The notes beneath the pieces are model-generated. The model was not told where the DNA came from and ran no database searches. It saw only the letters and a list, made by a program, of their open reading frames with translations. A stretch of DNA of 64,000 nucleotides, taken from assembly GCF_937982615.1 (NCBI RefSeq), contig NZ_CALJLL010000190.1; one strand, written 5' to 3'. Positions 1 through 64,000 of the stretch are shown piece after piece (the first letter of the stretch is position 1; each line of letters opens with the position of its first letter). Source of the stretch: an uncultured Nocardioides sp. Its GTDB lineage: Bacteria; Actinomycetota; Actinomycetes; Propionibacteriales; Nocardioidaceae. The position numbers and the translations under genes were made by a program.

Positions 1-974
1 GCCGCGTCGACGTCGTCGTTGTTCGCCGCCAGTTCGCCCTCAACCCGCGCGGGCGACGAGTCCGTGGTGCACGGCACGTCGCCCAGCACGTAGTAGTCCA
101 CCTTGTCCTCGGCGTTGTCGCAGACGACCCGGTTGACCGAGGAAGCCGCCAGTGCGGAACCGGCGACACGTTGCGTCGAAGTCGAGCTCTCACCCACGGA
201 ACGCTCGTCGTCGCCGGGCTCCAGGAAGGTCTGGTCGGCGTCCATGTCGAGGAGCAGCGCGCCGGTCTGGTCGTCGACCAGGATCTCGCGGTGGGCCACG
301 CCACTCATGACGTCGAACCGCCACACGGTTGCGACCCCGGGCGCCGGCGTACCGGTGACGGCCCGGTCGAGGACCCACCGGCCCTCCGAAGTCACGATCG
401 GACGGACCTTCGACCCGGCTTGCGCGTCGTTGGCCGCGACCACCCGGGCGACGTCGGCCGCGTCGCTCTCGCTCACGCGCGCGGCCCTGACCTGAGTGGC
501 GGTCGACATGGTGGACGACATCGACACCATCTCGCGGTCGGCGTTCATGGTCACCACCACGTCGCCGCCGATCACGGGCAACCCACCGACCCGCTGGGTG
601 TAGTGGACGACGTCACCGCCCGCCACGTCGGCCGTCACATTGCGTTGGACCAACGTGGTCCCTGGTCGGCTCGCTCCGAGCGCGGCGCCGTACCGCGCCA
701 GGTGCGCCCGTGCCGCGACTGCGACCGGGGTAGATGCAGTGACGGCGGGGTTGTCGATCTCGGCGCCGGCGGGCGTGCCGACGAAGGTGACGTCGCCGTT
801 GGCTCCCCGCCGCACGACGGCGTTGCCAGTGCTGACCTCTGCGGTCAATCGTTGCCTCGCCAGATCGGAGGTTGACAGCGGCGCGGCGGCGCCAGGGCCA
901 GCCACGGCAAGGACCGCGGCCGCAAGCGATGCGGACGCGCCCAGGACGACAAGCATCCGGACATGGGTGGGCAC
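1..974 (-). CDS. M4 (thermolysin-like) secreted metallopeptidase. Only the N-terminal signal/propeptide part is in the window; the gene runs off the left edge.
   Basis: Not in the ORF track because no stop lies in the window. My own minus-strand translation starts at GTG ~974 (GAGGAAG 5 nt upstream; alternative ATG 956). It gives a signal-like MLVVLGASASLAAAVLAVAG, then VVHYTQRVGGLPVIGGDVVVTMNADREMVSM (FTP-propeptide-like). REILVDDQTGALLLDMD (PepSY-like) and RVVCDNAEDKVDYYVLGDVPC follow. Codons are GC3-rich throughout. The catalytic HExxH would lie outside the window. Confidence 0.5.
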   Translation of the reverse strand, partial: MPTHVRMLVVLGASASLAAAVLAVAGPGAAAPLSTSDLARQRLTAEVSTGNAVVRRGANGDVTFVGTPAGAEIDNPAVTASTPVAVAARAHLARYGAALGASRPGTTLVQRNVTADVAGGDVVHYTQRVGGLPVIGGDVVVTMNADREMVSMSSTMSTATQVRAARVSESDAADVARVVAANDAQAGSKVRPIVTSEGRWVLDRAVTGTPAPGVATVWRFDVMSGVAHREILVDDQTGALLLDMDADQTFLEPGDDERSVGESSTSTQRVAGSALAASSVNRVVCDNAEDKVDYYVLGDVPCTTDSSPARVEGELAANNDDVDA

Positions 975-1004
975 AGAAACTTCCTCTCGCAAGCGACGGA
1001 TAAG

Positions 1005-1886
1005 TCAGCTCTGGTGGTACTGACCGGCCTCGCACAGGAAGCCAGGGACGGTGTCCTCGAAGGCGACCTTGAGGTCGCCGTACGAGCTGAAGCCGATCTC
1101 GACGTCGGCTGCAGTGAGCAGGGGTGAGTCGGCGGGGATCTCGAACTGCCAGCCGTCGCCGTCGGGCTCGATGCTCGGCATACCGTTGGCCGGTGCCGCG
1201 GTCCCGTCCCAACACTGGGCGCTGGCGTGCTCACCGCTGTTCATCTCGTTCTGCGTCCTGACGTACGCGCGCAGACCCTTGAAGTAGCTGACCTGGCTGG
1301 CCTCGCGGTATGTCTCTGCGTCGGCGCGCGTTTCCGGCGTCGAGGGCCCGACCAGCTCGGGTTGATAGGTGTAGGTGCCTGATCTTCCGTCGAGACCCTG
1401 CTTGACCTGGAGCTTCGCCTCGCGGGCTGCCTCCTTGGCCGTCATGGGGAAGAACGGGTCGTAGGATTCGTCGCCGCTGTCGTAGATCTTGTCCGGCCCC
1501 CAGATGTCGTCTCGGGTCTTGAAGCCGTACTCCGCGTAGTGGACCAAGGCATCGACGCCCTCATCAGCTAGCGCCTGCTCGATCGCCGCGGGGTCGTCGA
1601 GCCGAGGGATGGTCAGGCTAATACCGCCGTCAGGGGCTGGCGCGGTGGCCGGCGCCGTAGCCGGATCGGTGATGCTGTGCTGCGCCGGTTGCTGCCCTAC
1701 CAACGTCGAGCCGGTGCCGACGACGCCGAACACGGCCAGGGCGGCGACCGCGCCGGCAAGGCGGGTACGCCGCAGCCGGGCGCGGCCGCGCCGGAGCGCG
1801 CCGGCGGTGATGTCAGTGACGTCGAAGTCGGACGCGATCCGGTGCATGGTCGTGGTGAGTGCCTCGTCGGGCGGGGTGGTGGGCAT
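1005..1886 (-). CDS. Single-pass membrane protein downstream of an ECF sigma factor (putative anti-sigma/sensor, non-ZAS)
   Basis: Track ORF 1005..1961, trimmed to MPTTPPDE (GAGGAGA 6 nt upstream). It has a short cytoplasmic N-terminus, the TM helix LAGAVAALAVFGVVG, and a roughly 230-aa extracytoplasmic domain. The N-terminus is paralogous to 4533..5417. Confidence 0.6.
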   Translation of the reverse strand: MPTTPPDEALTTTMHRIASDFDVTDITAGALRRGRARLRRTRLAGAVAALAVFGVVGTGSTLVGQQPAQHSITDPATAPATAPAPDGGISLTIPRLDDPAAIEQALADEGVDALVHYAEYGFKTRDDIWGPDKIYDSGDESYDPFFPMTAKEAAREAKLQVKQGLDGRSGTYTYQPELVGPSTPETRADAETYREASQVSYFKGLRAYVRTQNEMNSGEHASAQCWDGTAAPANGMPSIEPDGDGWQFEIPADSPLLTAADVEIGFSSYGDLKVAFEDTVPGFLCEAGQYHQS

Positions 1887-1914
1887 GTCATCTCTCCTCG
1901 TCACGGTGATCTCG

Positions 1915-2409
1915 TCACAGGGGCTGGGGCTGGAGGGCGCGGGCGAGGGCGGCGAGCGCACGCGAGGTGCTGCTCTTGACCGTGCCGGTCGGCAGGTCGA
2001 GCGTGGCGGCGACCTCCTCGACCGAGAGGCCCCAGTAGTGCCGGAGCACCACCACCCGGCGCTGGCCGGCGGGCAGGGCCTTCAGCGCCTGCATCAGCTC
2101 TTCGGCATCGGCGAACTCGAAGCCCTCGGGACTCGCGCCGAGGACCGGCTCGGCCACCGCGTGCTCGCGGCGCCAGGGACGGCGGTACTCGTCCTTGATG
2201 CTGTTGATCAGCACCCGCCGTACGTAGGTGTCGACGCTGTCGGTCCGGGAGAGCCGCGGCCAGGCCGTGTAGACCTTGGCCAGCGCGTTCTGCACCATGT
2301 CCTCGGCCTGGTGCTGATCGCCGCACATGAAGCGAGCTACGCGCAGCAGGTGATGCTGGCGCCCCTTCACGTAGGCGGTGAACTCCTCGTCCCGGGTCGA
2401 TCGCCGCAT
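1915..2409 (-). CDS. ECF (sigma-70 family, actinobacterial SigE-type) RNA polymerase sigma factor, copy A
   Basis: Track ORF 1915..2454, trimmed to MRRSTRDEEFTAYVKGRQ. Region 2 reads AEDMVQNALAKVY and region 4 reads RRVVVLRHYWGLSVEEVAATLDLPTGTVKS. At 164 aa it is the same length as paralog 5459..5953. Confidence 0.85.
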   Translation of the reverse strand: MRRSTRDEEFTAYVKGRQHHLLRVARFMCGDQHQAEDMVQNALAKVYTAWPRLSRTDSVDTYVRRVLINSIKDEYRRPWRREHAVAEPVLGASPEGFEFADAEELMQALKALPAGQRRVVVLRHYWGLSVEEVAATLDLPTGTVKSSTSRALAALARALQPQPL

Positions 2410-2458
2410 GCCTCTGCCTCCTCTCCTCGGCCTCTCCTGATCAAATGCGTGCAACTAC

Positions 2459-2483
2459 ACGTAGCCACGCGAGGATCGGTTCC
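2459..2483 (-). promoter_or_regulatory. Candidate ECF-type autoregulated promoter: GGAACC, 16 nt, CGT
   Basis: The minus strand reads GGAACCGATCCTCGCGTGGCTACGTGTAG about 50 nt upstream of the sigma-A start. The same architecture and spacing occur upstream of sigma B. Confidence 0.4.
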
Positions 2484-2515
2484 AGTTCGCTCGCAGACGC
2501 AGAAAGCAGTGCGCT

Positions 2516-2571
2516 CTGCGGCGATCTGTGCGCGCGAAGGAGCCCCGGAGGCTGACGCCTCCGAGGCTCGT
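2516..2571. repeat. Copy 1 of a ~56-nt element (ctgcggcgat + GC hairpin) that also follows the sulfatase stop codon
   Basis: The sequence is ctgcggcgatctgtgcgcgcgaaggagccccggaggctgacgcctccgaggctcgt. Compared with 4461..4517 it differs by one indel and three substitutions. The hairpin arm carries one C.A mismatch in this copy. Confidence 0.8.
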
Positions 2572-2852
2572 CGTGATGGTGCTGCGCTGCTCGCCTAGCG
2601 GTGTCGGCGTACCTCGACCATGCCAGCCACCGCCCTGGGCGACTACCAGAGAGTCGGCTGTTGGGTCGTCGTGGTCATACCTCCGCACGGGACGCAGCAC
2701 ACGTCGCTCGGCGCACGAACACGGGTGCGAGTGCGCGCTGAGTCGAAGGGCTCGTCACGTGCTCGTCGGACTGCGACCCGACGTGCTGTTAGGTCCCGGC
2801 ACTGTGCACGCTGCGTCCACTGTGGGCCCGTCCGCATCGCGACTCTTCCGGG

Positions 2853-4460
2853 ATGCGTCCAGCCCCCATCTCCCCGGGCAGCACCAGGCTGCGCCGATTC
2901 CTCGCCCGCATAGGGATAGCGGTGCTGCTGCTCGGCGTCTTTGCGGCCGGCGCGTTGTCGATGAGGCCGGACACGGTCGCCCACATGCGATCTGAACCGG
3001 CCGGCAGCAAAGGCGCGCACCGAGCGGCGACGTTCGACCCGCAGTTGGTCGGTCCTGATCCAGAGGCGCGAGCCTTCGCCGACGCCGCGGGCGCGAAGGG
3101 CCGCGGCCGGCCCAACATCGTGCTGGTCACGACCGACGACATGACGTTGTCGGATCTGCGATTCATGCCTGTCGCCCGCCGGCTGCTAGGCGCGGAGGGG
3201 GTGACCTTCGATCGCTTCCTGTCGCCGGACCCACTGTGCTGCCCCGCTCGCGCCGCGATCCTCACCGGCCAGTGGGGCCACAACAACGGCGTGAAGTCCA
3301 ACCAGGCGCCGTACGACTACGCAGCGCTCCAGGCCGGAACGGCGCTCCCCGTGTGGCTGCACCGGGCGGGGTATCGCACGGCGTTCACCGGCAAGTACCT
3401 CAATGGGTTCGGCACCCGCGGTCCGCGTCAGCCCGGCTGGGACTACTGGGACGCGACGATGGCCGGCCAGTATTCATACCAACCGTTCGCCATGGCCAAC
3501 AACAAGAAGAAGCCGACGAGGTACGACGACATCAACAACGTCGACTACATCAACTTTCGGGTGAACCGCCTGATCGACCAGTGGGCGCCCAAGGCCAAGC
3601 CCTTCTTCATCTGGGCCTCACAACTGGCCCCGCACAACCGCATCCTGAACGGCAAGAGCCGACCAACGGCCCTCCCGGCGCACCGCTACCGGCACGCCTT
3701 CCGCGGTAAGCGGTCGCCGTCCCTACGCGACCCGGCGTACGACGAGTTCGACCTCAACGACAAGAACGTCTACGTCCGTGGTGCGCCGATGGTGACCAGT
3801 CGGAAGGTGAACCAGATCTTCCGATCGCGGATCCGGTCACTACAGGCGGTCGACGACGGGATCGCCCAGCTCGTGTCAAGGCTGAAGGCTCATCACGTCC
3901 TCGACAACACCTACATCGTGTTCACCTCTGACAACGGCTTCCTGATGGGGGAGCACCGACTGATCGAGAAGAACCTTCCGTACGCTCAATCGATCGGGGT
4001 CCCGCTGCTGATCCGCGGACCTGACGTGCCTCGAGGCGAACATCGCGACCAACTGGCGACCATGGTCGACCTGGCCCCGACCTTCGCCGAGGTGGCCAAC
4101 GCGCAGCCTCTGGTGCAGACCGACGGTCAGTCGCTGCTGCCGGTGCTGGAGCGAGACCTCCCACTCCGAGAGACGGTGCTCATCCAGGCAGGTCCGGCCA
4201 AACAGGCGGCGTCGGCCGACGGATGGTTCTGGCGCGGCGTCACCACAGGTCGCTATACCTACGCCCGCTACTACGCGGACGGCTTCGAGGAGCTCTTCGA
4301 CCACGACTACGACCGAGCCGAGGTCGCTAGCGTGGTCGCCGATCCGGCGTACGCCGCAGTCCTGGCAGAGCTGCGCCGGCGTACCGAGGTACTGGGTGCG
4401 TGTGCCGGGGCTGCCGAGTGCAGTGCCACGTTCCCAGCGCTCCCGACCCCTGGCAGCTAG
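2853..4460 (+). CDS. Sulfatase (formylglycine-dependent, type I) with an N-terminal membrane anchor or signal
   Basis: Track ORF of 535 aa. It carries NIVLVTTDDM and the sulfatase signature CCPARAAILTGQ (C-x-P-x-R). A TM/signal stretch IGIAVLLLGVFAAGAL is present. Confidence 0.85.
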   Translation: MRPAPISPGSTRLRRFLARIGIAVLLLGVFAAGALSMRPDTVAHMRSEPAGSKGAHRAATFDPQLVGPDPEARAFADAAGAKGRGRPNIVLVTTDDMTLSDLRFMPVARRLLGAEGVTFDRFLSPDPLCCPARAAILTGQWGHNNGVKSNQAPYDYAALQAGTALPVWLHRAGYRTAFTGKYLNGFGTRGPRQPGWDYWDATMAGQYSYQPFAMANNKKKPTRYDDINNVDYINFRVNRLIDQWAPKAKPFFIWASQLAPHNRILNGKSRPTALPAHRYRHAFRGKRSPSLRDPAYDEFDLNDKNVYVRGAPMVTSRKVNQIFRSRIRSLQAVDDGIAQLVSRLKAHHVLDNTYIVFTSDNGFLMGEHRLIEKNLPYAQSIGVPLLIRGPDVPRGEHRDQLATMVDLAPTFAEVANAQPLVQTDGQSLLPVLERDLPLRETVLIQAGPAKQAASADGWFWRGVTTGRYTYARYYADGFEELFDHDYDRAEVASVVADPAYAAVLAELRRRTEVLGACAGAAECSATFPALPTPGS

Positions 4461-4482
4461 CTGCGGCGATCCTGTGCGCGCG

Positions 4483-4518
4483 AACGAGCCCCGGAGGCTG
4501 AAGCCTCCGGGGCTCGTT
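4483..4518. terminator. Bidirectional intrinsic-terminator-like hairpin (16-bp perfect stem, 4-nt loop); core of repeat copy 2 (4461..4517)
   Basis: The stem-loop reads aacgagccccggaggc tgaa gcctccggggctcgtt. It sits between the convergent sulfatase (stop 4460) and the membrane-protein gene (stop 4533). Confidence 0.7.
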
Positions 4519-4532
4519 GCTCGAAATGCAGG

Positions 4533-5417
4533 TCAGGGCAGTTCGAAGCCCGGGTCGGCGGCCGCTTCGAGGAGCTCGTCGGATGAGAAGCCCTGGGTCG
4601 GCATGGGCCCGGGGTCGAGCCGCGGGGGGATCGTCGGCTCCTCGGTGTAGCGATCGCTCGTCGTCACGATGACGACCGTGCCGTCAGAGTGCTCCGCCGC
4701 TACCCGCAGACCGATGCCACCGTGGCTCCGGTAGACGGAGACCTTCGCGTCGACAACACCGGCCGGAGGCGTACCCATCGACTCCCAGTCCGGGTCGGCT
4801 GACCGTAGATCCTCCTCCGCCGTGGCCCAGTCGCTGTACACGTCGATCGAGACCATGCCGACTCCGTCGCTGTCGGATGAGGTCCACTTCGGCCGCATCC
4901 CGAGTCCGTTGACGCCACATGGTTCGACCGTCTTGTCGACGCTGAACCAGGAGCCCGAGACCGGCTGCAGGTGCTGTCGCTCTGAATCGAGATGCTTGAC
5001 CAGGAGCTCGAAGTAGGCACCGAGCGCCGGCCGTAGCCCGGGGTCGTCGTCGGCGATACGAACCGGGCTCTCGCCTTCGAGCAATCGGGCCCCTGAACAC
5101 GTGAGCTCGATCAGACTCTGCTGAGCCGATGGTGTCGGCGGTACGGACGGCGGCAGCGGCGGAACCGACGGCGTCGTCGACGCGAAGCCGGTCGTCGAAC
5201 GCTGCGGCTCCTGCGGGCCAAGCAACCCGGAGCTCGAGCCGGCGATGCCGACCACGCCGACGACAGCCAGGGCGGCGACCGCGCCGGCGGCGCGCGTACG
5301 GCGTACGCGCGTGCGGCCGGTGCGGAGCACGGTGTCGGTGACGTCGACGCCGTCGAAGTGGTGGGCGTTGCGGTGGAGGCTGGCGGTCAGCGCCTCGTCC
5401 TCGGGGGTGGTGTGCAT
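4533..5417 (-). CDS. Single-pass membrane protein downstream of ECF sigma B (putative anti-sigma/sensor), paralog of 1005..1886
   Basis: Track ORF of 294 aa beginning MHTTPEDEALTASLHR, with TM helix AAGAVAALAVVGVVG. The N-terminus and TM align with copy A, but the extracytoplasmic domain has diverged. Confidence 0.6.
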   Translation of the reverse strand: MHTTPEDEALTASLHRNAHHFDGVDVTDTVLRTGRTRVRRTRAAGAVAALAVVGVVGIAGSSSGLLGPQEPQRSTTGFASTTPSVPPLPPSVPPTPSAQQSLIELTCSGARLLEGESPVRIADDDPGLRPALGAYFELLVKHLDSERQHLQPVSGSWFSVDKTVEPCGVNGLGMRPKWTSSDSDGVGMVSIDVYSDWATAEEDLRSADPDWESMGTPPAGVVDAKVSVYRSHGGIGLRVAAEHSDGTVVIVTTSDRYTEEPTIPPRLDPGPMPTQGFSSDELLEAAADPGFELP

Positions 5418-5458
5418 GTCGGTGCTCCTGTTCAGAGTGGATTCGTCAGTGGGAATGG

Positions 5459-5953
5459 TCAGTGGGGCTGGGGCTGCAGTGCGGCGGCGAGCGAGGCGAG
5501 GGCACGCGAGGTGTAGGCCTTGACCGTCCCGGTGGGGACGTCGAGCGTGGTGGCGACCTCCTCGACCGAGAGGCCCCAGTAGTGCCGGAGCACCACTACG
5601 CGGCGTTGCGCGAGCGGCAGTGCCTGGAGGGCCCGCATCAGCTCGTCGGCGTCCACCAACTCCAGGCCGGTGGGACTCGCACCGAGGGCCGGGTCGGCCA
5701 CCGCGTGCTCACGGCGCCAGGGACGGCGGTACTCGTCCTTGACGCTGTTGACCAGCGCGCGGCGTACGTAGGAGTCGACGTCGTCGGCTCGCGATACCCG
5801 CGGCCACGCGGCGTACAGCTTGGTCAGCGTGCTCTGCACCAGGTCCTCGGCCTGGTGCACATCACCGCACAGGTAGTGGGCGACCCGCAGCAGATGCCGC
5901 TGGCGTCCCTTCACATAGGCGGTGAACTCCTCGTCCCGCGTCGATCGCCGCAT
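5459..5953 (-). CDS. ECF sigma factor, copy B
   Basis: Track ORF of 164 aa. The first 18 residues are almost identical to copy A (MRRSTRDEEFTAYVKGRQ) and the region-4 HTH is conserved. By eye roughly three quarters of positions are identical. Confidence 0.85.
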   Translation of the reverse strand: MRRSTRDEEFTAYVKGRQRHLLRVAHYLCGDVHQAEDLVQSTLTKLYAAWPRVSRADDVDSYVRRALVNSVKDEYRRPWRREHAVADPALGASPTGLELVDADELMRALQALPLAQRRVVVLRHYWGLSVEEVATTLDVPTGTVKAYTSRALASLAAALQPQPH

Positions 5954-5991
5954 GGCATGTCCTCAACCTCGTCCGAATTGCGCACATCCAG

Positions 5992-6016
5992 ACGTAGCCG
6001 GGTTGCGATCGGTTAC
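5992..6016 (-). promoter_or_regulatory. Candidate ECF-type promoter: GTAACC, 16 nt, CGT
   Basis: The minus strand reads GTAACCGATCGCAACCCGGCTACGTC about 40 nt upstream of the sigma-B start. The spacing is identical to the copy-A site. Confidence 0.35.
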
Positions 6017-6134
6017 ACGAGGTCACGGAGCGCACAGACCCGTGCGCTCTGCGGCGATGTCCGCGCCCATTCGTCCGACCAGCGTGGGCAACCCCTGCCC
6101 TGACTTGGGTCGGTCGAGCACGGCCGCACCGTGG

Positions 6135-6270
6135 AGCGGTGGCGTATCAACCTTGCTGCGGGGTTGAGACGTTGAGGAGCCACCGCCACCCCGACAGCAG
6201 GTCCGCGGCCCCCGAGGCAGGGGTGGACTATCAACCTTCCCGCGCGGTCATGGGGTTGAATACCCACCGC
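6135..6270. repeat. Two copies of a ~50-nt nested stem-loop element (6135-6187 and 6220-6270)
   Basis: Both copies share the cores tatcaacctt, ggggttga and ccaccgcc. Each has an inner stem tcaacc/ggttga and an outer stem ggtgg/ccacc. The pair lies between the purU stop (6300) and the sigma-B promoter. Confidence 0.55.
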
Positions 6271-6299
6271 CGCCAGGCGCCAGCGACCCGACGACCGCC

Positions 6300-7175
6300 C
6301 TAGCGGAAGACCACCGTCCGGTTGCCGTTGAGCAGGACGCGGCTCTGCGAGTGCCAGGCGACGGCGCGGGAGAGGACGGCGGCCTCGACGTCGCGGCCGG
6401 CGGCGACCAGCTGCTCGGGGTTGTGGGTGTGGTCGACGCGGGTGACGTCCTGTTCGATGATCGGGCCCTCGTCGAGGTCGGCGGTGACGTAGTGCGCGGT
6501 GGCGCCGACCAGCTTCACGCCTCGGTCGAACGCCGCGTGATAGGGCTTGGCGCCCTTGAACGACGGCAGGAACGAGTGGTGGATGTTGATGGCGCGACCG
6601 CCGAGCTCACGGCACAGGCCGTCGCTGAGGATCTGCATGTAGCGCGCCAGCACCACGAGGTGGATGCCCTCACCGTCGACCAGCTCCATCAGCTGTCGCT
6701 CGGCCTGCTGCTTGGTGTCGGGGCTGACGGGGATGTGGTGGAACGGGATGCCGTAGGTCTTGACCAGCGGCTGGGCGTCGGGGTGGTTGGAGACCACCGC
6801 GGGGATGTCGATGTTGAGTGAGCCGGTGCTGTGCCGGAACAGCAGGTCGTTGAGGCAGTGCAGCTGCTTGGAGACCATGATCAGCGTGCGGTACGGCGAC
6901 GCGGAGGACCACAGCTCGTAGTCCATGTCGAACTCACCCGCCACCGAAGCGAACTCCTCGCGCAACACGTCGGCGGAGATCGGCGAAGAGACCTCGAAGT
7001 CGATCCGCATGAAGAAGCGGTCGTGGCGTACGTCGTCGAACTGCTGCGACTCGAGGATGTTGCCGCCGAACCTCAGCAGGAAGCCGGTGACGGCGTGCAC
7101 GATCCCGGGACGGTCCGGGCAGCTCAGGGTGAGGACGAAGTCGCCGGCGGTCTCGGCAGTGCTCGCAATGGTCAT
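6300..7175 (-). CDS. purU: Formyltetrahydrofolate deformylase
   Basis: Track ORF of 291 aa. The N-terminal ACT domain reads FVLTLSCPDRPGIVHAVTGFL. A formyltransferase core follows, with HHSFLPSFKGAKPY. Confidence 0.9.
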   Translation of the reverse strand: MTIASTAETAGDFVLTLSCPDRPGIVHAVTGFLLRFGGNILESQQFDDVRHDRFFMRIDFEVSSPISADVLREEFASVAGEFDMDYELWSSASPYRTLIMVSKQLHCLNDLLFRHSTGSLNIDIPAVVSNHPDAQPLVKTYGIPFHHIPVSPDTKQQAERQLMELVDGEGIHLVVLARYMQILSDGLCRELGGRAINIHHSFLPSFKGAKPYHAAFDRGVKLVGATAHYVTADLDEGPIIEQDVTRVDHTHNPEQLVAAGRDVEAAVLSRAVAWHSQSRVLLNGNRTVVFR

Positions 7176-7178
7176 GCC

Positions 7179-8618
7179 TCAGTCCCCCAGCTCGGCGCGG
7201 CGACGGACGACGTACTCCTCGAGCTCCTGGCGCACCGCGTCGTCGAGCGGCGGCGGCTCGTAGTCCTCGAGCTTCTTCTTGTAGATCTCGCCGGCGCGGG
7301 TGGCGGTGTCCTTGGCGCCGTTGCGCATCCACCGCTCGTAGTTGTCCGAGGAGTTGAGGAAGGGGCGGTAGAAGCAGGTGCGGAACCGCTCCATCGTGTG
7401 CATGGCACCGAGGAAGTGGCCTCCGTGGCCAACCTCCTCGTGAGCGCCGAAGGCCATCGACTCCTCGTCGATCTCGAGCGGCGTGAACTCGGCCTGGAGC
7501 ATCTCCACGATCTGCGCGTCGATGACGAACTTCTCGAACCCGGCGACCAGGCCGCCCTCGAGCCAGCCCGCCGAGTGCATCACCCAGTTGGCGCCGGCCA
7601 GGAACGTCGGCATCAGGGTCATCAGCGCTTCGTAGCCCGCCTGGGCGTCGGGCACCTGGGAGGAGGTGAGGCCACCACCGGTGCGGAACGGCAGGTTGAA
7701 GTGCCGCGCGATCTGGCCGGTGCAGAGCAGGCCGATGCCGCTCTCCGGCGTACCGAACGTCGGCGACCCGGACTGCATGTCGATGTTGGAGAGGAAGGAG
7801 CCGAAGACCACCGGGGCGCCCGGCCGGATCAGCTGTGAGAGCGCGATGCCGGAGAGCGCCTCGGTGATCTGCTGGACCAGCGCCGCCGGGATGGTCACCG
7901 GCGACATCGCGCCCATCAGGATGAACGGCGTCAGCACGACCGGCTGCGCGGCCGCGGAGTATTCGAACTGCGACTCGAGCATCCGGTCGTCCCAGCGCAG
8001 CGGGCTGTTGCAGTTGATCAGGGAGATGATCGCCGGGGTCTCCTCGATCGCCTCCCGCGAGCCGAACAGGATCTCGGTCATCGCGATCGTGTCGGCGGCG
8101 TTGACGCCCGAGACGACGTTGCCCATGTAGAGCTTGTCGGTCAGCGTCTGCAGCGCGTAGACCATGTCGAGGTGGCGGCTGTCGAGCGGGGTGTCGTTGG
8201 GCTCGTTGACCACGCCGCCCGCCGAGTCGAGCACCGAGAAGCTCTGCGCGAGCCGCGCGAAGTTGCGGAAGTCCTCCATGGTGCCGTCGCGGCGTACGTC
8301 GCCCTCACGCACGAACGGCGGCCCGTAGACGGCACCGAAGGCCATCGAGTCGCCGCCGATGTGGACGGAGTTGGCGGGGTTGCGGGCCTGGAGGTCGAAC
8401 TCGCTGGGGGCCTTGGCGACCTGTTCGAGGACGAAGTCGGGGTCGAGCTTGACGCAGTTGCCCTCGACCTTCTGGCCGGCCTGGCGGAACAGCTCGAGCG
8501 CTCGGTCGTCCATGAACTCGACGCCGATCTCGGTCATCAGCCGGCGCCATCCGGTCTCGAGGGTCGCCATGGCGTCCTCGGACAGGATCTCGTAGCGCGG
8601 CATCTTGTTGACGAACAC
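7179..8618 (-). CDS. MttB-superfamily (trimethylamine methyltransferase family) substrate:corrinoid methyltransferase, non-pyrrolysine type
   Basis: Track ORF of 479 aa, uninterrupted, so there is no in-frame amber codon. The N-terminus reads MPRYEILSEDAMATLETGWRRLMTEIGVEF, typical of the family. Its stop lies 3 nt upstream of the purU start. Confidence 0.8.
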   Translation of the reverse strand: MFVNKMPRYEILSEDAMATLETGWRRLMTEIGVEFMDDRALELFRQAGQKVEGNCVKLDPDFVLEQVAKAPSEFDLQARNPANSVHIGGDSMAFGAVYGPPFVREGDVRRDGTMEDFRNFARLAQSFSVLDSAGGVVNEPNDTPLDSRHLDMVYALQTLTDKLYMGNVVSGVNAADTIAMTEILFGSREAIEETPAIISLINCNSPLRWDDRMLESQFEYSAAAQPVVLTPFILMGAMSPVTIPAALVQQITEALSGIALSQLIRPGAPVVFGSFLSNIDMQSGSPTFGTPESGIGLLCTGQIARHFNLPFRTGGGLTSSQVPDAQAGYEALMTLMPTFLAGANWVMHSAGWLEGGLVAGFEKFVIDAQIVEMLQAEFTPLEIDEESMAFGAHEEVGHGGHFLGAMHTMERFRTCFYRPFLNSSDNYERWMRNGAKDTATRAGEIYKKKLEDYEPPPLDDAVRQELEEYVVRRRAELGD

Positions 8619-8683
8619 GGGGTCCTCCTGATTGCGAACGTGCTGGCGAACGCTTGACCTTGATCGGATCGAGATCCTAGCCT

Positions 8684-8731
8684 CATCATGTGGAACTTGG
8701 GTTCCATCATGTGGAACCCATCATGTGGAAC
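8684..8731. promoter_or_regulatory. Three perfect 13-bp direct repeats CATCATGTGGAAC in the mttB/iclR divergent intergenic region; candidate operator array
   Basis: The copies lie at 8684-8696, 8705-8717 and 8719-8731. Copy 1 plus its flank also forms the palindrome TGGAAC-TTGG-GTTCCA. The array sits 39-86 nt upstream of the IclR start. Confidence 0.6.
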
Positions 8732-8769
8732 CCCGAGCGTCGAGGTCAAGAGGCAGGAAGGAGCGACCG

Positions 8770-9543
8770 ATGGCTGCCAGTGGCACCCAGGCCGTGGATC
8801 GCGCCGCGCTGCTCATCTCGACGGTCGTGACGGCCACCGAGCCGCTCAGCTTCGCCGACCTCCAGGAGGCCTGCGACCTGCCCAAGTCCACCACCTCGCG
8901 GATGCTCACCGCACTCGAGCGCTCGGAGTTGCTGGAGCGCACCGACGACGGCAGCTACGTCGCGGGCGGCCTCTTCTGGCTGTACGCCGCGCGGCACGAC
9001 CCGGGCGAGGACCTGGTCCGGCTGGCGCGGCAGACCCTGGCCGCCATCAGCGAGGAGACCCACGAGACGGTCAACCTCAGCATCGCCCGCGGCGACCGGG
9101 TCGTGCAGGTGGCACAGGTCGACTCGCAGTTCCTGCTCGGCACCCGCGACTGGACGCAGGTCGACGTCCCGGTGCACTGCAACTCGTTGGGCAAGGTGTT
9201 CTTGGCCTGGGAGGTGCTCCCGCTGACCGACGGTCCACTGGAGCAGCCGACCGACGCCACGATCACCGACCGCGACGCACTCGCCGCGGACTTCAAGCGC
9301 AGCCGCCGCCGCGGCTGGGCGACCACCGTCGACGAGCTCGAGGTCGGGCTCGCCGGCGTCGCCGTACCCGTCCTCGGCACCCGCGGCCAAGTGGTCGCCG
9401 CCCTGGGCGTCTCGGGACCCACCACCAGACTCGAGGACCGGTTCGACGAGCTCGGCCGGCTGTTGAGGAACCACGCGACGGAGCTGACTTCCCGGCTCCG
9501 CGGCACGACAGCTTCACCGATCACGAAAGAGGGCGCAGCATGA
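8770..9543 (+). CDS. IclR-family transcriptional regulator
   Basis: Track ORF 8632..9543, trimmed to MAASGTQAVDRAA (AGGAAGGAG upstream). The wHTH reads LSFADLQEACDLPKSTTSRMLTALE, and an IclR effector domain follows. Confidence 0.85.
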   Translation: MAASGTQAVDRAALLISTVVTATEPLSFADLQEACDLPKSTTSRMLTALERSELLERTDDGSYVAGGLFWLYAARHDPGEDLVRLARQTLAAISEETHETVNLSIARGDRVVQVAQVDSQFLLGTRDWTQVDVPVHCNSLGKVFLAWEVLPLTDGPLEQPTDATITDRDALAADFKRSRRRGWATTVDELEVGLAGVAVPVLGTRGQVVAALGVSGPTTRLEDRFDELGRLLRNHATELTSRLRGTTASPITKEGAA

Positions 9544-10208
9544 GCAGTCCCGAGGAGATCCTGCAGGGCCTCTACGACGAGACGCTGGTCGGCAATGCGC
9601 CCCGCGTCCTGGAGCTGACCGAGGAGGGACTCATGCTCGGCATGGAGCCGCAGACGCTGCTCTTCGACGCCCTCATCCCGTCGCTGGAGGAGGTCGGCGC
9701 ACGGTTCGAGCGCGGTGACTTCTTCGTGCCCGAGATGCTGATCGCCGGCCGCGCGATGGCCGGCGCCATGGAGCGGCTGCGCCCGCTGCTCGCCGAGACC
9801 GGCGTCGAGACGGTCGGCAAGTTCCTCATGGGGACGGTCAAGGGCGATGTCCACGACATCGGCAAGAACCTCGTCAACATCATGCTCGAGGGCGCCGGCT
9901 TCGAGGTCATCGACCTCGGCGTCCAGGTCGCCCCCGAGAAGTTCGTCTCGGCCATCGAGGAGCACCAGCCCGACATCGTCGGGTTCTCGGCGTTCCTCAC
10001 CACCACGATGCCGATGTTCAAGGCCAACATGAACGCCCTGGAGAAGGCCGGCATCCGCGAGCAGGTCATCGTCATGGTCGGCGGCGCCCCGGTCACCCAG
10101 GAGTACGCCGACGCGGTCGGCGCCGACGGGTACGCCGCCGACGCATCGGCGACGGTCAAGCGGGCCAAGGATCTGCTCAACCAGAAGCGCGCGAAGGTGC
10201 CTGCCTGA
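9540..10208 (+). CDS. Corrinoid (B12)-binding protein of a methyltransferase system
   Basis: This is the last 222 aa of track ORF 8688..10208. It carries the cobalamin-binding motifs GDVHDIGKN (DxHxxG), FSAFLTTT and MVGGAP. An ATGA overlap joins it to the iclR stop. Confidence 0.85.
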   Translation: MSSPEEILQGLYDETLVGNAPRVLELTEEGLMLGMEPQTLLFDALIPSLEEVGARFERGDFFVPEMLIAGRAMAGAMERLRPLLAETGVETVGKFLMGTVKGDVHDIGKNLVNIMLEGAGFEVIDLGVQVAPEKFVSAIEEHQPDIVGFSAFLTTTMPMFKANMNALEKAGIREQVIVMVGGAPVTQEYADAVGADGYAADASATVKRAKDLLNQKRAKVPA

Positions 10209-11089
10209 TGGCGTACGAAGGCGAGCCTCTGCACACCGTCCTCCGCTCACCGAGCAAGGAGGTGGTGATCGGCCACGACCAGCGCTTCTGCCTGATCGGC
10301 GAGCGGATCAACCCGACCGGCCGGCGGATCTTCCAGGAGCAGCTGCGCGCCGGCGACCTGTCCGCGATCGAGCGCGACGTGAAGGCTCAGGTCGAGGGTG
10401 GCGCCGACGTACTCGACGTCAACATGGGCGTGCCACTCACCGACGAGCCCGAGTTGCTGGCCAAGGCGATCCAGCTGGTGCAGTCGCTGACCGACCTGCC
10501 GATCTGCATCGACTCCTCCGTGGTCGAGGCGCTCGAGGCCGGGCTCTCGGTCTACCAGGGCCGGGCGCTGGTCAACTCGATCACCGCCGAGGACGACCGG
10601 ATGGAGGCGATCCTCCCGCTGGTCAAGAAGTACGACGCCGCGATCATCGCGCTGCCCAACGACCACGACGAGATCCCGATGGAGGCCGACAAGCGGCTGG
10701 TGCTGACCGAGAAGATCATCCGGGTCGCGACCGAGGAGTACGGCATCGCCAAGGCCGACATCGTGATCGACCCGCTGGCCATGCCGATCGGGGCCGACAC
10801 CTCGACCGCGCTGGTCACGATGGAGACGATGCGCCGGATCCGCGACGACTTCGGCGTCAACATGACCTGCGGTGCCTCCAACACCTCCTTCGGCATGCCC
10901 GACCGGCACACCCTCGGCGCCGCCTGGCTGCCGATGGCGATGACCCAGGGGCTGACCTGCGCGATCATGGACGCCCGCACGCCCCAGATCGTCGACGCCG
11001 TGAAGGCCGCCGACGTCTTCATGAACCACGACGACTGGGGCATGGCCTGGATCTCCGCCCACCGCGCCAAGGCGGCCGCCACGGCATGA
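10208..11089 (+). CDS. Methyl-corrinoid:tetrahydrofolate methyltransferase (pterin-binding domain, MetH/MtrH/AcsE-like)
   Basis: Track ORF of 293 aa. LIGERINPTGRR and GADVLDVNMG are typical of the pterin-binding barrel. The start overlaps the preceding stop (TGATG). Confidence 0.8.
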   Translation: MAYEGEPLHTVLRSPSKEVVIGHDQRFCLIGERINPTGRRIFQEQLRAGDLSAIERDVKAQVEGGADVLDVNMGVPLTDEPELLAKAIQLVQSLTDLPICIDSSVVEALEAGLSVYQGRALVNSITAEDDRMEAILPLVKKYDAAIIALPNDHDEIPMEADKRLVLTEKIIRVATEEYGIAKADIVIDPLAMPIGADTSTALVTMETMRRIRDDFGVNMTCGASNTSFGMPDRHTLGAAWLPMAMTQGLTCAIMDARTPQIVDAVKAADVFMNHDDWGMAWISAHRAKAAATA

Positions 11090-11102
11090 GCGCCGGACAG
11101 CT

Positions 11103-13067
11103 GTGACCGACGAGCCGATCGGAGACTTCGACCCCGAGGCCCTGCGACGCGAGGGCCTGGTCACCCCGCCCGGGGGTGGCGACGCCCAACCGCACGACGG
11201 GACCGGCCGGGTCGAACTCTCCTTCACCGTCGAGGACCCCGACCCGGCGCGCACCGCGCAGCGCCAGGTCCGGGTGCCCCCGGGGGTGACCGTCTTCGAC
11301 TCCGCGTCGTGGAACGGCATCGCGATCGACTCCACCTGCGGCGGCCACGGCACCTGTCACAAGTGCAAGGTCCAGCTCAACCGCAGCGAGCCGGTGACCC
11401 GGCACGACGAGAAGACGTTCAGCAAGGACCAGCTCGACGGCGGCTGGCGGCTGGCCTGCCTGGTCAAGGCGACCCGCGACCTCTCCGTCGTCGTACCCCC
11501 ACTCACCACCCGACCCAAGGCAGCGACCGTCGGCGTCGGTCGGCAGGTGATCCTGCGGCCCGCCGTACAGAAGCGGTACGTCGAACTGACCGAGCCCACG
11601 CTCGAGGATCAGACGACCGACATCGACCGGCTGCTCGCCGCGATCACCGACCTCGAGCCCCGAGCCGACCTGCACGTGTTGCGACGGCTGCCCACGGTCC
11701 TGCGCGCGGCCGACTTCAAGGTCACCGCGGTGATCGTCGACGAGGAGCTGATCGACGTCGAGCCGGGTGACACCACCGACCGGCGCTACGCGATCGCCTT
11801 CGACCTCGGCACCACCACGGTCGTGGCCACCCTGCTCGACCTGGTCACCGGTACGCCGGTCGCGGTCGCCTCGATGCTCAACCGGCAGCAGCCGTTCGGT
11901 GGCGACGTGATCAGCCGGATCAGCGCGACGATGCTCGACCCCGAAGCGCTGGAGCGGCTCCGGACCGCGGCCTGCGAGACGCTGGCGCAGCTGGCCGCCC
12001 AGGTCTGCGTCGAGGGTGGCGTGGACCCCACGCACGTCTACGAGGCCGCGATCGCCGGCAACGCGACGATGACCGCGCTGGCCCTCGGCATCGATCCCGA
12101 GCCGCTCGGGGTCGCGCCGTTCGTGATGTCCACCGCGCTGCCGCCCGCCGTACTCGCCGAAGAGCTGTCGCTCGGGCTGCACCCACGCGCCCGCGCGGTC
12201 TTCTTCCCGGCGCTCGGCGCCTACGTCGGCGGCGACATCGTCGCCGGGATGCTCGCCTCGGGGATGGACCGCGACAAGCGCACCCGGCTCTTCATCGACG
12301 TCGGCACCAACTGCGAGATCGTGCTCAGCGACGGCGACACGATCCTCTCGACCGCCGCACCCGCCGGGCCGGCGTTCGAGGGTGGTGCGATCCGCTGCGG
12401 CATGCGAGCGGCGGACGGCGCCATCGAGGTCATCAAGCTGACCGGCGACGGGCCGGCGGAGTCGGCCGTCGAGCTCGGCGTGATCGGCGACGTCGAGCCG
12501 AAGGGGCTGTGCGGCTCAGGGCTCGTCGATGCGGTGGCCGAGCTGGTGAAGGTCGGGCTGCTCGACGGCAGCGGACGGTTCGTGCCCGAGGACGTCGCCA
12601 AGGAGCTGGCGCCGTCTCTGGCCGACCGGTTGACCATGATCGGTCAGGAGCGGGTGTTCGTGCTGCACCGGCCGACCATCGACGCCGACCCGGCCGAGTG
12701 TGTGGTGCTCTCGCAGCGCGACGTCCGTGAGCTGCAGTTCGCGAAGGCCGCGATCTCGACCGGGTGGACGCTGCTCCTCGAGCAGCTCGGGCTCGAGCAC
12801 CGCGACGTGCAGCAGGTGCTGCTGGCGGGCTCGTTCGGCAGCTACCTCTCGGCCGCCTCGGCCGTCCGCATCGGGCTGGTCCCGCAACTGCCGGTGCTGC
12901 GCATCGTCGCGGCCGGCAACGTCGCCGGCGAGGGCGCCAAGATGGCGCTGCTGTCGATCCGCGAGCGGGCGGGCGCCCAGGCGCTGCTGGAGGAGGTGAC
13001 CTATGTCGAGCTCTCCGACCGCCCCGAGTTCAACGACCGGTTCGTCGAGCAACTCGCCTTCAGCTGA
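11103..13067 (+). CDS. Reductive activator of corrinoid enzymes (RamA/RACE-like: 2Fe-2S ferredoxin + ASKHA ATPase, DUF4445)
   Basis: Track ORF of 654 aa with a GTG start. The N-terminal ferredoxin cluster reads CGGHGTCHKCKV. The ASKHA-like motifs DLGTTT and DVGTNCE follow. Confidence 0.75.
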   Translation: MTDEPIGDFDPEALRREGLVTPPGGGDAQPHDGTGRVELSFTVEDPDPARTAQRQVRVPPGVTVFDSASWNGIAIDSTCGGHGTCHKCKVQLNRSEPVTRHDEKTFSKDQLDGGWRLACLVKATRDLSVVVPPLTTRPKAATVGVGRQVILRPAVQKRYVELTEPTLEDQTTDIDRLLAAITDLEPRADLHVLRRLPTVLRAADFKVTAVIVDEELIDVEPGDTTDRRYAIAFDLGTTTVVATLLDLVTGTPVAVASMLNRQQPFGGDVISRISATMLDPEALERLRTAACETLAQLAAQVCVEGGVDPTHVYEAAIAGNATMTALALGIDPEPLGVAPFVMSTALPPAVLAEELSLGLHPRARAVFFPALGAYVGGDIVAGMLASGMDRDKRTRLFIDVGTNCEIVLSDGDTILSTAAPAGPAFEGGAIRCGMRAADGAIEVIKLTGDGPAESAVELGVIGDVEPKGLCGSGLVDAVAELVKVGLLDGSGRFVPEDVAKELAPSLADRLTMIGQERVFVLHRPTIDADPAECVVLSQRDVRELQFAKAAISTGWTLLLEQLGLEHRDVQQVLLAGSFGSYLSAASAVRIGLVPQLPVLRIVAAGNVAGEGAKMALLSIRERAGAQALLEEVTYVELSDRPEFNDRFVEQLAFS

Positions 13068-13659
13068 GGCTCGTACGGCGGTCATCGCGTGCGGCGCGAT
13101 CGCCCAGCCGGTGGCCGACGTGGTCGCGCGCCGCGGCTGGCCGGTCGCCGTACACCCGCTGCCGCCACTGCTCCACAACCAGCCGCAGCTGATCGCCGGC
13201 GAGGTCCGCACGCTCGCGGTCGAGCTGTCCGCGACGTACGACGTGGTCGCCGTGGCCTACGCCGACTGCGGCACCTACGGCGCGCTCGACACGGTCTGCG
13301 ACGAGCTCGGGCTGCGCCGGCTCCCGGGACTGCACTGCTACGACCTGTTCGCGGGTGAGTCGCGGCTGGCGTCGTTCCTCGACGAGCAGCCCGGGACCTA
13401 CCTGTTCACCGACTTCCTGGTCCGTTCCTTCGAGCGGACCGTCGTCCGCGAACTCGGCCTCGACCGCTACCCCGAGCTGGCCGAGGACTACTTCCGCCAC
13501 TACACGCGCGTGGTCTGGCTCGCCCAGGAACCCACCCCCGACCTCCGGGCCCGCGCCGAGGCCGCTGCCGCCCGGATGGGCCTGCCGCTCACCGTTGTCG
13601 AGACCGGCGACGTCAAGCTGGAGGTCGCGCTCGAGGAGTTGCTTGCCCTGGCGCGCTAG
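13003..13659 (+). CDS. DUF1638 domain protein (unknown function, typically linked to corrinoid methyltransferase clusters)
   Basis: Track ORF of 218 aa containing VIACGAIAQP, YADCGTYG and GLHCYDLF. The only canonical in-frame start is ATG 13003, which overlaps the activator gene by 65 nt. Confidence 0.65.
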   Translation: MSSSPTAPSSTTGSSSNSPSAEARTAVIACGAIAQPVADVVARRGWPVAVHPLPPLLHNQPQLIAGEVRTLAVELSATYDVVAVAYADCGTYGALDTVCDELGLRRLPGLHCYDLFAGESRLASFLDEQPGTYLFTDFLVRSFERTVVRELGLDRYPELAEDYFRHYTRVVWLAQEPTPDLRARAEAAAARMGLPLTVVETGDVKLEVALEELLALAR

Positions 13660-13662
13660 CCG

Positions 13663-13754
13663 CGAGTTTCGTCGGTCGACCGACGAAACTCGTGCTTGGA
13701 CGACGCAGTTGTGTCGTCCAAGGTCGAGTTTTGTCGGCTGGCCGACGAAACTCG
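13663..13754. terminator. Array of three consecutive hairpins/palindromes between convergent genes
   Basis: 13663-13692 is a perfect 30-bp palindrome, cgagtttcgtcggtcgaccgacgaaactcg. 13695-13722 forms a 10-bp stem with an 8-nt loop. 13725-13754 is a near-copy of the first element (14-bp arms, one G.U position). The array lies between the DUF1638 stop (13659) and the metF stop (13772). Confidence 0.7.
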
Positions 13755-13771
13755 CCGCCACCGGGCGCAGG

Positions 13772-14632
13772 TCAGGCCTTGGCGGTCAACTGGTCGAGCA
13801 GGTCGCGACGCCAGGCGACGGTAGCGGCGACCTGGTTGAAGGTGAAGACGTGCAGGCCTTCGACGAACATCTCGGCAGGGGCGAGGGAGGGAGCGACCTT
13901 CTCGAGGAACTTCTCGCCGGTGAACCCGCCCGGCGCAGCCAGTCGGGCGAAGGTGCCCTTGTGCTTGGCCAGGAACCGGGTCGACTCACCCACGCCGATC
14001 TTGGTGGCCATCGAGAGCAACTTGGTGCGGTCGACCGGTCCGGGGATGCCGAGGAGCAACGGCATCGTGATGCCGCGCTTGCGCATCCGGCCCACCCAGG
14101 TGGTGAGGACCTCGGGGTCGAAGGTCAGGTTGCTCACCACGTGAGTGGCGTACCGACGCTTGTCCCACATCGACTGGATGGTGAGGTCGTCGCTGATTGT
14201 CGGGTGCGACTCGGGGTAGCCGGTGATGCCGATGTGGCCGAACGGGCTGCCGATCGCCTTCAACTCCTCGAGCAGCGACAGCGCGTCGGGGTAGTCGCCC
14301 GGCGGGTCCGCGTCGCCGCCGGGCACGAAGATCCGGTCGATGCCCTGACTGGTCAGCCGCGCGCAGATCTCCTCCAACTCGATCCGGTCGCGCACCATCC
14401 GCGCGGCGAGGTGGGGTACGGCGGTGTAGCCGTGCTTGGTGAGCCGCTCGGTCAGGTCGAGCGTCGCCTCGAGACCCTTGCCGGGCGACGCGGTGACGGT
14501 GACGGCTTCGGCGCGATCGACATGCTCCAGGACCTGGTCCTCGATCGACGCGGTGGGCAGCACCTCGTAGCGCGTCTGCGAGAGCAGCCGCACCATCGTC
14601 GCGGCGGCCGATGCCTTGGTCTTGTTGCGCAT
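13772..14632 (-). CDS. metF: 5,10-methylenetetrahydrofolate reductase
   Basis: Track ORF 13772..14941, trimmed to MRNKTKASAAATMVRLL. The sequence YEVLPTASIEDQV...VTASPGKG...VPHLAARM...PGGDADPPG matches the MetF family. Confidence 0.85.
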   Translation of the reverse strand: MRNKTKASAAATMVRLLSQTRYEVLPTASIEDQVLEHVDRAEAVTVTASPGKGLEATLDLTERLTKHGYTAVPHLAARMVRDRIELEEICARLTSQGIDRIFVPGGDADPPGDYPDALSLLEELKAIGSPFGHIGITGYPESHPTISDDLTIQSMWDKRRYATHVVSNLTFDPEVLTTWVGRMRKRGITMPLLLGIPGPVDRTKLLSMATKIGVGESTRFLAKHKGTFARLAAPGGFTGEKFLEKVAPSLAPAEMFVEGLHVFTFNQVAATVAWRRDLLDQLTAKA

Positions 14633-14672
14633 GGTGCACCTTGTTTCGTATTGCGCACGGGGTGCGGCCAGC

Positions 14673-16115
14673 CTAGTCCGGGCCGCGCGTCCCGTCGATA
14701 GTCTGCGCCGACGCAGCCGCGACCGCCACCTCCGGGCGGCGGATGGCAATCCAGGAGATCCCCGCGCCCACGACCAACAGCCCCGCGCAGATCGCCATCG
14801 CCGAGTTGAAGGCGGTGTCGAAGACGCCCGGGTCGGCGTACTCCGCGCCACCGAGCCCGACGACCACCGGCAGCGCCGCCACCGCCAGCAGGGATCCCGC
14901 GCGCGCGACCGCGTTGTTGACGCCGCTGGCGATCCCGGCATGCTCCTCGGGTGCAGCTGCCAGCACGGTCGCGGTCAGCGGCGCGATCATCGTCGTGAGG
15001 CCGAGTCCGAAGACCACCATCGCGGGCAGTACGTCGGCGACGTAGTTCACCTCCGCGTCAATGCGGCGCATCAGCAGCACGCCCACCGCCATGATCAGCG
15101 GTCCGACGGTCATCGGCACCCGGGGCCCGATCCGTACTCCGAGGCGCCCGGACCTCGTGCCGAGCGACAGCATGATCAGGGTCATCGGCACGAACGCCGC
15201 GCCGGCCGCCAGCGCGCCGTACCCGCTGACCGTCTGCAGTTGGATCGTGGTGAAGAAGCTGACCGCACCCAGCGCGCCGTACACGAGCAGGGTCATGCCG
15301 TTGGCAGCGCTGAAGGTCCGGCTGCGGAAGATCCCGAGAGCCAGGAGCGGCTCGCGCTCACGCGACTCGACCACCAGGAAGCCGGCCGCCGACACCACGC
15401 CGACCACGACCGCGAGCCAGGCGGCGGTGCCGCCCCATTCGATGAGCGCGTACGTCGTGCCACCGAGCGCGAGCGCGGCGAGGACGGCACCGGCGAGGTC
15501 GAAGTGCGAGGACGCGTGCGGGTCGCGCGTCTCCGGCACCCACCGCATCGCGATCACGACAGTGACCGCGACCAGCGGCGGGTTGATGAGGAAGATCCAC
15601 CGCCAGTCGGCGTACTGCACGAGGCCGCCACCGAGGAACGGCCCGATCGCTCCCGCGACCGAGGCCAGCCCCGCCCAGGCCCCGATCGCCGGCGCGCGGT
15701 CCTCGGCCCGGAACGCGCCCTGGATCATCGCGAGGCTGCCGGGCGTGAGCAGGGCGCCCCCCACGCCCTGGAGCATCCGGGCGGCGATGAGCACCTCCGG
15801 GTTCGGCGCGAGACCGCAGAGGAGGGAAGCCGCGGCGAACCAGATCGAGCCGATCACGAACACCCGCCGCCGGCCGAACCGGTCGCCCAGCGAGCCGCCG
15901 AGCAGGATCAGGCTGGCCAGGGTGAGCAGGTAGCCGTTGGTGATCCACTGCAGTTGGGCCAGGCTCGCGTCGAGATCCTCACCGATGGTCCGCAGCGCAA
16001 CGTTGACCACAGTGCCGTCGAGGAAGGCGATCCCCGACCCGAGCGCGGCGGCGGCGATGACCGCCCGGCCGGTCGAGGTGCCCATCCGCACCGCTGCCGG
16101 CGCCGAATCCACCAC
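14673..16115 (-). CDS. MFS transporter, DHA2 (14-TMS, EmrB/QacA-like)
   Basis: Track ORF of 480 aa with LDGTVVNVALRTIGEDL and GGSLGDRFGRRRVF. The start may instead be at MGTSTG (16085). Confidence 0.85.
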   Translation of the reverse strand: MVDSAPAAVRMGTSTGRAVIAAAALGSGIAFLDGTVVNVALRTIGEDLDASLAQLQWITNGYLLTLASLILLGGSLGDRFGRRRVFVIGSIWFAAASLLCGLAPNPEVLIAARMLQGVGGALLTPGSLAMIQGAFRAEDRAPAIGAWAGLASVAGAIGPFLGGGLVQYADWRWIFLINPPLVAVTVVIAMRWVPETRDPHASSHFDLAGAVLAALALGGTTYALIEWGGTAAWLAVVVGVVSAAGFLVVESREREPLLALGIFRSRTFSAANGMTLLVYGALGAVSFFTTIQLQTVSGYGALAAGAAFVPMTLIMLSLGTRSGRLGVRIGPRVPMTVGPLIMAVGVLLMRRIDAEVNYVADVLPAMVVFGLGLTTMIAPLTATVLAAAPEEHAGIASGVNNAVARAGSLLAVAALPVVVGLGGAEYADPGVFDTAFNSAMAICAGLLVVGAGISWIAIRRPEVAVAAASAQTIDGTRGPD

Positions 16116-16139
16116 GTTGAGAAAGGTAACCTTCTGCCG

Positions 16140-17018
16140 ATGTCCCGTGCCTATGCCCCGTCAGCCGAACTTCGGCTGACCGAGCACGTCGCCAAGCTGG
16201 CCGACGAGCACCCGCCCATCGAGCTCGACTCGGTCGACTTCAGCGTCGTCCGGCCACATGAGTTCGAGGCGCGGTTCGGCCACGTGCTCGACTACATGGC
16301 CCGCGTCGAGCTCGAGGTCGACCGCAACGTGCTCGAGCTCACCACGCTGCTCCCCGACCCGCCCGAGATCGACCGGCACTTCTACACCATCTGGCAGCGC
16401 CAGGAGATCCACCACGGGCTGATCCTCGACCGACTCCAGGTCGAACTCGGGCGCGGGGCCGCCGACGCGGACCTCGACTCGATCGGCGCCAAGCTCAAGG
16501 TCCTCGGCGCCCTCGCGCACCTCGGCCCGTTCCAAGACGTGTGCCGGATGCTCTACTACCTCACCGGCATGGCCACCGAGCGCTCCGCCGTCCTCGCCTA
16601 CAACCTGCTCCACCGCGGCACCATCGAGATGGGCGAGACAGCCATCGCCAACACCGTGATCGGCCCGATCAAGCGCCAGGAGCCCGGCCACTTCGCCTTC
16701 TACCAACTCTCCGCGCGCAGCCTGTGGGCCGAGCTAGCCGGGTGGCAGCGCTGGCTGGTGCGGCTGATGCGCCGGATGTCGTTCGCCCCCGTGGGCGCCA
16801 ACAACTCCCGGCAGAAGGCCGACTTCGGCGACGTGATGGCCACCCTCGGCATCTCCGAGGACCTCGACGACTTCGCCGACCAGATCTCTCGGGTCGAGAC
16901 CGAACTGCTCTGGGCCCGCGACCGCGGCCTCAAGGTCCCCGACTACGTCGCCCGCGCTTTCCGCGAGGCTGTCGAACTGGCGCGCGAGCGGGCGCACCTG
17001 CCGCACCTCCATCGCTGA
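16140..17018 (+). CDS. Ferritin-like di-iron carboxylate protein (hypothetical oxygenase/desaturase-like)
   Basis: This is the last 292 aa of track ORF 14616..17018, beginning MSRAYAPSAEL. Spaced E / ExxH motifs are present: VELEV, QRQEIHH, ATERS, RQEPGHF. The family is not identifiable by eye. Confidence 0.55.
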   Translation: MSRAYAPSAELRLTEHVAKLADEHPPIELDSVDFSVVRPHEFEARFGHVLDYMARVELEVDRNVLELTTLLPDPPEIDRHFYTIWQRQEIHHGLILDRLQVELGRGAADADLDSIGAKLKVLGALAHLGPFQDVCRMLYYLTGMATERSAVLAYNLLHRGTIEMGETAIANTVIGPIKRQEPGHFAFYQLSARSLWAELAGWQRWLVRLMRRMSFAPVGANNSRQKADFGDVMATLGISEDLDDFADQISRVETELLWARDRGLKVPDYVARAFREAVELARERAHLPHLHR

Positions 17019-17050
17019 CAGCTCGCGTCCCACCCGCCACACGAGCACTT

Positions 17051-17118
17051 GTAACTGAGTGTCCGTGCATCTACCCGTGTGCTCTAGCGCCCCAGGAGAT
17101 GCACGGACACTCAGTTAC
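17051..17118. terminator. Perfect 22-bp inverted repeat with a 24-nt loop
   Basis: The arms are gtaactgagtgtccgtgcatct (17051-17072) and agatgcacggacactcagttac (17097-17118). The repeat lies 33 nt after the di-iron gene stop and 100 nt before alkB. It is either a terminator or a protein-binding site. Confidence 0.6.
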
Positions 17119-17175
17119 AAGCGGCCGGCGACCCTTGCCACCACGCTTTACATTCTCTAGGGTTCTGTAAAGGCA

Positions 17176-17202
17176 CTTGACAGACACGGGTGATTTGTCA
17201 AG
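17176..17202 (+). promoter_or_regulatory. Candidate alkB promoter/operator: 7-bp inverted repeat CTTGACA-N13-TGTCAAG containing a consensus TTGACA
   Basis: The sequence is cttgacagacacgggtgatttgtcaag, 16-42 nt upstream of the alkB ATG. A GAGGGG RBS follows. Confidence 0.3.
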
Positions 17203-17217
17203 CAGAGGGGTGAAGAC

Positions 17218-18663
17218 ATGGACGCCATCGCCAACGCCACCGTCGCGCCGGGGTCGACCCAGCAGTGGCGCGATCCCAAGCGGTACCTGTGGCTGATCGG
17301 GCTCGTCGTACCCAGCCTGTTCTTCATCGGGTACGTCGGCTGGCTGGCCACCGGCTGGCCGGGGCTGTTCTGGATCGGCCCGGTCGTCATCCTCGTCATC
17401 GTGCCGGCCATCGACCTGGTCGCCGGTCTCGATCGGTCCAACCCGCCTGACGACGTGATCGAAGCGCTGGAGCGGGACCGCTACTACCGGTGGATCACCT
17501 ACCTCTTCCTGCCGATCCAGTACGTCGGCTTCGTCGCGGCGATGTACCTCGTGGCCCGCGGCGACCCGCTCGGGATCGGCGGCGAGATCCCGCTCTGGGC
17601 GAAGATCGGCCTCGCGGTCTCGATCGGCTGCATCGGCGGCATCGGCATCAACACCGCCCACGAGCTCGGGCACAAGAAGGAGAGCCACGAGCGCTGGCTG
17701 TCCAAGATCGCGCTCGCCCAGAGCTGCTACGGCCACTTCTATATCGAGCACAACCGCGGACACCACGTCCGCGTAGCGACACCCGAGGACCCGGCGAGCA
17801 GCCGCGTCGGCGAGAGCTTCTACCAGTTCTGGCCGCGCACCGTCCTCGGCTCACTCAAGAGCGCGTGGCGCTTGGAGCGGCGCCGCTACGCCCGTAGGAA
17901 GCAGCACCCGTTCCGGCTCAGCAACGACGTGCTCAACGCTTGGCTGATGTCAGTGGTCCTCTGGGGCGCGCTGGTCGCATGGCTCGGCGTCGGGATCGTG
18001 CCGTACCTCCTCATCCAGGCGGTCGTCGGCTTCTCCCTGCTCGAGGTCGTCAACTACATGGAGCACTACGGCATGCTCCGCCAGCAGGTGGGCGTAGGCG
18101 AGCGGCAGCGCTACGAGCGGGTCGACCCCTCGCACTCGTGGAACTCCAACAACATCGCCACCAACGTGCTCCTCTACCACCTGCAGCGACACAGCGACCA
18201 TCACGCGAACCCGACCCGCCGCTACCAGACCCTGCGCGACTACCAGGAGTCGCCGGTGCTGCCGACCGGGTACGCCGGGATGATCGTGCTCGCCATCGTG
18301 CCCGCGATCTGGCGCCGGGTCATGGACCCCCTCGTGCTCGCCCACGTCGACGGCGACCTGTCGCGGGCGAACCTCTCACCGCGCAAGCGCGATCGGCTCC
18401 TGGCGGCCTACCCGCCACCATCGGCGGTCGAGCCTGTCGAGACCACCCGTCCTGGCCTCCCCGCCGTGACCGACGACGTCCTCGCGGCGCGCTGCCCCGG
18501 CTGCGGCTACACCTACGACGTGGTCACGGGTGACGAGCGCGAAGGCTTCGCGGCCGGTACGCCGTGGGCAGACGTCCCGGACGGCTGGTGCTGTCCCGAC
18601 TGCGGCGTCCGGGAGAAGGTCGACTTCGTCCCGCTGGACAGGTCACTGACGACCGGGTCCTAG
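17218..18663 (+). CDS. alkB: Alkane 1-monooxygenase fused to a C-terminal rubredoxin
   Basis: Track ORF of 481 aa. The histidine boxes are HELGHKK, EHNRGHH and LQRHSDHH, plus NYMEHYG. The C-terminus reads CPGCGYTYD...WCCPDCG, a rubredoxin CxxC...CxxC motif. Confidence 0.9.
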   Translation: MDAIANATVAPGSTQQWRDPKRYLWLIGLVVPSLFFIGYVGWLATGWPGLFWIGPVVILVIVPAIDLVAGLDRSNPPDDVIEALERDRYYRWITYLFLPIQYVGFVAAMYLVARGDPLGIGGEIPLWAKIGLAVSIGCIGGIGINTAHELGHKKESHERWLSKIALAQSCYGHFYIEHNRGHHVRVATPEDPASSRVGESFYQFWPRTVLGSLKSAWRLERRRYARRKQHPFRLSNDVLNAWLMSVVLWGALVAWLGVGIVPYLLIQAVVGFSLLEVVNYMEHYGMLRQQVGVGERQRYERVDPSHSWNSNNIATNVLLYHLQRHSDHHANPTRRYQTLRDYQESPVLPTGYAGMIVLAIVPAIWRRVMDPLVLAHVDGDLSRANLSPRKRDRLLAAYPPPSAVEPVETTRPGLPAVTDDVLAARCPGCGYTYDVVTGDEREGFAAGTPWADVPDGWCCPDCGVREKVDFVPLDRSLTTGS

Positions 18664-18686
18664 TAGAGCATCGCGCTACTAGGGTC

Positions 18687-19274
18687 ATGACCGTGACCGC
18701 GCCCCCGCTCGCCATGCGCGAGCGGGTCCTCGAGGCCGCGGTCACGCTCACCACCGACGACGGCTGGGCCCACGTGACCATGGCCCGGCTGGCGGAGGTC
18801 GTGGGGGTCAGCCGGCAGACCGTCTACAACGAGGTCGGCTCCAAGCCAGCGCTCGCCGAGGCGATGATCCTGCGCGAACTGGACCGCTTCCTCGGACTGG
18901 TCACGGTGGCCTTCGACGCCCACCCGACCGAACTGGTCGAGGCGATCCGGGCCGCGTCGCGCGCCGTACTCGAAGCCTCGCAGGACAACCAGCTGCTGCG
19001 CGCGATCGTCTCGGCCACCCATGGCGCCGACACCGAACTGCTTCCGCTCCTGACCACCCACGCGGGCACGCTGCTGTCGACCGCCAAGGCCGTCGTGGTC
19101 GAGCGGGTGGCGCCGTACGACGTGGGCCTCGCGCCCGCCCAGCTCGACGCCGCCATCGACATGGTGGTCCGGGTGGTGCTCAGCCATGTCATGCAGCCCT
19201 CAGCCGCCCCGGACCGTACGGCGGACGACATCGCCTGGGTCTCGGCCCGGGTGCTGCGCGCGCACGGCGCGTAG
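18687..19274 (+). CDS. TetR-family transcriptional regulator (AlkX/AlkU-like position downstream of alkB)
   Basis: Track ORF 18564..19274, trimmed to MTVTAPPLAMRERVLEAAV. The HTH reads VTMARLAEVVGVSRQTVYNEVGSK. Confidence 0.85.
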   Translation: MTVTAPPLAMRERVLEAAVTLTTDDGWAHVTMARLAEVVGVSRQTVYNEVGSKPALAEAMILRELDRFLGLVTVAFDAHPTELVEAIRAASRAVLEASQDNQLLRAIVSATHGADTELLPLLTTHAGTLLSTAKAVVVERVAPYDVGLAPAQLDAAIDMVVRVVLSHVMQPSAAPDRTADDIAWVSARVLRAHGA

Positions 19275-19324
19275 AGCGCCACCTCGTCGGTCGAGCCTGT
19301 CGTCCGGAGCCCGGCCCACGGTCG

Positions 19325-20086
19325 TCAGGACCAGGTAATCGCGGTCAGCCGCCGCCAGTCCTCCGGAGGATCGGTGCGGTTCCACAGCCTCACGTAGAGC
19401 TCGACGGCGCCGCCGGTCAGCTCCCAATCCGGCTCGTCCGAGAGTAGGTCGGCCGCGGTGCGTCGCGTCGTCACGGCAGGGCGCGGCCCCATCGAGACCT
19501 CCCACCAATCCGGCAGGTCGACCGGGCGGACGACCAGCACCGCCTCCTCCTCGCAGCGCAACCGCGACCGTGGGCGGGTCAGGAATCCGGCCAACAGCTC
19601 GTCGATCCCGTCGCCGGCCAGCTCGGCATCGATCCAGACCTCGTCGGGTCGCGGCGGCCGGCCGAGCGCGGCCGCCAGGGCGTCCACCGCATGCATGCTC
19701 GTCTCGTGACACTGGCGCCGCGCCCAGAAGTCGCGAGGCGGCGGGGCGTCGTTGAGGAAGACGAACGTCTCGAGGTCCTCGGGAGCCGCGGCCAAGGAAC
19801 CGTGCAGCTCCTCGGCGCCCTCGGCCAGCCAGGCCAGCGGATCGCCAGCCGATCGTCCCTGCGCGGCGTACCCCTCGACGGTCTCGTCGTCGGGGCGCAC
19901 GCCGCGGACCAGTGCGCAGGCCCACCGGTGGACCATCCCCTGGTGCGCGATCAGGTCGAGCACGGTCCAGTCAGGGCAGGTCGGCACCGGAGCATCGAGG
20001 CCAGCCCGCCGCGCATGCGCGAGGAACGCGTGCATCGCCTCCTGGAGCCCGTCGAGGTGGCGGGCGATGGTCAGCTGGGTCGGCAC
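19325..20086 (-). CDS. Maleylpyruvate isomerase-family (DinB-like, mycothiol-dependent) protein
   Basis: This is the C-terminal 253 aa of track ORF 19325..20692, starting at GTG 20086 ([14 protein letters not shown]). It contains the motif [14 protein letters not shown]. Confidence 0.65.
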
Positions 20087-20146
20087 GGGTGGAGTCTGAC
20101 CCCGGGCCCCCCTCGGAGGCGACCGAGTTTTGGTTACCGTGGGCAG

Positions 20147-20899
20147 GTGGCGGACATCCCCTTCGGCATCGACTTCGGCGGCACCGGCATCAAAGGCGCG
20201 CCGGTCGACCTCACGGCGGGCGAGTTCGCCGCCGAGCGCGAGCGGATCAAGACGCCGTCGCCGGCGACCCCCGAGGCGGTCGCGGAGGTCTTCGTCGACC
20301 TGCTCGGCCGGTTCCCCGACTCCACCGGTCCGGTCGGGGTGACGGTGCCCGGGGTGGTGCGCCACGGTGTCGTGCACTCCGCGGCGAACATCGACGAGTC
20401 CTGGGTCGGCACCGACGCCGACCGGCTGTTCACCGACGCCACCGGCCGCGACGTCCATGTGGTCAACGACGCCGACGCCGCGGGCCTGGCCGAGGTGCGA
20501 TACGGCGCCGCGAAGGGCCGCGGCGGACTCGTCATCGTGACCACCCTCGGCACCGGAATCGGCTCGGCACTGGTCTACGACGGCGTCCTGGTCCCCAACT
20601 CCGAACTCGGCCATCTCGAGATCGACGGTCACGACGCCGAGTCCCGGGCCGCCAACAGCGCTCGGGAGCGCGAAGGGCTGTCGATGAAGCACTGGGCCAA
20701 GCGGCTCACGACCTACTACCGCACGCTCGAGATGCTCTTCTCCCCCGAGCTGTTCGTGGTGGGCGGCGGCATCAGCAAGCAGTCCGAGGAGTTCTTGCCG
20801 CTGGTCGAGATCGACACCGAGATCGTCCCCGCCACCCTGCTCAACAAGGCCGGCGTCGTCGGCGCCGCCCTGTGCGTGGTCGAGGAGCTCGACGAGTAG
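20147..20899 (+). CDS. ppgK: Polyphosphate/ATP glucokinase (ROK family)
   Basis: Part of track ORF 19691..20899, with a GTG start at [18 protein letters not shown]. It carries [22 protein letters not shown] and ELGHLEIDG. Confidence 0.85.
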
Positions 20900-21050
20900 T
20901 TGATGGCGCTCCGAGGAACGAGGACCGGTGCGACGGAGCGTGTCGAGACCTCCGCAGGGAAGGCACCCCGGGTGAGTCCCAGCCCCGGGTTACGAGGTTT
21001 CGACACCGAACGCGCCAGCGTGCCTGCGGGCTCAACCACCGGCGGGTGGC

Positions 21051-22172
21051 TCAGCGAAACACCAGGTCCTGCTGGGCGTCGAACTCACTGCCCGGCACCG
21101 GGCCCAGACCGAGCACGTCGGTGGCGAGGTTCGCGACGTCGGCGTTGCGGATCGGCTGCGCTCCGCCGTACGACGGCTGCTCGTCGCCCGGGTTGGCATA
21201 GTCGGGGTTGAGGTCGTAGAGGTCGGTCGACTCGATGCCGCGACCCCAGACCACGAACGGGATCGTGTAGTTGGCGGCGTTGTCGGCCGCGTCGTGCTGC
21301 TTCTCACCGGCCGGTCCGCCGTGGTCGGCGGTCAGGATGACGACCAGTCGCTTCGAGAGCCGCGGCGTCGAATCCACGGCGTCGAGGATCTCGCCGAGCA
21401 GCTGGTCGGTGTCCTGGACGGCGACGAGGTACGCCGGCGAGAGCCACCCGGTCGCGTGGCCCAGGACGTCGGGGAGCTCGATGTGCAGGAACGTGAAGCG
21501 GCGCTTGTCGGCCGTCAGGGAGGCGATCGTGTCGTCGACCAGCGCTCCCGCGTTCCCGTCGATCTCGAACTCGTCGATCGAGTCCGGCCAGGACCGCTCG
21601 AACGTCGCGAACTTGGTCTTGCCGGCGAACAGCGCCGTGGTGCCGCCAGCGTCGTGCACGACGTCGAAGACCGACTCGACGCCGTCGCCGTCTGGCCCCG
21701 GCACGGTGCTTCCCGGGATCTCGTCGTTCCAGGTGACGCCGTGGCCGCCCTGGTCAGGGTCGATCCGGCGACCGGTGAGCATCCCGGTGTGGTTGGGCAG
21801 CGTCACGGTCTGCTCGACCGCGGTGCGCGCGTTCAGAGTCACCGCGCCCTCCTGGAGGAGCCGGGTGAACGCCGGGATCCGGTCCGGCGCGAGCTCATCG
21901 AAGGCCCGCGGCGTGAGCCCGTCGACAGAGATCGCGAGTACGTCGCGCACCCGGTGCGCCTTGGGCCGCGACGGCGGGGCCGAGGTCGGCGCTGCCGGCT
22001 CCGGGGCGCTGGTGTCGGGTGCGGGCGGCGCCGACGACGACTCGGGCGCGACCGGTGCCGTCGCCGACGACGGCGCCGCCGGAGTCGACTCGCTCGCCGG
22101 CTCGTCACCCCCGCCGCAGCCGGCCAGGACGAGCGCCGCCGCGCACGCGAACGCGGCGAGTGGTCGCCGCAT
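21051..22172 (-). CDS. Alkaline-phosphatase-superfamily lipoprotein (nucleotide pyrophosphatase/phosphodiesterase-like)
   Basis: Track ORF of 373 aa. A lipobox LVLAGC is followed by a Pro/Ser/Ala linker. ISVDGLTP, LPNHTGMLTG and ILTADHGG are present. Confidence 0.75.
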   Translation of the reverse strand: MRRPLAAFACAAALVLAGCGGGDEPASESTPAAPSSATAPVAPESSSAPPAPDTSAPEPAAPTSAPPSRPKAHRVRDVLAISVDGLTPRAFDELAPDRIPAFTRLLQEGAVTLNARTAVEQTVTLPNHTGMLTGRRIDPDQGGHGVTWNDEIPGSTVPGPDGDGVESVFDVVHDAGGTTALFAGKTKFATFERSWPDSIDEFEIDGNAGALVDDTIASLTADKRRFTFLHIELPDVLGHATGWLSPAYLVAVQDTDQLLGEILDAVDSTPRLSKRLVVILTADHGGPAGEKQHDAADNAANYTIPFVVWGRGIESTDLYDLNPDYANPGDEQPSYGGAQPIRNADVANLATDVLGLGPVPGSEFDAQQDLVFR

Positions 22173-23560
22173 CAGGCGCCTGAGGTGGACGCGCCCCGGA
22201 TCGCGGCCGCCACCGCCTTCGGCACCGCGGCGTTGAAGACGGTGGGGATGATGAAGTTGGGGTTGAGTTCCTCGTCGCGCACCACGTGAGCGATGGCGTC
22301 CGCGGCGCGCAGCAGCATGTCGATCGTGATGTCGCTGGCGCGGGCATCGAGGAGGCCGCGGAAGACGCCCGGGAAGGCGAGCACGTTGTTGATCTGGTTG
22401 GGGTAGTCGGAGCGGCCGGAGGCGACCACAGCGGCGTACTTCTCGGCCTCGGCCGGATCAACCTCGGGGTCGGGGTTGGCGAGCGCGAAGACGACCGGGC
22501 GCTCGGCCATGTCGGCGATCCACTCGGGCTGGAGGATCCCCGGCGCGCTGACGCCGATGAAGACGTCCGCGCCGACCAGGCACTCGCGGAGGCTGCCGCT
22601 GACCGCGCGGGGGTTGGTGACCGAGGCGAGCTCGGTGTGGGCCGGCGAGAGCGACTCATCGCCCGTGCACAGCGCACCCGCGCGATCGACCACGACCACG
22701 TCGGAGACGCCGGCGGCGATCAGCAGGGTCACGATCGCCGTACCGGCGGCGCCCGCCCCCGAGACCACGACCCGGCTGCTGGTGAGCTGCTTGTCGACCA
22801 CCCGCAGCGCGTTGGTGAGTGCGGCGAGCACCACGATCGCGGTGCCGTGCTGGTCGTCGTGGAAGACCGGGATGTCGAGGCTCTCGCGCAGCCGCGCCTC
22901 GATCTCGAAGCAGCGGGGCGCGGCGATGTCCTCGAGGTTGATGCCACCGAAGCCTGGGGCGATCATCTCGACCGCCCGGACGATCTCGTCGGTGTCCTGG
23001 CTGGCCAGGCAGATCGGCCAAGCATCGATGTTGGCGAACCGCTTGAACAGTGCTGCCTTGCCCTCCATCACCGGCATGGCCGCACCCGGGCCGATGTTGC
23101 CGAGGCCGAGCACCGCCGACCCGTCGGTCACCACCGCGACGCTGTTGCCCTTGATGGTCAGACGGGACACGTCCTCCGGGTTCTCGTAGAGCGCCATGCT
23201 GACCCGGCCCACGCCCGGGGTGTAGGCCATGGACAGGTCGTCGCGGTTCTTGAGCGGGACCTTCGAGGCGACTTCGATCTTGCCGCCGATGTGCAGCAGG
23301 AAGGTCCGGTCACTGACCTTGTAGACCTCGACGCCCTCGACCGCGTCGACGGCCTCCTCCAGTCGATGACTGTGCTCGGCATCGCTCGCCGAGCAGGTCA
23401 CGTCGAGCACGAGCCGCTCGCGGGTCGAGTCGACCACATCGATGGCGGTGACCACGCCGCCCGCGGCCGAGATCGCCGTGGCGACCGCACCGACGATGCC
23501 GTGGTCGGGCGCCGTGTGCAGGCGCATCGTGATCGAGTAGGAGGAGGCGGTGACCGACAC
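22172..23560 (-). CDS. NAD(P)-dependent malic enzyme with an N-terminal ACT-like domain
   Basis: Track ORF of 462 aa with SMAYTPGVGRVS and GSAVLGLGNIGP. A Rossmann motif VVSGAGAAGTAI is present. Confidence 0.85.
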   Translation of the reverse strand: MSVTASSYSITMRLHTAPDHGIVGAVATAISAAGGVVTAIDVVDSTRERLVLDVTCSASDAEHSHRLEEAVDAVEGVEVYKVSDRTFLLHIGGKIEVASKVPLKNRDDLSMAYTPGVGRVSMALYENPEDVSRLTIKGNSVAVVTDGSAVLGLGNIGPGAAMPVMEGKAALFKRFANIDAWPICLASQDTDEIVRAVEMIAPGFGGINLEDIAAPRCFEIEARLRESLDIPVFHDDQHGTAIVVLAALTNALRVVDKQLTSSRVVVSGAGAAGTAIVTLLIAAGVSDVVVVDRAGALCTGDESLSPAHTELASVTNPRAVSGSLRECLVGADVFIGVSAPGILQPEWIADMAERPVVFALANPDPEVDPAEAEKYAAVVASGRSDYPNQINNVLAFPGVFRGLLDARASDITIDMLLRAADAIAHVVRDEELNPNFIIPTVFNAAVPKAVAAAIRGASTSGA

Positions 23561-23618
23561 GCGACAAGCCTCTCACTGCCGCCGGATCACACCGAACTTC
23601 CGCCCGTGTCAGCCAACC

Positions 23619-24104
23619 TCACCCCGACCGCTCCTCGGCACCGAGGTGCTCCAGCAACCGAGCCGAATACCGCTTCCCCATCGTGTCGATCACCCTCCGC
23701 ATCGCCGCGCGTACGGCGGGTCCGGACGCTCGAGGAAGGGGGAGGTCGAGGGCGATCTCGAGCTCGGTCACGAGCTCGGTCCCCGCCCCGTCCGCCGTCG
23801 TCGTCAGCGCGTACCAGCCGTCGACGCCGGCCCGCTCCGTCGTACCGGCCGGTGGGTCGTGGTGGAACTCGATGCGCTCGGGCTCGGTCAGGATCATCCG
23901 CTCGGTGAACGCGGGTGCCACGCTGACGCCCAGGACGTCGAGGCCGGAGAGCTCCCAACGCCAGTGGTCATCCGCCGCGGTGATCCGGGTGACGAACGGC
24001 GTGAGGCGGGCCGTCAGCTCCGGATCGACCAGCGCGTCCCAGATCTCCTGTCGAGGCGCCAGCACGACCGCTTCGGCGCGGGTGCGAGCGGAGAAAGAAG
24101 CCAT
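23619..24104 (-). CDS. SRPBCC (polyketide cyclase/dehydrase-like) family protein
   Basis: This is the C-terminal 161 aa of track ORF 23619..24983, beginning MASFSARTRAEAVVLAPRQEIWDALVDPE. Confidence 0.6.
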   Translation of the reverse strand: MASFSARTRAEAVVLAPRQEIWDALVDPELTARLTPFVTRITAADDHWRWELSGLDVLGVSVAPAFTERMILTEPERIEFHHDPPAGTTERAGVDGWYALTTTADGAGTELVTELEIALDLPLPRASGPAVRAAMRRVIDTMGKRYSARLLEHLGAEERSG

Positions 24105-24129
24105 GGCCACAGGTACCCACGCGACTCCA

Positions 24130-24174
24130 GGGCTCAGCGGGCTCAGCGGGCTCAGCGGGCTCAGCGGGCTCAGC
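24130..24174. repeat. Perfect 9-bp tandem repeat (gggctcagc) x5
   Basis: The repeat was counted directly. Its last copy contains the TGA stop (24170-24172, minus strand) of the beta-helix gene. The array ends 25 nt upstream of the SRPBCC start codon. Confidence 0.95.
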
Positions 24175-25444
24175 GGTGGTGATGCCGCTTGCGCTTCTTC
24201 TTGACCTTCCAGGTGTAGGTCACCGGAGTCGGGTCCGCGTTGCCGGTCACGTCGACGGCGGTGATGGTGATGTGGTGCCGGCCGTACCGCTTGTACTTCT
24301 TCTTGAACGGCGAGCCGCACGGCCCGGCGGGATGGCGGTCGACCTTGCACACGAACGAGCCCCACTCGGTCGAGCTGAAGCTGAACCGTCCCTTGCGCCG
24401 ATGGCTCTTCGGCTTGGGCGCGTGCGTCAGGACCGTGTCCGGCGGGGTCGTGTCGGCGTAGTACTCGTCGGCGCCGATGTCGCCGGCGCCGCCGGCCGGG
24501 CGGGCCTCGCCGTCGATGTCGGTGGTGCCGGTGTAGATGTCGGCGGTGCCGGCATTGATCGTCGGCGACGCCGGAGCCTGGTGGTAGTTCGGGTCTCGGA
24601 AGACCGGAGCCGCCGTCTGGTTCGTCCCGGTCCCGGCCGCGGTGACGAAGCCGCGAGTGCCGACCTGCGTCACGTCGTAGTTGGAGCTCACGAGGTCGAC
24701 GTCGCTGTCTGCGGTGCTCGTGTCGGTCACCGACGAGCGGACGTCGGCGGTGACGCCTGAGGCGATCACGTTGCGCGCGTCGATGTCGAGGTTGGCGCCG
24801 TTGCCACTCACGTCCGCGCGGATGCCGAACGAGCCGGCGCCGGTCGCCACGGCCGTCACGTTGCGCAACCGGAGCCGCCAGGTCTCGTTGCTCCCGGCCC
24901 ACGAGTCGTCGAGCGCGATCCCGTCGTTCGCCGAGGTGACACACAGTGAGTCGCGCACCGTGCCGCTGATCCCCGGGCTGCATGCCACCGCGCCGTTCGA
25001 GTAGACCGACACCCGTTGCACCACCACGCTCGTGGTGAACAGGTTGAGGCCGTACTGGCTGCCCGTGTGGTTGATCGTCAGGTCGGAGATCCTGACCCCG
25101 CTCGCCGACTGCGGGAACGAGATCGCCGAGGACGCACTGCTGTTGATCACCGGACGCGGCCGACCCGCCTCCCCGTGGATGTTGAGGCTGCGGTCGGTGT
25201 CGCCCAGCACCGTCGAGGTCGTGTAGACGCCCGACAGGATGGTGATGTCGTCTGCGAAGACCGCGCCGCCGATCGCCTTCTCGATGTTGCAGGCGGTCGC
25301 CACCGTGAGGCAGTTCTGCGCCGTCGTACCGGTCGGCGACGCGAAGCGCGGCCCCGCGGCGCGGGCCGGCGAGTCCAGGCCCATCGCGACGACCAAGGCG
25401 ACCGCGACCAGCGCCGGCACGACGAGGCGGCGACGGGTGCTCAC
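24170..25444 (-). CDS. Secreted right-handed beta-helix repeat protein with an Ig-like C-terminal domain and a highly basic tail
   Basis: Track ORF of 424 aa. The signal peptide ends ...GLDSPARAAG. The body is repetitive and G/T/S/N-rich. The C-terminus reads ...TAVDVTGNADPTPVTYTWKVKKKRKRHHHR. Confidence 0.6.
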   Translation of the reverse strand: MSTRRRLVVPALVAVALVVAMGLDSPARAAGPRFASPTGTTAQNCLTVATACNIEKAIGGAVFADDITILSGVYTTSTVLGDTDRSLNIHGEAGRPRPVINSSASSAISFPQSASGVRISDLTINHTGSQYGLNLFTTSVVVQRVSVYSNGAVACSPGISGTVRDSLCVTSANDGIALDDSWAGSNETWRLRLRNVTAVATGAGSFGIRADVSGNGANLDIDARNVIASGVTADVRSSVTDTSTADSDVDLVSSNYDVTQVGTRGFVTAAGTGTNQTAAPVFRDPNYHQAPASPTINAGTADIYTGTTDIDGEARPAGGAGDIGADEYYADTTPPDTVLTHAPKPKSHRRKGRFSFSSTEWGSFVCKVDRHPAGPCGSPFKKKYKRYGRHHITITAVDVTGNADPTPVTYTWKVKKKRKRHHHR

Positions 25445-25509
25445 GAGCCGAGGGTAGAGGCTGGCAGGCCCCTCAAAGGGCCCATTCGTGCAGATGCTCG
25501 GGGTGTCTC

Positions 25510-26130
25510 CTACTCGTCAAGTCCGTCCCACGGGAGGCCCCAGCGGGCACCGTGGGCGACCGCCGCGAGGGGACGTCGGCGACGCGGCCGGTGCTCGCGG
25601 TCGCGGTCCCGCTCGGCTACGTCCGCGGGGTTGCCCGGCACGCCGACCGCGATGCCGGCCATCAGCTTGTAGTGCGCGGGCACGCCCAGCTCCTCGGCGA
25701 CCGCGGCCTTGTCGAAGCCGGCGAACTGGTGTGCGTGCAGACCCATCGCACGCGCCTGCAGGGACAGGTGCGCTGCAGCCTGACCGGTGTCGTACTCGGC
25801 ATGGAACGGCTTGTAGCCACCCTCGCCGTTCTCGTCCGGCGCGACCTGGGCGCCGATGACGAGCACCACCGACGCTCGCGGCACCCAGCCGGAGTTGCCC
25901 CGCGACAGGTGCCGGACCAGAACCTGGTGGCTCGCACTGCCCCGTACGGCGACGACGAACGCCGCCGGCTGGGCGTTGCCACAACTCGGCGCCCACTGCG
26001 CCGCCAGCAACAGCAGCCGGACCTGTTCGGTGGTGATCACGTGCGTGTCGTCGAAGATGCTCGGGCTCCAGCGCGATCGCATCGGCTCGGCCAGCAGAGC
26101 CTGCTCGCCCTCGGGCGCCCGGTCGGTCAT
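25510..26130 (-). CDS. Nitroreductase-family protein
   Basis: This is the C-terminal 206 aa of track ORF 25510..26598, beginning MTDRAPEGEQ. It contains RSRWSPSIF and AAQWAPSCGNAQP. Confidence 0.7.
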   Translation of the reverse strand: MTDRAPEGEQALLAEPMRSRWSPSIFDDTHVITTEQVRLLLLAAQWAPSCGNAQPAAFVVAVRGSASHQVLVRHLSRGNSGWVPRASVVLVIGAQVAPDENGEGGYKPFHAEYDTGQAAAHLSLQARAMGLHAHQFAGFDKAAVAEELGVPAHYKLMAGIAVGVPGNPADVAERDRDREHRPRRRRPLAAVAHGARWGLPWDGLDE

Positions 26131-26268
26131 GCGGCCGAGTGTGGCACCCGCGGTCTGGCCGGCGGCCATGAGCGATATCACGTAGCCGCCGATGCGCGGC
26201 CACGTCGCGCGATCCGAGACGATGGCCAGGTGAGCGATCCCACGCCACCGCGCCGGCCTCGGCACCTG

Positions 26269-26583
26269 ATGGACCCGGCCAATCCGGTGCGCCCGGTCAA
26301 CGATCACAACTTGACCCAGGTGCAGCGCTGGGTGGTCTCGGTCCTGGCAGTCACGACGATCCTCCACCTGTCGGTCGGATTGGTGATCGGGGCGCTGTTC
26401 CTCGACGTGGACGCCGTCGTCTCCCGTGTGGGGGTGAGCATCATCGGCGGGCTGTTCGGGGTCGTGGCCGTGGGCGTCGGGCTGCTGATCCACCAGAAGC
26501 CGATCTTGTCGTGGTGGCTGCTTCTCGGCCTGGTGCCCGGTGCGGTCGGCGTCGTGCTGGCACTCCAGGGCGTGCAGTTCTAG
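26269..26583 (+). CDS. Small hypothetical membrane protein (about 3 TM helices)
   Basis: This is the last 104 aa of track ORF 25552..26583, beginning MDPANPVRPVN. It has hydrophobic segments and GC3-rich codons. Confidence 0.45.
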   Translation: MDPANPVRPVNDHNLTQVQRWVVSVLAVTTILHLSVGLVIGALFLDVDAVVSRVGVSIIGGLFGVVAVGVGLLIHQKPILSWWLLLGLVPGAVGVVLALQGVQF

Positions 26584-26620
26584 CCATCTCAACGTCATCT
26601 CAACGTCAGGGTCATTCGGG

Positions 26621-26647
26621 TTGACTGACCATTACGGCGGCTAGGCT
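26621..26647 (+). promoter_or_regulatory. Candidate promoter for the MATE gene (TTGACT, 15 nt, TAGGCT) that would give a leaderless or near-leaderless mRNA
   Basis: TTGACT lies at 26621-26626 and TAGGCT at 26642-26647, with the ATG at 26654. The spacer is shorter than the ideal 17 nt. A tandem 11-mer pair (catctcaacgt x2, 26585-26606) lies just upstream. Confidence 0.3.
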
Positions 26648-26653
26648 GGCCCG

Positions 26654-27982
26654 ATGGCCCGGGAGCACGACCGCGAGATCCTGCGGCTCGCCGTACCCGC
26701 CTTCCTGGCCCTGGTCGCAGAACCACTGTTCCTGCTCGCCGACGCCGCGATCGTCGGGCACCTGGGCACGCCACAGCTCGCCGGTCTGGGCGTCGCGGCG
26801 ATCGTGCTCCAGACGGCGATCGGGCTCTGCATCTTCCTGGCGTACGGCACCACCGCGAGCGTCGCCCGCCGGGTGGGTGCCGGCGACACCCGTGGCGCGC
26901 TGGCGCAGGGCATCGACGGGGTCTGGCTGGCGGTGCTGATCGGGCTCGTGGTCACCGTCGTCGGGATCGCGCTGACCGGGCCGCTCGTCGGCGCGTTCGG
27001 CGCAAGTGCGGCCGTCGAGGGGTACGCCACGACGTACCTCCGGATCGCCTGGCTCGGCACCATCCCACTGCTGGTCATGCTGGCGACGACCGGCGTGCTG
27101 CGCGGGTTCCAGGACACCAAGACGCCGCTGGTCGTGGCGGTGCTGGGCAACGGCGTCAACGTGGGGCTCAACCTGCTCCTGGTGTACGGCGTGGGCTCCT
27201 TCGACGGGCTGGGCATCGCCGGGTCGGCGATCGGCACGGTGCTGGCGCAGCTGCTCAGCGCGCTCGCTCTCGTGGTCGTGGTCGTGCGGGGAGCGCGCGC
27301 CTCCGGTGCCTCGCTGACCCCCGACCTGGCGGGCATCCGCGCCGCCGCCGGAGCCGGCGTCCCGCTGGTGATCCGGACGGTCACCCTGCGCGCCGCGCTC
27401 CTGGTCACGACGTTCGCCGTGACGGTGGCCGCCACCGACTCCACCGTCGCGCTCGCGACCCATCAGGTGGCGATCACGCTGTGGACGCTGCTCGCCTTCG
27501 TGCTCGACGCGATCGCGATCGCCGCGCAGGCGATCACCGGCCGCTACCTCGGTGCGGGCGACGTGGCCGGCACCCGCGCGGTGACCCGCCGGATGGTCGA
27601 GTGGGGCGTCTGGAGCGGCGTGGTGTGCGGGGTCCTCCTGGCCGGGACCGCGCCGTTCCTCGGGCCGCTGTTCAGCGGCGATGCCGACGTACACGCCCTG
27701 CTGGTGCCGGTGCTGCTGGTCGCCGCGGTGGGTCAGCCGGTCGCCGGCGTGGTCTTCGTCCTCGACGGTGTGCTGATCGGCGCCGGGGACGGCCGCTACC
27801 TCGCCTGGGCCGGGTTGGCGGTCTTCCTCGTCTACGCACCGGTGGTGCTCGTCGCCGCCGTCGCCACCGGCGGCCTGGTCGCGGTCTGGGTCGCCTTCGC
27901 AGGCGTGTTCATGGGCGCCCGCCTGGTCGTCCTCGGCCAGCGCGCCCGAGGCGATGCCTGGATGGTGACCGGCGTCTCGTGA
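26654..27982 (+). CDS. MATE-family efflux transporter (DinF-like)
   Basis: Track ORF of 442 aa and 12 TMS. The N-terminus reads REILRLAVPAFLALVAEPLFLLADAAIVGHLG. Confidence 0.85.
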   Translation: MAREHDREILRLAVPAFLALVAEPLFLLADAAIVGHLGTPQLAGLGVAAIVLQTAIGLCIFLAYGTTASVARRVGAGDTRGALAQGIDGVWLAVLIGLVVTVVGIALTGPLVGAFGASAAVEGYATTYLRIAWLGTIPLLVMLATTGVLRGFQDTKTPLVVAVLGNGVNVGLNLLLVYGVGSFDGLGIAGSAIGTVLAQLLSALALVVVVVRGARASGASLTPDLAGIRAAAGAGVPLVIRTVTLRAALLVTTFAVTVAATDSTVALATHQVAITLWTLLAFVLDAIAIAAQAITGRYLGAGDVAGTRAVTRRMVEWGVWSGVVCGVLLAGTAPFLGPLFSGDADVHALLVPVLLVAAVGQPVAGVVFVLDGVLIGAGDGRYLAWAGLAVFLVYAPVVLVAAVATGGLVAVWVAFAGVFMGARLVVLGQRARGDAWMVTGVS

Positions 27983-28048
27983 CGAGGGTCATGCCCAGAT
28001 CGGCGGCGTACGTTTGGATCGATCCAAAGACTCCGCGACCATGGAGTC

Positions 28049-28141
28049 ATGACCACGATCAAGCGACTCGTCCGCCGCTTCGACGCCTACACGCTCGAGG
28101 CCTTCAACCCACCCCACGTCCGCCACTACCGCTCACGCTGA
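28049..28141 (+). CDS. Candidate 30-aa small ORF (MTTIKRLVRRFDAYTLEAFNPPHVRHYRSR)
   Basis: The ORF is below the track cutoff. About 26 of 29 codons end in G or C, whereas the 66 nt upstream have clearly lower GC3. GGAG lies only 2 nt before the ATG, which is poor spacing. A 16-bp palindrome precedes the ORF and a 19-bp hairpin follows it. Confidence 0.25.
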   Translation: MTTIKRLVRRFDAYTLEAFNPPHVRHYRSR

Positions 28142-28147
28142 ACTCGA

Positions 28148-28190
28148 CGCCGAGTCGGCGCTACTGACGTGCAGTAGCGCCGACTCGGCG
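28148..28190. terminator. Hairpin with a 19-bp perfect stem and 5-nt loop
   Basis: The stem-loop reads cgccgagtcggcgctactg acgtg cagtagcgccgactcggcg. It lies between the small ORF/MATE unit (+) and the FAD oxidase stop (28206, minus). Confidence 0.7.
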
Positions 28191-28205
28191 ACGTACGCCG
28201 ACACC

Positions 28206-29612
28206 TCAGGCGGCCTCGGCGGCGACGTCCACCATGCGGGTGAAGGCACCGACCTGGAGGACACCGTCGGGGTCGTACTTGCGAGCAATGTCCATCAGCC
28301 GCTGCAGGGTCGCCGCGTCGTAGGCCCGCCGGGCGGTCTGCTCGTCGTACGCCGGCCCGAAGTTCGGCCAGATCCCACCGGTGTCCCACTCGGACAGGGC
28401 GGCGAAGAGGCGCTCGGAGTGCTCCCGAGCGCTGTCGTCGGCCATACCGACGGCGAGCAGGCTGAACCGCGCGGACCGGTGCGAGAAGGCATCCGGGTAA
28501 GAGCCCCCGCGCGCGTAGGCGCCACCGAGCGCGCGCACCTCGACCAGGATCTGGGGGGAGCCGGAGCCGGGGCCGGCGGCCGCGAGCAGCCGATCGGCGG
28601 CCGCCTCGGTGAAGTCGTCGAGGAGGATCGCCGGGTCGATGACCGGCATCGGGTCGACCGGGTCGGCGTGCACCGAGTCGATCGCGGTATACGGCTTCAC
28701 GACCGCGTCGTCGAGGATGACCGGGGCTACCCCGCGCAGCTGGTCCAGCAACGCGCGACCCGACTCGGAAGCACCGGTCCACGCGAACCGGATCGCCAGC
28801 GTCATCTTCCCAGCAAGCGGCTCGGGCACCCCGGGCATTGCGGGCAATTGGAAGAGCGCGAACGACGTCGTCGCCTCCTCCGGCAACCTCGCGGACCAGT
28901 CGCGCCACCGGGCGATCACGGTGGCGGCGTCGTCGGCGTCGAAGTAGATCGCCCCGCCGTAGAAGGTCGGCAGGTGGATCAGGTCGAACTCGACGGCGGT
29001 GACGATCGCCGTCGACCCCTTGCCGCCGCGAAGTGCGAAGAACAGGTCGGGGTGCTCGGTCGGGGTCACCCGGCGCACCACGCCGTCCCCGGTCACCACG
29101 TCGAAGGCGCGCACCAGGTCAGCCGCGATCCCGAAGGTGCGTGACAGCGGTCCCACGCCGCCACCGGTGGTGAAGCCGACGACACCGACGTCACTGCTCG
29201 ACCCGTTGAGAGGGGCCAGTCCGTACGGCGCCGCGGCCTCGATGACGCGCAGCCACTTGACGCCGGCGCCCACGCGGGCCCATCCCTCGGCGTGCACGGT
29301 GACCTCGTCGAGACCGGCGGTGGCGATCAGAAGGTGTCCGGCGAGGGAGCTGTTCGCTCCGTGACCGGTGGCCTGTACGCCGACGGTGTGGCCGTGCGAC
29401 CGGGCGTAGCGCACGGTCGCGGCCACGTCCTCGGCGGTGCGTACGGCGACGACGGCCGCCGGGCGCATCGGGACGGCGAGCAGCCACGGAGTCGACAGGG
29501 CGCCGTACTCCGGCTCGTCCAGCGTGTGCAGCGAGCCCGTCAGCCGCTCGCGCAGTTCCTCGAAGGGACCGCCGTGTTCGGTGCTCGCCGAGCGGTCGAC
29601 GTCTGTGGTCAT
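28206..29612 (-). CDS. FAD-linked oxidase (PCMH/BBE-like), copy 2
   Basis: Track ORF of 468 aa. The FAD-binding PCMH region reads PAAVVAVRTAEDVAATVRYARSHGHTVGVQATGHG. SSDVGVVGFTTGGG is also present. Confidence 0.8.
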   Translation of the reverse strand: MTTDVDRSASTEHGGPFEELRERLTGSLHTLDEPEYGALSTPWLLAVPMRPAAVVAVRTAEDVAATVRYARSHGHTVGVQATGHGANSSLAGHLLIATAGLDEVTVHAEGWARVGAGVKWLRVIEAAAPYGLAPLNGSSSDVGVVGFTTGGGVGPLSRTFGIAADLVRAFDVVTGDGVVRRVTPTEHPDLFFALRGGKGSTAIVTAVEFDLIHLPTFYGGAIYFDADDAATVIARWRDWSARLPEEATTSFALFQLPAMPGVPEPLAGKMTLAIRFAWTGASESGRALLDQLRGVAPVILDDAVVKPYTAIDSVHADPVDPMPVIDPAILLDDFTEAAADRLLAAAGPGSGSPQILVEVRALGGAYARGGSYPDAFSHRSARFSLLAVGMADDSAREHSERLFAALSEWDTGGIWPNFGPAYDEQTARRAYDAATLQRLMDIARKYDPDGVLQVGAFTRMVDVAAEAA

Positions 29613-29723
29613 GGTGCTTCTCCTGGTTCGGTCTCCTGGTCATCGGGGTTGATGACCAGGCGACCGTCCCGCGGAGTCCCTGACGAAAGGTTGAAGACGA
29701 CTTGAGCGCGGGCTCGGCTCAGC

Positions 29724-31136
29724 TCAACTCGGCGCGGTGCCGGGGTCGGGGTCGGGGTCGGGGTCGGGAGACAGGTGCGGCGCCATGAAGAGGCCCTGTG
29801 GGTCGACGGTGCGCCGGATCCCGGAGAGGCGTGCGTGCACATCGGGCGGGAATGCCTTGCGAGTGTCCGTGCGGTCGTCGAGCATCGGCAGGTACTCGCG
29901 CGTCGCCCAGGGCTCGACGGCGGCCAGGAACCGGGCGGCGTCCTCCCGCTGCTGCTCCCAGCCGGCCGGGTCGGGTTCCAGTCCGACTCCGAGGGCGAGG
30001 AACGCGCCGTCCATGAAGGACAGGACACCGCCGTCGGGATCGGGCCGGGACAGGGCACCGCCGAGCTGACGCAACTCGGCCATGGCCAGACGCGTGCCGG
30101 AATGGGGCCCGGCCGCCTCCACGATCGCACCCACGGCCGCGTCCGGCAGCGCGGAGACCAAGGTGCTGCTCGCGTACGCCGGCGTCGGCCCCTCCGGGTC
30201 GAGGTGCAACCTGACCAGCGAGGCGGCCGGCACGCGGGCCATCGTGTCGATCTCGGGGGAGAGTGCACGCAGCGGAGCGAGCACATCGCCGGCCCGGGCG
30301 TCGTCGCCGAGTGCGGCGCCGTCGACCATCGCCAGCCGGCGGCCGCGGATCTGGGTCGGCATCGACTCGGAGTCGGGTACGTCGAGCAGGCGGAAGGAGG
30401 ACGTCACCTCCTCGGGTGCGTCCTCGCACCAGGCGATCCAGCCGGGGAGCACCTCCTCGGCGCACGTCCAGTCCCAGGCGAGGAAGCCGGCGACGACGCT
30501 GTCGATAGGGAAGAGGTCGAATTCGAGCGCGCACACGACGCCCACCGGAGTGCCACCGCCCCGAAGCGCCCAGAACAGGTCGGATTCGGTGTCGGCTGTC
30601 GCCCGGACGAACGTGCCGTCGGCGAGGACCAGCTCGGCTGCGGTGATCACGTTGCACTGCAGACCGAGGAGCCGCGCGTACCAGCCGATGCCCCCGCCGA
30701 TGGAGTAGCCCACGACTCCGACGTCGGGCGAGGAAGGGTGCAGCGCGGCGAGGCCATGGGCTCCGGCGGCCTCGCTCAGGTCGCCCCACAGCACCCCGGC
30801 GCCCACCCGGGCGGTCCGGCGTTCAGGGTCGAGGCGCACCTCGTCCATGGCCGAGGTGCGCAGCAGCACCGCCTCGCCCAGGCGGCCCTCGAGTGCCGGT
30901 GCCCCGTGCCCGGTCCCCTGCGCCGCCACGGACAGCCCGGCCGCCGCCGCGGCACGCACGACCTCCGCGACCTCCTCCGGAAACGCCGGGTAGGCCACCG
31001 CTGCCGGGTAGTTGTCGGACATCCGGAGGTTCCACGGCGTGCGCGCCATGTCGTACGCCGGGTCACCGGGCAGGTGCACCGCTCCGCCGCAGAGCCCGCG
31101 CAGGCTCGCCGCGCGGAGACCCTGCTGCACCGTCAC
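29724..31136 (-). CDS. FAD-linked oxidase (PCMH/BBE-like), copy 1, with a (PD)n C-terminal tail
   Basis: Track ORF of 470 aa with PAAVAYPAFPEEVAEVVRAAAAAGLSVAAQGTGHG and SPDVGVVGYSIGGG. The GTG start overlaps the regulator stop (GTGA). The C-terminus reads SPDPDPDPDPGTAPS. Confidence 0.8.
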   Translation of the reverse strand: MTVQQGLRAASLRGLCGGAVHLPGDPAYDMARTPWNLRMSDNYPAAVAYPAFPEEVAEVVRAAAAAGLSVAAQGTGHGAPALEGRLGEAVLLRTSAMDEVRLDPERRTARVGAGVLWGDLSEAAGAHGLAALHPSSPDVGVVGYSIGGGIGWYARLLGLQCNVITAAELVLADGTFVRATADTESDLFWALRGGGTPVGVVCALEFDLFPIDSVVAGFLAWDWTCAEEVLPGWIAWCEDAPEEVTSSFRLLDVPDSESMPTQIRGRRLAMVDGAALGDDARAGDVLAPLRALSPEIDTMARVPAASLVRLHLDPEGPTPAYASSTLVSALPDAAVGAIVEAAGPHSGTRLAMAELRQLGGALSRPDPDGGVLSFMDGAFLALGVGLEPDPAGWEQQREDAARFLAAVEPWATREYLPMLDDRTDTRKAFPPDVHARLSGIRRTVDPQGLFMAPHLSPDPDPDPDPGTAPS

Positions 31137-34100
31137 GAGAGCCTCCTGTCCTGGACCTCACGCATCATGACTCCGCTCCCTTGAGGAAAAGCTGAGCCGG
31201 CCCCGGGATGCCCCGATCCGACCTCGTCGAGCACGGCAAGGACTGTGCCGGGGGTGAGGAACAGCCGCTGGGCGACCTCGCGCACCTCGACTCCGGCTGC
31301 GCTCAGGTCGATGATCTGCCGCTCCGTGGCAGAGAGCGGCAACACCTCGTCGCCGACGGACTCCGCGGCGTACCCGCGCCGTTGGAGTCCAGCGCGAGCG
31401 AGGTCGCGCACCCGCTGGGCGCCGCGCTGTCGGGCGGCCCGGTCGGCCGCGAGCAGCAACTCGATCGCCTCCTCGTCCGGCACCTCCGGCCGATTGCCGA
31501 GGGTGCACCGGGCACGGGCGCAGTCCACCGCGGCCGGAGACGACTCGAGCAGGCGCACGGACTCGCGCAACTCATCGAGTCCGTCGCTGCCGCGCAGCTG
31601 TGCCAGGAGGTACAGCCCCTTGCCGAGGTAGCTCGGCGCACCCCAGCGACGCAAGAGCGCCACCTCTTCCTCGGCCACCTCGACCGCCTCGGCCGTCCGC
31701 CCCAACCCGTGCAACGCGGCCGCCGTGATGCTTCGCCACGGGTTCCATGCGGGGTTGGTGATCGCGATCCCTACGGGTGTCTCCGCCACGACCACCAGCG
31801 CCTCCTCGCCGCGTCCCTCCACGACCAGAAGCTGAGCCAGGGCCTGCTGGAAGACTCGGCCACTCTCACCGACCAGCGGTCCACCCGAGATCGAGTCTGC
31901 GGACCGACGCGCGGCGGCGACGTCCCCCCGGTCGAGATGGCAGAGGATCTGGAACCCGAGCGCGAACGGTTCGCCGACTCCGGTGCCGCCCCACATGCGG
32001 TCCTGCTCCAGGCCGTCGCGCAGGCACGCCAGCGCCTCGTGCAACTCGCCCCGCCGCCACCGCCAGAAGCCCTCCCACAAGCTGATCGACAGCATCGTGA
32101 ACAGCGACCCACGCGACCGCCCGACGGCGCGAGCGCGATCCCAGAAGCTGCCGAGGTCGTCGTCGGCGAGCGTCTTCACCGCTGCCGCGTTGATCCAGAA
32201 CAGTCCGTCGTCGACGGTGAGGAGCCGGTCTCCTTCGAGAGCGAACCGCGCCATATCGACCGCTCTCTCGCGGTCGGCCCCGTCCAGCGCCTCCTCCAGC
32301 GCGATCGTGGCGGCGAGCATCTGCGCCCCCGGTCCCGGACCTTCCGGCTCGGGAGCCGGCGTCCGCCAGCCCGCCTCGAGCGAGTGCATGAACCCGCTGA
32401 CCCGTTGCAGCGCGATCAGCGACTGGCGCTGGTCGGACAGCTCGTCAGTCAGTTCGTCGGGCAGCGCTGCTTCTGCCTCGCGAGCGAAGGCAGTGGCCAC
32501 GCCAGGTGGACTGGCGAAGATCTGGGTCGCGGCCGCGGCGATCGCGATCTCGGCGCGGGCTCGGGGATCCTCGTGCAGGTGATAGGCCTCGACCAGGTGT
32601 TCCACGCCTGCGACACCGTCGAGCGTCGCTTCGAGCTGGCCCAGCTCGACCAGCAGCTCGGGCCGACAGGTCCCGGCCGGAGGCTCGGTGAGCGCGCGGC
32701 GCAGGTAGGTGACCGCGCTCTCCGAGGATCCGCGGTCGAGCGCCGCGCGAGCCGCCGCACGGAGCAACGCGACGACGTCCTCATCACCGCGCGCGGGCGC
32801 CAGCAGGAGATGCGCCGCCACCTGTTCGTCGCTTTCGTGGGCCGCCCAGAGGGCGGCGGCCGCACGCTCATGCCAGAGCCCCCGCTCGGCGGCCGGGAGG
32901 GAGTGGTAGACCGCGTCCCGGACCAGCGCGTGGACGAAGGCTACGGGGTGCTCGTCGCCGACGATCTCGAGTCGGGCGAGGTCGGCGAGCGCCTCGGCGG
33001 TGCGGCCCTCCGGCTGTCCGGCGAGCGCCGCCACCACCGGCAGCGCCGCACCGTCTCCCAGTACGGCGCCTGCTCGCGCGACCTCCACGACGTCGTCGGG
33101 CAGCCTCCGGAGCCGGACCAACACGGTGCCGGAGATGGCGCGTGAGCCCAGTGCCACGACCCGGTCCGCGTGCGCGGCATCCGGAGGGACGCCGTCCGCG
33201 GCCAGAGCGCGAAGGAGCTGGTTGAGCAGCAACGGGTTCCCCGAGGTGGTCTGGTGGCAGGCGGTGGTGAACAGGTCCGCGGGGTGAGCCTCGAGGCTGT
33301 GCTGCACGAGTTCGGCGGTCGCGGCCACCGAGAGCGCGCCAGGCCGAAGCACCTCGGCATTCGGCTCCAGCTCGAGCTCTGCCAGCAGGGCATCCTCGTG
33401 GGGTTCCTCCCCGGTCGTGCGGACCGTCGCCACCACCAGCACCGGCACCGCCTCGAGGCGTCGCGCGACGTAGGCGAGGAATCGCAACGAAGCAGCGTCG
33501 CACCACTGCGCGTCGTCGACGGTGAGCACCAACGGCCCGTCCGCGGTGAGATTCACGGTCAACCAGTACAACCCGTGCAGAACGGCGAACCCGTCGGCCT
33601 TGTCGCCCTCGGCGAAGTCGAACACGCCCCGAGCGCCGGTTGCGGCGCCATGGAGCAGGTCGTCGCGACGCACCGGGTCGGCGATGGCGGGCTCGAAGAG
33701 CTGTCGTACGACACCGAAGGCGAACGCACTCTCCAACTGGCTGCCGCGGGCCGCCAGCACCTGTACCGATCGCGCCCTCGCGAGCCGGCGTACCTCACCG
33801 AGCAACCGCGTCTTCCCGATGCCGGCCGAACCCTTGATGAGGACGAGTCCGTGGCGGCCCTCGGCAACCGCGTCCAGCGCTCGGGTGAGCGTGGCCAACT
33901 CGCGGTCCCGCTCCACCAGCCGGTCCCCCTCGGCGGTCGGTGCAGTCGTGGGCCGCGCCCGGCTCGCGTCGGCGCGCGGCCTCTGCTGCACCAGGGACGG
34001 TGACTGCGCCAGCACCTCTGCCTCGAGCTCGCGCAGTGCCGGACCGGGATCGACGCCGAGCTCCTCGGCGAGCGTGGTGCGGGCTCGGCGCAGCGCCGCG

Positions 34101-34759
34101 AGTGCGTCGGCCTGCCGGTGCGCGCGATAGAGCGCGAGCACGAGCAACCGCCACCGCTCCTCGCGCAGCGGCTCCTCCCCGACCAGTGCCTCCAGCTCCG
34201 GCACCAAGAGCGCCGGCTCGTCGGTCTCGAGCCGGGCCGCGAGCAGCTGCTCTCGGGCGACGGCGCGCAGCTCAGTCAACCGCGCGATCTCGGGCGCCGC
34301 CCAGCTCTCGTCGGTGTAGTCCGCGAGCGCAGGGCCCTTCCAGAGATCGAGGGCCTCGCGCAGCACGGCCACGACGTCGTGCGGACGGGTCGGGTCGCCG
34401 GCGCGAGCCAGCAGCTCCTCGAAGCGCCACGCGTCGACCGTGCCGGGCGGCTGCCGGACGGCGTACCCCGGCCCCTCTCGGAGGATCACCCCCGACCGAT
34501 CCCGGGCGGGGGTGTCCGGCTGCAGCCGCCGGCGCAGGTGCGAGACGTACGACTGCAGGGCACTGACCGCGTCACTCGGCGGGTTCTCGTCCCAGACGGC
34601 GTCGATCAGCCGCTCGGCAGGCACGACTTCTCCCCGGGCCAGGAGCAGGACCGCGAGGACGGCACGCTGACGACGCCCGCCCAGGTCGAGCGGGGTGCCG
34701 TCGTAGGAGGCAGTCAGCTCGCCGAGCAGGCTGATACGTAGGCCCACGGCTTCGACCAC
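31133..34759 (-). CDS. Large hybrid regulator: N-terminal SARP (OmpR-type wHTH + BTAD), central AAA/NB-ARC-like ATPase, TPR-like region, C-terminal LuxR-type HTH
   Basis: Track ORF of 1208 aa, continuous. The SARP part reads RISLLGEL...RQRAVLAVLLL...LQSYVSHLRRRL...WRFEEL...LYRAHRQADAL. Walker A is IKGSAGIGKTRLL and Walker B is LVLTVDDAQW. The C-terminus reads LSATERQIIDLSAAGVEVREVAQRLFLTPGTV. Confidence 0.8.
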   Translation of the reverse strand: MVEAVGLRISLLGELTASYDGTPLDLGGRRQRAVLAVLLLARGEVVPAERLIDAVWDENPPSDAVSALQSYVSHLRRRLQPDTPARDRSGVILREGPGYAVRQPPGTVDAWRFEELLARAGDPTRPHDVVAVLREALDLWKGPALADYTDESWAAPEIARLTELRAVAREQLLAARLETDEPALLVPELEALVGEEPLREERWRLLVLALYRAHRQADALAALRRARTTLAEELGVDPGPALRELEAEVLAQSPSLVQQRPRADASRARPTTAPTAEGDRLVERDRELATLTRALDAVAEGRHGLVLIKGSAGIGKTRLLGEVRRLARARSVQVLAARGSQLESAFAFGVVRQLFEPAIADPVRRDDLLHGAATGARGVFDFAEGDKADGFAVLHGLYWLTVNLTADGPLVLTVDDAQWCDAASLRFLAYVARRLEAVPVLVVATVRTTGEEPHEDALLAELELEPNAEVLRPGALSVAATAELVQHSLEAHPADLFTTACHQTTSGNPLLLNQLLRALAADGVPPDAAHADRVVALGSRAISGTVLVRLRRLPDDVVEVARAGAVLGDGAALPVVAALAGQPEGRTAEALADLARLEIVGDEHPVAFVHALVRDAVYHSLPAAERGLWHERAAAALWAAHESDEQVAAHLLLAPARGDEDVVALLRAAARAALDRGSSESAVTYLRRALTEPPAGTCRPELLVELGQLEATLDGVAGVEHLVEAYHLHEDPRARAEIAIAAAATQIFASPPGVATAFAREAEAALPDELTDELSDQRQSLIALQRVSGFMHSLEAGWRTPAPEPEGPGPGAQMLAATIALEEALDGADRERAVDMARFALEGDRLLTVDDGLFWINAAAVKTLADDDLGSFWDRARAVGRSRGSLFTMLSISLWEGFWRWRRGELHEALACLRDGLEQDRMWGGTGVGEPFALGFQILCHLDRGDVAAARRSADSISGGPLVGESGRVFQQALAQLLVVEGRGEEALVVVAETPVGIAITNPAWNPWRSITAAALHGLGRTAEAVEVAEEEVALLRRWGAPSYLGKGLYLLAQLRGSDGLDELRESVRLLESSPAAVDCARARCTLGNRPEVPDEEAIELLLAADRAARQRGAQRVRDLARAGLQRRGYAAESVGDEVLPLSATERQIIDLSAAGVEVREVAQRLFLTPGTVLAVLDEVGSGHPGAGSAFPQGSGVMMREVQDRRLS

Positions 34760-34885
34760 GGCATCACCCCAGAGTCACCGTAGAACAACGGAACCGGCGC
34801 CCACACTGGTCCCATCGGGCCATCCGCAGGGTCAAGAGGCGCCTGTCGTACGCCTCCGATGTCTGCCGCCGTACCGCCGTGGGGG

Positions 34886-35368
34886 TCAGCGGAACGTGCC
34901 GGAGAAGGACGCCTGGCCGCCGAGCTGGGAGTGCGCCACGGCGATCAGGCCCTCGCCCACGAGCTTGGGCCGGCACGGCCCGTAGCCCTGATAGGTGACG
35001 TCCCGCGCCCGGAAGCCCGCGTTGAACGTCAGGCTCCCGTCGACGATGTGCGCGCACACGTCGCCGTGAGCGCGTACGGCGACGATCCGTCCCGGCTGCA
35101 CGGTCACCACCGCGGTCACCGTGGCTCGCTCGCAGGAGCCGAACACCGTCGGCAGCGTGCCGTCGCTGGCCCGCACGGTCACGTCCATGGCACCGCCCAG
35201 CGGGCCCGCTGTGGGGCCGTCGACGCGCAGGCTCGAGGCCGTCCGCTCGGGGGTCGCGTCGAACACGCTGCGATCGATGGTCTGGGTCGGCGCGGCCGTT
35301 GCGGAGCCTGGGAAGGTGGCCAGCAGGGCACCGGCGGCGGCAGCGATGAGACTGGTGCGGACGAACAT
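34886..35368 (-). CDS. Secreted hypothetical protein
   Basis: Track ORF of 160 aa. The signal peptide is MFVRTSLIAAAAGALLATFPGSATA. Three Cys residues are present and no family is recognisable. Confidence 0.5.
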   Translation of the reverse strand: MFVRTSLIAAAAGALLATFPGSATAAPTQTIDRSVFDATPERTASSLRVDGPTAGPLGGAMDVTVRASDGTLPTVFGSCERATVTAVVTVQPGRIVAVRAHGDVCAHIVDGSLTFNAGFRARDVTYQGYGPCRPKLVGEGLIAVAHSQLGGQASFSGTFR

Positions 35369-35791
35369 GTCGACTCCTCGTTGAGTGCCGGAACACTCCG
35401 GCTGGTCTGATTGACGGAGTCACCGTGCGCCGACCACCTTGAACGGCGGTTGCGACCTGCCTGAGCCCGGCTGGAGGGCTGCGCCTCGCAAGCCACCGTG
35501 TGACTTGCCCAAACGCCGAGGTCAGACCTCCGAGGCCGTCGCGGCCACCGTCTCAACGCCACTCATCAACGAACCGGGCGACACTGTCGGCGTCCAGGGG
35601 TCCGTTGATCTCGACCAATTCGCCGATCAGATCTTCGAGTCCGTCGCGTCGAGCAAACGGCACACGGGCCGACTGGAGAAGGCCCGCCGTTTCCGACTCC
35701 AGGCCGTCCCTGGGTTCGACCACAATGCGTCTCCGTCCGAGATGGCGGTTGGATGACGACACCGACCAACGATGTTCGATGATCCACGAAA

Positions 35792-35812
35792 CCCCCAGGT
35801 CTGGCCTGGGGG
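35792..35812 (-). terminator. Terminator hairpin downstream of tRNA-Leu
   Basis: The hairpin cccccagg tctgg cctggggg has an 8-bp stem. On the minus-strand RNA it is followed by UUU. Confidence 0.6.
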
Positions 35813-35817
35813 CTTGA

Positions 35818-35904
35818 TGGTGCGCGAGGGGGGAGTTGAACCCCCACGTCCTTTCGGACACACGGACCTGAACCGTGCGCGTCTGCCTATTCCGCCACTC
35901 GCGC
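35818..35904 (-). tRNA. tRNA-Leu (anticodon CAG), CCA encoded
   Basis: The cloverleaf was folded by hand. The acceptor stem is GCGCGAG/CTCGCGC. The anticodon stem CACGG/CCGTG carries the loop TTCAGGT. There is a long variable arm, a T-arm GGGGG-TTCAACT-CCCCC, and A73-CCA. Its position upstream of fhaA matches leuT synteny in mycobacteria. Confidence 0.9.
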
Positions 35905-36106
35905 GTGAAGCGGCCCAAGGTTAGCCCAGGCCGGGAACCCCGACCAAAAGCCGAGTGCGAGAACCGCGGCCCCCCTCGTCGGCGTCCACCAGGGAGAACG
36001 GGTACCCCGATACAGTCGTGGAGGACCGCCGGTGGCACGCAGCGGCTGGTTGTCGTGCCTCGACGAGCTGGGAACGACCCCGGGACGACAGAGGAAAGGA
36101 GACGCC

Positions 36107-36859
36107 GTGGGCGCGCTGCAGCGGTTCGAGCAGCGGCTGGAGAGCCTCATCTCCGGCGTCTTCGCGCGCGCGTTCCGGAGCGCGGTGCAGCCGGTCGAGA
36201 TCGCGGCGGCGCTCCAGCGCGAGTGCGACAACAACGCGCAGATCCTCAGCCGCGAACGCCGGATGGTGCCCAACGACTTCCACGTCGAGCTGAGCCAGGC
36301 CGACCTCGATCGGCTCGCGCCGTACGACACCGCGCTCGCCGACGAGCTGACCCACCAGGTCCAGGACCATGCGCAGAGCCAGGGCTATATCTTCCCCGGC
36401 CCGATCGCGGTCGAGTTCGAGAAGGCCGACGACCTCAGCACCGGCCGGTTCCGGATCCGCTCCCGGGCGCAGGCGCGGGTCCAGAGCAACGCCACCCACA
36501 CGCAGGTACGCCGAGCGCGGGCGGTCCTCGAGATCAACCGCACCCGACACCCACTCCAGCCACCCGGGCTGGTCGTCGGTCGTGGCACCGAGGCCGACGT
36601 CCGCATCAACGACCCCGGGGTCAGCCGCCGGCACATCGAGTTCGACGTACGCACCGGTCCGCAGCAGGGCCGCGACGACCTCCAGATCGAGGTCCGCGAC
36701 CTCGGTTCCACCAACGGCATGCTCATCGACGGGCACAAGGTCACCCGCGCCGGCGTCCGTGACGGGAGCCAGGTCCGGATCGGCAACACCACGATGACCG
36801 TCCGGATCCTCGAAGAGGGGGACGAGGACGACGCTCTCGAACAGGCCTTCGGTATTTAG
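36107..36859 (+). CDS. fhaA: FHA-domain protein FhaA (DUF3662 N-terminus + C-terminal FHA)
   Basis: Part of track ORF 36032..36859, with GTG 36107 preceded by GGAAAGGAG. The N-terminus reads GALQRFEQRLESLISGVFARAF. The FHA part reads GRGTEADVRINDPGVSRRH...STNG. Confidence 0.85.
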   Translation: MGALQRFEQRLESLISGVFARAFRSAVQPVEIAAALQRECDNNAQILSRERRMVPNDFHVELSQADLDRLAPYDTALADELTHQVQDHAQSQGYIFPGPIAVEFEKADDLSTGRFRIRSRAQARVQSNATHTQVRRARAVLEINRTRHPLQPPGLVVGRGTEADVRINDPGVSRRHIEFDVRTGPQQGRDDLQIEVRDLGSTNGMLIDGHKVTRAGVRDGSQVRIGNTTMTVRILEEGDEDDALEQAFGI

Positions 36860-36861
36860 AG

Positions 36862-37338
36862 ATGTCTGAGCTCACCCTCTTCCTGATCCGGGTCGCCTAC
36901 CTGGCGATCCTGTGGATCTTCGTGCTCTCCGCGATCTCGGTGATCCGCTCCGACATGTTCGGTGCCCGGGTGCCCGAGGCGGCCCGCGGCGCTGAGGCGC
37001 GCAAGGAGAAGCGCAAGGCCCAGAAGGCGCCGCCGAAGCGGCGCGGCAGCCCGACCCACGTCGTGGTCACGGAGGGCGGCAACGCCGGCCAGCGGGCCGA
37101 GCTCGACCAGGCCCCCATCCTCATCGGCCGCGGCAGCGACGCCGCCATCAAGCTCGACGACGACTACGTCAGCACCCGGCACGCCCGGATCGCCGCCTCC
37201 GGCGACCAGTGGTTCGTCGAGGACCTCGGCTCCACCAACGGCACCTATATCGGCACTGTCCGCATCACCCAGCCGACCACCATCACCCTCGGCACCCAGG
37301 TCCGCATCGGCAAGACGATCCTGGAGCTCAGGAAGTAG
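36862..37338 (+). CDS. fhaB: FHA-domain membrane protein FhaB/FipA
   Basis: Track ORF of 158 aa with an N-terminal TM helix. The FHA part reads IGRGSDAAIKLDDDYVSTRHARI...STNGTY. Confidence 0.85.
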   Translation: MSELTLFLIRVAYLAILWIFVLSAISVIRSDMFGARVPEAARGAEARKEKRKAQKAPPKRRGSPTHVVVTEGGNAGQRAELDQAPILIGRGSDAAIKLDDDYVSTRHARIAASGDQWFVEDLGSTNGTYIGTVRITQPTTITLGTQVRIGKTILELRK

Positions 37339-37342
37339 CGGC

Positions 37343-38662
37343 GTGGCCAAGCTCGACTTCTCCGCGATCTCCGACGTGGGTCGCGTCCGGAAGGACAACC
37401 AGGACTCCGGGTACGTCGGCCCGCACCTGATCGCCGTGTGCGACGGGGTCGGCGGTGCCGCGCGGGGTGACATCGCCTCCAGCACCGCGATCGCCCAGCT
37501 CCGCAAGCTGGAGGAGCACCCGCCCGGACCCGACGCCACCGACACCGACCTGCTCGGCCTGGTCAGCAACGCCCTGCACCGGGCCCATGACCGGATCGCC
37601 GAGCTGGTCGACGACAACCCGGCCCTCGACGGCACCAGCACCACCGCGACGATCGCGCTGTTCGAGGGGCATCGCATCGCCATGGGCCATGTCGGCGACA
37701 GCCGCGCCTACCTCTTCCGCGACGGAGAGATCCGGCAGATCACCACCGACCACACCTTCGTGCAGACCCTGATCGACGAGGGCCGGATCACCGAGGAGGA
37801 GGCGCGCGTCCACCCGCACCGCAACCTCATCCTCCGGGCCATCGACGGCAACCACGACCTCGACCCCGACCTGTTCGTGCTCCCCGTCCAGTTGGGCGAC
37901 CGGCTGCTCCTGTGCAGCGACGGCGCCAGCGGAGTCCTCGACGCCGGCCGGCTGGCCGACATCCTCTCCACCGGCTCCCCCGACTACGCCGCGGTCGAAC
38001 TGGTCCGCGCCAGCCTCGAGGCAGGCAGCTCCGACAACGTGACTTGCCTGGTCGCCGACGTGGTCGAGGGCGACCCCGATGATGCGCCCGCACGCCCGCT
38101 GCTGGTCGGCGCGGCCGCAGACATGCGCGCGCGCCGTACCCGCGCCGGAAAGGCCACCGCCAAGTCCGGCAGCCTGTTCCGCGGCCATCGCGCGGGCGAC
38201 ACCGGCGAGCTCGAACCGGTCCAGGCTGAGATCCCCGACGAGGTGGGCTTCGCGATCTCGAGCGACCCCATCATCGAGCGCGACCACGATCCCGAAGCGG
38301 TGCGCTACGCGCCGCGCGCGCCGGGCCGCTACCTCTGGCTCAGTCGGCTGCTGGTGCTCGCCGTGGTGGTCGGCGTGGTCTGGATCCTCGCCGCTGCCGC
38401 GTGGTCGTGGAGCCAGCAGCAGTACTTCGTCGGAGAGCAGGACGGCACCGTGGTCATCTACCGCGGCGTCGACACCTCGCTGCCGGGCATCGACCTGTCG
38501 CATCCCTATCTCACGACCAACGTGCAGCTCGACCGGCTCTCCGACTTCGAGGCCCAGAACGTGCGCGAGGGCATCGACGCCACCAGCCTCGAGGACGCGA
38601 GGCACACCGTGGAGAGCCTCGCCGAGAAGATGTCGCCCGTGCCCGCGGGGAGTTCCAGCTGA
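37343..38662 (+). CDS. pstP: PP2C-family Ser/Thr phosphatase PstP
   Basis: Part of track ORF 36962..38662, with a GTG start at VAKLDFSAISDVGRVRKDNQDS. It contains CDGVGG and SDNVT, and a C-terminal TM helix. Confidence 0.85.
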   Translation: MAKLDFSAISDVGRVRKDNQDSGYVGPHLIAVCDGVGGAARGDIASSTAIAQLRKLEEHPPGPDATDTDLLGLVSNALHRAHDRIAELVDDNPALDGTSTTATIALFEGHRIAMGHVGDSRAYLFRDGEIRQITTDHTFVQTLIDEGRITEEEARVHPHRNLILRAIDGNHDLDPDLFVLPVQLGDRLLLCSDGASGVLDAGRLADILSTGSPDYAAVELVRASLEAGSSDNVTCLVADVVEGDPDDAPARPLLVGAAADMRARRTRAGKATAKSGSLFRGHRAGDTGELEPVQAEIPDEVGFAISSDPIIERDHDPEAVRYAPRAPGRYLWLSRLLVLAVVVGVVWILAAAAWSWSQQQYFVGEQDGTVVIYRGVDTSLPGIDLSHPYLTTNVQLDRLSDFEAQNVREGIDATSLEDARHTVESLAEKMSPVPAGSSS

Positions 38663-40065
38663 TGTCGCAGGCAGGGTTCGTGATGGGCTTCGTGCACCGG
38701 CGCCGCCGGGGTGCGGAGCTGTTCCTGCTGATCCTGGCGCTGGCCGTCGGCATCGGCGCGTACGCCGCCGTCGGCATCGGCGTCCAGGGCGAGGTGCCGC
38801 CCGACATCATCGCCTACGGTGCCGGGCTCACCGCACTCGCGCTCGCGGCGCACATCACGGTCCGGTTCGTCGCGCCGTACGCCGACCCGGTGCTGCTGCC
38901 CGTCGTCACCGCCCTCAACGGGCTCGGGCTCGCCGTCATCCACCGGCTCGACCTCGCGTACGCCGACATGCCGCTCAAGCCGCACGGGCTGCCCCAGAAG
39001 CAGCTGACCTGGATGACGCTCGGGGTGGTGCTCTTCATCGTCACCCTCGTGCTGCTGCGCGACCACCGCGTGCTGACCCGGTTCACCTACACCTGCGGCC
39101 TGGCCGCGATCGTGCTACTCCTGCTGCCGCTGGTCCCGGGCGTCGGAGCCACCATCAACGGCGCCCGGATCTGGATCAGCCTCGGCCCGTTCAGCTTCCA
39201 GCCCGGCGAGGTCGCCAAGGTGCTCCTGGTCGTGGCCTTCGCGGGCTACCTCGTCCTGCATCGCGACGCCCTGGCGCTGGCCGGCCGACGGGTCGCGGGC
39301 ATCGACCTGCCCCGGGGCCGCGACCTCGGCCCGATCCTGGTCATGTGGCTGGTCAGCCTCGGCATCCTGATCTTCCAGCGCGACCTCGGCTCGAGCCTGC
39401 TGTTCTTCGGCCTCTTCCTGGTCATGCTGTACGTCGCCACAGAGCGGCCCGGCTGGCTGGTCGTCGGTGCCCTGCTGTTCGCCGGCGGGGCAGCGATGGC
39501 CTATCAGCTCTTCGGGCACGTCCAGAACCGCGTCAACATCTGGCTCGATCCGATGCCCTACTTCGACAAGACCCCCGGCAGCGGTCAGATCGTCGAGTCC
39601 CTCTTCGGCATGGCGTGGGGCGGCCTGATCGGCCGTGGCTTCGGCGGCGGCAGCCCGTGGCGGGTCCCGTTCGCCGAGTCCGACTTCATCATCGGCGCGA
39701 TCGGTGAGGAGCTCGGACTCACCGGCGTCATGGCGGTGATCCTCTGCTACGGCCTGATCGTCGAGCGCGCCCTACGCGCAGCCCTGATCTGTCGCGACGG
39801 CTTCGGCAAGCTGATGGCCACCGGCCTGGCCGCGGTCTTCGCGCTCCAGGTGTTCGTGGTCATCGGCGGCGTGACCCGGCTGATCCCGCTCACCGGGCTC
39901 ACCACGCCGTTCCTCTCCTACGGCGGCTCCTCGCTGGTGGCCAACTGGGTGATGATCGCGCTGCTGCTGCGGATCTCCGACCAGGCCCGCAGCCCGGTCC
40001 CCGATCTCTCGGCGCCCGAGACCGACGAGGCTGACGAGCAGGCCACCCAGGTGGTCAAGCTATGA
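38662..40065 (+). CDS. rodA: FtsW/RodA/SpoVE-family peptidoglycan polymerase
   Basis: Part of track ORF 38401..40065; the ATG overlaps the pstP stop. The protein is polytopic, with QPGEVAKV and GLTTPFLSYGGSS. Confidence 0.85.
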   Translation: MSQAGFVMGFVHRRRRGAELFLLILALAVGIGAYAAVGIGVQGEVPPDIIAYGAGLTALALAAHITVRFVAPYADPVLLPVVTALNGLGLAVIHRLDLAYADMPLKPHGLPQKQLTWMTLGVVLFIVTLVLLRDHRVLTRFTYTCGLAAIVLLLLPLVPGVGATINGARIWISLGPFSFQPGEVAKVLLVVAFAGYLVLHRDALALAGRRVAGIDLPRGRDLGPILVMWLVSLGILIFQRDLGSSLLFFGLFLVMLYVATERPGWLVVGALLFAGGAAMAYQLFGHVQNRVNIWLDPMPYFDKTPGSGQIVESLFGMAWGGLIGRGFGGGSPWRVPFAESDFIIGAIGEELGLTGVMAVILCYGLIVERALRAALICRDGFGKLMATGLAAVFALQVFVVIGGVTRLIPLTGLTTPFLSYGGSSLVANWVMIALLLRISDQARSPVPDLSAPETDEADEQATQVVKL

Positions 40066-41528
40066 ACAAGCCCATCAGGACCATCTCGATCTTCTGCCTG
40101 CTGCTGTTCGTGGCACTGCTGGTCAACGCCACCTGGCTGCAGTACTGGAAAGCCGACTCCTACGACAAGGACCCGCGCAACCGGCGGGTCATCGAGGCCG
40201 CCTACTCCCGCGAGCGGGGCGCGATCCTGGTCGGTCGCGATCCGGTGGCCGAGAGCGTCGAGTCCAACGACAAGTACGACTTCCTGCGCACCTACTCCGA
40301 GCCGTTCAAGTACTCCCACGTGACCGGCTACTTCTCCTTCTTCGACCAGACCGGGATCGAGCGCTCCCAGAACGCCGTCCTCTCCGGCGACGACGACGTG
40401 CTGTTCGTCAACAAGCTCGTCGACCTGCTCTCCAACCGCTCCGGCAAGGGTGGCAACGTCGTGCTCACCCTCGACCGCGATGCGCAGGACGCCGCCTACG
40501 AGAGCCTCTCCGCGCTGCCCGGCGACGTCGAGGCCTCGGTCCTCGCGATCCAGCCCAGCACCGGCAAGATCCTCGCGATGGCCTCGCTGCCCGACTTCGA
40601 CCCCAACAAGCTCGCGTCCCACGACTTCGACGCGGTCCGCAAGGAGTACGACCGCCTCGACGCCGACGAGTCCGAGCCGCTGCTCAACCGCTCGATCCAG
40701 ATGACGCTGCCGCCCGGGTCGACGTTCAAGCTGGTGACGGCGGCCGCCGCGATCGAGAGCGGGAAGTACGACGCCGACAGCGAGGTCCCCGGCGGGCCGA
40801 CGTACCAACTCCCCCAGACCAGCGGCGAGAGCGGCCTGATCGACAACGAGGGTCGCAGCTGCGGCACCGACACCATCCCGTTCAGCCAGGCCATGGAGCA
40901 GTCCTGCAACACGACGTTCGCGCAGCTCGGCGTCGAGCTCGGCAGCGACGCCCTGCAGGAGCAGGCTGAGAAGTTCGGCTTCAACCAGCGCTACCTCACC
41001 GACATCGGCCCGCAGACGATCTCGAACTTCCCGTCCGACATGAACCCGCCGGAGACCGGACAGGCCGCGATCGGCCAGTTCGAGGTGCGCGCCAGTCCGC
41101 TGCAGATGGCGATGGTCGCCGCCGGCATCGCCAACCAGGGGATCGTGATGAAGCCCTACATCGTCGACTCGATCCAGTCACCCGAGCTCGAGACGCTGCG
41201 CCAGACCGAGCCGGAGGAGCTCGGCCGGGCCGTATCGCCCGAGACCGCGGACGGCGTGACCCAGCTGATGGTCGACACCGTCGAGAACGGTACGGCGGCA
41301 CCGGGCGCGATCCCGGGCGTGACGGTCGCGGGCAAGACCGGCACCGCGCAGAGCGGGCAGGACGACGTGCCGCCGTACGCCTGGTACGTCTCGTTCGCGC
41401 CCGCCCAGGACCCGGAGGTCGCAGTCGCGGTGATGATCCAGAGCGCCGGCATCCCGCGCGGCGAGATCGCCGGCGGCACGTACGGCGGACCGATCGCGAA
41501 GGCAGTCATGGAGGCGGTGATCAAGTGA
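40062..41528 (+). CDS. pbpA: Class B penicillin-binding protein (transpeptidase) PbpA
   Basis: Track ORF of 488 aa with the motifs STFK, SCN and KTGT. A 4-nt overlap joins it to rodA. Confidence 0.9.
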   Translation: MNKPIRTISIFCLLLFVALLVNATWLQYWKADSYDKDPRNRRVIEAAYSRERGAILVGRDPVAESVESNDKYDFLRTYSEPFKYSHVTGYFSFFDQTGIERSQNAVLSGDDDVLFVNKLVDLLSNRSGKGGNVVLTLDRDAQDAAYESLSALPGDVEASVLAIQPSTGKILAMASLPDFDPNKLASHDFDAVRKEYDRLDADESEPLLNRSIQMTLPPGSTFKLVTAAAAIESGKYDADSEVPGGPTYQLPQTSGESGLIDNEGRSCGTDTIPFSQAMEQSCNTTFAQLGVELGSDALQEQAEKFGFNQRYLTDIGPQTISNFPSDMNPPETGQAAIGQFEVRASPLQMAMVAAGIANQGIVMKPYIVDSIQSPELETLRQTEPEELGRAVSPETADGVTQLMVDTVENGTAAPGAIPGVTVAGKTGTAQSGQDDVPPYAWYVSFAPAQDPEVAVAVMIQSAGIPRGEIAGGTYGGPIAKAVMEAVIK

Positions 41529-43117
41529 GCACACCTCACGATCCAGGCAACGACCCGAGCCAAGGCCCCAGCCAGGAGCCGGCGCGGTTCGTCGACGACC
41601 AGCACCGCTATCGACTCGAGTCGCGCATCGCCACCGGCGGCATGGGCGAGGTGTGGCGGGCCAGCGACACCGCGCTCGGCCGCGAGGTCGCGGTCAAGGT
41701 GTTGAAGAGCGAGTACGCCGACGACGCGCTGTTCCGGACGCGGTTCGAGACCGAGGCCCGGCACGCTGCCTCGCTCCACCATCCCGGAGTCGCCTCGGTC
41801 TACGACGTGGGCGAGTCCGCGCTGCTCGGACGCGAGGACGGCTCGGCCATCCCGCGGCCGTTCCTGGTCATGGAGCTCGTCGACGGGCAGCCGCTGTCGG
41901 CGCTGCTGCGCGGCGGCCGGCCGCTCGACCCCTCGGTGGTCCGCGACCTGATGGCCCAGGCCGCCGACGCGATCGGCGCGGCGCACCAGGCCGGCATCGT
42001 GCACCGAGACGTCAAGCCAGCCAACCTGCTGGTCACCCCCGACCGGCGGATCAAGATCACCGACTTCGGTATCGCCCGCGCCTCCGACGGACTCGGCCTC
42101 ACCGGCACCGGCCAGGTGATGGGCACCCCGCAGTACCTCTCCCCCGAGCAGGCGCGAGGCGCCGTCGCCACCCCGGCCTCCGACGTCTACTCGCTCGGCG
42201 TGGTGGCCTTCGAGTGCCTCGCCGGACGCCGGCCCTTCGACGCCGACTCCCCGGTTGCGACCGCGTTGGCCCACCTCAACGAGCCGGTCCCCGACCTGCC
42301 CCGCTCGGTCCCCGCCGACCTCGCCACCGTGGTGCGCCGGGCGCTGGCCAAGGACCCCGCCGACCGGTACGCCGACGGCGATGCCCTGGCCGTGGCGCTC
42401 CGTGACCCGGCGGCCGCCGCGGCGGCGTACGTCCCGCCGAGCGCGGAGGACCACACGCAGGTCATGGGCGCGGTCCCGCCGGTCGCTCCAGCACCGACGC
42501 CCGTGGCCGATCCCGAGCCCGACGAGGAACGCCGTTCGGCATGGCCGATCGTGCTGCTGGTGATCGGGCTGGTGGCCGCCATCTTGCTGATCGTCTGGCT
42601 GATCGCGAGCGCCAACGACGGTGACGACGAGCCCTCTGACACCGGCTCGACGAGCGCGAGTGTCAGCTCCTCCGCACCCAGCAGCGCGGACACCCCGAGC
42701 CAGGAGACCAGCTCGGCTCCGGCCGAGGTCCAGATCAACGCGCAGGACTACCTCGGTCGGCCCGTGGACGAGGTGAGCGCCGAGCTGCGGGCCAAGGGCC
42801 TCGAGGTCGACGCCCGGCCGGTCGACAACCCGGGGGGCAAGGACGCCGACACGGTCGCGGCTGTGCGGCCGACGGCCGGTCTGGTCGAGGGGGACACCGT
42901 CATCGTGGAGTTCTACCGCGAGGCGGAGCCGACCACGCCGCCGCCGTCCAGTGACACCGGCAGCCCCACACCGTCCGACACGAGCACGCCGTCGACATCG
43001 AACACGCCGAGCCCGTCGGCGTCCGCGGACGGCCAAGACCCGACCACCTCGGACCCGGCCTCGGTCTCGGCTGCCGCTGCGCCGGCCTCCGGGCCCACAT
43101 CCGGAGGAGCGCGATGA
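41525..43117 (+). CDS. pknA: Ser/Thr protein kinase (PknA position) with a TM helix and one PASTA-like extracellular domain
   Basis: Track ORF of 530 aa with GGMGEVW, VAVKVL and HRDVKPANLL. The TM helix is WPIVLLVIGLVAAILLIVWLIA. The PASTA-like segment runs VQINAQDYLGRPVDEVSAELRAKGLEV...GDTVIVEF. Confidence 0.85.
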   Translation: MSTPHDPGNDPSQGPSQEPARFVDDQHRYRLESRIATGGMGEVWRASDTALGREVAVKVLKSEYADDALFRTRFETEARHAASLHHPGVASVYDVGESALLGREDGSAIPRPFLVMELVDGQPLSALLRGGRPLDPSVVRDLMAQAADAIGAAHQAGIVHRDVKPANLLVTPDRRIKITDFGIARASDGLGLTGTGQVMGTPQYLSPEQARGAVATPASDVYSLGVVAFECLAGRRPFDADSPVATALAHLNEPVPDLPRSVPADLATVVRRALAKDPADRYADGDALAVALRDPAAAAAAYVPPSAEDHTQVMGAVPPVAPAPTPVADPEPDEERRSAWPIVLLVIGLVAAILLIVWLIASANDGDDEPSDTGSTSASVSSSAPSSADTPSQETSSAPAEVQINAQDYLGRPVDEVSAELRAKGLEVDARPVDNPGGKDADTVAAVRPTAGLVEGDTVIVEFYREAEPTTPPPSSDTGSPTPSDTSTPSTSNTPSPSASADGQDPTTSDPASVSAAAAPASGPTSGGAR

Positions 43118-45036
43118 GCGACACCCCGCCCGGCCCACCGCCGCCGCCGCCGACGGAACCACCTGCGGGACCGCCGCCCACGGCGCCGGTCGCGTCGACG
43201 CCATCTACGTCATCGACATCATCGACGCCGTCGACGCACGGCCTGGTCGGCGGCCGCTACGAGCTGGGCGAGTTGCTCGGCCGCGGCGGGATGGCCGAGG
43301 TGCGCAAGGGGCACGACACCCGGCTGGGCCGCGTGGTGGCGATCAAGCGACTCCGCACCGACCTGGCCAGCGACGCGACCTTCCAGGCCCGCTTTCGGCG
43401 TGAGGCGCAGAGTGCCGCCTCGCTCAACCACCCCGCCATCGTCGCCGTCTACGACACCGGAGAGGAGCCGGCGTCCGACGGCAGCGGCGTCTCCCAGCCC
43501 TACATCGTCATGGAGTTCGTCGCCGGCCGGACCCTGCGCGACATCCTGCGCGAGGGCCGCAAGATCCTGCCCGAGCGTGCGCTCGAGATCACCAGCGGCG
43601 TGCTCTCGGCCCTCGACTACAGCCACCGCGCCGGCATCATCCATCGCGACATCAAGCCCGGCAACGTCATGCTCACCCCGAGCGGCGACGTCAAGGTCAT
43701 GGACTTCGGCATCGCGCGCGCGATGAGCGACTCCAACACGATGACGCAGACCGCCGCGGTGGTCGGCACCGCCCAGTACCTCTCCCCCGAGCAGGCCCGC
43801 GGTGAGACGGTCGACTCCCGCTCCGACGTCTACTCCGCCGGCTGCCTGCTCTACGAACTCCTCACCGGCCGGCCGCCGTTCGTCGGCGACAGCCCGGTGG
43901 CGGTGGCCTATCAACATGTCCGGGAGCCGGCCCGGCCGCCGTCCGACCACGACACCGAGCTGCCTCCGGCCGTCGACGCGATCGTGATGAAGGCGCTGGC
44001 CAAGCGGCTCGAGGACCGCTACCAGTCCGCCGCGGCGATGCGCAGCGACATCGAGCGCTACCTCGCCGGCCGACCGGTGCAGGCGCCGGTGCCCGTCGCC
44101 GTACCCACCCCGCCCCCCGCCGTGATCGACACCAGCACCGCGGTGCGGCCGCCGGTGCCGCCCGAGGAGTACGTCGAGCAGGACGACTACGAGACCAGCC
44201 GGCGCCCCCGCACCAGCGTGCTGATCCTGCTCGGTTTGCTGATCCTGGCGCTGATCGCCGGCGCCTGGGTCGCACTGCGCAGCGACCTGTTCGAGTCGGC
44301 CCCCGAGCAGGAGCAGGTTCCCAGCCTGATCGGCCTGACCGAGGAGCAGGCCCGCGACGCGATCGTCGACGCAGGGCTGAGCGTCGGGGGCGTCGACTTC
44401 GACACCAGTGAAGATGTCGCAGAGGGCATGGTGATCAGCCAGACGCCCAACCGCGACCAGTACGTCGACCCCGGGACCTCGGTCGACATCGTGATCTCGT
44501 CGGGCAAGCCGACCGTCCAGGTGCCGTTCCTGGTCGGCAAGACCCAGGACGAGGCGCGCAACGCGCTGCGCACCGCCAAGCTCAAGCCGACCTTCGAGTC
44601 GGTCGAGTCCGACGAGCCCCAGGGGCAGGTGCTGTCGACCAGTCCGGAGGCCGGCACGGAGGTCGAGCAGAACAGCGCCGTCCAGGTCACGATCAGCAAG
44701 GGGCCGGTCAAGGTGCCCGACGTGGTCGGCAAGAACCGCTCCGATGCGATCCAGGAGATCCTGGCCGCGGGGTTCAAGTTCGACATCCGGGGCGACGACC
44801 GGTCGACCGAGCCACGCGGCACGGTCACCGACCAGCTACCGCCCGGCGGTCAGCCGCAGCCCCAGGGCACGGTGATCACGCTGTTCGTCTCCACCTACGA
44901 GCCGCCTCCGCCGCCGCCCGAGACGCCACCCACCGAGCCGACGGAGACTCCGCCGACCGAGACTCCACCTGCCCAAGGTCAGCGCGCTACCGCGCACCAC
45001 CCTTTCCGGACGGTGCCACCGGCGTCGCGTAGCTGA
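43114..45036 (+). CDS. pknB: Ser/Thr protein kinase PknB with three PASTA domains and a Pro-rich N-terminal extension
   Basis: Track ORF of 640 aa with an ATGA overlap to pknA. There is no alternative start before the kinase domain (RYELGELLGRGGMAEV; HRDIKPGNVM). The three PASTA repeats start at VPSLIG, VPFLVG and VPDVVG. Confidence 0.9.
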   Translation: MSDTPPGPPPPPPTEPPAGPPPTAPVASTPSTSSTSSTPSTHGLVGGRYELGELLGRGGMAEVRKGHDTRLGRVVAIKRLRTDLASDATFQARFRREAQSAASLNHPAIVAVYDTGEEPASDGSGVSQPYIVMEFVAGRTLRDILREGRKILPERALEITSGVLSALDYSHRAGIIHRDIKPGNVMLTPSGDVKVMDFGIARAMSDSNTMTQTAAVVGTAQYLSPEQARGETVDSRSDVYSAGCLLYELLTGRPPFVGDSPVAVAYQHVREPARPPSDHDTELPPAVDAIVMKALAKRLEDRYQSAAAMRSDIERYLAGRPVQAPVPVAVPTPPPAVIDTSTAVRPPVPPEEYVEQDDYETSRRPRTSVLILLGLLILALIAGAWVALRSDLFESAPEQEQVPSLIGLTEEQARDAIVDAGLSVGGVDFDTSEDVAEGMVISQTPNRDQYVDPGTSVDIVISSGKPTVQVPFLVGKTQDEARNALRTAKLKPTFESVESDEPQGQVLSTSPEAGTEVEQNSAVQVTISKGPVKVPDVVGKNRSDAIQEILAAGFKFDIRGDDRSTEPRGTVTDQLPPGGQPQPQGTVITLFVSTYEPPPPPPETPPTEPTETPPTETPPAQGQRATAHHPFRTVPPASRS

Positions 45037-45772
45037 GGTCGAGCAGTCCGTCGTACCCCGGCGCCGTGACCTGGTCGCGGACGTCGAGCTCCCACCCGAC
45101 GTCGATCTCGGGGTCCTCGGCCTGCTCGCGGTAGATCTGCAGGTAGCTGTCGGTGACCAGCGCGCTGGTCAGGTCGCCGACGTCACCGACCGCCTCGATG
45201 ACATAGGGCTGGGGGTAGGGGCGGCCCTGGATCACCACCGAGTTGCCCTCGCACTTGATCCCCGTCGTGGTCACCATCCGCTGGCCCTGGAGCACCACCG
45301 CGGTGGCGCCGCCCTTCCACATCGCGTTGACGACCGCCTGGATGTCCTGCTGGTGGACCACGAGCAGCTTCTTGTCACCGCTGGTGGAGTCGACGACGTC
45401 GTCGGGGGCGTCGGAGAGGTTGACCACGACGCCCGAGCCGGTCTGCGCCTGGAGCCCGGCGGGGCCCTCGAGCTGGCGGACGGCGCGCTGGTTGCTGCGC
45501 ACGTCGGCATCGTCGACGTCGTCGGTGAGCCCGCGGACCTGCTGGGTCAGTTCGGCGACGCGGTCCTGCAGAGCCGCGGCCCGGTCGGCCTCGGAGTCGG
45601 TGATGGCCGCGAGATCGTCGTACCGTCCCGGCCGCAGATCGGTGCCCTCGCTCGACTGCGCACTCACCACGAACAGGCCCCCGCTGACCAGCGCCACCGC
45701 GACCGTGCCGAGGCGCCAGCCCGACCACCGCCAGCGCCGGCGGGGCGCCGTCGGTTCTGCCTGGTCGTCCAC
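44987..45772 (-). CDS. DUF881-domain membrane protein (Rv0012-like)
   Basis: Track ORF of 261 aa with an N-terminal TM helix and a coiled segment. It contains VVHQQDIQAVVNAMWKGGATAV and IKCEGNSVVI. Confidence 0.75.
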   Translation of the reverse strand: MDDQAEPTAPRRRWRWSGWRLGTVAVALVSGGLFVVSAQSSEGTDLRPGRYDDLAAITDSEADRAAALQDRVAELTQQVRGLTDDVDDADVRSNQRAVRQLEGPAGLQAQTGSGVVVNLSDAPDDVVDSTSGDKKLLVVHQQDIQAVVNAMWKGGATAVVLQGQRMVTTTGIKCEGNSVVIQGRPYPQPYVIEAVGDVGDLTSALVTDSYLQIYREQAEDPEIDVGWELDVRDQVTAPGYDGLLDLSYATPVAPSGKGGAR

Positions 45773-45790
45773 GTTGACTAAGGTAGCCGC

Positions 45791-46273
45791 GTGTCAAGAC
45801 TGAAGGCCCGTGACCAGCAGTTCGTGGACCCCGAGCGGGGGCCGATGATCTCGCCCCGGTTCGTCGTGGCCCTGATCCTCATCGCGGTGGGCATCGCCTG
45901 GATCGTCTACTACTACGTCGGCGTCCGCCCCGACCCGGACGCGCTCACCGCCGACGGCAAGCCGGTCGGTCCGTCAGGACCGGACTTCATGGGCGACCTC
46001 GAGCGGTGGAACTACGTCATCGGCTTCGGGCTGATCCTGCTCGGGCTGATCCTCTCCGCGCACCCCTCGACCCCCCTGGGCCGCAACCGCGGCGTGGTGA
46101 TCGGCATGCTCGGCTGCTTCCTGATCGGCCTGATCTGGATCTGCGTCTACTACGTCTTCAGCAACCAGCACCTCGACTCCATCCCCGTCATGAACGACCT
46201 CGGCCAATACAACCTCCTGGTCGGCATCGGCTTCATGGCAGTCGGATTCACCTTTGCCACCCGCTGGGAGTAG
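45791..46273 (+). CDS. crgA: CrgA-like cell-division membrane protein, internally duplicated (two 2-TM CrgA modules, 160 aa)
   Basis: Track ORF with a GTG start. Module 1 reads IAVGIAWIVYYY ... MGDLERWNYVIGFGLILLGLIL. Module 2 reads LIGLIWICVYYV ... MNDLGQYNLLVGIGFMAVGFTFATRWE. Both resemble the canonical CrgA pattern. The conserved position is between DUF881 and ppiA. Confidence 0.7.
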   Translation: MSRLKARDQQFVDPERGPMISPRFVVALILIAVGIAWIVYYYVGVRPDPDALTADGKPVGPSGPDFMGDLERWNYVIGFGLILLGLILSAHPSTPLGRNRGVVIGMLGCFLIGLIWICVYYVFSNQHLDSIPVMNDLGQYNLLVGIGFMAVGFTFATRWE

Positions 46274-46287
46274 CGCCACCCCACGCC

Positions 46288-46377
46288 GACCCGTCGTTAC
46301 TCCGCACGAGTAGCGACGGGTCACCGTCAATTTCGCGCCGACCCGTCGCTACTCGTCACGAGTAACGACGGGTCGGC
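46288..46377. terminator. Two hairpins that are inverted copies of one ~35-nt element (46288-46322 and 46337-46377)
   Basis: Hairpin 1 reads gacccgtcgttactc cgcac gagtagcgacgggtc. Hairpin 2 reads gccgacccgtcgctactcg tca cgagtaacgacgggtcggc. They lie between convergent crgA (+) and the rhomboid gene (-). Confidence 0.7.
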
Positions 46378-46479
46378 GTCGCGTTGCCGTGGAGTCGTCC
46401 CAGTTTCATCCACATGTGTGCACAACGCTGTGGAGAACTACAGCGTTGTCATTCGACTGTGGGTGACTGTGCGCGATCG

Positions 46480-47421
46480 TCAGGAGAGCTGGACGATGCG
46501 GGCCACGATCAGAGCGAGTACGACGAGGGCGACGGCGGAGACGCCGAGGAGTTGCACCGTCGTACGCCGGGGGCCGCGGGGGGCGTAGACGAGGATCGCG
46601 CCGACCGCGGTGCCGGCCAGGAAGCCGCCGAGGTGGCCCTGCCAGGAGATGTTCGACAGCACCACCGTGAGCAGGAAGTTGATACCGATCCAGGCCAGCA
46701 CGCTGCGGATGTCGCCGTGGACCTTGAGCGCGATCACCGCGAGCGCGCCCATCAGGCCGAAGATCGCCCCGGAGGCGCCGAGGGTGCCGCCGACGGAGTA
46801 TTCAGGCCCGAGCCACAGCACCATCGCGCCGCCGGCGAAGCCGGAGATGAAGTAGAGCGCGAGGAAGCGGATCCGCCCGATGGCCAGCTCCAGCTGCGGC
46901 CCCAGCACCCACAGCGCGAGCATGTTGAAGCCGATGTGCCACAGCGCCACCTGGCTGAACATCGAGGTGACCAGCTGGTAGTAGGCGCCGTCGACCACGC
47001 CGGGCAGGTAGGTGCCACCAGCCTGCTGGCAGACGTTCTTCCCGACGTCTGCGGCGCCGGCGCCCGGGGCCAGGCACAACGCCTGGGTGCGCAGCACCAG
47101 CCAGTCGAGCAGCTTGCTCGAGGACCCGCCGGTGACCATCAGCGCGATCCAGACCCCGACGTTGAGCGCGATCAGCACCCCGGAGGTGATCGAGGCGTCG
47201 CTGGGCCGCAGCCCGCCGTACGCCGTCCGGCCCGAGCGGGTGTCCTTGGCGCCCTCCTTGACGCACTCCGGGCACTGGAACCCCACCGAGGCCGGGCGCA
47301 TGCACTCGGGGCAGATCACCCGTTCGCAGCGCTGGCACCGGATGTGCGCCTCCCGATCCGGGTGCCGATAGCACGTCGGCACCGCGGTCTCGGGAGGCTG
47401 CGGCGGCTGGGCCTGACTCAT
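46480..47421 (-). CDS. Rhomboid-family intramembrane serine protease with an N-terminal zinc-ribbon
   Basis: Track ORF of 313 aa. The zinc ribbon reads CYRHPDREAHIRCQRCERVICPECM...FQCPEC. The catalytic motifs are GASGAIFG and HLGGFLAG. Confidence 0.85.
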   Translation of the reverse strand: MSQAQPPQPPETAVPTCYRHPDREAHIRCQRCERVICPECMRPASVGFQCPECVKEGAKDTRSGRTAYGGLRPSDASITSGVLIALNVGVWIALMVTGGSSSKLLDWLVLRTQALCLAPGAGAADVGKNVCQQAGGTYLPGVVDGAYYQLVTSMFSQVALWHIGFNMLALWVLGPQLELAIGRIRFLALYFISGFAGGAMVLWLGPEYSVGGTLGASGAIFGLMGALAVIALKVHGDIRSVLAWIGINFLLTVVLSNISWQGHLGGFLAGTAVGAILVYAPRGPRRTTVQLLGVSAVALVVLALIVARIVQLS

Positions 47422-47434
47422 CGGAGAGGTGCGC

Positions 47435-47947
47435 TCAGCCCTCGACGATCTCGACGGACTCGATCACGACGGGGTCGCTAGGCCGATCGCCGGGACCGGT
47501 CTGGGTGGTGGCGATCGCGTCGACCACGTCGCGCGAGGCCTGGTCGGCGACCTCACCGAAGATCGTGTGCTTGAAGTTGAGCCACGAGGTCGCGCCCACC
47601 GTGATGAAGAACTGCGACCCGTTGGTGCCCGGGCCGGCGTTGGCCATCGCCAGGAGGTAGGGCTTGTCGAAGGTCAGCTCGGGGTGCGGCTCGTCCTTGA
47701 AGGTGTAGCCCGGGCCGCCGGTGCCGGTGCCCAGCGGGCAGCCGCCCTGGATCATGAACCCGTCGATCACGCGGTGGAAGGTCAGGCCGTCGTAGAACGG
47801 GCCGGACCGGCCGTTGCCGGCGTCATACTGCTTCGTGCCGGTGGCCAGACCGGTGAAGTTGGCGACCGTCTCCGGCGCGTGGTTGGGGAACAGGTTGAGC
47901 GTGATGCCGCCCCTGTTCGTCTTCAGGATCGCCTGCGGCTCTGCCAT
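47435..47947 (-). CDS. ppiA: Cyclophilin-type peptidyl-prolyl cis-trans isomerase
   Basis: This is the C-terminal 170 aa of track ORF 47435..48430, beginning MAEPQAILKTNRGGITLNLF. It contains FHRVIDGFMIQGG and SQFFIT. Confidence 0.9.
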   Translation of the reverse strand: MAEPQAILKTNRGGITLNLFPNHAPETVANFTGLATGTKQYDAGNGRSGPFYDGLTFHRVIDGFMIQGGCPLGTGTGGPGYTFKDEPHPELTFDKPYLLAMANAGPGTNGSQFFITVGATSWLNFKHTIFGEVADQASRDVVDAIATTQTGPGDRPSDPVVIESVEIVEG

Positions 47948-48159
47948 GACTGCCTTTCGGGCGTGCGGGTGAAGGGGTACGTCGCGCGCGCGTGGGTACC
48001 GGCCGGGCCGGACCGAGCTGCGCACTGCCCGTCGATCCTCGCACGGGTCGCAAGGCGGACCACAGTGGCCGTCGCTTGTCCGGGCATGGTTGAGTGAGAG
48101 GACCGGTCGCGCGGCAAGCGGGTCGAGGGCTGGATAGGCATTCGGAAGAGGTAGAGGCG

Positions 48160-48744
48160 ATGGCACTGAGGAAGAAGAAGACCCTGCTCGACCAGGCTTC
48201 TGACTACATCGACCAGGTCCGCCCGCAGGTCGAGTCGGCCGTTGCGTCGGCACTCGATGCGGCCGAGGAGTTCTACGAGAACACCGCGCGTCCGGCACTG
48301 CTCGACGCCAAGGAGAAGGCCGGCCCCGCCTTGGCCGACGCCAAGGACAAGGCGGCCCCGTACGTCGCCGAGGCGCGTGACCGGGCCGCCGCGGCGTTGG
48401 CCGAGGCGCGCGAGCAGGCCGGCCCCGCACTCGCGGACGCCAAGGAGAAGGTCGCTCCGCTCGTCGCGGCCGGTGCCGCCACGGCGACCGGAGCCGCGGT
48501 CTCCGCCAAGGAAGCTGCCGACGCCAAGGTCGCGCAGCTCAAGGGCGAGGAGAAGAAGAAGGGCAGCAAGCTCAAGCGGCTCGCGATCTTCGTCGCCATC
48601 GCCGGAGCGGTCGGCCTCGTCGCCAAGAAGCTCCAGAGCAGGGGCCAGAGCGACAACTGGCAGTCGTCGTACGTCCCGACGCCGGCCCCCGCACCGACGC
48701 CCACCCCTCGGCCGGCCGTGCAGGAGACGACGCCGAGGGCGTGA
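48160..48744 (+). CDS. Hypothetical tail-anchored protein with Ala/Lys-rich amphipathic repeats
   Basis: Part of track ORF 48094..48744, beginning MALRKKKTLLDQ. It repeats PAL(L/A)DAK(E/D)KA.P units. A C-terminal TM helix LAIFVAIAGAVGLVA is followed by a Pro-rich tail. Confidence 0.6.
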   Translation: MALRKKKTLLDQASDYIDQVRPQVESAVASALDAAEEFYENTARPALLDAKEKAGPALADAKDKAAPYVAEARDRAAAALAEAREQAGPALADAKEKVAPLVAAGAATATGAAVSAKEAADAKVAQLKGEEKKKGSKLKRLAIFVAIAGAVGLVAKKLQSRGQSDNWQSSYVPTPAPAPTPTPRPAVQETTPRA

Positions 48745-48875
48745 TTGGCGCCGACGGTCCGGGCGAAGCGATCTCCGACGCGACCGACGAGCCGCAGCCG
48801 GTGACCACGCCCGACGAGCCGGCGGAGGTCGTCGACCTCGAGACGCCGGTCGAGGACGCCCCCAAGAAGAAGTAG
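48741..48875 (+). CDS. Candidate 44-aa acidic micro-ORF, GTGA-coupled to the preceding gene
   Basis: The ORF is below the track cutoff. It encodes VIGADGPGEAISDATDEPQPVTTPDEPAEVVDLETPVEDAPKKK. About 93 percent of its codons end in G or C. Its GTG overlaps the TGA of 48160..48744. Confidence 0.35.
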   Translation: MIGADGPGEAISDATDEPQPVTTPDEPAEVVDLETPVEDAPKKK

Positions 48876-48880
48876 GGGCC

Positions 48881-49888
48881 TCAGACCGGCTGGACCGGTC
48901 GGTTCGCGTCGATCCAGGCGTCGATCTCCTCCCACCAGCCGAACAGCCAGTCGATCCGGCCGTCCCGATCGGTCGGGATCTCGGTGCGCGGCACCCGCCA
49001 CCAGCGCATCACGATCTGCTTGTCCATCGGCAGCTCCCGCCAGACATCGCCCACGGTGAGCACGTGGTCGAGGCCGGTGTGGGCGACCAGGACGACGTCC
49101 GCCTCGGGTGCCGCATCGAGCGCGGCCAGGAGGCCGCCCGGCCTCGGCGCCAGCACGTTGGTCATCTGCTCGGCCCGCACCGCCATCCGCTCCAGACCCA
49201 GCTTGCGCAGCCGAGCGATCGCCTTGGTGCGGCGCTTCTCGGAGAAGTTCCCACCCTCGGGAAAGATCACGAACGCGTCGTCGTCGTCGAGGTCGGTGGC
49301 CAGGGCTCGGATCTGCGACTCCAGGTCCTGACCTTCACCGGGGTTGGGCGAGATGAAGCGCGCCGGGATCCGGTGCAGCAGCACGTCGATGCCGGGGTCC
49401 CACCGCAAGGTGTCCTTGAGCACCACCCGCGGCTCGCGGTCATACCAATGCATCAGCGCATGGATCAGGGTGAAGGAGTCACCCGGCCCGGCGTGCCGGC
49501 AGGCCACGAGCAGCGGCTGGCCCGGGTAGGCGTCGGGGCTCGGTCCCTCCGTGACGATGTCGAGCCGGAGCACCCGCTTGGCCTCACGGAACAGCACCCA
49601 CATCACGCCCTGCACGAGGTCGTAGTGCAGCCCCTGCCAGTACGGCGACCGAACCCGGCGACCGAACCCGGCGGCCAGCCAGTAGCCGAACATCACCACG
49701 AGCATCAGCGAGTCGACGGTGGCGTAGAGGACGGCGATCCAGAGCAGGCGCAGCGCCCGCCACCGGCCTGGCAGCAGCGGACTGAGCGCAGCCGCCGCGA
49801 GCAACCAGAACGGCAGCAGCACCCACAACATCGTGGTCACGCCGAGGAGCGCGGGGGCGGTGATCAGCCGCCGGGCGCGACGCCTCAT
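48881..49888 (-). CDS. Lysophospholipid (1-acyl-glycerol-3-phosphate-type) acyltransferase-family membrane protein
   Basis: This is the C-terminal 335 aa of track ORF 48881..50452, beginning MRRRARRLIT. The HX4D motif reads CRHAGPGDSF. FPEGGN is present, along with N-terminal TM helices. Confidence 0.7.
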   Translation of the reverse strand: MRRRARRLITAPALLGVTTMLWVLLPFWLLAAAALSPLLPGRWRALRLLWIAVLYATVDSLMLVVMFGYWLAAGFGRRVRSPYWQGLHYDLVQGVMWVLFREAKRVLRLDIVTEGPSPDAYPGQPLLVACRHAGPGDSFTLIHALMHWYDREPRVVLKDTLRWDPGIDVLLHRIPARFISPNPGEGQDLESQIRALATDLDDDDAFVIFPEGGNFSEKRRTKAIARLRKLGLERMAVRAEQMTNVLAPRPGGLLAALDAAPEADVVLVAHTGLDHVLTVGDVWRELPMDKQIVMRWWRVPRTEIPTDRDGRIDWLFGWWEEIDAWIDANRPVQPV

Positions 49889-50727
49889 GCCCGCCCGCCG
49901 TCCGACAGCTGCTCGGCGAGGTAGTCGCGCGAGGCGTCGTAGGTCGCCTCGATCCGCTCTTGCACGCTGGCGAAGTCGCGGGTGCCGAGGAACGTGTCGT
50001 CCCGGGCCGAGGTCCCGCGGGCGGGCAGCACGTGGCACTCCACCCCGTCGGGGAGTTCGGCCAGCTCGCGCACGAACCGGTGCCGACGGGCGATCTCGAA
50101 GGACACCCGCGCCACCTCCCACGGCCGGCGCGGCGGCTTGAGCGGGCGGTCGAACCGGCCCACCTGGAGCACGAAGACCCGGGTGGCGCCGAGCTCGACG
50201 GCCCGTCCCAGCGGCACCGAGTTGACGATCCCGCCATCGAGGTAGTGCTCGTCGCCGACTTTCGCGGGCGGCAGCAGTCCGGGTACGGCGGCGCTGGCCA
50301 CGACCGCGTCGACGACCCGGCCAGTGCTGAACCAGTGCTCGGCCGACCTTTCGATGCTTGCGGCGCAGACCTGGAAGGTGACCGGGAGCTCCTCGAACGT
50401 GCTCTCGCCCAGCTCCTCCTCGAGCCGCTGCCGCAGTGGCTCGGCAGACCACAGATGGGTGCCGGACTGCATCGCGCGACGTACGGTCCGCAGCGGCGTG
50501 TCGCCGTACCCGGCCTCACGGGCGTTGCTCACCGATGCCCACAGCTCGGTGAGCCGGCCGATCACCTCGGGTTCGGGCTGGCTGGCGACCAGGGCACCGT
50601 TGAACGCGCCGATGCTGGTGCCGAGCACCAGGTCGGGGCGGATCTCGCGCTCGAAGAGCGCGCGCAGCATGCCGACCTCGACGGCTCCGAGGACACCGCC
50701 TCCGCCGAGGACGAAGGCAGTGGTCAC
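49885..50727 (-). CDS. Patatin-like phospholipase
   Basis: Part of track ORF 49885..51084, with a GTG start at VTTAFVLGGGGVLGA. It carries GTSIG (GxSxG) and DGG. There are 4-nt overlaps with both neighbouring genes. Confidence 0.8.
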   Translation of the reverse strand: MTTAFVLGGGGVLGAVEVGMLRALFEREIRPDLVLGTSIGAFNGALVASQPEPEVIGRLTELWASVSNAREAGYGDTPLRTVRRAMQSGTHLWSAEPLRQRLEEELGESTFEELPVTFQVCAASIERSAEHWFSTGRVVDAVVASAAVPGLLPPAKVGDEHYLDGGIVNSVPLGRAVELGATRVFVLQVGRFDRPLKPPRRPWEVARVSFEIARRHRFVRELAELPDGVECHVLPARGTSARDDTFLGTRDFASVQERIEATYDASRDYLAEQLSDGGRA

Positions 50728-51077
50728 GCTCCGGAGTCTGCCACCGACACCATCTCGGGGTGCTCCGCCTTGAGCTTGTCCATCACCCAATGCTCGACCC
50801 AGAAGATCAGCAGCGGGATCAAGCCCGCGGCGAGCACGAGGATCGTGAACGGGATGCTCCACGAGGCACGTCGCGAGAGGAAGAACGTCACGATGACGTA
50901 GACGAGGTAGATCCAGCCGTGGAAGATCCAGACGATGCTGGCGGTCTCGCCGAACTCCTGCAGGGTGCTGCCCTCGGCGAGGAGGTACTCGCACGGGAGC
51001 ACGACCAGCGCTCCGAAGGCGAGCAGGACGCCGACGACGTAGGCCAGCATCCGATAGGCGATGACCAGTCCGCTCAC
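50724..51077 (-). CDS. DUF3817-domain integral membrane protein
   Basis: Track ORF of 117 aa with four hydrophobic segments, including IVWIFHGWIYLVYV. Confidence 0.65.
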   Translation of the reverse strand: MSGLVIAYRMLAYVVGVLLAFGALVVLPCEYLLAEGSTLQEFGETASIVWIFHGWIYLVYVIVTFFLSRRASWSIPFTILVLAAGLIPLLIFWVEHWVMDKLKAEHPEMVSVADSGA

Positions 51078-51946
51078 GATCCACTCACGGGAGTCACGGT
51101 ATCGGGCTGCTCCTCAGGCTCCGGCTCTAGCTCCGGCTCTGGCTCCGGCTCTGGCTCCGCTGCTGGCGGCGGAGGCATCCGCTGCTCGCCGACCCAGCGC
51201 CACCAGATCAGCACCACGAAGGCACCGAAGAACCACCACTCGATGGCGTAGAGGAGATTACGTACCGCGGTGAACCGCCCAACCTCCGGCAGCTCGGCGA
51301 GGTCGGCCGCGGGCAGCCCCGCGACGCCGTCCTGCGCCACGGCGTACGCCGAGTAGAGGTCCTGGTCGACGCGCTGGACCAGGTCGGCGATCCGCAGCTG
51401 CGGGAGCACGTCGTCGTTCGGGTCGTCGTCGCGATCGCCGGTGCCTTCCGGCGCCTGGAGCCACCCGACCAACTGCTGTTCGCCGGTCGGTGCCTCGGGC
51501 GCCTGCGCGGGATCGGCGACCCAGCCGAGGACGACCGGCAGCGCGGGCGCGTCCGCTCCGCCGATCGCCAGCGGGGTGACCATCCAGTAGCCCTCGCGAC
51601 CGTCCTGCTCACGACCGCTGACGAACACCGTCGCGTCGGGCACCCAGCTGCCGTCGAGCTCGACCGGTTGCCCGACCGAGCGGCCCGGGAACGGGTCGTC
51701 GGGACCCATCAGCTCGGTCAACGCCACCGGGTCTGCATGCGTGAGATCGCGCGCCTCGTCGGCCCGCCGGGTCTGCCAGGCGTCCAGCTGCCACATCCCC
51801 AGCACCACCGTCGCCGCGACGAGCACCAGTGCCAGCAGATGGCCCGCCCAGAAGCGTGGAGCGAGGACGGTGGGCACGACCTTCAGCGTACGGCGCACGA
51901 TAGTCCGTGACGTTTGTGTGGGTCGAACGCCGTTCATAGCCACCAC
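51074..51946 (-). CDS. SURF1-family cytochrome oxidase biogenesis protein with an (EP)n tail
   Basis: Track ORF of 290 aa. It reads [12 protein letters not shown]...GYWMVTPL...[11 protein letters not shown]. The C-terminus reads [17 protein letters not shown]. Confidence 0.8.
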
Positions 51947-52010
51947 TTCGTCACGGACTATCTGGCCTGACCACTTGACCTCTGACCATCAGCCAGGCAG
52001 GGTCAAGGAC

Positions 52011-52731
52011 ATGCCGTTGCAGCCGGTTCAGCGCAGATCGGTCCCCGACGAGGTCTTCGACCAGGTGCTGAGCGAGGTCGTCGACGGGGAGATCGGCGCC
52101 GGGCAGCCCCTGCCCAGCGAACGCCGACTGGCCGAGGTGCTCGGGGTCTCGCGGCCGGCGGTCCGAGAGGCGCTGCAGCGGATGGCGGCCACCCGCCTGG
52201 TCGAGGTGCGGCACGGCGGGGCCACGACCGTGCGCGACTTCAAGCGGTACGCCGGACTCGACCTGCTGCCGCGCCTCCTGGTGCGCCAGGGCGAGCTCGA
52301 CCCCGAGGTGGCGCGCAGCGTCCTCGAGGCGCGGCTGGCCATCGGGCCCGCCGTGGCCGCGCTCGCCGCGAGCCGCGACGGCCTGCCGCTCTCCGCGGTC
52401 CTGCACACCGTGGTCGACCGGCTCCCCCCCCCCCACCGCCGGTGTCGAGCGACAACGGCTCGCCCTGGAGTTCTGGGACCACGTCGTCGACGCGGCCGAC
52501 TCGCTGGTCTTTCGGCTGATGTTCAACAGCCTGCGCGCGGCCTACGAGCCGGCGTTGGAGGCCCTGGCTCCGCTGATGGCGGCAGAGGTCGGACAGGTCG
52601 ACGCGTACCGGTTGCTGGCCTCGGCCCTGGCCAGCGGCGACCCCGAGACCGCGCGGGCTGCCGCCGAGCGGGTCCTCCGACCTGCGACCGAGAGCCTGCT
52701 CGCCGCGCTCGCGGCGCTCAGGGAGGAGTGA
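52011..52731 (+). pseudogene. GntR/FadR-family regulator interrupted by a +1 frameshift at a C11 homopolymer
   Basis: The N-terminal wHTH ([24 protein letters not shown]) lies in the frame of track ORF 51741..52736. That frame turns into Arg-rich nonsense after VVDRLPPP. The FCD C-terminus ([33 protein letters not shown]...ALREE) continues in the frame of track ORF 52519..52731. Removing one C restores a single ORF. Confidence 0.75.
52424..52434 (+). repeat. Homopolymeric C11 tract
   Basis: The reading ctc ccc ccc ccc cac was confirmed against the track translation LPPPH. Confidence 0.9.
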
Positions 52732-52732
52732 G

Positions 52733-53479
52733 ATGACCGAGACTCCGAGGTCCGCGGCGGACATCGATGCCTTGGCCGCGCAGCGACTGGCCGCCGACGA
52801 GGAGCGGATCACGGGCCAGGCTCGACGCCGCGAGTCCCTGTCGTTGAGCGCCGCAGGGGGCGAATTCTGGAAGCACCCGAGCCCGTGGCTGATCTCGTCG
52901 TTCCTGGTGGCCGCGGTAGCGGGTCGGGTCGTCATCGGGGGCGGGTCGTGGTGGGAGCTGGTCATCCCGGCCGCACTCGTCGCGTTGTTCCCGGTCATCG
53001 AGTGGTGCATCCACGTCGCGATCCTCCACTGGCGGCCACGCTCGCTGGGGCCGGTGACCATCGACTCGCTCCTCGCACGCGACCATCGCGCCCACCACGC
53101 CGACCCGCGCGCCCTGCCCCTCGTCTTCATCCCGTGGAAGGCCCTGCTCTGGCTGCTGCCGGCGTACGTCGTCGTCGCCTGGCTGGCGATGCCGACGCCC
53201 TCGGCGGCCGCCACGCTGCTGGTGTCGGTCTACGCCATCAAGCTCGCCTATGAGTGGACCCACTACCTCGTGCACTCCGACTATCGGCCGCGGTCGCGCT
53301 GGTTTCGATCGGTGTGGCGCAACCACCGGCTCCACCACTACAAGAACGAGCACTACTGGTTCACGGTGACCACTGCAGGCACCGCCGACCGGCTGTTTCG
53401 CACCTACCCGGACCCCGCCGCGGTGGCGACCTCACCGACGGTGAGGAAGCTGCACGACCTGGAGGACGCGCGCGGCTGA
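52733..53479 (+). CDS. Fatty acid hydroxylase / sterol desaturase-superfamily membrane protein
   Basis: Track ORF of 248 aa. The His boxes are [25 protein letters not shown] and [11 protein letters not shown]. Confidence 0.75.
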
Positions 53480-53578
53480 GCTGGGCCGTCGCCGTACCCC
53501 TGATGTTCACCGTCCGCTCGGCTAGCGGTCGGCTCGTCATTCGCCACCAGTTACGCGGCGGACGCGACAGTCACTCGC

Positions 53579-55690
53579 GTGCCGGCTGTCGGTGGGTCGC
53601 TGCTGGCTGCGGAGGTGTCCCAGCCCGTCGAGGAGTCCGGGGCCCCGCCCGCAGCGACAGGTGAACCACCGCGGCTGCTGCTCGGGCTGAGTCTGGCGGT
53701 GGTCATCGTCAGTACGACGATGGCCGTGACCGGCGCCTGGCGCACCGGCGTCTCGTGGGACGAGCCGTTCCACGTGATGCGGTTGCGCAACTTCCTCGAC
53801 CACGGCTGGTTCGCTCTCGACTGGTCGGTCGCCAGCGGCGGCTCGAGCGACGCAGAGAGCAACACCCTCGTCTACGGGCCGGTCGCGATGCTGCTCCTCC
53901 ACGGGCTCACCGCGCTCGTCGGAGTCGAGGGGTGGGGATCGGTCTCCACCTCCCCGGACGCGTACGCCGTCCGACACCTCGGCGTGGTCGCGATCGGCCT
54001 GGCCGGCACCGGCGCGGCCGCCTGCATCACCCGGGTGCTGCAGGGCTCCTGGCGCTGGGCACTGGTCACCGCCGCGGTACTGCTCGCGTTGCCGATGTGG
54101 ACCGGCCAGCTGATGTTCAACATCAAGGATGTCCCGGTCGCGACCGGCTACACCCTGGTGACGCTGGCGTTGGTCGCAATGGTGTCGCCCACCCGGGGCC
54201 GGGCGATGGCCCGGGTGACAGCCCTGGTCGCCGGTGCTGTCCTCATGCTGGGCACCCGTCCCGGGATGGTGACGGCGCTGCTGGGCGGCGTACTGCTGTT
54301 GGCGGCCGGCGCCGTCCTCACCCAACAGCGGCTGCGCCCGATGCTCGTCGAGCTCGCCATCGCGTTGGGCAGCACAGCGGTGGTGCTGGTCGCGCTCTAC
54401 CCCGGCGTGTACGCCGACCCGCTCAGCCTGATCGGCTCGGCGGAGCAGTCCACCCGGTTCCGAGGCGGTGGCGGGGCCGGACTCCTGTACATCCCCTTCC
54501 ACTTGGTCGCCGAGTTCCCGCTGCTGCTCCAGGGCGCCGCCGCCCTCGGGCTCGCGTACGCCGTACGCACCGGCGGGCGGCAGCGCCGTATGCCGTCTCC
54601 CCAGCTCGTTCGGATCTGCCTGGTCGTGGCGCAGGCGGCCGCCCTGCCGCTGGTCGCCGTAGCGACGGACGCTGACCTCTACAACGGTCTGCGGCAACTG
54701 CTCTTCGCCGCACCTGCGTGGGCCGTGATCGCCACGCTCGGCATCGTCCAGGTCGTGGGCTGGGCGCGCCGACGGGGCCGGCCGCGACTGGTCGGCGCAC
54801 TGGTCGGAGCACTGGTCGCGCTCGCGTTGGTCCTCCCGGTGCTCGACCAGCTGACCCTGTTCCCCTACCAGTACAGCTACTGGAACGTCGCGCTCGACAC
54901 GACAGGTGCCCGAGTGCAGTCGGACTACTGGCGCACCAGCGTGCCCGAGCTGCTCCCCGACATCCCCACGAACGGCCAGATCATCTGCGGCCCGACCCGC
55001 TCCAGCCGGCTCGGCGCGCCAGCTGGGACGCCGGAGGCAGCAGGGGTCGAGGAGTCGGACATGATGGCCGGCCGTTACTCCTCCGACAGCAGCGTCGACT
55101 GCCGGACCGACCCGCTCGGCCCGCTGTCCTCGCGCTGGTCTGCCGACGACCTGCCGCTCGGCACCGCGCTCCCGCACAACGAGTTCTACGTCGTCATCGA
55201 TCGCGACCACGCGGTGCCGAGCAACTGCGACCAGCTGGCATCGGTCAACCGCCAGCGGCACTGGCGCGAGGTGTCGATGACCTACGTCGCGCGCTGCCAG
55301 CTCGACCCCTCGCCGCTGGACGACCCGGTCGAGTTCGTGCGGCTGCCCGGCGAGAACATGGCGCCGCCGCTGTGGACCTACGCCCCCGAGGGCTGGGTGA
55401 TGCGTGAATCGGAAGTCGCGATCGACGCGTCAGGGACCGCGGCGAGTCTGACCTTCGCGGCACCCGCGAGCTGTGGCAGCTGTGCCCTCGCGCTGGACGC
55501 CGACGCACCCGCCGACCTCACCGCCACGGTCAACGACGCGCCCGCGGCCGTCGAGGTAGGCGGCGGCTCGGCGTACGTCGACCTCGGCACCGACCCCGGC
55601 GACACCTGGGTCACCTTCACGCGCACGTCCGGAGCGCCGCTCGGCCTCCGGGTCCGCTCCATCCGAGTGGTCCCCCATGGGACCAGATGA
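53579..55690 (+). CDS. GT-C-fold (ArnT/PMT-like, polyprenyl-phosphate-sugar dependent) membrane glycosyltransferase, paralog A
   Basis: Track ORF of 703 aa with a GTG start. The first-loop motif is WDEPFHVMRLRN. MWTGQLMFNIKDVPVATG and LGTRPGM are present. More than 10 TM helices are followed by a ~250-aa C-terminal soluble domain. Confidence 0.65.
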   Translation: MPAVGGSLLAAEVSQPVEESGAPPAATGEPPRLLLGLSLAVVIVSTTMAVTGAWRTGVSWDEPFHVMRLRNFLDHGWFALDWSVASGGSSDAESNTLVYGPVAMLLLHGLTALVGVEGWGSVSTSPDAYAVRHLGVVAIGLAGTGAAACITRVLQGSWRWALVTAAVLLALPMWTGQLMFNIKDVPVATGYTLVTLALVAMVSPTRGRAMARVTALVAGAVLMLGTRPGMVTALLGGVLLLAAGAVLTQQRLRPMLVELAIALGSTAVVLVALYPGVYADPLSLIGSAEQSTRFRGGGGAGLLYIPFHLVAEFPLLLQGAAALGLAYAVRTGGRQRRMPSPQLVRICLVVAQAAALPLVAVATDADLYNGLRQLLFAAPAWAVIATLGIVQVVGWARRRGRPRLVGALVGALVALALVLPVLDQLTLFPYQYSYWNVALDTTGARVQSDYWRTSVPELLPDIPTNGQIICGPTRSSRLGAPAGTPEAAGVEESDMMAGRYSSDSSVDCRTDPLGPLSSRWSADDLPLGTALPHNEFYVVIDRDHAVPSNCDQLASVNRQRHWREVSMTYVARCQLDPSPLDDPVEFVRLPGENMAPPLWTYAPEGWVMRESEVAIDASGTAASLTFAAPASCGSCALALDADAPADLTATVNDAPAAVEVGGGSAYVDLGTDPGDTWVTFTRTSGAPLGLRVRSIRVVPHGTR

Positions 55691-55700
55691 GGAGACAGCG

Positions 55701-56621
55701 ATGATCAAGAACACCTGGGTCGTGGTTCCCGCGCTCAACGAGGCCGACAACCTCGTGGTCGTCGTACCCCGCATCCTGTCCGAACTGGTCATGCTCGGGG
55801 GCGAGGGGCACGTGCTCGTCGTCGACGACGGCTCCACCGACAAGACGCGCGAGGTCATGGACGACCTTGCCGACCGCCACGAGGCCGTCGAGGTGATCTC
55901 GCTCGGCCGCAACCTCGGCAAGGCCTCCGCGCTCCGGCGAGGCTTCGAACGCGCTCTCGCCGAGGACGCGGACGTCGTGGTGATGATGGACGCCGACGGG
56001 CAGGACGACCCGGCCGAGCTGCCGCTGTTGCTGGCTCGCCTCGAGGACGGCGCCGACCTGGTCACCGGCGCGCGGACGGTGCGCCACGACCGCTTCATCA
56101 AGCGGCACACCTCGAAGCTCTACAACGCGACGACGGCAAGGCTTTCGGGCACACCCGGCCGGGACTTCAACTCCGGCTTCAAGGTGATGCGCGCCGACGT
56201 GGCCCGGCACGTGTCCCCGATGCTGTACGGCGAGCTGCACCGCTACCTCACCGTCGTCGCGCACTGGCTCGGGTTCCGGGTGGCCGAGGTCAGTGTCCAG
56301 CACCACGAGCGGCTGCACGGCCGGACCAAGTACGGCCTGGCGCGGTTCTGGCGAGGCTTCGTGGACCTGGTCACCGTCCGCTTCCTGATGTCCTACGAGA
56401 GCCGGCCCTCGCACCTGTTCAGCGGGATCGGCCTGGTCAGCCTGGCATTGGGTGGCTTGGCGCTCGCGTACCTCCTCGTCGAGAGGGTGTCCGGCGCCGC
56501 CGTCGGAGGCCGGCCGCTCCTCATTGCCGGCGTGGTGCTGGCCCTCGGCGGCCTGCAGTTGGTGCTGTTCGGGCTGCTGGCCGAGTTGCACGTCTACTCC
56601 CGCCAGCGCGAACGCGCGTGA
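55701..56621 (+). CDS. GT2 polyprenyl-phosphate glycosyltransferase (GtrB/Ppm1/ArnC-like) with two C-terminal TM helices
   Basis: Part of track ORF 55677..56621, starting at MIKNTWVVVPALNEADNL. It contains VVDDGSTD and MDADGQDDP (DxD). The start could instead be 55677. Confidence 0.8.
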   Translation: MIKNTWVVVPALNEADNLVVVVPRILSELVMLGGEGHVLVVDDGSTDKTREVMDDLADRHEAVEVISLGRNLGKASALRRGFERALAEDADVVVMMDADGQDDPAELPLLLARLEDGADLVTGARTVRHDRFIKRHTSKLYNATTARLSGTPGRDFNSGFKVMRADVARHVSPMLYGELHRYLTVVAHWLGFRVAEVSVQHHERLHGRTKYGLARFWRGFVDLVTVRFLMSYESRPSHLFSGIGLVSLALGGLALAYLLVERVSGAAVGGRPLLIAGVVLALGGLQLVLFGLLAELHVYSRQRERA

Positions 56622-58696
56622 GAGCTCCCCGCCCGGGCACCGCGGACCGCTGGGGTCCGCCGCCGCGGCTGCTCGTCGTCACGGGCGCCGTGGTCCTCGC
56701 CGTGGCCACCGTCCTGGCGATCCTCGGTGCCACGCGCGCCGGCATCACCACCGACGAACCGATCCACGTGATGCGGCTGCGCAACTACTTCGACACCGGG
56801 TGGTACGCGCTCGACTGGGACTACGGCGGCGCGGGCCCCGGCGGGGACGGCACCAACACCTACGTCTACGCACCGGTCACCATGCTGCTCCTGCACGGCT
56901 GGTGCTGGCTCTGGGGCGTCGAGGGCTGGCACACCGTGTCGACCTCCGAGCACGCCTACCACGTACGACACCTCGGCGTGGTCGTGATCGGACTGCTCGG
57001 CGTCGCTGCCGTGGCCGCCACCGGCCGTGTTGTCCTGAGGTACTGGCGCTGGGGCCTCGTCGCCGCGGCGGCGCTGTCCGCCGTACCGATGTGGACCGGG
57101 CACGCGATGTTCAACGTCAAGGACACACCGGTGGCGACCGGCCACACGCTGGCCACCCTCGGGTTGCTGCTCTGCATCCGGACCACCACCCCGCGGCTCG
57201 CCGTAGGGCTGGCGCGAGCCGGTTGCCTGACCGCAGGACTCGTGCTGACCCTGGGCACCCGGCCGGGGATGTGGTCCGGGCTGCTGATCCTGCTGCTCGT
57301 CGCCGTGGTCGGCGTGCTCTACCTGCCCGCGACGCGACGCCTCCGGGCGACCACGCTGGCTGAGATCGTCGCTTCCTGTCTGGTGGCCGCCGGCGTCCTG
57401 GTGGCGACGTACCTGAACCTCTTCGGGTCCCCGCTGCGCGCGCTGCCCCGGACCAGCGAGGCCTCTTCGAGCTTCCTCGGTGGGGAGAAGACCGACCGCT
57501 GGTACGTGCCCCGCCACCTCATCGAGGAGCTGCCGCTGCTGCTGCTCCTGTTCGCGATCACCGGTGTGGTGGCCGTCGCCGTGCTCCTGCTCCGGGACCG
57601 CCGGGACGAACGGGTGCTCTCCACCCGGCTCTCGCTGGTCGGCGTCCAAGCGCTCGCGCTGCCGGTGGCGGCGATCGTGCTCGGCTCGGACCTCTACCAC
57701 GGGCTGCGGCAGCTGCTCTTCGCCATCCCCGCGCTGGCCGTGCTCGCGACGTACGGCATCGCCTGGTGGTTGCAGCGACCGCGGCCCGAAGCCTGGCTGG
57801 TCGCCTCCGCCGCGTCGGTGGCGTTGGTGCTGCCCACGATCGACCAGGTGACGCTGCAGCCGTACCAGACGACCTACGTCAACCTCGCCACCGATCTGCT
57901 CGTGGGGCGCGACAAGCCCGCCGACAGTCGGCCCGGGGGGGACTACTGGCGGGTCAGCATCCCGGAGTTGGTGCGCGACGCCCCCCTCGACCTCCAGCTC
58001 GTCTGCAAGGCGACGACGGCAGAGCCTGCCGACGTCGCCTACCCGTTCACCAACGGCGGCGAGGCGTTCTCCACCAGTCGGTCCACCGACTGCCGCGAGG
58101 AGGCCAACGGTCCGCTGGCACCCGCCGCGCTGCCAACGGTCCGGCAGCTGCCGGTGACGCAGTACGACGCGGTGTTCATCGGTCCACTGCCCACCAACTG
58201 CACGCCGGTCGACGACGTGACCCGCTGGCGGCACGGCTTCGAGGTGGTGCTCTCCACGCTGGGTCGCTGCACGGTCACCCCGTCGCCCCTCACCGAGACC
58301 GGCGTCCGCGCCGACGACCCGGTCATCGGGACCACCCAGCCCGGCGATCTGTGGCTGTACGCCACCGACGGTTGGCTCCAGTGGCCCGGGCGCCCCGAGC
58401 TGACCGCACCCGTGCCGATTGCCGGTCTCGCGTTCCGCCCCGACGCCTCGTGCGGCGGCGCGGGCTGCACGCTGGTGATCGCCAGCTCGAGTCCAGCAGA
58501 TGTCGTGGCGAGCGTCGACGGCACCGACGTACCGGTGTCGCGGGCCGCCGACGGCTCGCTGGAGCTGCCGATCTCCGCCGAGCAGGCCGGGCAGGACGTG
58601 TGGGTCAGCCTGAGCCGGCGCTCGACCGGGCCCCTTGACGTACGGCTCTTCGGACTCTCCCTCGTCCTCCCCACCGGATCGAAGGGAACGGCATGA
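56618..58696 (+). CDS. GT-C-fold membrane glycosyltransferase, paralog B
   Basis: Track ORF of 692 aa, collinear with paralog A. The matching motifs are TDEPIHVMRLRN, MWTGHAMFNVKDTPVATG, LGTRPGM, DLYHGLRQLLFA and DYWRVSIPEL. A GTGA overlap joins it to the GT2 gene. Confidence 0.65.
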   Translation: MRAPRPGTADRWGPPPRLLVVTGAVVLAVATVLAILGATRAGITTDEPIHVMRLRNYFDTGWYALDWDYGGAGPGGDGTNTYVYAPVTMLLLHGWCWLWGVEGWHTVSTSEHAYHVRHLGVVVIGLLGVAAVAATGRVVLRYWRWGLVAAAALSAVPMWTGHAMFNVKDTPVATGHTLATLGLLLCIRTTTPRLAVGLARAGCLTAGLVLTLGTRPGMWSGLLILLLVAVVGVLYLPATRRLRATTLAEIVASCLVAAGVLVATYLNLFGSPLRALPRTSEASSSFLGGEKTDRWYVPRHLIEELPLLLLLFAITGVVAVAVLLLRDRRDERVLSTRLSLVGVQALALPVAAIVLGSDLYHGLRQLLFAIPALAVLATYGIAWWLQRPRPEAWLVASAASVALVLPTIDQVTLQPYQTTYVNLATDLLVGRDKPADSRPGGDYWRVSIPELVRDAPLDLQLVCKATTAEPADVAYPFTNGGEAFSTSRSTDCREEANGPLAPAALPTVRQLPVTQYDAVFIGPLPTNCTPVDDVTRWRHGFEVVLSTLGRCTVTPSPLTETGVRADDPVIGTTQPGDLWLYATDGWLQWPGRPELTAPVPIAGLAFRPDASCGGAGCTLVIASSSPADVVASVDGTDVPVSRAADGSLELPISAEQAGQDVWVSLSRRSTGPLDVRLFGLSLVLPTGSKGTA

Positions 58697-59394
58697 AGAC
58701 CTGGTACGTCGCCGCGATCCGCGGCCTGCGCCGGGCGCTGGCGGCGCTCGGCCTGCTGCGCCTGCTCGATCGGTGGGCCGCACGATCCCGGGCCGGGCTG
58801 TGGGTCCGGTCGCTGCTCTCGATCTACGACCTGTCCGAGCTGCTGCGCTACGACGTGCCGTGGTGGACCTTCGAGGCGTCCGACCGGGTCGCTGCCTTCT
58901 TGGCGAACCGCCCCGGGGCCCGGGTCTTCGAGTGGGGGTCCGGTGCGTCGACCGTCTGGCTCTCGCGGCGTTCGGGATCAGTGACCTCGGTCGAGCACGA
59001 CGCGGCCTGGGCCCGGGTCGTCGAGCCGATCCTGCCGGCGAACGCGCTTGTGCGGGTCGTCGAGCCGCTCCGTGACCCGGATGGCTCGGGCCGGGCACGC
59101 TCGGAGAGGGCGGGGTTCGAGGGGCTCGACTTCACGCCGTACGTCGCGGCGATGGACGAGGCCGACGGGACCTTCGACCTGGTGGTGGTCGACGGGCGGG
59201 CGCGCAACGCCTGCTTCCATCGGGCGATCTCGCGGCTCGCGCCCGGCGGCGTCCTGGTCTTCGACAACGTCGACCGCCAGCGCTACCGCGACGCGCTCGA
59301 GTCGTCGCCGGTGCCGATCGAGGTCGAGTGGACCCGTGGGCTGACGCCGACGCTTCCCTATCCCACCCGCACCGCCCTGGTGCGGCTGAGGTGA
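58693..59394 (+). CDS. Class I SAM-dependent methyltransferase
   Basis: Track ORF of 233 aa with VFEWGSGASTVWL (motif I) and LVVVDGRARNAC...GGVLVFDN. An ATGA overlap joins it to the preceding gene. Confidence 0.65.
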   Translation: MKTWYVAAIRGLRRALAALGLLRLLDRWAARSRAGLWVRSLLSIYDLSELLRYDVPWWTFEASDRVAAFLANRPGARVFEWGSGASTVWLSRRSGSVTSVEHDAAWARVVEPILPANALVRVVEPLRDPDGSGRARSERAGFEGLDFTPYVAAMDEADGTFDLVVVDGRARNACFHRAISRLAPGGVLVFDNVDRQRYRDALESSPVPIEVEWTRGLTPTLPYPTRTALVRLR

Positions 59395-59412
59395 TCCTCT
59401 GGTGAGCGACTC

Positions 59413-60372
59413 GTGACCAGCCGCTGGCTGCCGTACCTCCGTGCCGGGTTCCTCGGCGCGGTGGTGGTGTTCGCCTATCTGGGGTTACGCGGTCGCTTTG
59501 GGGAGGTCGCCGATGCTCTCCGCGAGACCCCGCCCGGCGGCCTGGTGCTGGCGCTGGCCCTCGTGCTGCTCGGCCTCAGCTGCACGGGCGTCCTGTGGCT
59601 GCGGATCATGGCCGCGCTGGGCGGCCGGCTACCGCTGCTCGACGGGTCGGCGACGTTCTTCGTGGGCCAACTGGGCAAGTACATCCCCGGCTCGGTGTGG
59701 TCGCTCGGGGCACAGGCCCAACTCGCCGGCCGGTACGCCGTACCGCCGCGCGCGACCGTCACGGCCGGGCTGGTGTTCCTCGGCTACCACCTGGTGACCG
59801 GCGTGGCTGTGGGTGCGGTGGCCTGCGTCTGCGGTTGGGTCGATGCGCCGTGGCCGGGCTGGGTGTCGGTCCTCGCGCTGGTGCTCTCGGTGCTGGCGCT
59901 GCTCCCGCCAGTGGTCCGCAGGCTGGCGCGACGACTGGGCGGCCGTGAACTCCAGCTCGGCTGGGTGGATACGGCGGTGGTCGTCGCCTTGATGCTCGCG
60001 ACCTGGTCGGCGTACGCCGCGGCGCTGGTGCTGCTCTCACCCGATCGATCGTGGTCCGACGTACTCGCCCTAGGTGCGGCCTTCGCCATCGCCTACGCCG
60101 TGGGCGTGGTCGTGATCGCCGCGCCGGCCGGCGTCGGTGCCCGCGAGGCGCTCTTCGTGGCCCTGCTCACCCCGGTCCTCGGCGTCGCCGAGGCGACGGC
60201 GCTCGCCCTGCTGGCCCGGGTGGTGCACACGGTGGCCGACGGGCTGCTCGCCGCCAGCTGGTGGGCAGTGGCCCGACGCCCGGGAGCCGCCGCTCTCGAC
60301 CCGGCGCGGCTCAGCGCGGATGCGACTTGCGCGGATCTCCCGACCGCCTCGCCGCCCGCTGGGCCGCGGTGA
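59413..60372 (+). CDS. Lysylphosphatidylglycerol-synthase-TM-region / flippase-like (UPF0104) membrane protein
   Basis: Track ORF of 319 aa with 8 or more TM helices. It contains GQLGKYIPGSVWS and PAGVGAREA. Confidence 0.6.
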   Translation: MTSRWLPYLRAGFLGAVVVFAYLGLRGRFGEVADALRETPPGGLVLALALVLLGLSCTGVLWLRIMAALGGRLPLLDGSATFFVGQLGKYIPGSVWSLGAQAQLAGRYAVPPRATVTAGLVFLGYHLVTGVAVGAVACVCGWVDAPWPGWVSVLALVLSVLALLPPVVRRLARRLGGRELQLGWVDTAVVVALMLATWSAYAAALVLLSPDRSWSDVLALGAAFAIAYAVGVVVIAAPAGVGAREALFVALLTPVLGVAEATALALLARVVHTVADGLLAASWWAVARRPGAAALDPARLSADATCADLPTASPPAGPR

Positions 60373-60631
60373 CCTTCCATTTCTTGGCGGCGCGCCACCG
60401 CCAGATCGCGGTGACGATCAGCGCACCGCCGAGCGACCCGATGATGCCGCTGGGTCGCAGCTCCAGACCGTCACCTGCCAGCAGGCTGATCAACAGGCCA
60501 CCGATGAACGACCCGCTGAGCCCGGCGATGATCGCCTGCGTCCAGTCGATGCGGTGGTGCTTGCGGCCGAGAATGAGCTGCGCGCCGGCGCCCATGAGCA
60601 TGCCGAACGTGATGATGGCCAAGACGAGCAC
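60311..60631 (-). CDS. GlsB/YeaQ/YmgE-family small membrane (stress) protein with a basic C-terminal tail
   Basis: Track ORF 60311..60721, trimmed to GTG (VLVLAIITFGMLMGAGAQLILG...LSGSFIGGLLISLL). It overlaps the convergent 59413..60372 gene by 62 nt. Confidence 0.6.
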   Translation of the reverse strand: MLVLAIITFGMLMGAGAQLILGRKHHRIDWTQAIIAGLSGSFIGGLLISLLAGDGLELRPSGIIGSLGGALIVTAIWRWRAAKKWKVTAAQRAARRSGDPRKSHPR

Positions 60632-60684
60632 GGCCGGAGCATAGCGGCGGTCGGGGCGACCTCGTAGCCCACCAGGTTGGACGT

Positions 60685-61608
60685 CTAGCGCCCGCAGTGT
60701 CGAACGACCTCTGTCCGACACCGGTCATGACCACCTCGACCGTTGGCCGTGTCGCGGCCCGGTCCACCCAAGAGCCGATCGTTGCCGACCGTGCCGGAGA
60801 GGGTGTCGTTCCCATCTCCTCCCTTGAGCGTGTAGCCACCACCCTCGCCAGCGCAGCGCGTCCCGGGGTCCAGTCCGTCGTCGTAGGGCCCCTTGGCGAG
60901 TACGTCGGGACCCTTGCCGCCTTTCACGACCGCGTCGCATCCCCTGACGCGCAGCCGGTTTGCGCCGCTGTCACCTCGGAGCGAGACGCGTTTGCCGAGC
61001 GCATAGACGTTGCTGGTTCCGCTCACTGTCGCGGTCACAGCGCCATCGATCGAAAGCGTTCCGTTCGCCAGGTCGACGTCGGTGTTCTCGAAACCCACAG
61101 CGATCAGCTCAGTCGCACCCGGCCCGAACCGCACCGAGCCTGTCGAGACGGCGGTCGGATTCACATCCGCCACCACGACGGCGGTGTCGTTGCCTCCCGA
61201 GGTGAGGTCGACGTCGAACGCGGTTGGGCTGCTGCGCCATATGTACACGGTCTCGGTTGCCGGCGTACCCACGTAGGACGCGTACGAGGTCGCGGAGAGG
61301 TAGACCGTGCCTCCGGTGCCTGCGGGTGCCTGCGACAACACCGAGATGCGCTCCCCGAAGACGAACACCTGCGAGCCGGTGTGACAGACGAGGTCAGTAC
61401 CTCCGTTTCCGCGCACCGTGGCGGCACCGATGGCGAGGATGACGTCATCGCCCGACGTGCCAGTCAGATCGCCGCTGCCCTCGATCGTGGCGGCCCGACC
61501 CTGACATGTCCCAGCGGCGTGTGCCGGCATCGATGATCCGAGGAGCAATAGCCAACTCGCAATGAACGTGGCGACGGCCAGGAGGCGGATTGGGATCTTG
61601 GGATGCAT
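60685..61608 (-). CDS. Secreted protein with RTX-like (GGxGxD) calcium-binding repeats
   Basis: Track ORF 60685..61719, trimmed to MHPKIPIRLLAVATFIASWLLLLGSSMPAHA. The C-terminus reads GGDGNDTLSGTVGNDRLLGGPGRDTANGRGGHD. Confidence 0.65.
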   Translation of the reverse strand: MHPKIPIRLLAVATFIASWLLLLGSSMPAHAAGTCQGRAATIEGSGDLTGTSGDDVILAIGAATVRGNGGTDLVCHTGSQVFVFGERISVLSQAPAGTGGTVYLSATSYASYVGTPATETVYIWRSSPTAFDVDLTSGGNDTAVVVADVNPTAVSTGSVRFGPGATELIAVGFENTDVDLANGTLSIDGAVTATVSGTSNVYALGKRVSLRGDSGANRLRVRGCDAVVKGGKGPDVLAKGPYDDGLDPGTRCAGEGGGYTLKGGDGNDTLSGTVGNDRLLGGPGRDTANGRGGHDRCRTEVVRHCGR

Positions 61609-61740
61609 CGGCTCGCTCGCCATCCACGTGAAGGGGCAACATGTCCTACTCGACGTCGAGAATGACTCGTTAGTTCGCCTCGCACCCCGCGAGGGTCCAG
61701 TACGTCGGGCGGAAATCAACGACTGTCGTCATGTCCCAAC

Positions 61741-62121
61741 TCAGATTGCGACGATCTCTACGTCCGCACCGGCGGCGCGGGCGAGGTGCTCGATGTCGTC
61801 TGGGTCGGAGGTGAAGATACGGTCCGCAGTGTCGGCGATCAGCACAACCGCTGCGTCGATGACGTCGCTCGTGCGGCTCGTCGCCAACAGAGACCCTGCC
61901 CGTCGTCCGAGTGCGTCGTCGAGCGGGATCGTGGCCACGTGTCGCAATGCGTGCGCCAGCGGCGCCTGCCGCCCGGACCCGCCGCGCCACACCTGACCAA
62001 CCACGCCGCCGTGCGTGCACGCGGTTCGCCCGGCGAGCCGTTCACCCTTGAGGTGGGCGAGCAGTCGTCGGTCGCCCGCCTCCAGCGCCAGCAGACCGCC
62101 GGCGTCGAGCACGACCGTCAC
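61741..62121 (-). CDS. vapC: PIN-domain toxin (VapC-like)
   Basis: Track ORF of 126 aa beginning MTVVLDAGGLLALE, with DVIDAAVV and TSDPDD. A 4-nt overlap joins it to the upstream antitoxin gene. Confidence 0.65.
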   Translation of the reverse strand: MTVVLDAGGLLALEAGDRRLLAHLKGERLAGRTACTHGGVVGQVWRGGSGRQAPLAHALRHVATIPLDDALGRRAGSLLATSRTSDVIDAAVVLIADTADRIFTSDPDDIEHLARAAGADVEIVAI

Positions 62122-62393
62122 GCGACACCGGAGCTGCGTACGACGCGGGCCCGGGATCGGTAGTACCGGTCCGCCTCGGCCATCTCTGCCTCGGTGATCT
62201 CGCCGTGCTCGGCCTCGTACTCCGCAAGAAACTCGTCGAAGGCCTGCAGCCTCTGGTCGTGCTCCGCCTGACGCCGTAGCGCGTCATTGACCCAAGCGCT
62301 AAGTGAGTCGGCCCGACCCGCCTCCACGGCGGCTCGACCCACAGCCAACAGGTCGGCCTCGACGGTTGCCGAGAGACGCTCGCGAGTGCTCAT
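62118..62393 (-). CDS. Ribbon-helix-helix antitoxin (VapB-like)
   Basis: Track ORF 62118..62417, trimmed to MSTRERLSATVEADLL...SLSAWVNDALRR. This gives an RHH beta strand followed by two helices. Confidence 0.55.
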   Translation of the reverse strand: MSTRERLSATVEADLLAVGRAAVEAGRADSLSAWVNDALRRQAEHDQRLQAFDEFLAEYEAEHGEITEAEMAEADRYYRSRARVVRSSGVA

Positions 62394-62444
62394 ACGATAA
62401 GTGTATGACAATGCCACGATCGTGGCACAGCGGGCTGCCCTAGG

Positions 62445-63779
62445 TCAGGCGTCATCCCAGAAGATGTAGCCGTTCATGATCTCCCGGCCCCAGAGCTGGT
62501 CCCGCTCGACCTTGGTCAGCTGAGCCTCGTCGCAAACCTCGTCCCACTCCGCGTTGGTCGTGTCGAGAACATGGTCGATGATTTGCTGCGCCGCCTTGGG
62601 GGACAACAGGAACTCTGACGCCGCGGCTCGAGCGACGCGTAATTGGCTCGCCCTCTGGCCTTCCGCGGTGAGCCCGATGGCGTGTGAGGCCGTCATCGTG
62701 TTGCGAGGCGAGGGCGTGATGTCGTACGCCGGCGTCAGTCGCAGGGAGCGACCGTCCCAGAAGGCGGCGTGGTTGCGCAGATGGTCGTCGGTGTTGCCGA
62801 CGACCACGTTGAGCACAAGTCTGGTGAACAGTTCGTGCAGCTGCGCCTGGGCATCGACCCAGCCGGGGTGTCGGATGGCGCGTGCGAGGTCGGCATAGGA
62901 GGAGTAGTACGACTGCCCATCGCGCAAGCCGAGCACCGTCAACCCCGAGACGACCATGAGTCGGGTGCTCTTGGAGGTGCGGTCGAAGCGATGTACCAAC
63001 AGCACGTCCTTCCCAGCCGAGCGAACGACTTTCACGTCCGGCACGTCGATGCCGACGCGCCGAGCCAGGAGCATGCCGACGGCTTCGGCCTTGACGACCG
63101 GCCGGGTGTCGGTGGTGGAGGAGAACTTCGCGATGAACTCTCGCCCGCTCTCCTCGAGCAGCGCCTTCGGGCGCGCGCCGCCGATGCTGGTGCCGTGACC
63201 AGCGGCGGCAGCGAGGTCGTCGGGGATCGGTTCGCCTCGTTCGATGAGCTCAGCGGCGTGGACGAGTTGGTCGAGGCTGGCCGGCTCCCCACGTGGCACG
63301 TACTCCGTGGCCGAGGTCTGGAAGTCCAGCGCACCGCTCCTGTTGCTGCCCGAGTGCAGCAGGTAGGTGAGCTCGGTCAGGTCGATGTTCGGGTCGTTGG
63401 CCAGCTCGAGATTGATCACGCGACGACCCCAGGCGTCCGGAGCCGCATCGCGCAGGCAGCTAGCGACGGGCAGCGGTGAACGCTCGTCCACGGAGGGGTA
63501 GCCGCGCCAGGCCGGGAACTCGCCTCCGGTCACCCGCCCCGGCCGGGTCGGATCCATGGTTCCGGCGACGAGTGGCAGCTCGGGCGCAAACAACGAGATG
63601 GATTCGGGGTTGTCTCGATAGCTGCGCGCGTACGCGAAGGCGAGGACCGGCTCCCCGTCGAGTACACCCGGAGTGCGCGCAAGGACTCCCGCAACAACCG
63701 GCGCTGTCTTGCCGGGAAGCCACACCCACACATACAGCTCGTCTGGCGTGGCGAAGCCCTGGTCAGAAGTTATCGTCAA
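62445..63779 (-). CDS. hipA: HipA-family Ser/Thr kinase toxin
   Basis: Track ORF 62445..63821. It contains GGARPKALL and VVGNTDDHLRNHAAFWDG. A TTG start at 63779 is assumed; it overlaps the hipB stop and remains uncertain. Confidence 0.75.
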   Translation of the reverse strand: MTITSDQGFATPDELYVWVWLPGKTAPVVAGVLARTPGVLDGEPVLAFAYARSYRDNPESISLFAPELPLVAGTMDPTRPGRVTGGEFPAWRGYPSVDERSPLPVASCLRDAAPDAWGRRVINLELANDPNIDLTELTYLLHSGSNRSGALDFQTSATEYVPRGEPASLDQLVHAAELIERGEPIPDDLAAAAGHGTSIGGARPKALLEESGREFIAKFSSTTDTRPVVKAEAVGMLLARRVGIDVPDVKVVRSAGKDVLLVHRFDRTSKSTRLMVVSGLTVLGLRDGQSYYSSYADLARAIRHPGWVDAQAQLHELFTRLVLNVVVGNTDDHLRNHAAFWDGRSLRLTPAYDITPSPRNTMTASHAIGLTAEGQRASQLRVARAAASEFLLSPKAAQQIIDHVLDTTNAEWDEVCDEAQLTKVERDQLWGREIMNGYIFWDDA

Positions 63780-64000
63780 GCTCCACCAACTTCGTGCGGA
63801 CCCGCTCTGGAAGCAGCGCAAGGCGCGCCCGTTCCTGGCTTGCGAGGCGCCCCATCTCCGAGGGAGCGGTTCCGAACAGCGGGACGCCGCAGATCACGGC
63901 TGCCTCGAAGACGGTGCCGATCTGGGTTGTGGGGTGCCCGTTCTCGAGTCTGCTCACGACTGGGGCGCTGACGCCGATCCGCTGGGCAAGTTCTGCGGCA
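63763..64000 (-). CDS. hipB: XRE-family HTH antitoxin (HipB-like), 5' end outside the window
   Basis: Minus-strand translation up to the window edge gives AAELAQRIGVSAPVVSRLENGHPTTQIGTVFEAA. The stop is at 63763, overlapping the hipA start region. Confidence 0.65.
   Translation of the reverse strand, partial: AAELAQRIGVSAPVVSRLENGHPTTQIGTVFEAAVICGVPLFGTAPSEMGRLASQERARLALLPERVRTKLVELDDNF

Follow-up and report, generated by a model that had tools for sequence, protein, structure and literature searches.

A Nocardioides gene island that probably encodes an MtgBCD-type, cobalamin-dependent glycine betaine demethylation system

Introduction

An aerobic soil actinobacterium of the genus Nocardioides carries, side by side, genes for corrinoid-dependent methyl transfer and for oxidation of one-carbon units on tetrahydrofolate (THF); which methyl donor do they serve, and where does the methyl group go? 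We address these questions for a 64,000-nucleotide stretch of DNA from an uncultured Nocardioides sp. (hereafter, the window; contig NZ_CALJLL010000190.1). A first-pass annotation had taken alkB and SURF1 as signs of aerobic life, and both markers were located, as an alkB-rubredoxin fusion at 17218-18663 and SURF1 at 51074-51946. It had also read the island as a route from substrate methyl to Co(I), CH3-THF, CH2-THF and finally formate, a reading that homology supports well.

Gene content and organization

Genes were identified by Pfam and NCBIfam profile matches together with homologs of solved structure in the PDB. The nine genes and two noncoding features are as follows.

6300..7175, minus strand: purU, formyltetrahydrofolate deformylase (TIGR00655, 349 bits, cut-off 286; NF004684, 413 bits)
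7179..8618, minus strand: MttB-superfamily methyltransferase, non-pyrrolysine, MtgB-like (PF06253, 616 bits)
8619..8769: divergent promoter/operator region between mttB and iclR
8770..9543, plus strand: IclR-family regulator (HTH_IclR and IclR_C domains), first gene of the plus-strand operon
9540..10208, plus strand: MtgC-like corrinoid protein, B12-binding cap and Rossmann domain (PF02607, PF02310)
10208..11089, plus strand: MtgD-like pterin-binding methyltransferase (PF00809 Pterin_bind; PRK07535, 309 bits, cut-off 259)
11103..13067, plus strand: RACo/RamA-type ATP-dependent reductive activator, ramA (Fer2, RACo_linker, Raco_middle and RACo_C_ter domains)
13003..13659, plus strand: DUF1638 protein (PF07796, 79 bits), starting 65 nt inside ramA
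13651..13766: nested palindromes where the DUF1638 gene and metF converge, two 30-nt palindrome copies flanking a hairpin
13772..14632, minus strand: metF, methylenetetrahydrofolate reductase (MTHFR)-like, flavin-independent mycobacterial (Mfr) type (PF02219, a weak 44 bits)
14673..16115, minus strand: DHA2-family MFS, efflux-type transporter (TIGR00711, 233 bits, cut-off 230), 40 nt upstream of metF

The profiles agree with the first-pass annotation on gene content and coordinates, and reading the sequence confirms its junctions: the TGA stop of mttB is separated from the purU ATG by the three nucleotides GGC, iclR and the corrinoid gene overlap by ATGA, the corrinoid and pterin genes by TGATG, and ramA and the DUF1638 gene by 65 nt. 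A further junction, which it had omitted, is a 13-nt gap between the pterin gene and ramA, which starts with GTG. The MFS and metF genes, described as a convergent pair, do converge as a pair on the plus-strand operon but, both being minus-strand genes in tandem, do not converge on each other. The island contains no folD, as had been stated. It is a compact, divergent set of translationally coupled genes; none of its nine reading frames is disrupted, their GC3 is very high (0.86-0.97), and their junctions are conserved. We take the 65-nt overlap to be real because ATG 13003 is the sole in-frame start upstream of the motif (V/I)ACGA(I/L)AQP, a situation shared by almost all of the approximately 16 relatives inspected; the overlap and the N-terminal ACGA(I/L)AQP motif are kept across genera.

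Conservation was counted in 71 related genomes with enough flanking sequence (Nocardioides, Pimelobacter, Marmoricola, Phycicoccus and Nostocoides), whose MttB proteins are 84-96% identical to that of the window. The five-gene plus-strand unit adjoins mttB in 68 of the 71, so the island is more than a chance arrangement, and these linkage counts describe related genomes and hence non-independent events.

The MttB homolog and its active site

The mttB gene starts with GTG, with AGGAGG 6 nt upstream, and the N-terminus MFVNKMPR is kept in relatives. Membership of the MttB fold, on which the first-pass annotation had staked its reading, is upheld by a full-length match to PF06253. So is its description as a non-pyrrolysine homolog: the frame has no internal TAG and stops at TGA, and codon 317 (CTC, Leu) aligns to the pyrrolysine position of Methanosarcina MttB. 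The Pyl-type MttB model TIGR02369 scores 288 bits (cut-off 525). The nearest solved structure is 4YYC, an MttB-family protein of Sinorhizobium meliloti (1e-127, 45% identity); other matches are Desulfitobacterium hafniense MtgB (2QNE/9YCE, 1e-115, 40% identity over the full length) and Pyl-MttB (7XCL, 8e-40).

Can the substrate be read from these matches? Characterised members of the superfamily differ in the quaternary amine that they use (PMC13080624), so 40% identity to MtgB is insufficient alone to transfer specificity. In D. hafniense MtgB, the residues that bind glycine betaine include the cation-pi residue Y97, the carboxylate-binding R312 and H348, and F356 (PMC13080624), and the F356L substitution raises Km about 800-fold. 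Three of these four are kept in the MttB homolog (Tyr 97/98, R312 and H348); F356, however, is Gly, as is Y355. Position 352 is Trp, as in 4YYC, where D. hafniense MtgB has Ile, and this Trp may or may not replace the missing F356. The homolog also has a WLEGG loop in common with the S. meliloti cluster protein. We regard the support that these residues lend to glycine betaine as mixed, and with one of four binding residues differing and identities of 40% and 45%, the earlier caution that the substrate is not readable from the sequence was justified.

Methyl transfer and reactivation

The corrinoid protein carries the DxHxxG motif as GDVHDIGKN. Its best NCBIfam models, MtgC_2 (202 bits) and MtbC (178 bits), both score under their cut-offs, and it is 45% identical to the cobalamin-binding protein of the S. 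meliloti cluster and present in 70 of the 71 relatives at 85-96% identity. The MtgD-like protein scores 141 bits against the MetH pterin module and shares 46% identity with the 'methyltetrahydrofolate cobalamin methyltransferase' of S. meliloti.

In the activator, an N-terminal plant-type 2Fe-2S ferredoxin is followed by linker, middle and ASKHA domains. It matches RACo (PDB 3ZYY, 3e-95), scores 424 bits with the AcsV model (below 800) and 98 bits with the RamA model TIGR04270 (below 500), shares 31% identity with the ASKHA protein of S. meliloti, and is found in 69/71 relatives. Reductive activators such as RamA and RACo are a standard part of such systems in anaerobes also, and aerobic life, which had been offered as the reason for a dedicated activator, does not specially explain its presence.

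The DUF1638 protein is 37% identical to its S. meliloti counterpart, and its AF2 model (pLDDT 80) has no convincing fold match in the PDB. In Phaeobacter inhibens, a split methionine synthase depends on both DUF1638 and a RamA-like protein (PMC5764234), and in Ruegeria pomeroyi growth on N-osmolytes induces DUF1638 (PMC12478193); we infer a role as an accessory of corrinoid reactivation.

Oxidation of the methyl group

PurU has ACT and formyl transferase domains; 58/71 relatives have a homolog no more than 10 kb from mttB, in either orientation, and 17 of the 71 have an adjoining fhs. The metF product falls far from the canonical model (TIGR00676, 49 bits, cut-off 294); its best PDB match is 7XG9 (1.3e-27), and its N-terminal catalytic-Glu motif, YEVLP, aligns with LEITP, in keeping with the Mfr family of MTHFR (PMC11094777, PMC10586308). 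The gene adjoins the island in 67/71 relatives, and no operator motif (see below) was found upstream of it. Oxidation of CH3-THF with NAD+ is uphill by redox potentials. Because the enzyme is of a flavin-free, NADH-using type, for which this reaction would be uphill, we can only infer that it runs in the oxidative direction, from CH3-THF to CH2-THF.

The DHA2 MFS gene sits beside metF in just 14/71 relatives and so is not a conserved part of the island. The transporter is probably not a functional component of the demethylation system, and its position, once read as a hint of a new substrate, lends that idea no support.

Regulation

How might the island be controlled? The iclR gene is present in 70/71 relatives, and no NCBIfam equivalog attains its cut-off for the protein. 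Three direct copies of (C/T)CATCATGTGGAAC lie in the divergent spacer (8683-8696, 8704-8717 and 8718-8731), and they partly make GTTCCA-N-TGGAAC palindromes. The motif TTCCACAT[GC]ATG, allowing one mismatch, occurs in the window at these three sites and at one stray one-mismatch match (53768); across related loci, 115 matches fall in the bin with the mttB-iclR spacer and 6 elsewhere, and across genera the motif is confined to this spacer. We propose that the array is the putative binding site of the island's own IclR, which may act as its repressor or activator. On the minus strand, a sequence resembling a promoter, TTGACC-18-CATGAT, overlaps these repeats, and on the plus strand TTGACC (8654) with TAGCCT (8678), picked out by eye, is a candidate promoter.

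The nested palindromes at 13651..13766 are probably a bidirectional terminator or an insulating element. They are strain-specific: no further copy of the 30-nt palindrome exists in the window, and among 84 loci only L001, from the same strain, has one.

Linkage to choline and betaine genes

A pointer to the substrate comes from the relatives. Choline dehydrogenase and/or betaine-aldehyde dehydrogenase (BetA/BetB) genes lie directly after mttB/purU in 65/71, and a betaine/choline transporter (ProV/OpuA-type ABC or BCCT) occupies the same place in 65/71; BetA of relatives scores 816 bits with the choline dehydrogenase equivalog TIGR01810, above its cut-off of 732. A sarcosine/N-methyl-amino-acid-oxidase-like DAO gene is added in 17. 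Choline oxidation ends at glycine betaine, and this linkage makes glycine betaine the most likely substrate of the MttB homolog, leaving little of the room that had been seen for a new specificity. The window's strain lacks bet/opu genes at this place, which ECF sigma/anti-sigma pairs, a non-choline sulfatase and M4 peptidases occupy instead. The adjacency has been lost in this strain, and the bet/opu genes may lie elsewhere in its genome.

Comparison with known systems

In the aerobe R. pomeroyi DSS-3, MtgB, MtgC, MtgD, a RamA-like protein, DUF1638, MetF2 and THF-linked C1 oxidation are induced on glycine betaine (Mausz et al. PNAS 2025, PMC12478193), and growth on this compound genetically requires mtgC and mtgD (PMC12478193); a P. 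inhibens double mutant without mtgB1 and gbcAB does not grow on it (bioRxiv 10.64898/2025.12.19.695462). This architecture is already published for aerobes, a point that the first-pass annotation had missed. The S. meliloti cluster of the 4YYC protein comprises MtgC, DUF1638, MtgD, an ASKHA activator, MetF, bmt and a glycine betaine ABC transporter; the five core proteins of the window share 31-46% identity with the corresponding ones of this cluster. With these systems the island shares its protein families (PF06253, B12-binding, pterin-binding, Fer2+ASKHA, DUF1638 and an adjoining MTHFR), an aerobic host and coupling to THF-linked C1 oxidation. The differences are several. The host belongs to the Actinomycetota rather than the Pseudomonadota; the genes, scattered in R. 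pomeroyi, form a single compact divergent island with translational coupling; the island includes a dedicated IclR regulator and operator array; purU is part of the mttB transcription unit; and the MTHFR is of the flavin-independent mycobacterial type, with no blastp match to S. meliloti MetF at E<=1e-5, whereas the others have a canonical MetF paralog. No gene for the homocysteine-binding MtgE lies near the island, so a link to methionine synthesis is only putative.

With D. hafniense MtgB/MtgC/MtgA (2QNE, 9YCE; PMC13080624) the island has in common a non-pyrrolysine MttB-fold TIM barrel, Leu at the pyrrolysine position and three-component methyl transfer via a corrinoid protein to THF. It differs in the active-site substitutions at 352, 355 and 356, in its aerobic host, in a corrinoid protein that scores under the MtgC cut-offs, and in the proposed fate of the methyl group, which would be oxidation rather than acetogenesis or respiration-linked metabolism. 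The chloromethane utilisation (cmu) pathway of Methylobacterium/Methylorubrum extorquens CM4 employs CmuA, CmuB, MetF2, FolD and PurU. The common logic is that of an aerobe with clustered genes for corrinoid methyl transfer to THF, MetF-type oxidation and PurU; CmuA, however, is a methyltransferase-corrinoid fusion, whereas the window has a PF06253 protein and a separate corrinoid protein, lacks folD in the island, and would use a quaternary amine rather than a methyl halide. The Pyl-MttB of methanogens (7XCL; TIGR02369) is of the same Pfam family and fold, and the MttB homolog, like it, would pass the methyl group to a partner corrinoid protein whose active state an ATP-dependent reductive activase maintains; it differs in having Leu317 and no in-frame UAG, in the match values given above, and in its proposed methyl acceptor, THF rather than coenzyme M.

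Proposed pathway and alternatives

In the pathway that we propose, the MttB homolog would bind glycine betaine, perhaps choline-derived, and pass one N-methyl group to the Co(I) corrinoid of the MtgC-like protein, leaving dimethylglycine; the MtgD-like enzyme would move the methyl from methyl-Co(III) to THF; Mfr-type MetF would convert CH3-THF to CH2-THF; FolD, encoded outside the island, would yield 10-formyl-THF; and PurU would release formate and regenerate THF. Corrinoid oxidised to Co(II) would be re-reduced by the 2Fe-2S/ASKHA activator at the expense of ATP, with help from DUF1638, and IclR, bound to the GTTCCACATGAT repeats lying between the divergent promoters, would control mttB-purU and its own operon. 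Judged from homology, corrinoid-dependent methyl transfer coupled to THF C1 oxidation in an aerobe is a well-supported prediction.

The same machinery could serve another physiological methyl donor, be it proline betaine, carnitine, gamma-butyrobetaine, choline/phosphocholine, dimethylglycine or an undescribed compound, which we consider unlikely. The MtgB aromatic pair is not conserved among paralogs of other quaternary-amine specificity (PMC13080624), and the Gly, Gly and Trp substitutions, the 40% identity to characterised MtgB, the up to seven PF06253 paralogs of marine bacteria whose substrates are not known (PMC12478193), and the missing betaine neighbours in the window's strain all fit such a donor. 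They are set against retention of Y97, R312 and H348, the WLEGG loop shared with a protein whose cluster was read as MtgBCDE in the PNAS 2025 paper, and the choline/betaine genes beside 84-96% identical orthologs.

Less probable still, the MtgC-MtgD-activator-DUF1638 unit could mainly be a split cobalamin-dependent methionine synthase, with MetF biosynthetic, the homocysteine-binding subunit elsewhere and MttB feeding in extra methyls. Exactly these four components make up the P. inhibens synthase and its reactivation system (PMC5764234), Mfr-type MTHFR belongs to the methionine cycle in mycobacteria (PMC11094777), and the island of one relative (L015) includes an inserted MetE-like Meth_synt_2 gene. 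Yet no homocysteine S-methyltransferase domain occurs in the island or in any window ORF scanned, the unit is transcribed divergently from mttB-purU and shares its regulation, and relatives link it to purU/fhs and choline/betaine catabolism, not to methionine genes. IclR-type regulators typically control catabolic operons, and this mode of control also argues against a synthase. The displaced bet/opu block might instead mark a decaying, non-functional remnant severed by rearrangement, but this is hardly credible for nine intact, high-GC3 frames with conserved junctions and an operator array that is not only intact but enlarged to three copies; moreover, an identical MttB protein occurs on 18 metagenome contigs, with the same layout in the 3 inspected closely.

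Significance

Aerobic B12-dependent glycine betaine demethylation was already reported in 2025 in marine bacteria. The operator array, the flavin-independent-type MTHFR and the 65-nt ramA/DUF1638 overlap are absent from the published accounts that we found, and the island that bears them is, we think, probably a Nocardioides version of the MtgBCD-type cobalamin-dependent glycine betaine demethylation system of aerobes.

Gene content of the island

The island at 6300-16115 probably represents, in an actinobacterium, the cobalamin-dependent type of glycine betaine demethylation that aerobes use. Systems of this kind are already described for aerobes, and the island reveals no new kind. Its gene content and gene positions, as first given by an annotation made from the sequence alone (the first-pass annotation), are borne out by profile searches:

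6300-7175, minus strand: purU (PurU), TIGR00655 at 349 bits against a cut-off of 286
7179-8618, minus strand: mttB homolog, PF06253 at 616 bits, full length
8770-9543, plus strand: IclR regulator gene, by profile search
9540-10208, plus strand: mtgC-like corrinoid protein gene, PF02607 (B12 cap) and PF02310, motif GDVHDIGKN
10208-11089, plus strand: mtgD-like pterin-binding methyltransferase gene, PF00809, and PRK07535 at 309 bits against a cut-off of 259
11103-13067, plus strand: RACo-type activator gene (ramA), four domains with an N-terminal 2Fe-2S ferredoxin
13003-13659, plus strand: DUF1638 gene, PF07796
13772-14632, minus strand: metF, MTHFR-like, weak profile score
14673-16115, minus strand: DHA2 MFS gene, by profile search

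The ORFs of the island have a GC3 of 0.86-0.97, a coding-type codon bias, and the G+C content of the window is ∼70%. The junctions are as they had been described: 3 nt separate mttB from purU (the sequence reads TGA-GGC-ATG), and the plus-strand operon contains one ATGA overlap, one TGATG overlap and a stretch of 65 nt shared by ramA and the DUF1638 gene. To these is added a gap of 13 nt between the pterin gene and ramA. The MFS and metF genes had been called a convergent pair; both are on the minus strand, one after the other with 40 nt between them, and it is on the plus-strand operon that they converge.

The product of 7179-8618 is an MttB-fold protein, as had been proposed: its PF06253 match spans residues 3-478, and it is homologous to the solved MttB-fold TIM barrels 4YYC (1e-127), an MttB-family structure from Sinorhizobium meliloti, and 2QNE/9YCE (1e-115), the glycine betaine methyltransferase MtgB of Desulfitobacterium hafniense. 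The activator carries the Fer2 and RACo set of Pfam domains, i.e. an Fe-S domain together with an ATPase domain of the ASKHA type, and matches RACo (3ZYY) at 3e-95; because it scores below the equivalog cut-offs of both AcsV and archaeal RamA, we regard it as a RACo-type relative that is neither of the two. The pathway logic of the first-pass annotation, in which corrinoid methyl transfer leads into THF C1 oxidation, thus finds support in both profile and structure homology. The aerobic markers that it named are also present, as an alkB-rubredoxin gene (17218-18663) and SURF1 (51074-51946).

Conservation and neighborhood in relatives

A scan covering one genome per species found at least 579 loci encoding confirmed relatives, and the best 80 of these were taken with 10-kb flanks; 71 had enough upstream flank for context counts, and 71 had enough downstream flank. 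Proteins from Nocardioides and neighboring genera share 84-96% identity with the MttB homolog. Eighteen metagenome contigs carry an identical MttB protein, and all three that were inspected closely have the layout of the window. On these grounds the host is an aerobic, Nocardioides-like actinobacterium. Plasmid homologs are all at most 47% identical and are alphaproteobacterial paralogs.

On the upstream side, all five genes of the iclR-mtgC-mtgD-ramA-DUF1638 unit stand divergent from mttB in 68 of the 71 relatives, and metF comes next in 67. The MFS gene lies beyond metF in only 14 of 71; given this count and its DHA2 efflux type, we do not consider it a conserved part of the system or its importer. 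On the downstream side, PurU is found in 58 of 71 relatives, adjoined by a formate-THF ligase gene (fhs) in 17, and a second IclR gene is found in all 71. BetA and/or BetB are encoded in 65 of these 71 and a betaine/choline ABC or BCCT transporter likewise in 65, counts that come from related genomes and do not represent independent events. A fragment of a DAO-family oxidase, closest to N-methyl-amino-acid/sarcosine oxidases, occurs in 17 of 71. In a close relative, BetA reaches 816 bits on the choline dehydrogenase equivalog TIGR01810 (cut-off 732), the aldehyde dehydrogenase has betaine-aldehyde dehydrogenase as its top model, and the ATPase is accepted by the ProV family model. With this neighborhood in view, the room for a new substrate specificity that the first-pass annotation had seen is not supported, and neither is a high novelty.

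The linkage of the island has outlived several rearrangements, with purU in either orientation and with fhs, BCCT and toxin-antitoxin-like genes inserted. Chromosomal position varies by lineage, as the island adjoins rplJ-rplL in many relatives (L011 is one such locus). In the Nocardioides islandensis locus L015, positions 1725-5014 hold genes for a MetE-like Meth_synt_2 protein (449 aa), an aldehyde dehydrogenase and a DUF1348 protein between metF and DUF1638; through this MetE-like gene, the corrinoid system might be tied to the methylation of homocysteine.

The strain of the window lacks the bet/opu block in its flank and has two ECF sigma/anti-sigma pairs, a sulfatase and M4 peptidases instead. 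The ECF pairs (5459-5953/4533-5417 and 1915-2454/1005-1961, within window 1-5953) have sigma factors that are 78% identical; the sulfatase gene (2853-4460) lies between them with M4 peptidase genes adjoining, and the whole block occupies the place of iclR2-betB-betA-opuA in relatives. A choline sulfatase would restore the link to choline; this sulfatase reaches 93 bits on TIGR03417, whose cut-off is 433, and we rejected that assignment. By tblastn, no BetA, BetB or Opu homologs occur elsewhere in the window, and Pfam searches of its remaining large ORFs detected no BCCT, OpuAC, GMC-oxidoreductase, aldehyde-dehydrogenase or DAO domains.

The remaining genes of the window are ordinary for actinobacteria and include a malic enzyme, regulators and an FhaA-FhaB-RodA-PbpA-PknA-PknB-CrgA block. 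The latter (36032-46273) reads FhaA, FhaB, RodA/FtsW, PbpA, PknA, PknB(PASTA), DUF881, CrgA; in many Actinomycetota, a block of this type is found close to the origin of replication. Upstream of the AlkB-rubredoxin fusion is a gene for a conserved 292-residue protein without a Pfam match (16140-17018, plus strand), which a spurious 800-codon ORF had masked in the mechanical ORF list, and a TetR regulator gene (18564-19274, plus strand) follows the fusion. The gene for a regulator of 1208 residues (31133-34759, minus strand; domains Trans_reg_C, BTAD and AAA_16) is followed downstream by two FAD_binding_4 oxidase genes in tandem (28206-29612 and 29724-31136, minus strand), and a 424-residue ORF at 24170-25444 has a GC3 of 0.95 and no Pfam match.

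Regulation and intergenic elements

The spacer between mttB and iclR is 151 nt long and contains, at 8683-8731, three direct copies of (C/T)CATCATGTGGAAC that partly form GTTCCA...TGGAAC palindromes and overlap promoter-like hexamers of both directions, the latter partly read by eye. The core motif recurs in the same spacer of Nocardioides, Pimelobacter, Marmoricola, Phycicoccus and Nostocoides, with 115 matches in the spacer bin across loci versus 6 in the other ∼21 kb of each locus; the window itself has the three spacer sites and a single stray match with one mismatch at 53768. The repeats fit a putative IclR operator that would control both mttB-purU and the iclR operon. The core motif is absent upstream of metF, and no cobalamin riboswitch or other RNA element was detected in the whole window (Rfam, gathering thresholds). 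Between the convergent DUF1638 and metF genes, 13651-13766 holds two copies of a 30-nt palindrome, CGAGTTTCGTCGGTCGACCGACGAAACTCG, around a separate hairpin, the second copy being 87% identical to the first. These palindromes are not a dispersed repeat, as the window has no further copy and, among 84 loci, only L001, which is from the same strain, shares them.

The overlap of ramA and DUF1638

Public gene calls, those on metagenomes included, give DUF1638 proteins of 178-179 residues (4960-5499 in locus L001, 4960-5496 in locus L004), and these short forms lose (V/I)ACGA(I/L)AQP, a motif that is conserved across genera and lies upstream of the called start. In nearly all loci inspected, the sole in-frame start before this motif is an ATG located 65-68 nt inside ramA; a longer form of 213-224 residues is present in many database entries. 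For these reasons we consider the overlap genuine, which implies that translation of the activator and that of DUF1638 are coupled. As to function, a Foldseek comparison of the AF2 model of DUF1638 (pLDDT 80) with the PDB returned only generic two-lobed alpha/beta matches with TM < 0.5, and a sequence search of the PDB was empty.

Relation to known systems and the identity of the substrate

The top solved-structure match of the MttB homolog, 4YYC, is identical to an S. meliloti MttB-family protein whose gene cluster encodes a cobalamin-binding protein, DUF1638, a formyl transferase, MetF, a methyl-THF:cobalamin methyltransferase, an ASKHA protein, bmt and a glycine betaine ABC transporter. Identities to the counterparts in this cluster are 44% for the MttB homolog, 45% for the mtgC-like protein, 46% for the mtgD-like protein, 37% for DUF1638 and 31% for the activator. 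In aerobic Ruegeria pomeroyi, growth on glycine betaine induces two PF06253 proteins together with MtgC, MtgD, a RamA-like protein, DUF1638 and MetF2, and mtgC and mtgD are needed for this growth and also for methionine synthesis (Mausz et al., PMC12478193). Phaeobacter inhibens without both mtgB1 and gbcAB does not grow on glycine betaine (2025 preprint, bioRxiv 10.64898/2025.12.19.695462). The island shares with the aerobic MtgBCD system (Mausz et al. 2025) an MtgC with a B12 cap and a DxHxxG domain, a pterin-binding MtgD, and a RamA-like activator (ferredoxin plus ASKHA/DUF4445) accompanied by DUF1638; the genes of the last two overlap here, and relatives conserve the overlap. The association with glycine betaine and choline is found here by linkage in relatives only and is not adjacent in the strain of the window. 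For MetF2, the MetF paralog dedicated to CH3-THF oxidation beside the methyltransferase genes of the MtgBCD system, the adjacent MTHFR-like gene, here of the Mfr type, is a candidate counterpart.

The substrate has also been approached from the active site. In the glycine betaine site of D. hafniense MtgB, the cation-π contacts come from Y97 and F356, and the carboxylate is bound by R312 and H348 (Picking et al., PMC13080624). The comparison with MtgB that the first-pass annotation had proposed gives a mixed answer: three of the four residues are kept, as Y98, R312 and H348 of the MttB homolog, and F356 is replaced by Gly. Position 355 is also Gly and position 352 is Trp, in a WLEGG loop common to S. 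meliloti 4YYC, with W352 a candidate for the second cation-π contact; the pocket swaps in the Nocardioidaceae/Intrasporangiaceae clade relative to MtgB are I352 to W, Y355 to G and F356 to G. Overall identity is 40% to MtgB and 45% to 4YYC, and a profile search returned no NCBIfam model for MtcB, MtpB, MtyB or MthB matching the homolog. These residues would suit a carboxylate-bearing quaternary amine and do not settle which one.

Several other readings must be weighed. A Pyl-type trimethylamine methyltransferase is rejected: the mttB ORF has no internal in-frame TAG, as had been noted, the pyrrolysine position (X334 in M. barkeri MttB) corresponds to its codon 317, CTC for Leu, and TIGR02369 scores 288 bits against a cut-off of 525. 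In the chloromethane pathway, to which the first-pass annotation had compared the island, CmuA is a fused methyltransferase/corrinoid protein and CmuB is present as well; here the first methyltransferase belongs to PF06253 and the corrinoid protein has its own gene, leaving only the MetF/PurU logic in common. That the methyl donor is another methylated substrate we consider improbable. The pocket swaps speak in its favor, and judging by them the enzyme might not be a strict glycine betaine methyltransferase and might accept another choline- or soil-derived methylated amine. The strongest evidence for glycine betaine points the other way: where relatives have nearly identical MttB proteins, the locus is linked to genes for oxidizing choline and for taking up betaine or choline, genomic context that would favor this substrate. 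A primary role as a methionine synthase, of the split kind in which a homocysteine-binding MtgE shares MtgC and MtgD, seems to us less probable still; no homocysteine S-methyltransferase domain occurs in the island or in the scanned ORFs of the window. Glycine betaine demethylation accordingly remains our preferred reading, with a slim chance that the remodelled Nocardioidaceae/Intrasporangiaceae pocket accepts other or several methylated amines.

The MTHFR-like protein

The clearest difference from the proteobacterial systems is the presence of an Mfr-type MTHFR in place of a canonical MetF. The protein falls far under the cut-offs of canonical MetF models and has no similarity at E≤1e-5 to the canonical MetF of the S. 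meliloti cluster; its best solved relative is 7XG9 (1.3e-27), of the flavin-independent mycobacterial Mfr type, and the N-terminal catalytic Glu motif is kept. We infer an oxidative direction, in which the flavin-free enzyme would hand hydride to NAD(P)+, a step that textbook redox potentials make unfavorable when CH3-THF is oxidized; an oxidative role is therefore plausible only with a pull from FolD/PurU/Fhs. If true, oxidative action of a flavin-free, NAD-linked Mfr would give the enzyme class a physiological role that is energetically awkward and has not been described before.

Implications

For aerobes, cobalamin-dependent demethylation of glycine betaine was not recognized until 2025, and then solely in Proteobacteria from the sea. 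Among mtgC reads of marine origin, ∼5% were assigned to Actinomycetota, none of them characterized in that study (Mausz et al., PMC12478193). A literature search found no paper pairing Nocardioides with trimethylamine methyltransferase. The publications retrieved do not describe a compact operon with an IclR operator array, the ramA/DUF1638 overlap, an Mfr-type MTHFR in this setting or the wide conservation of the island in Nocardioidaceae and Intrasporangiaceae. The compact, apparently self-regulated operon would be handy for reconstituting the pathway, for finding the function of DUF1638 and for studying the oxidative direction of a flavin-independent MTHFR. The number of actinobacterial loci found suggests that the route is widespread among aerobic Actinomycetota of soil and sludge, in which it would couple choline and glycine betaine turnover to the supply of cobalt and B12.
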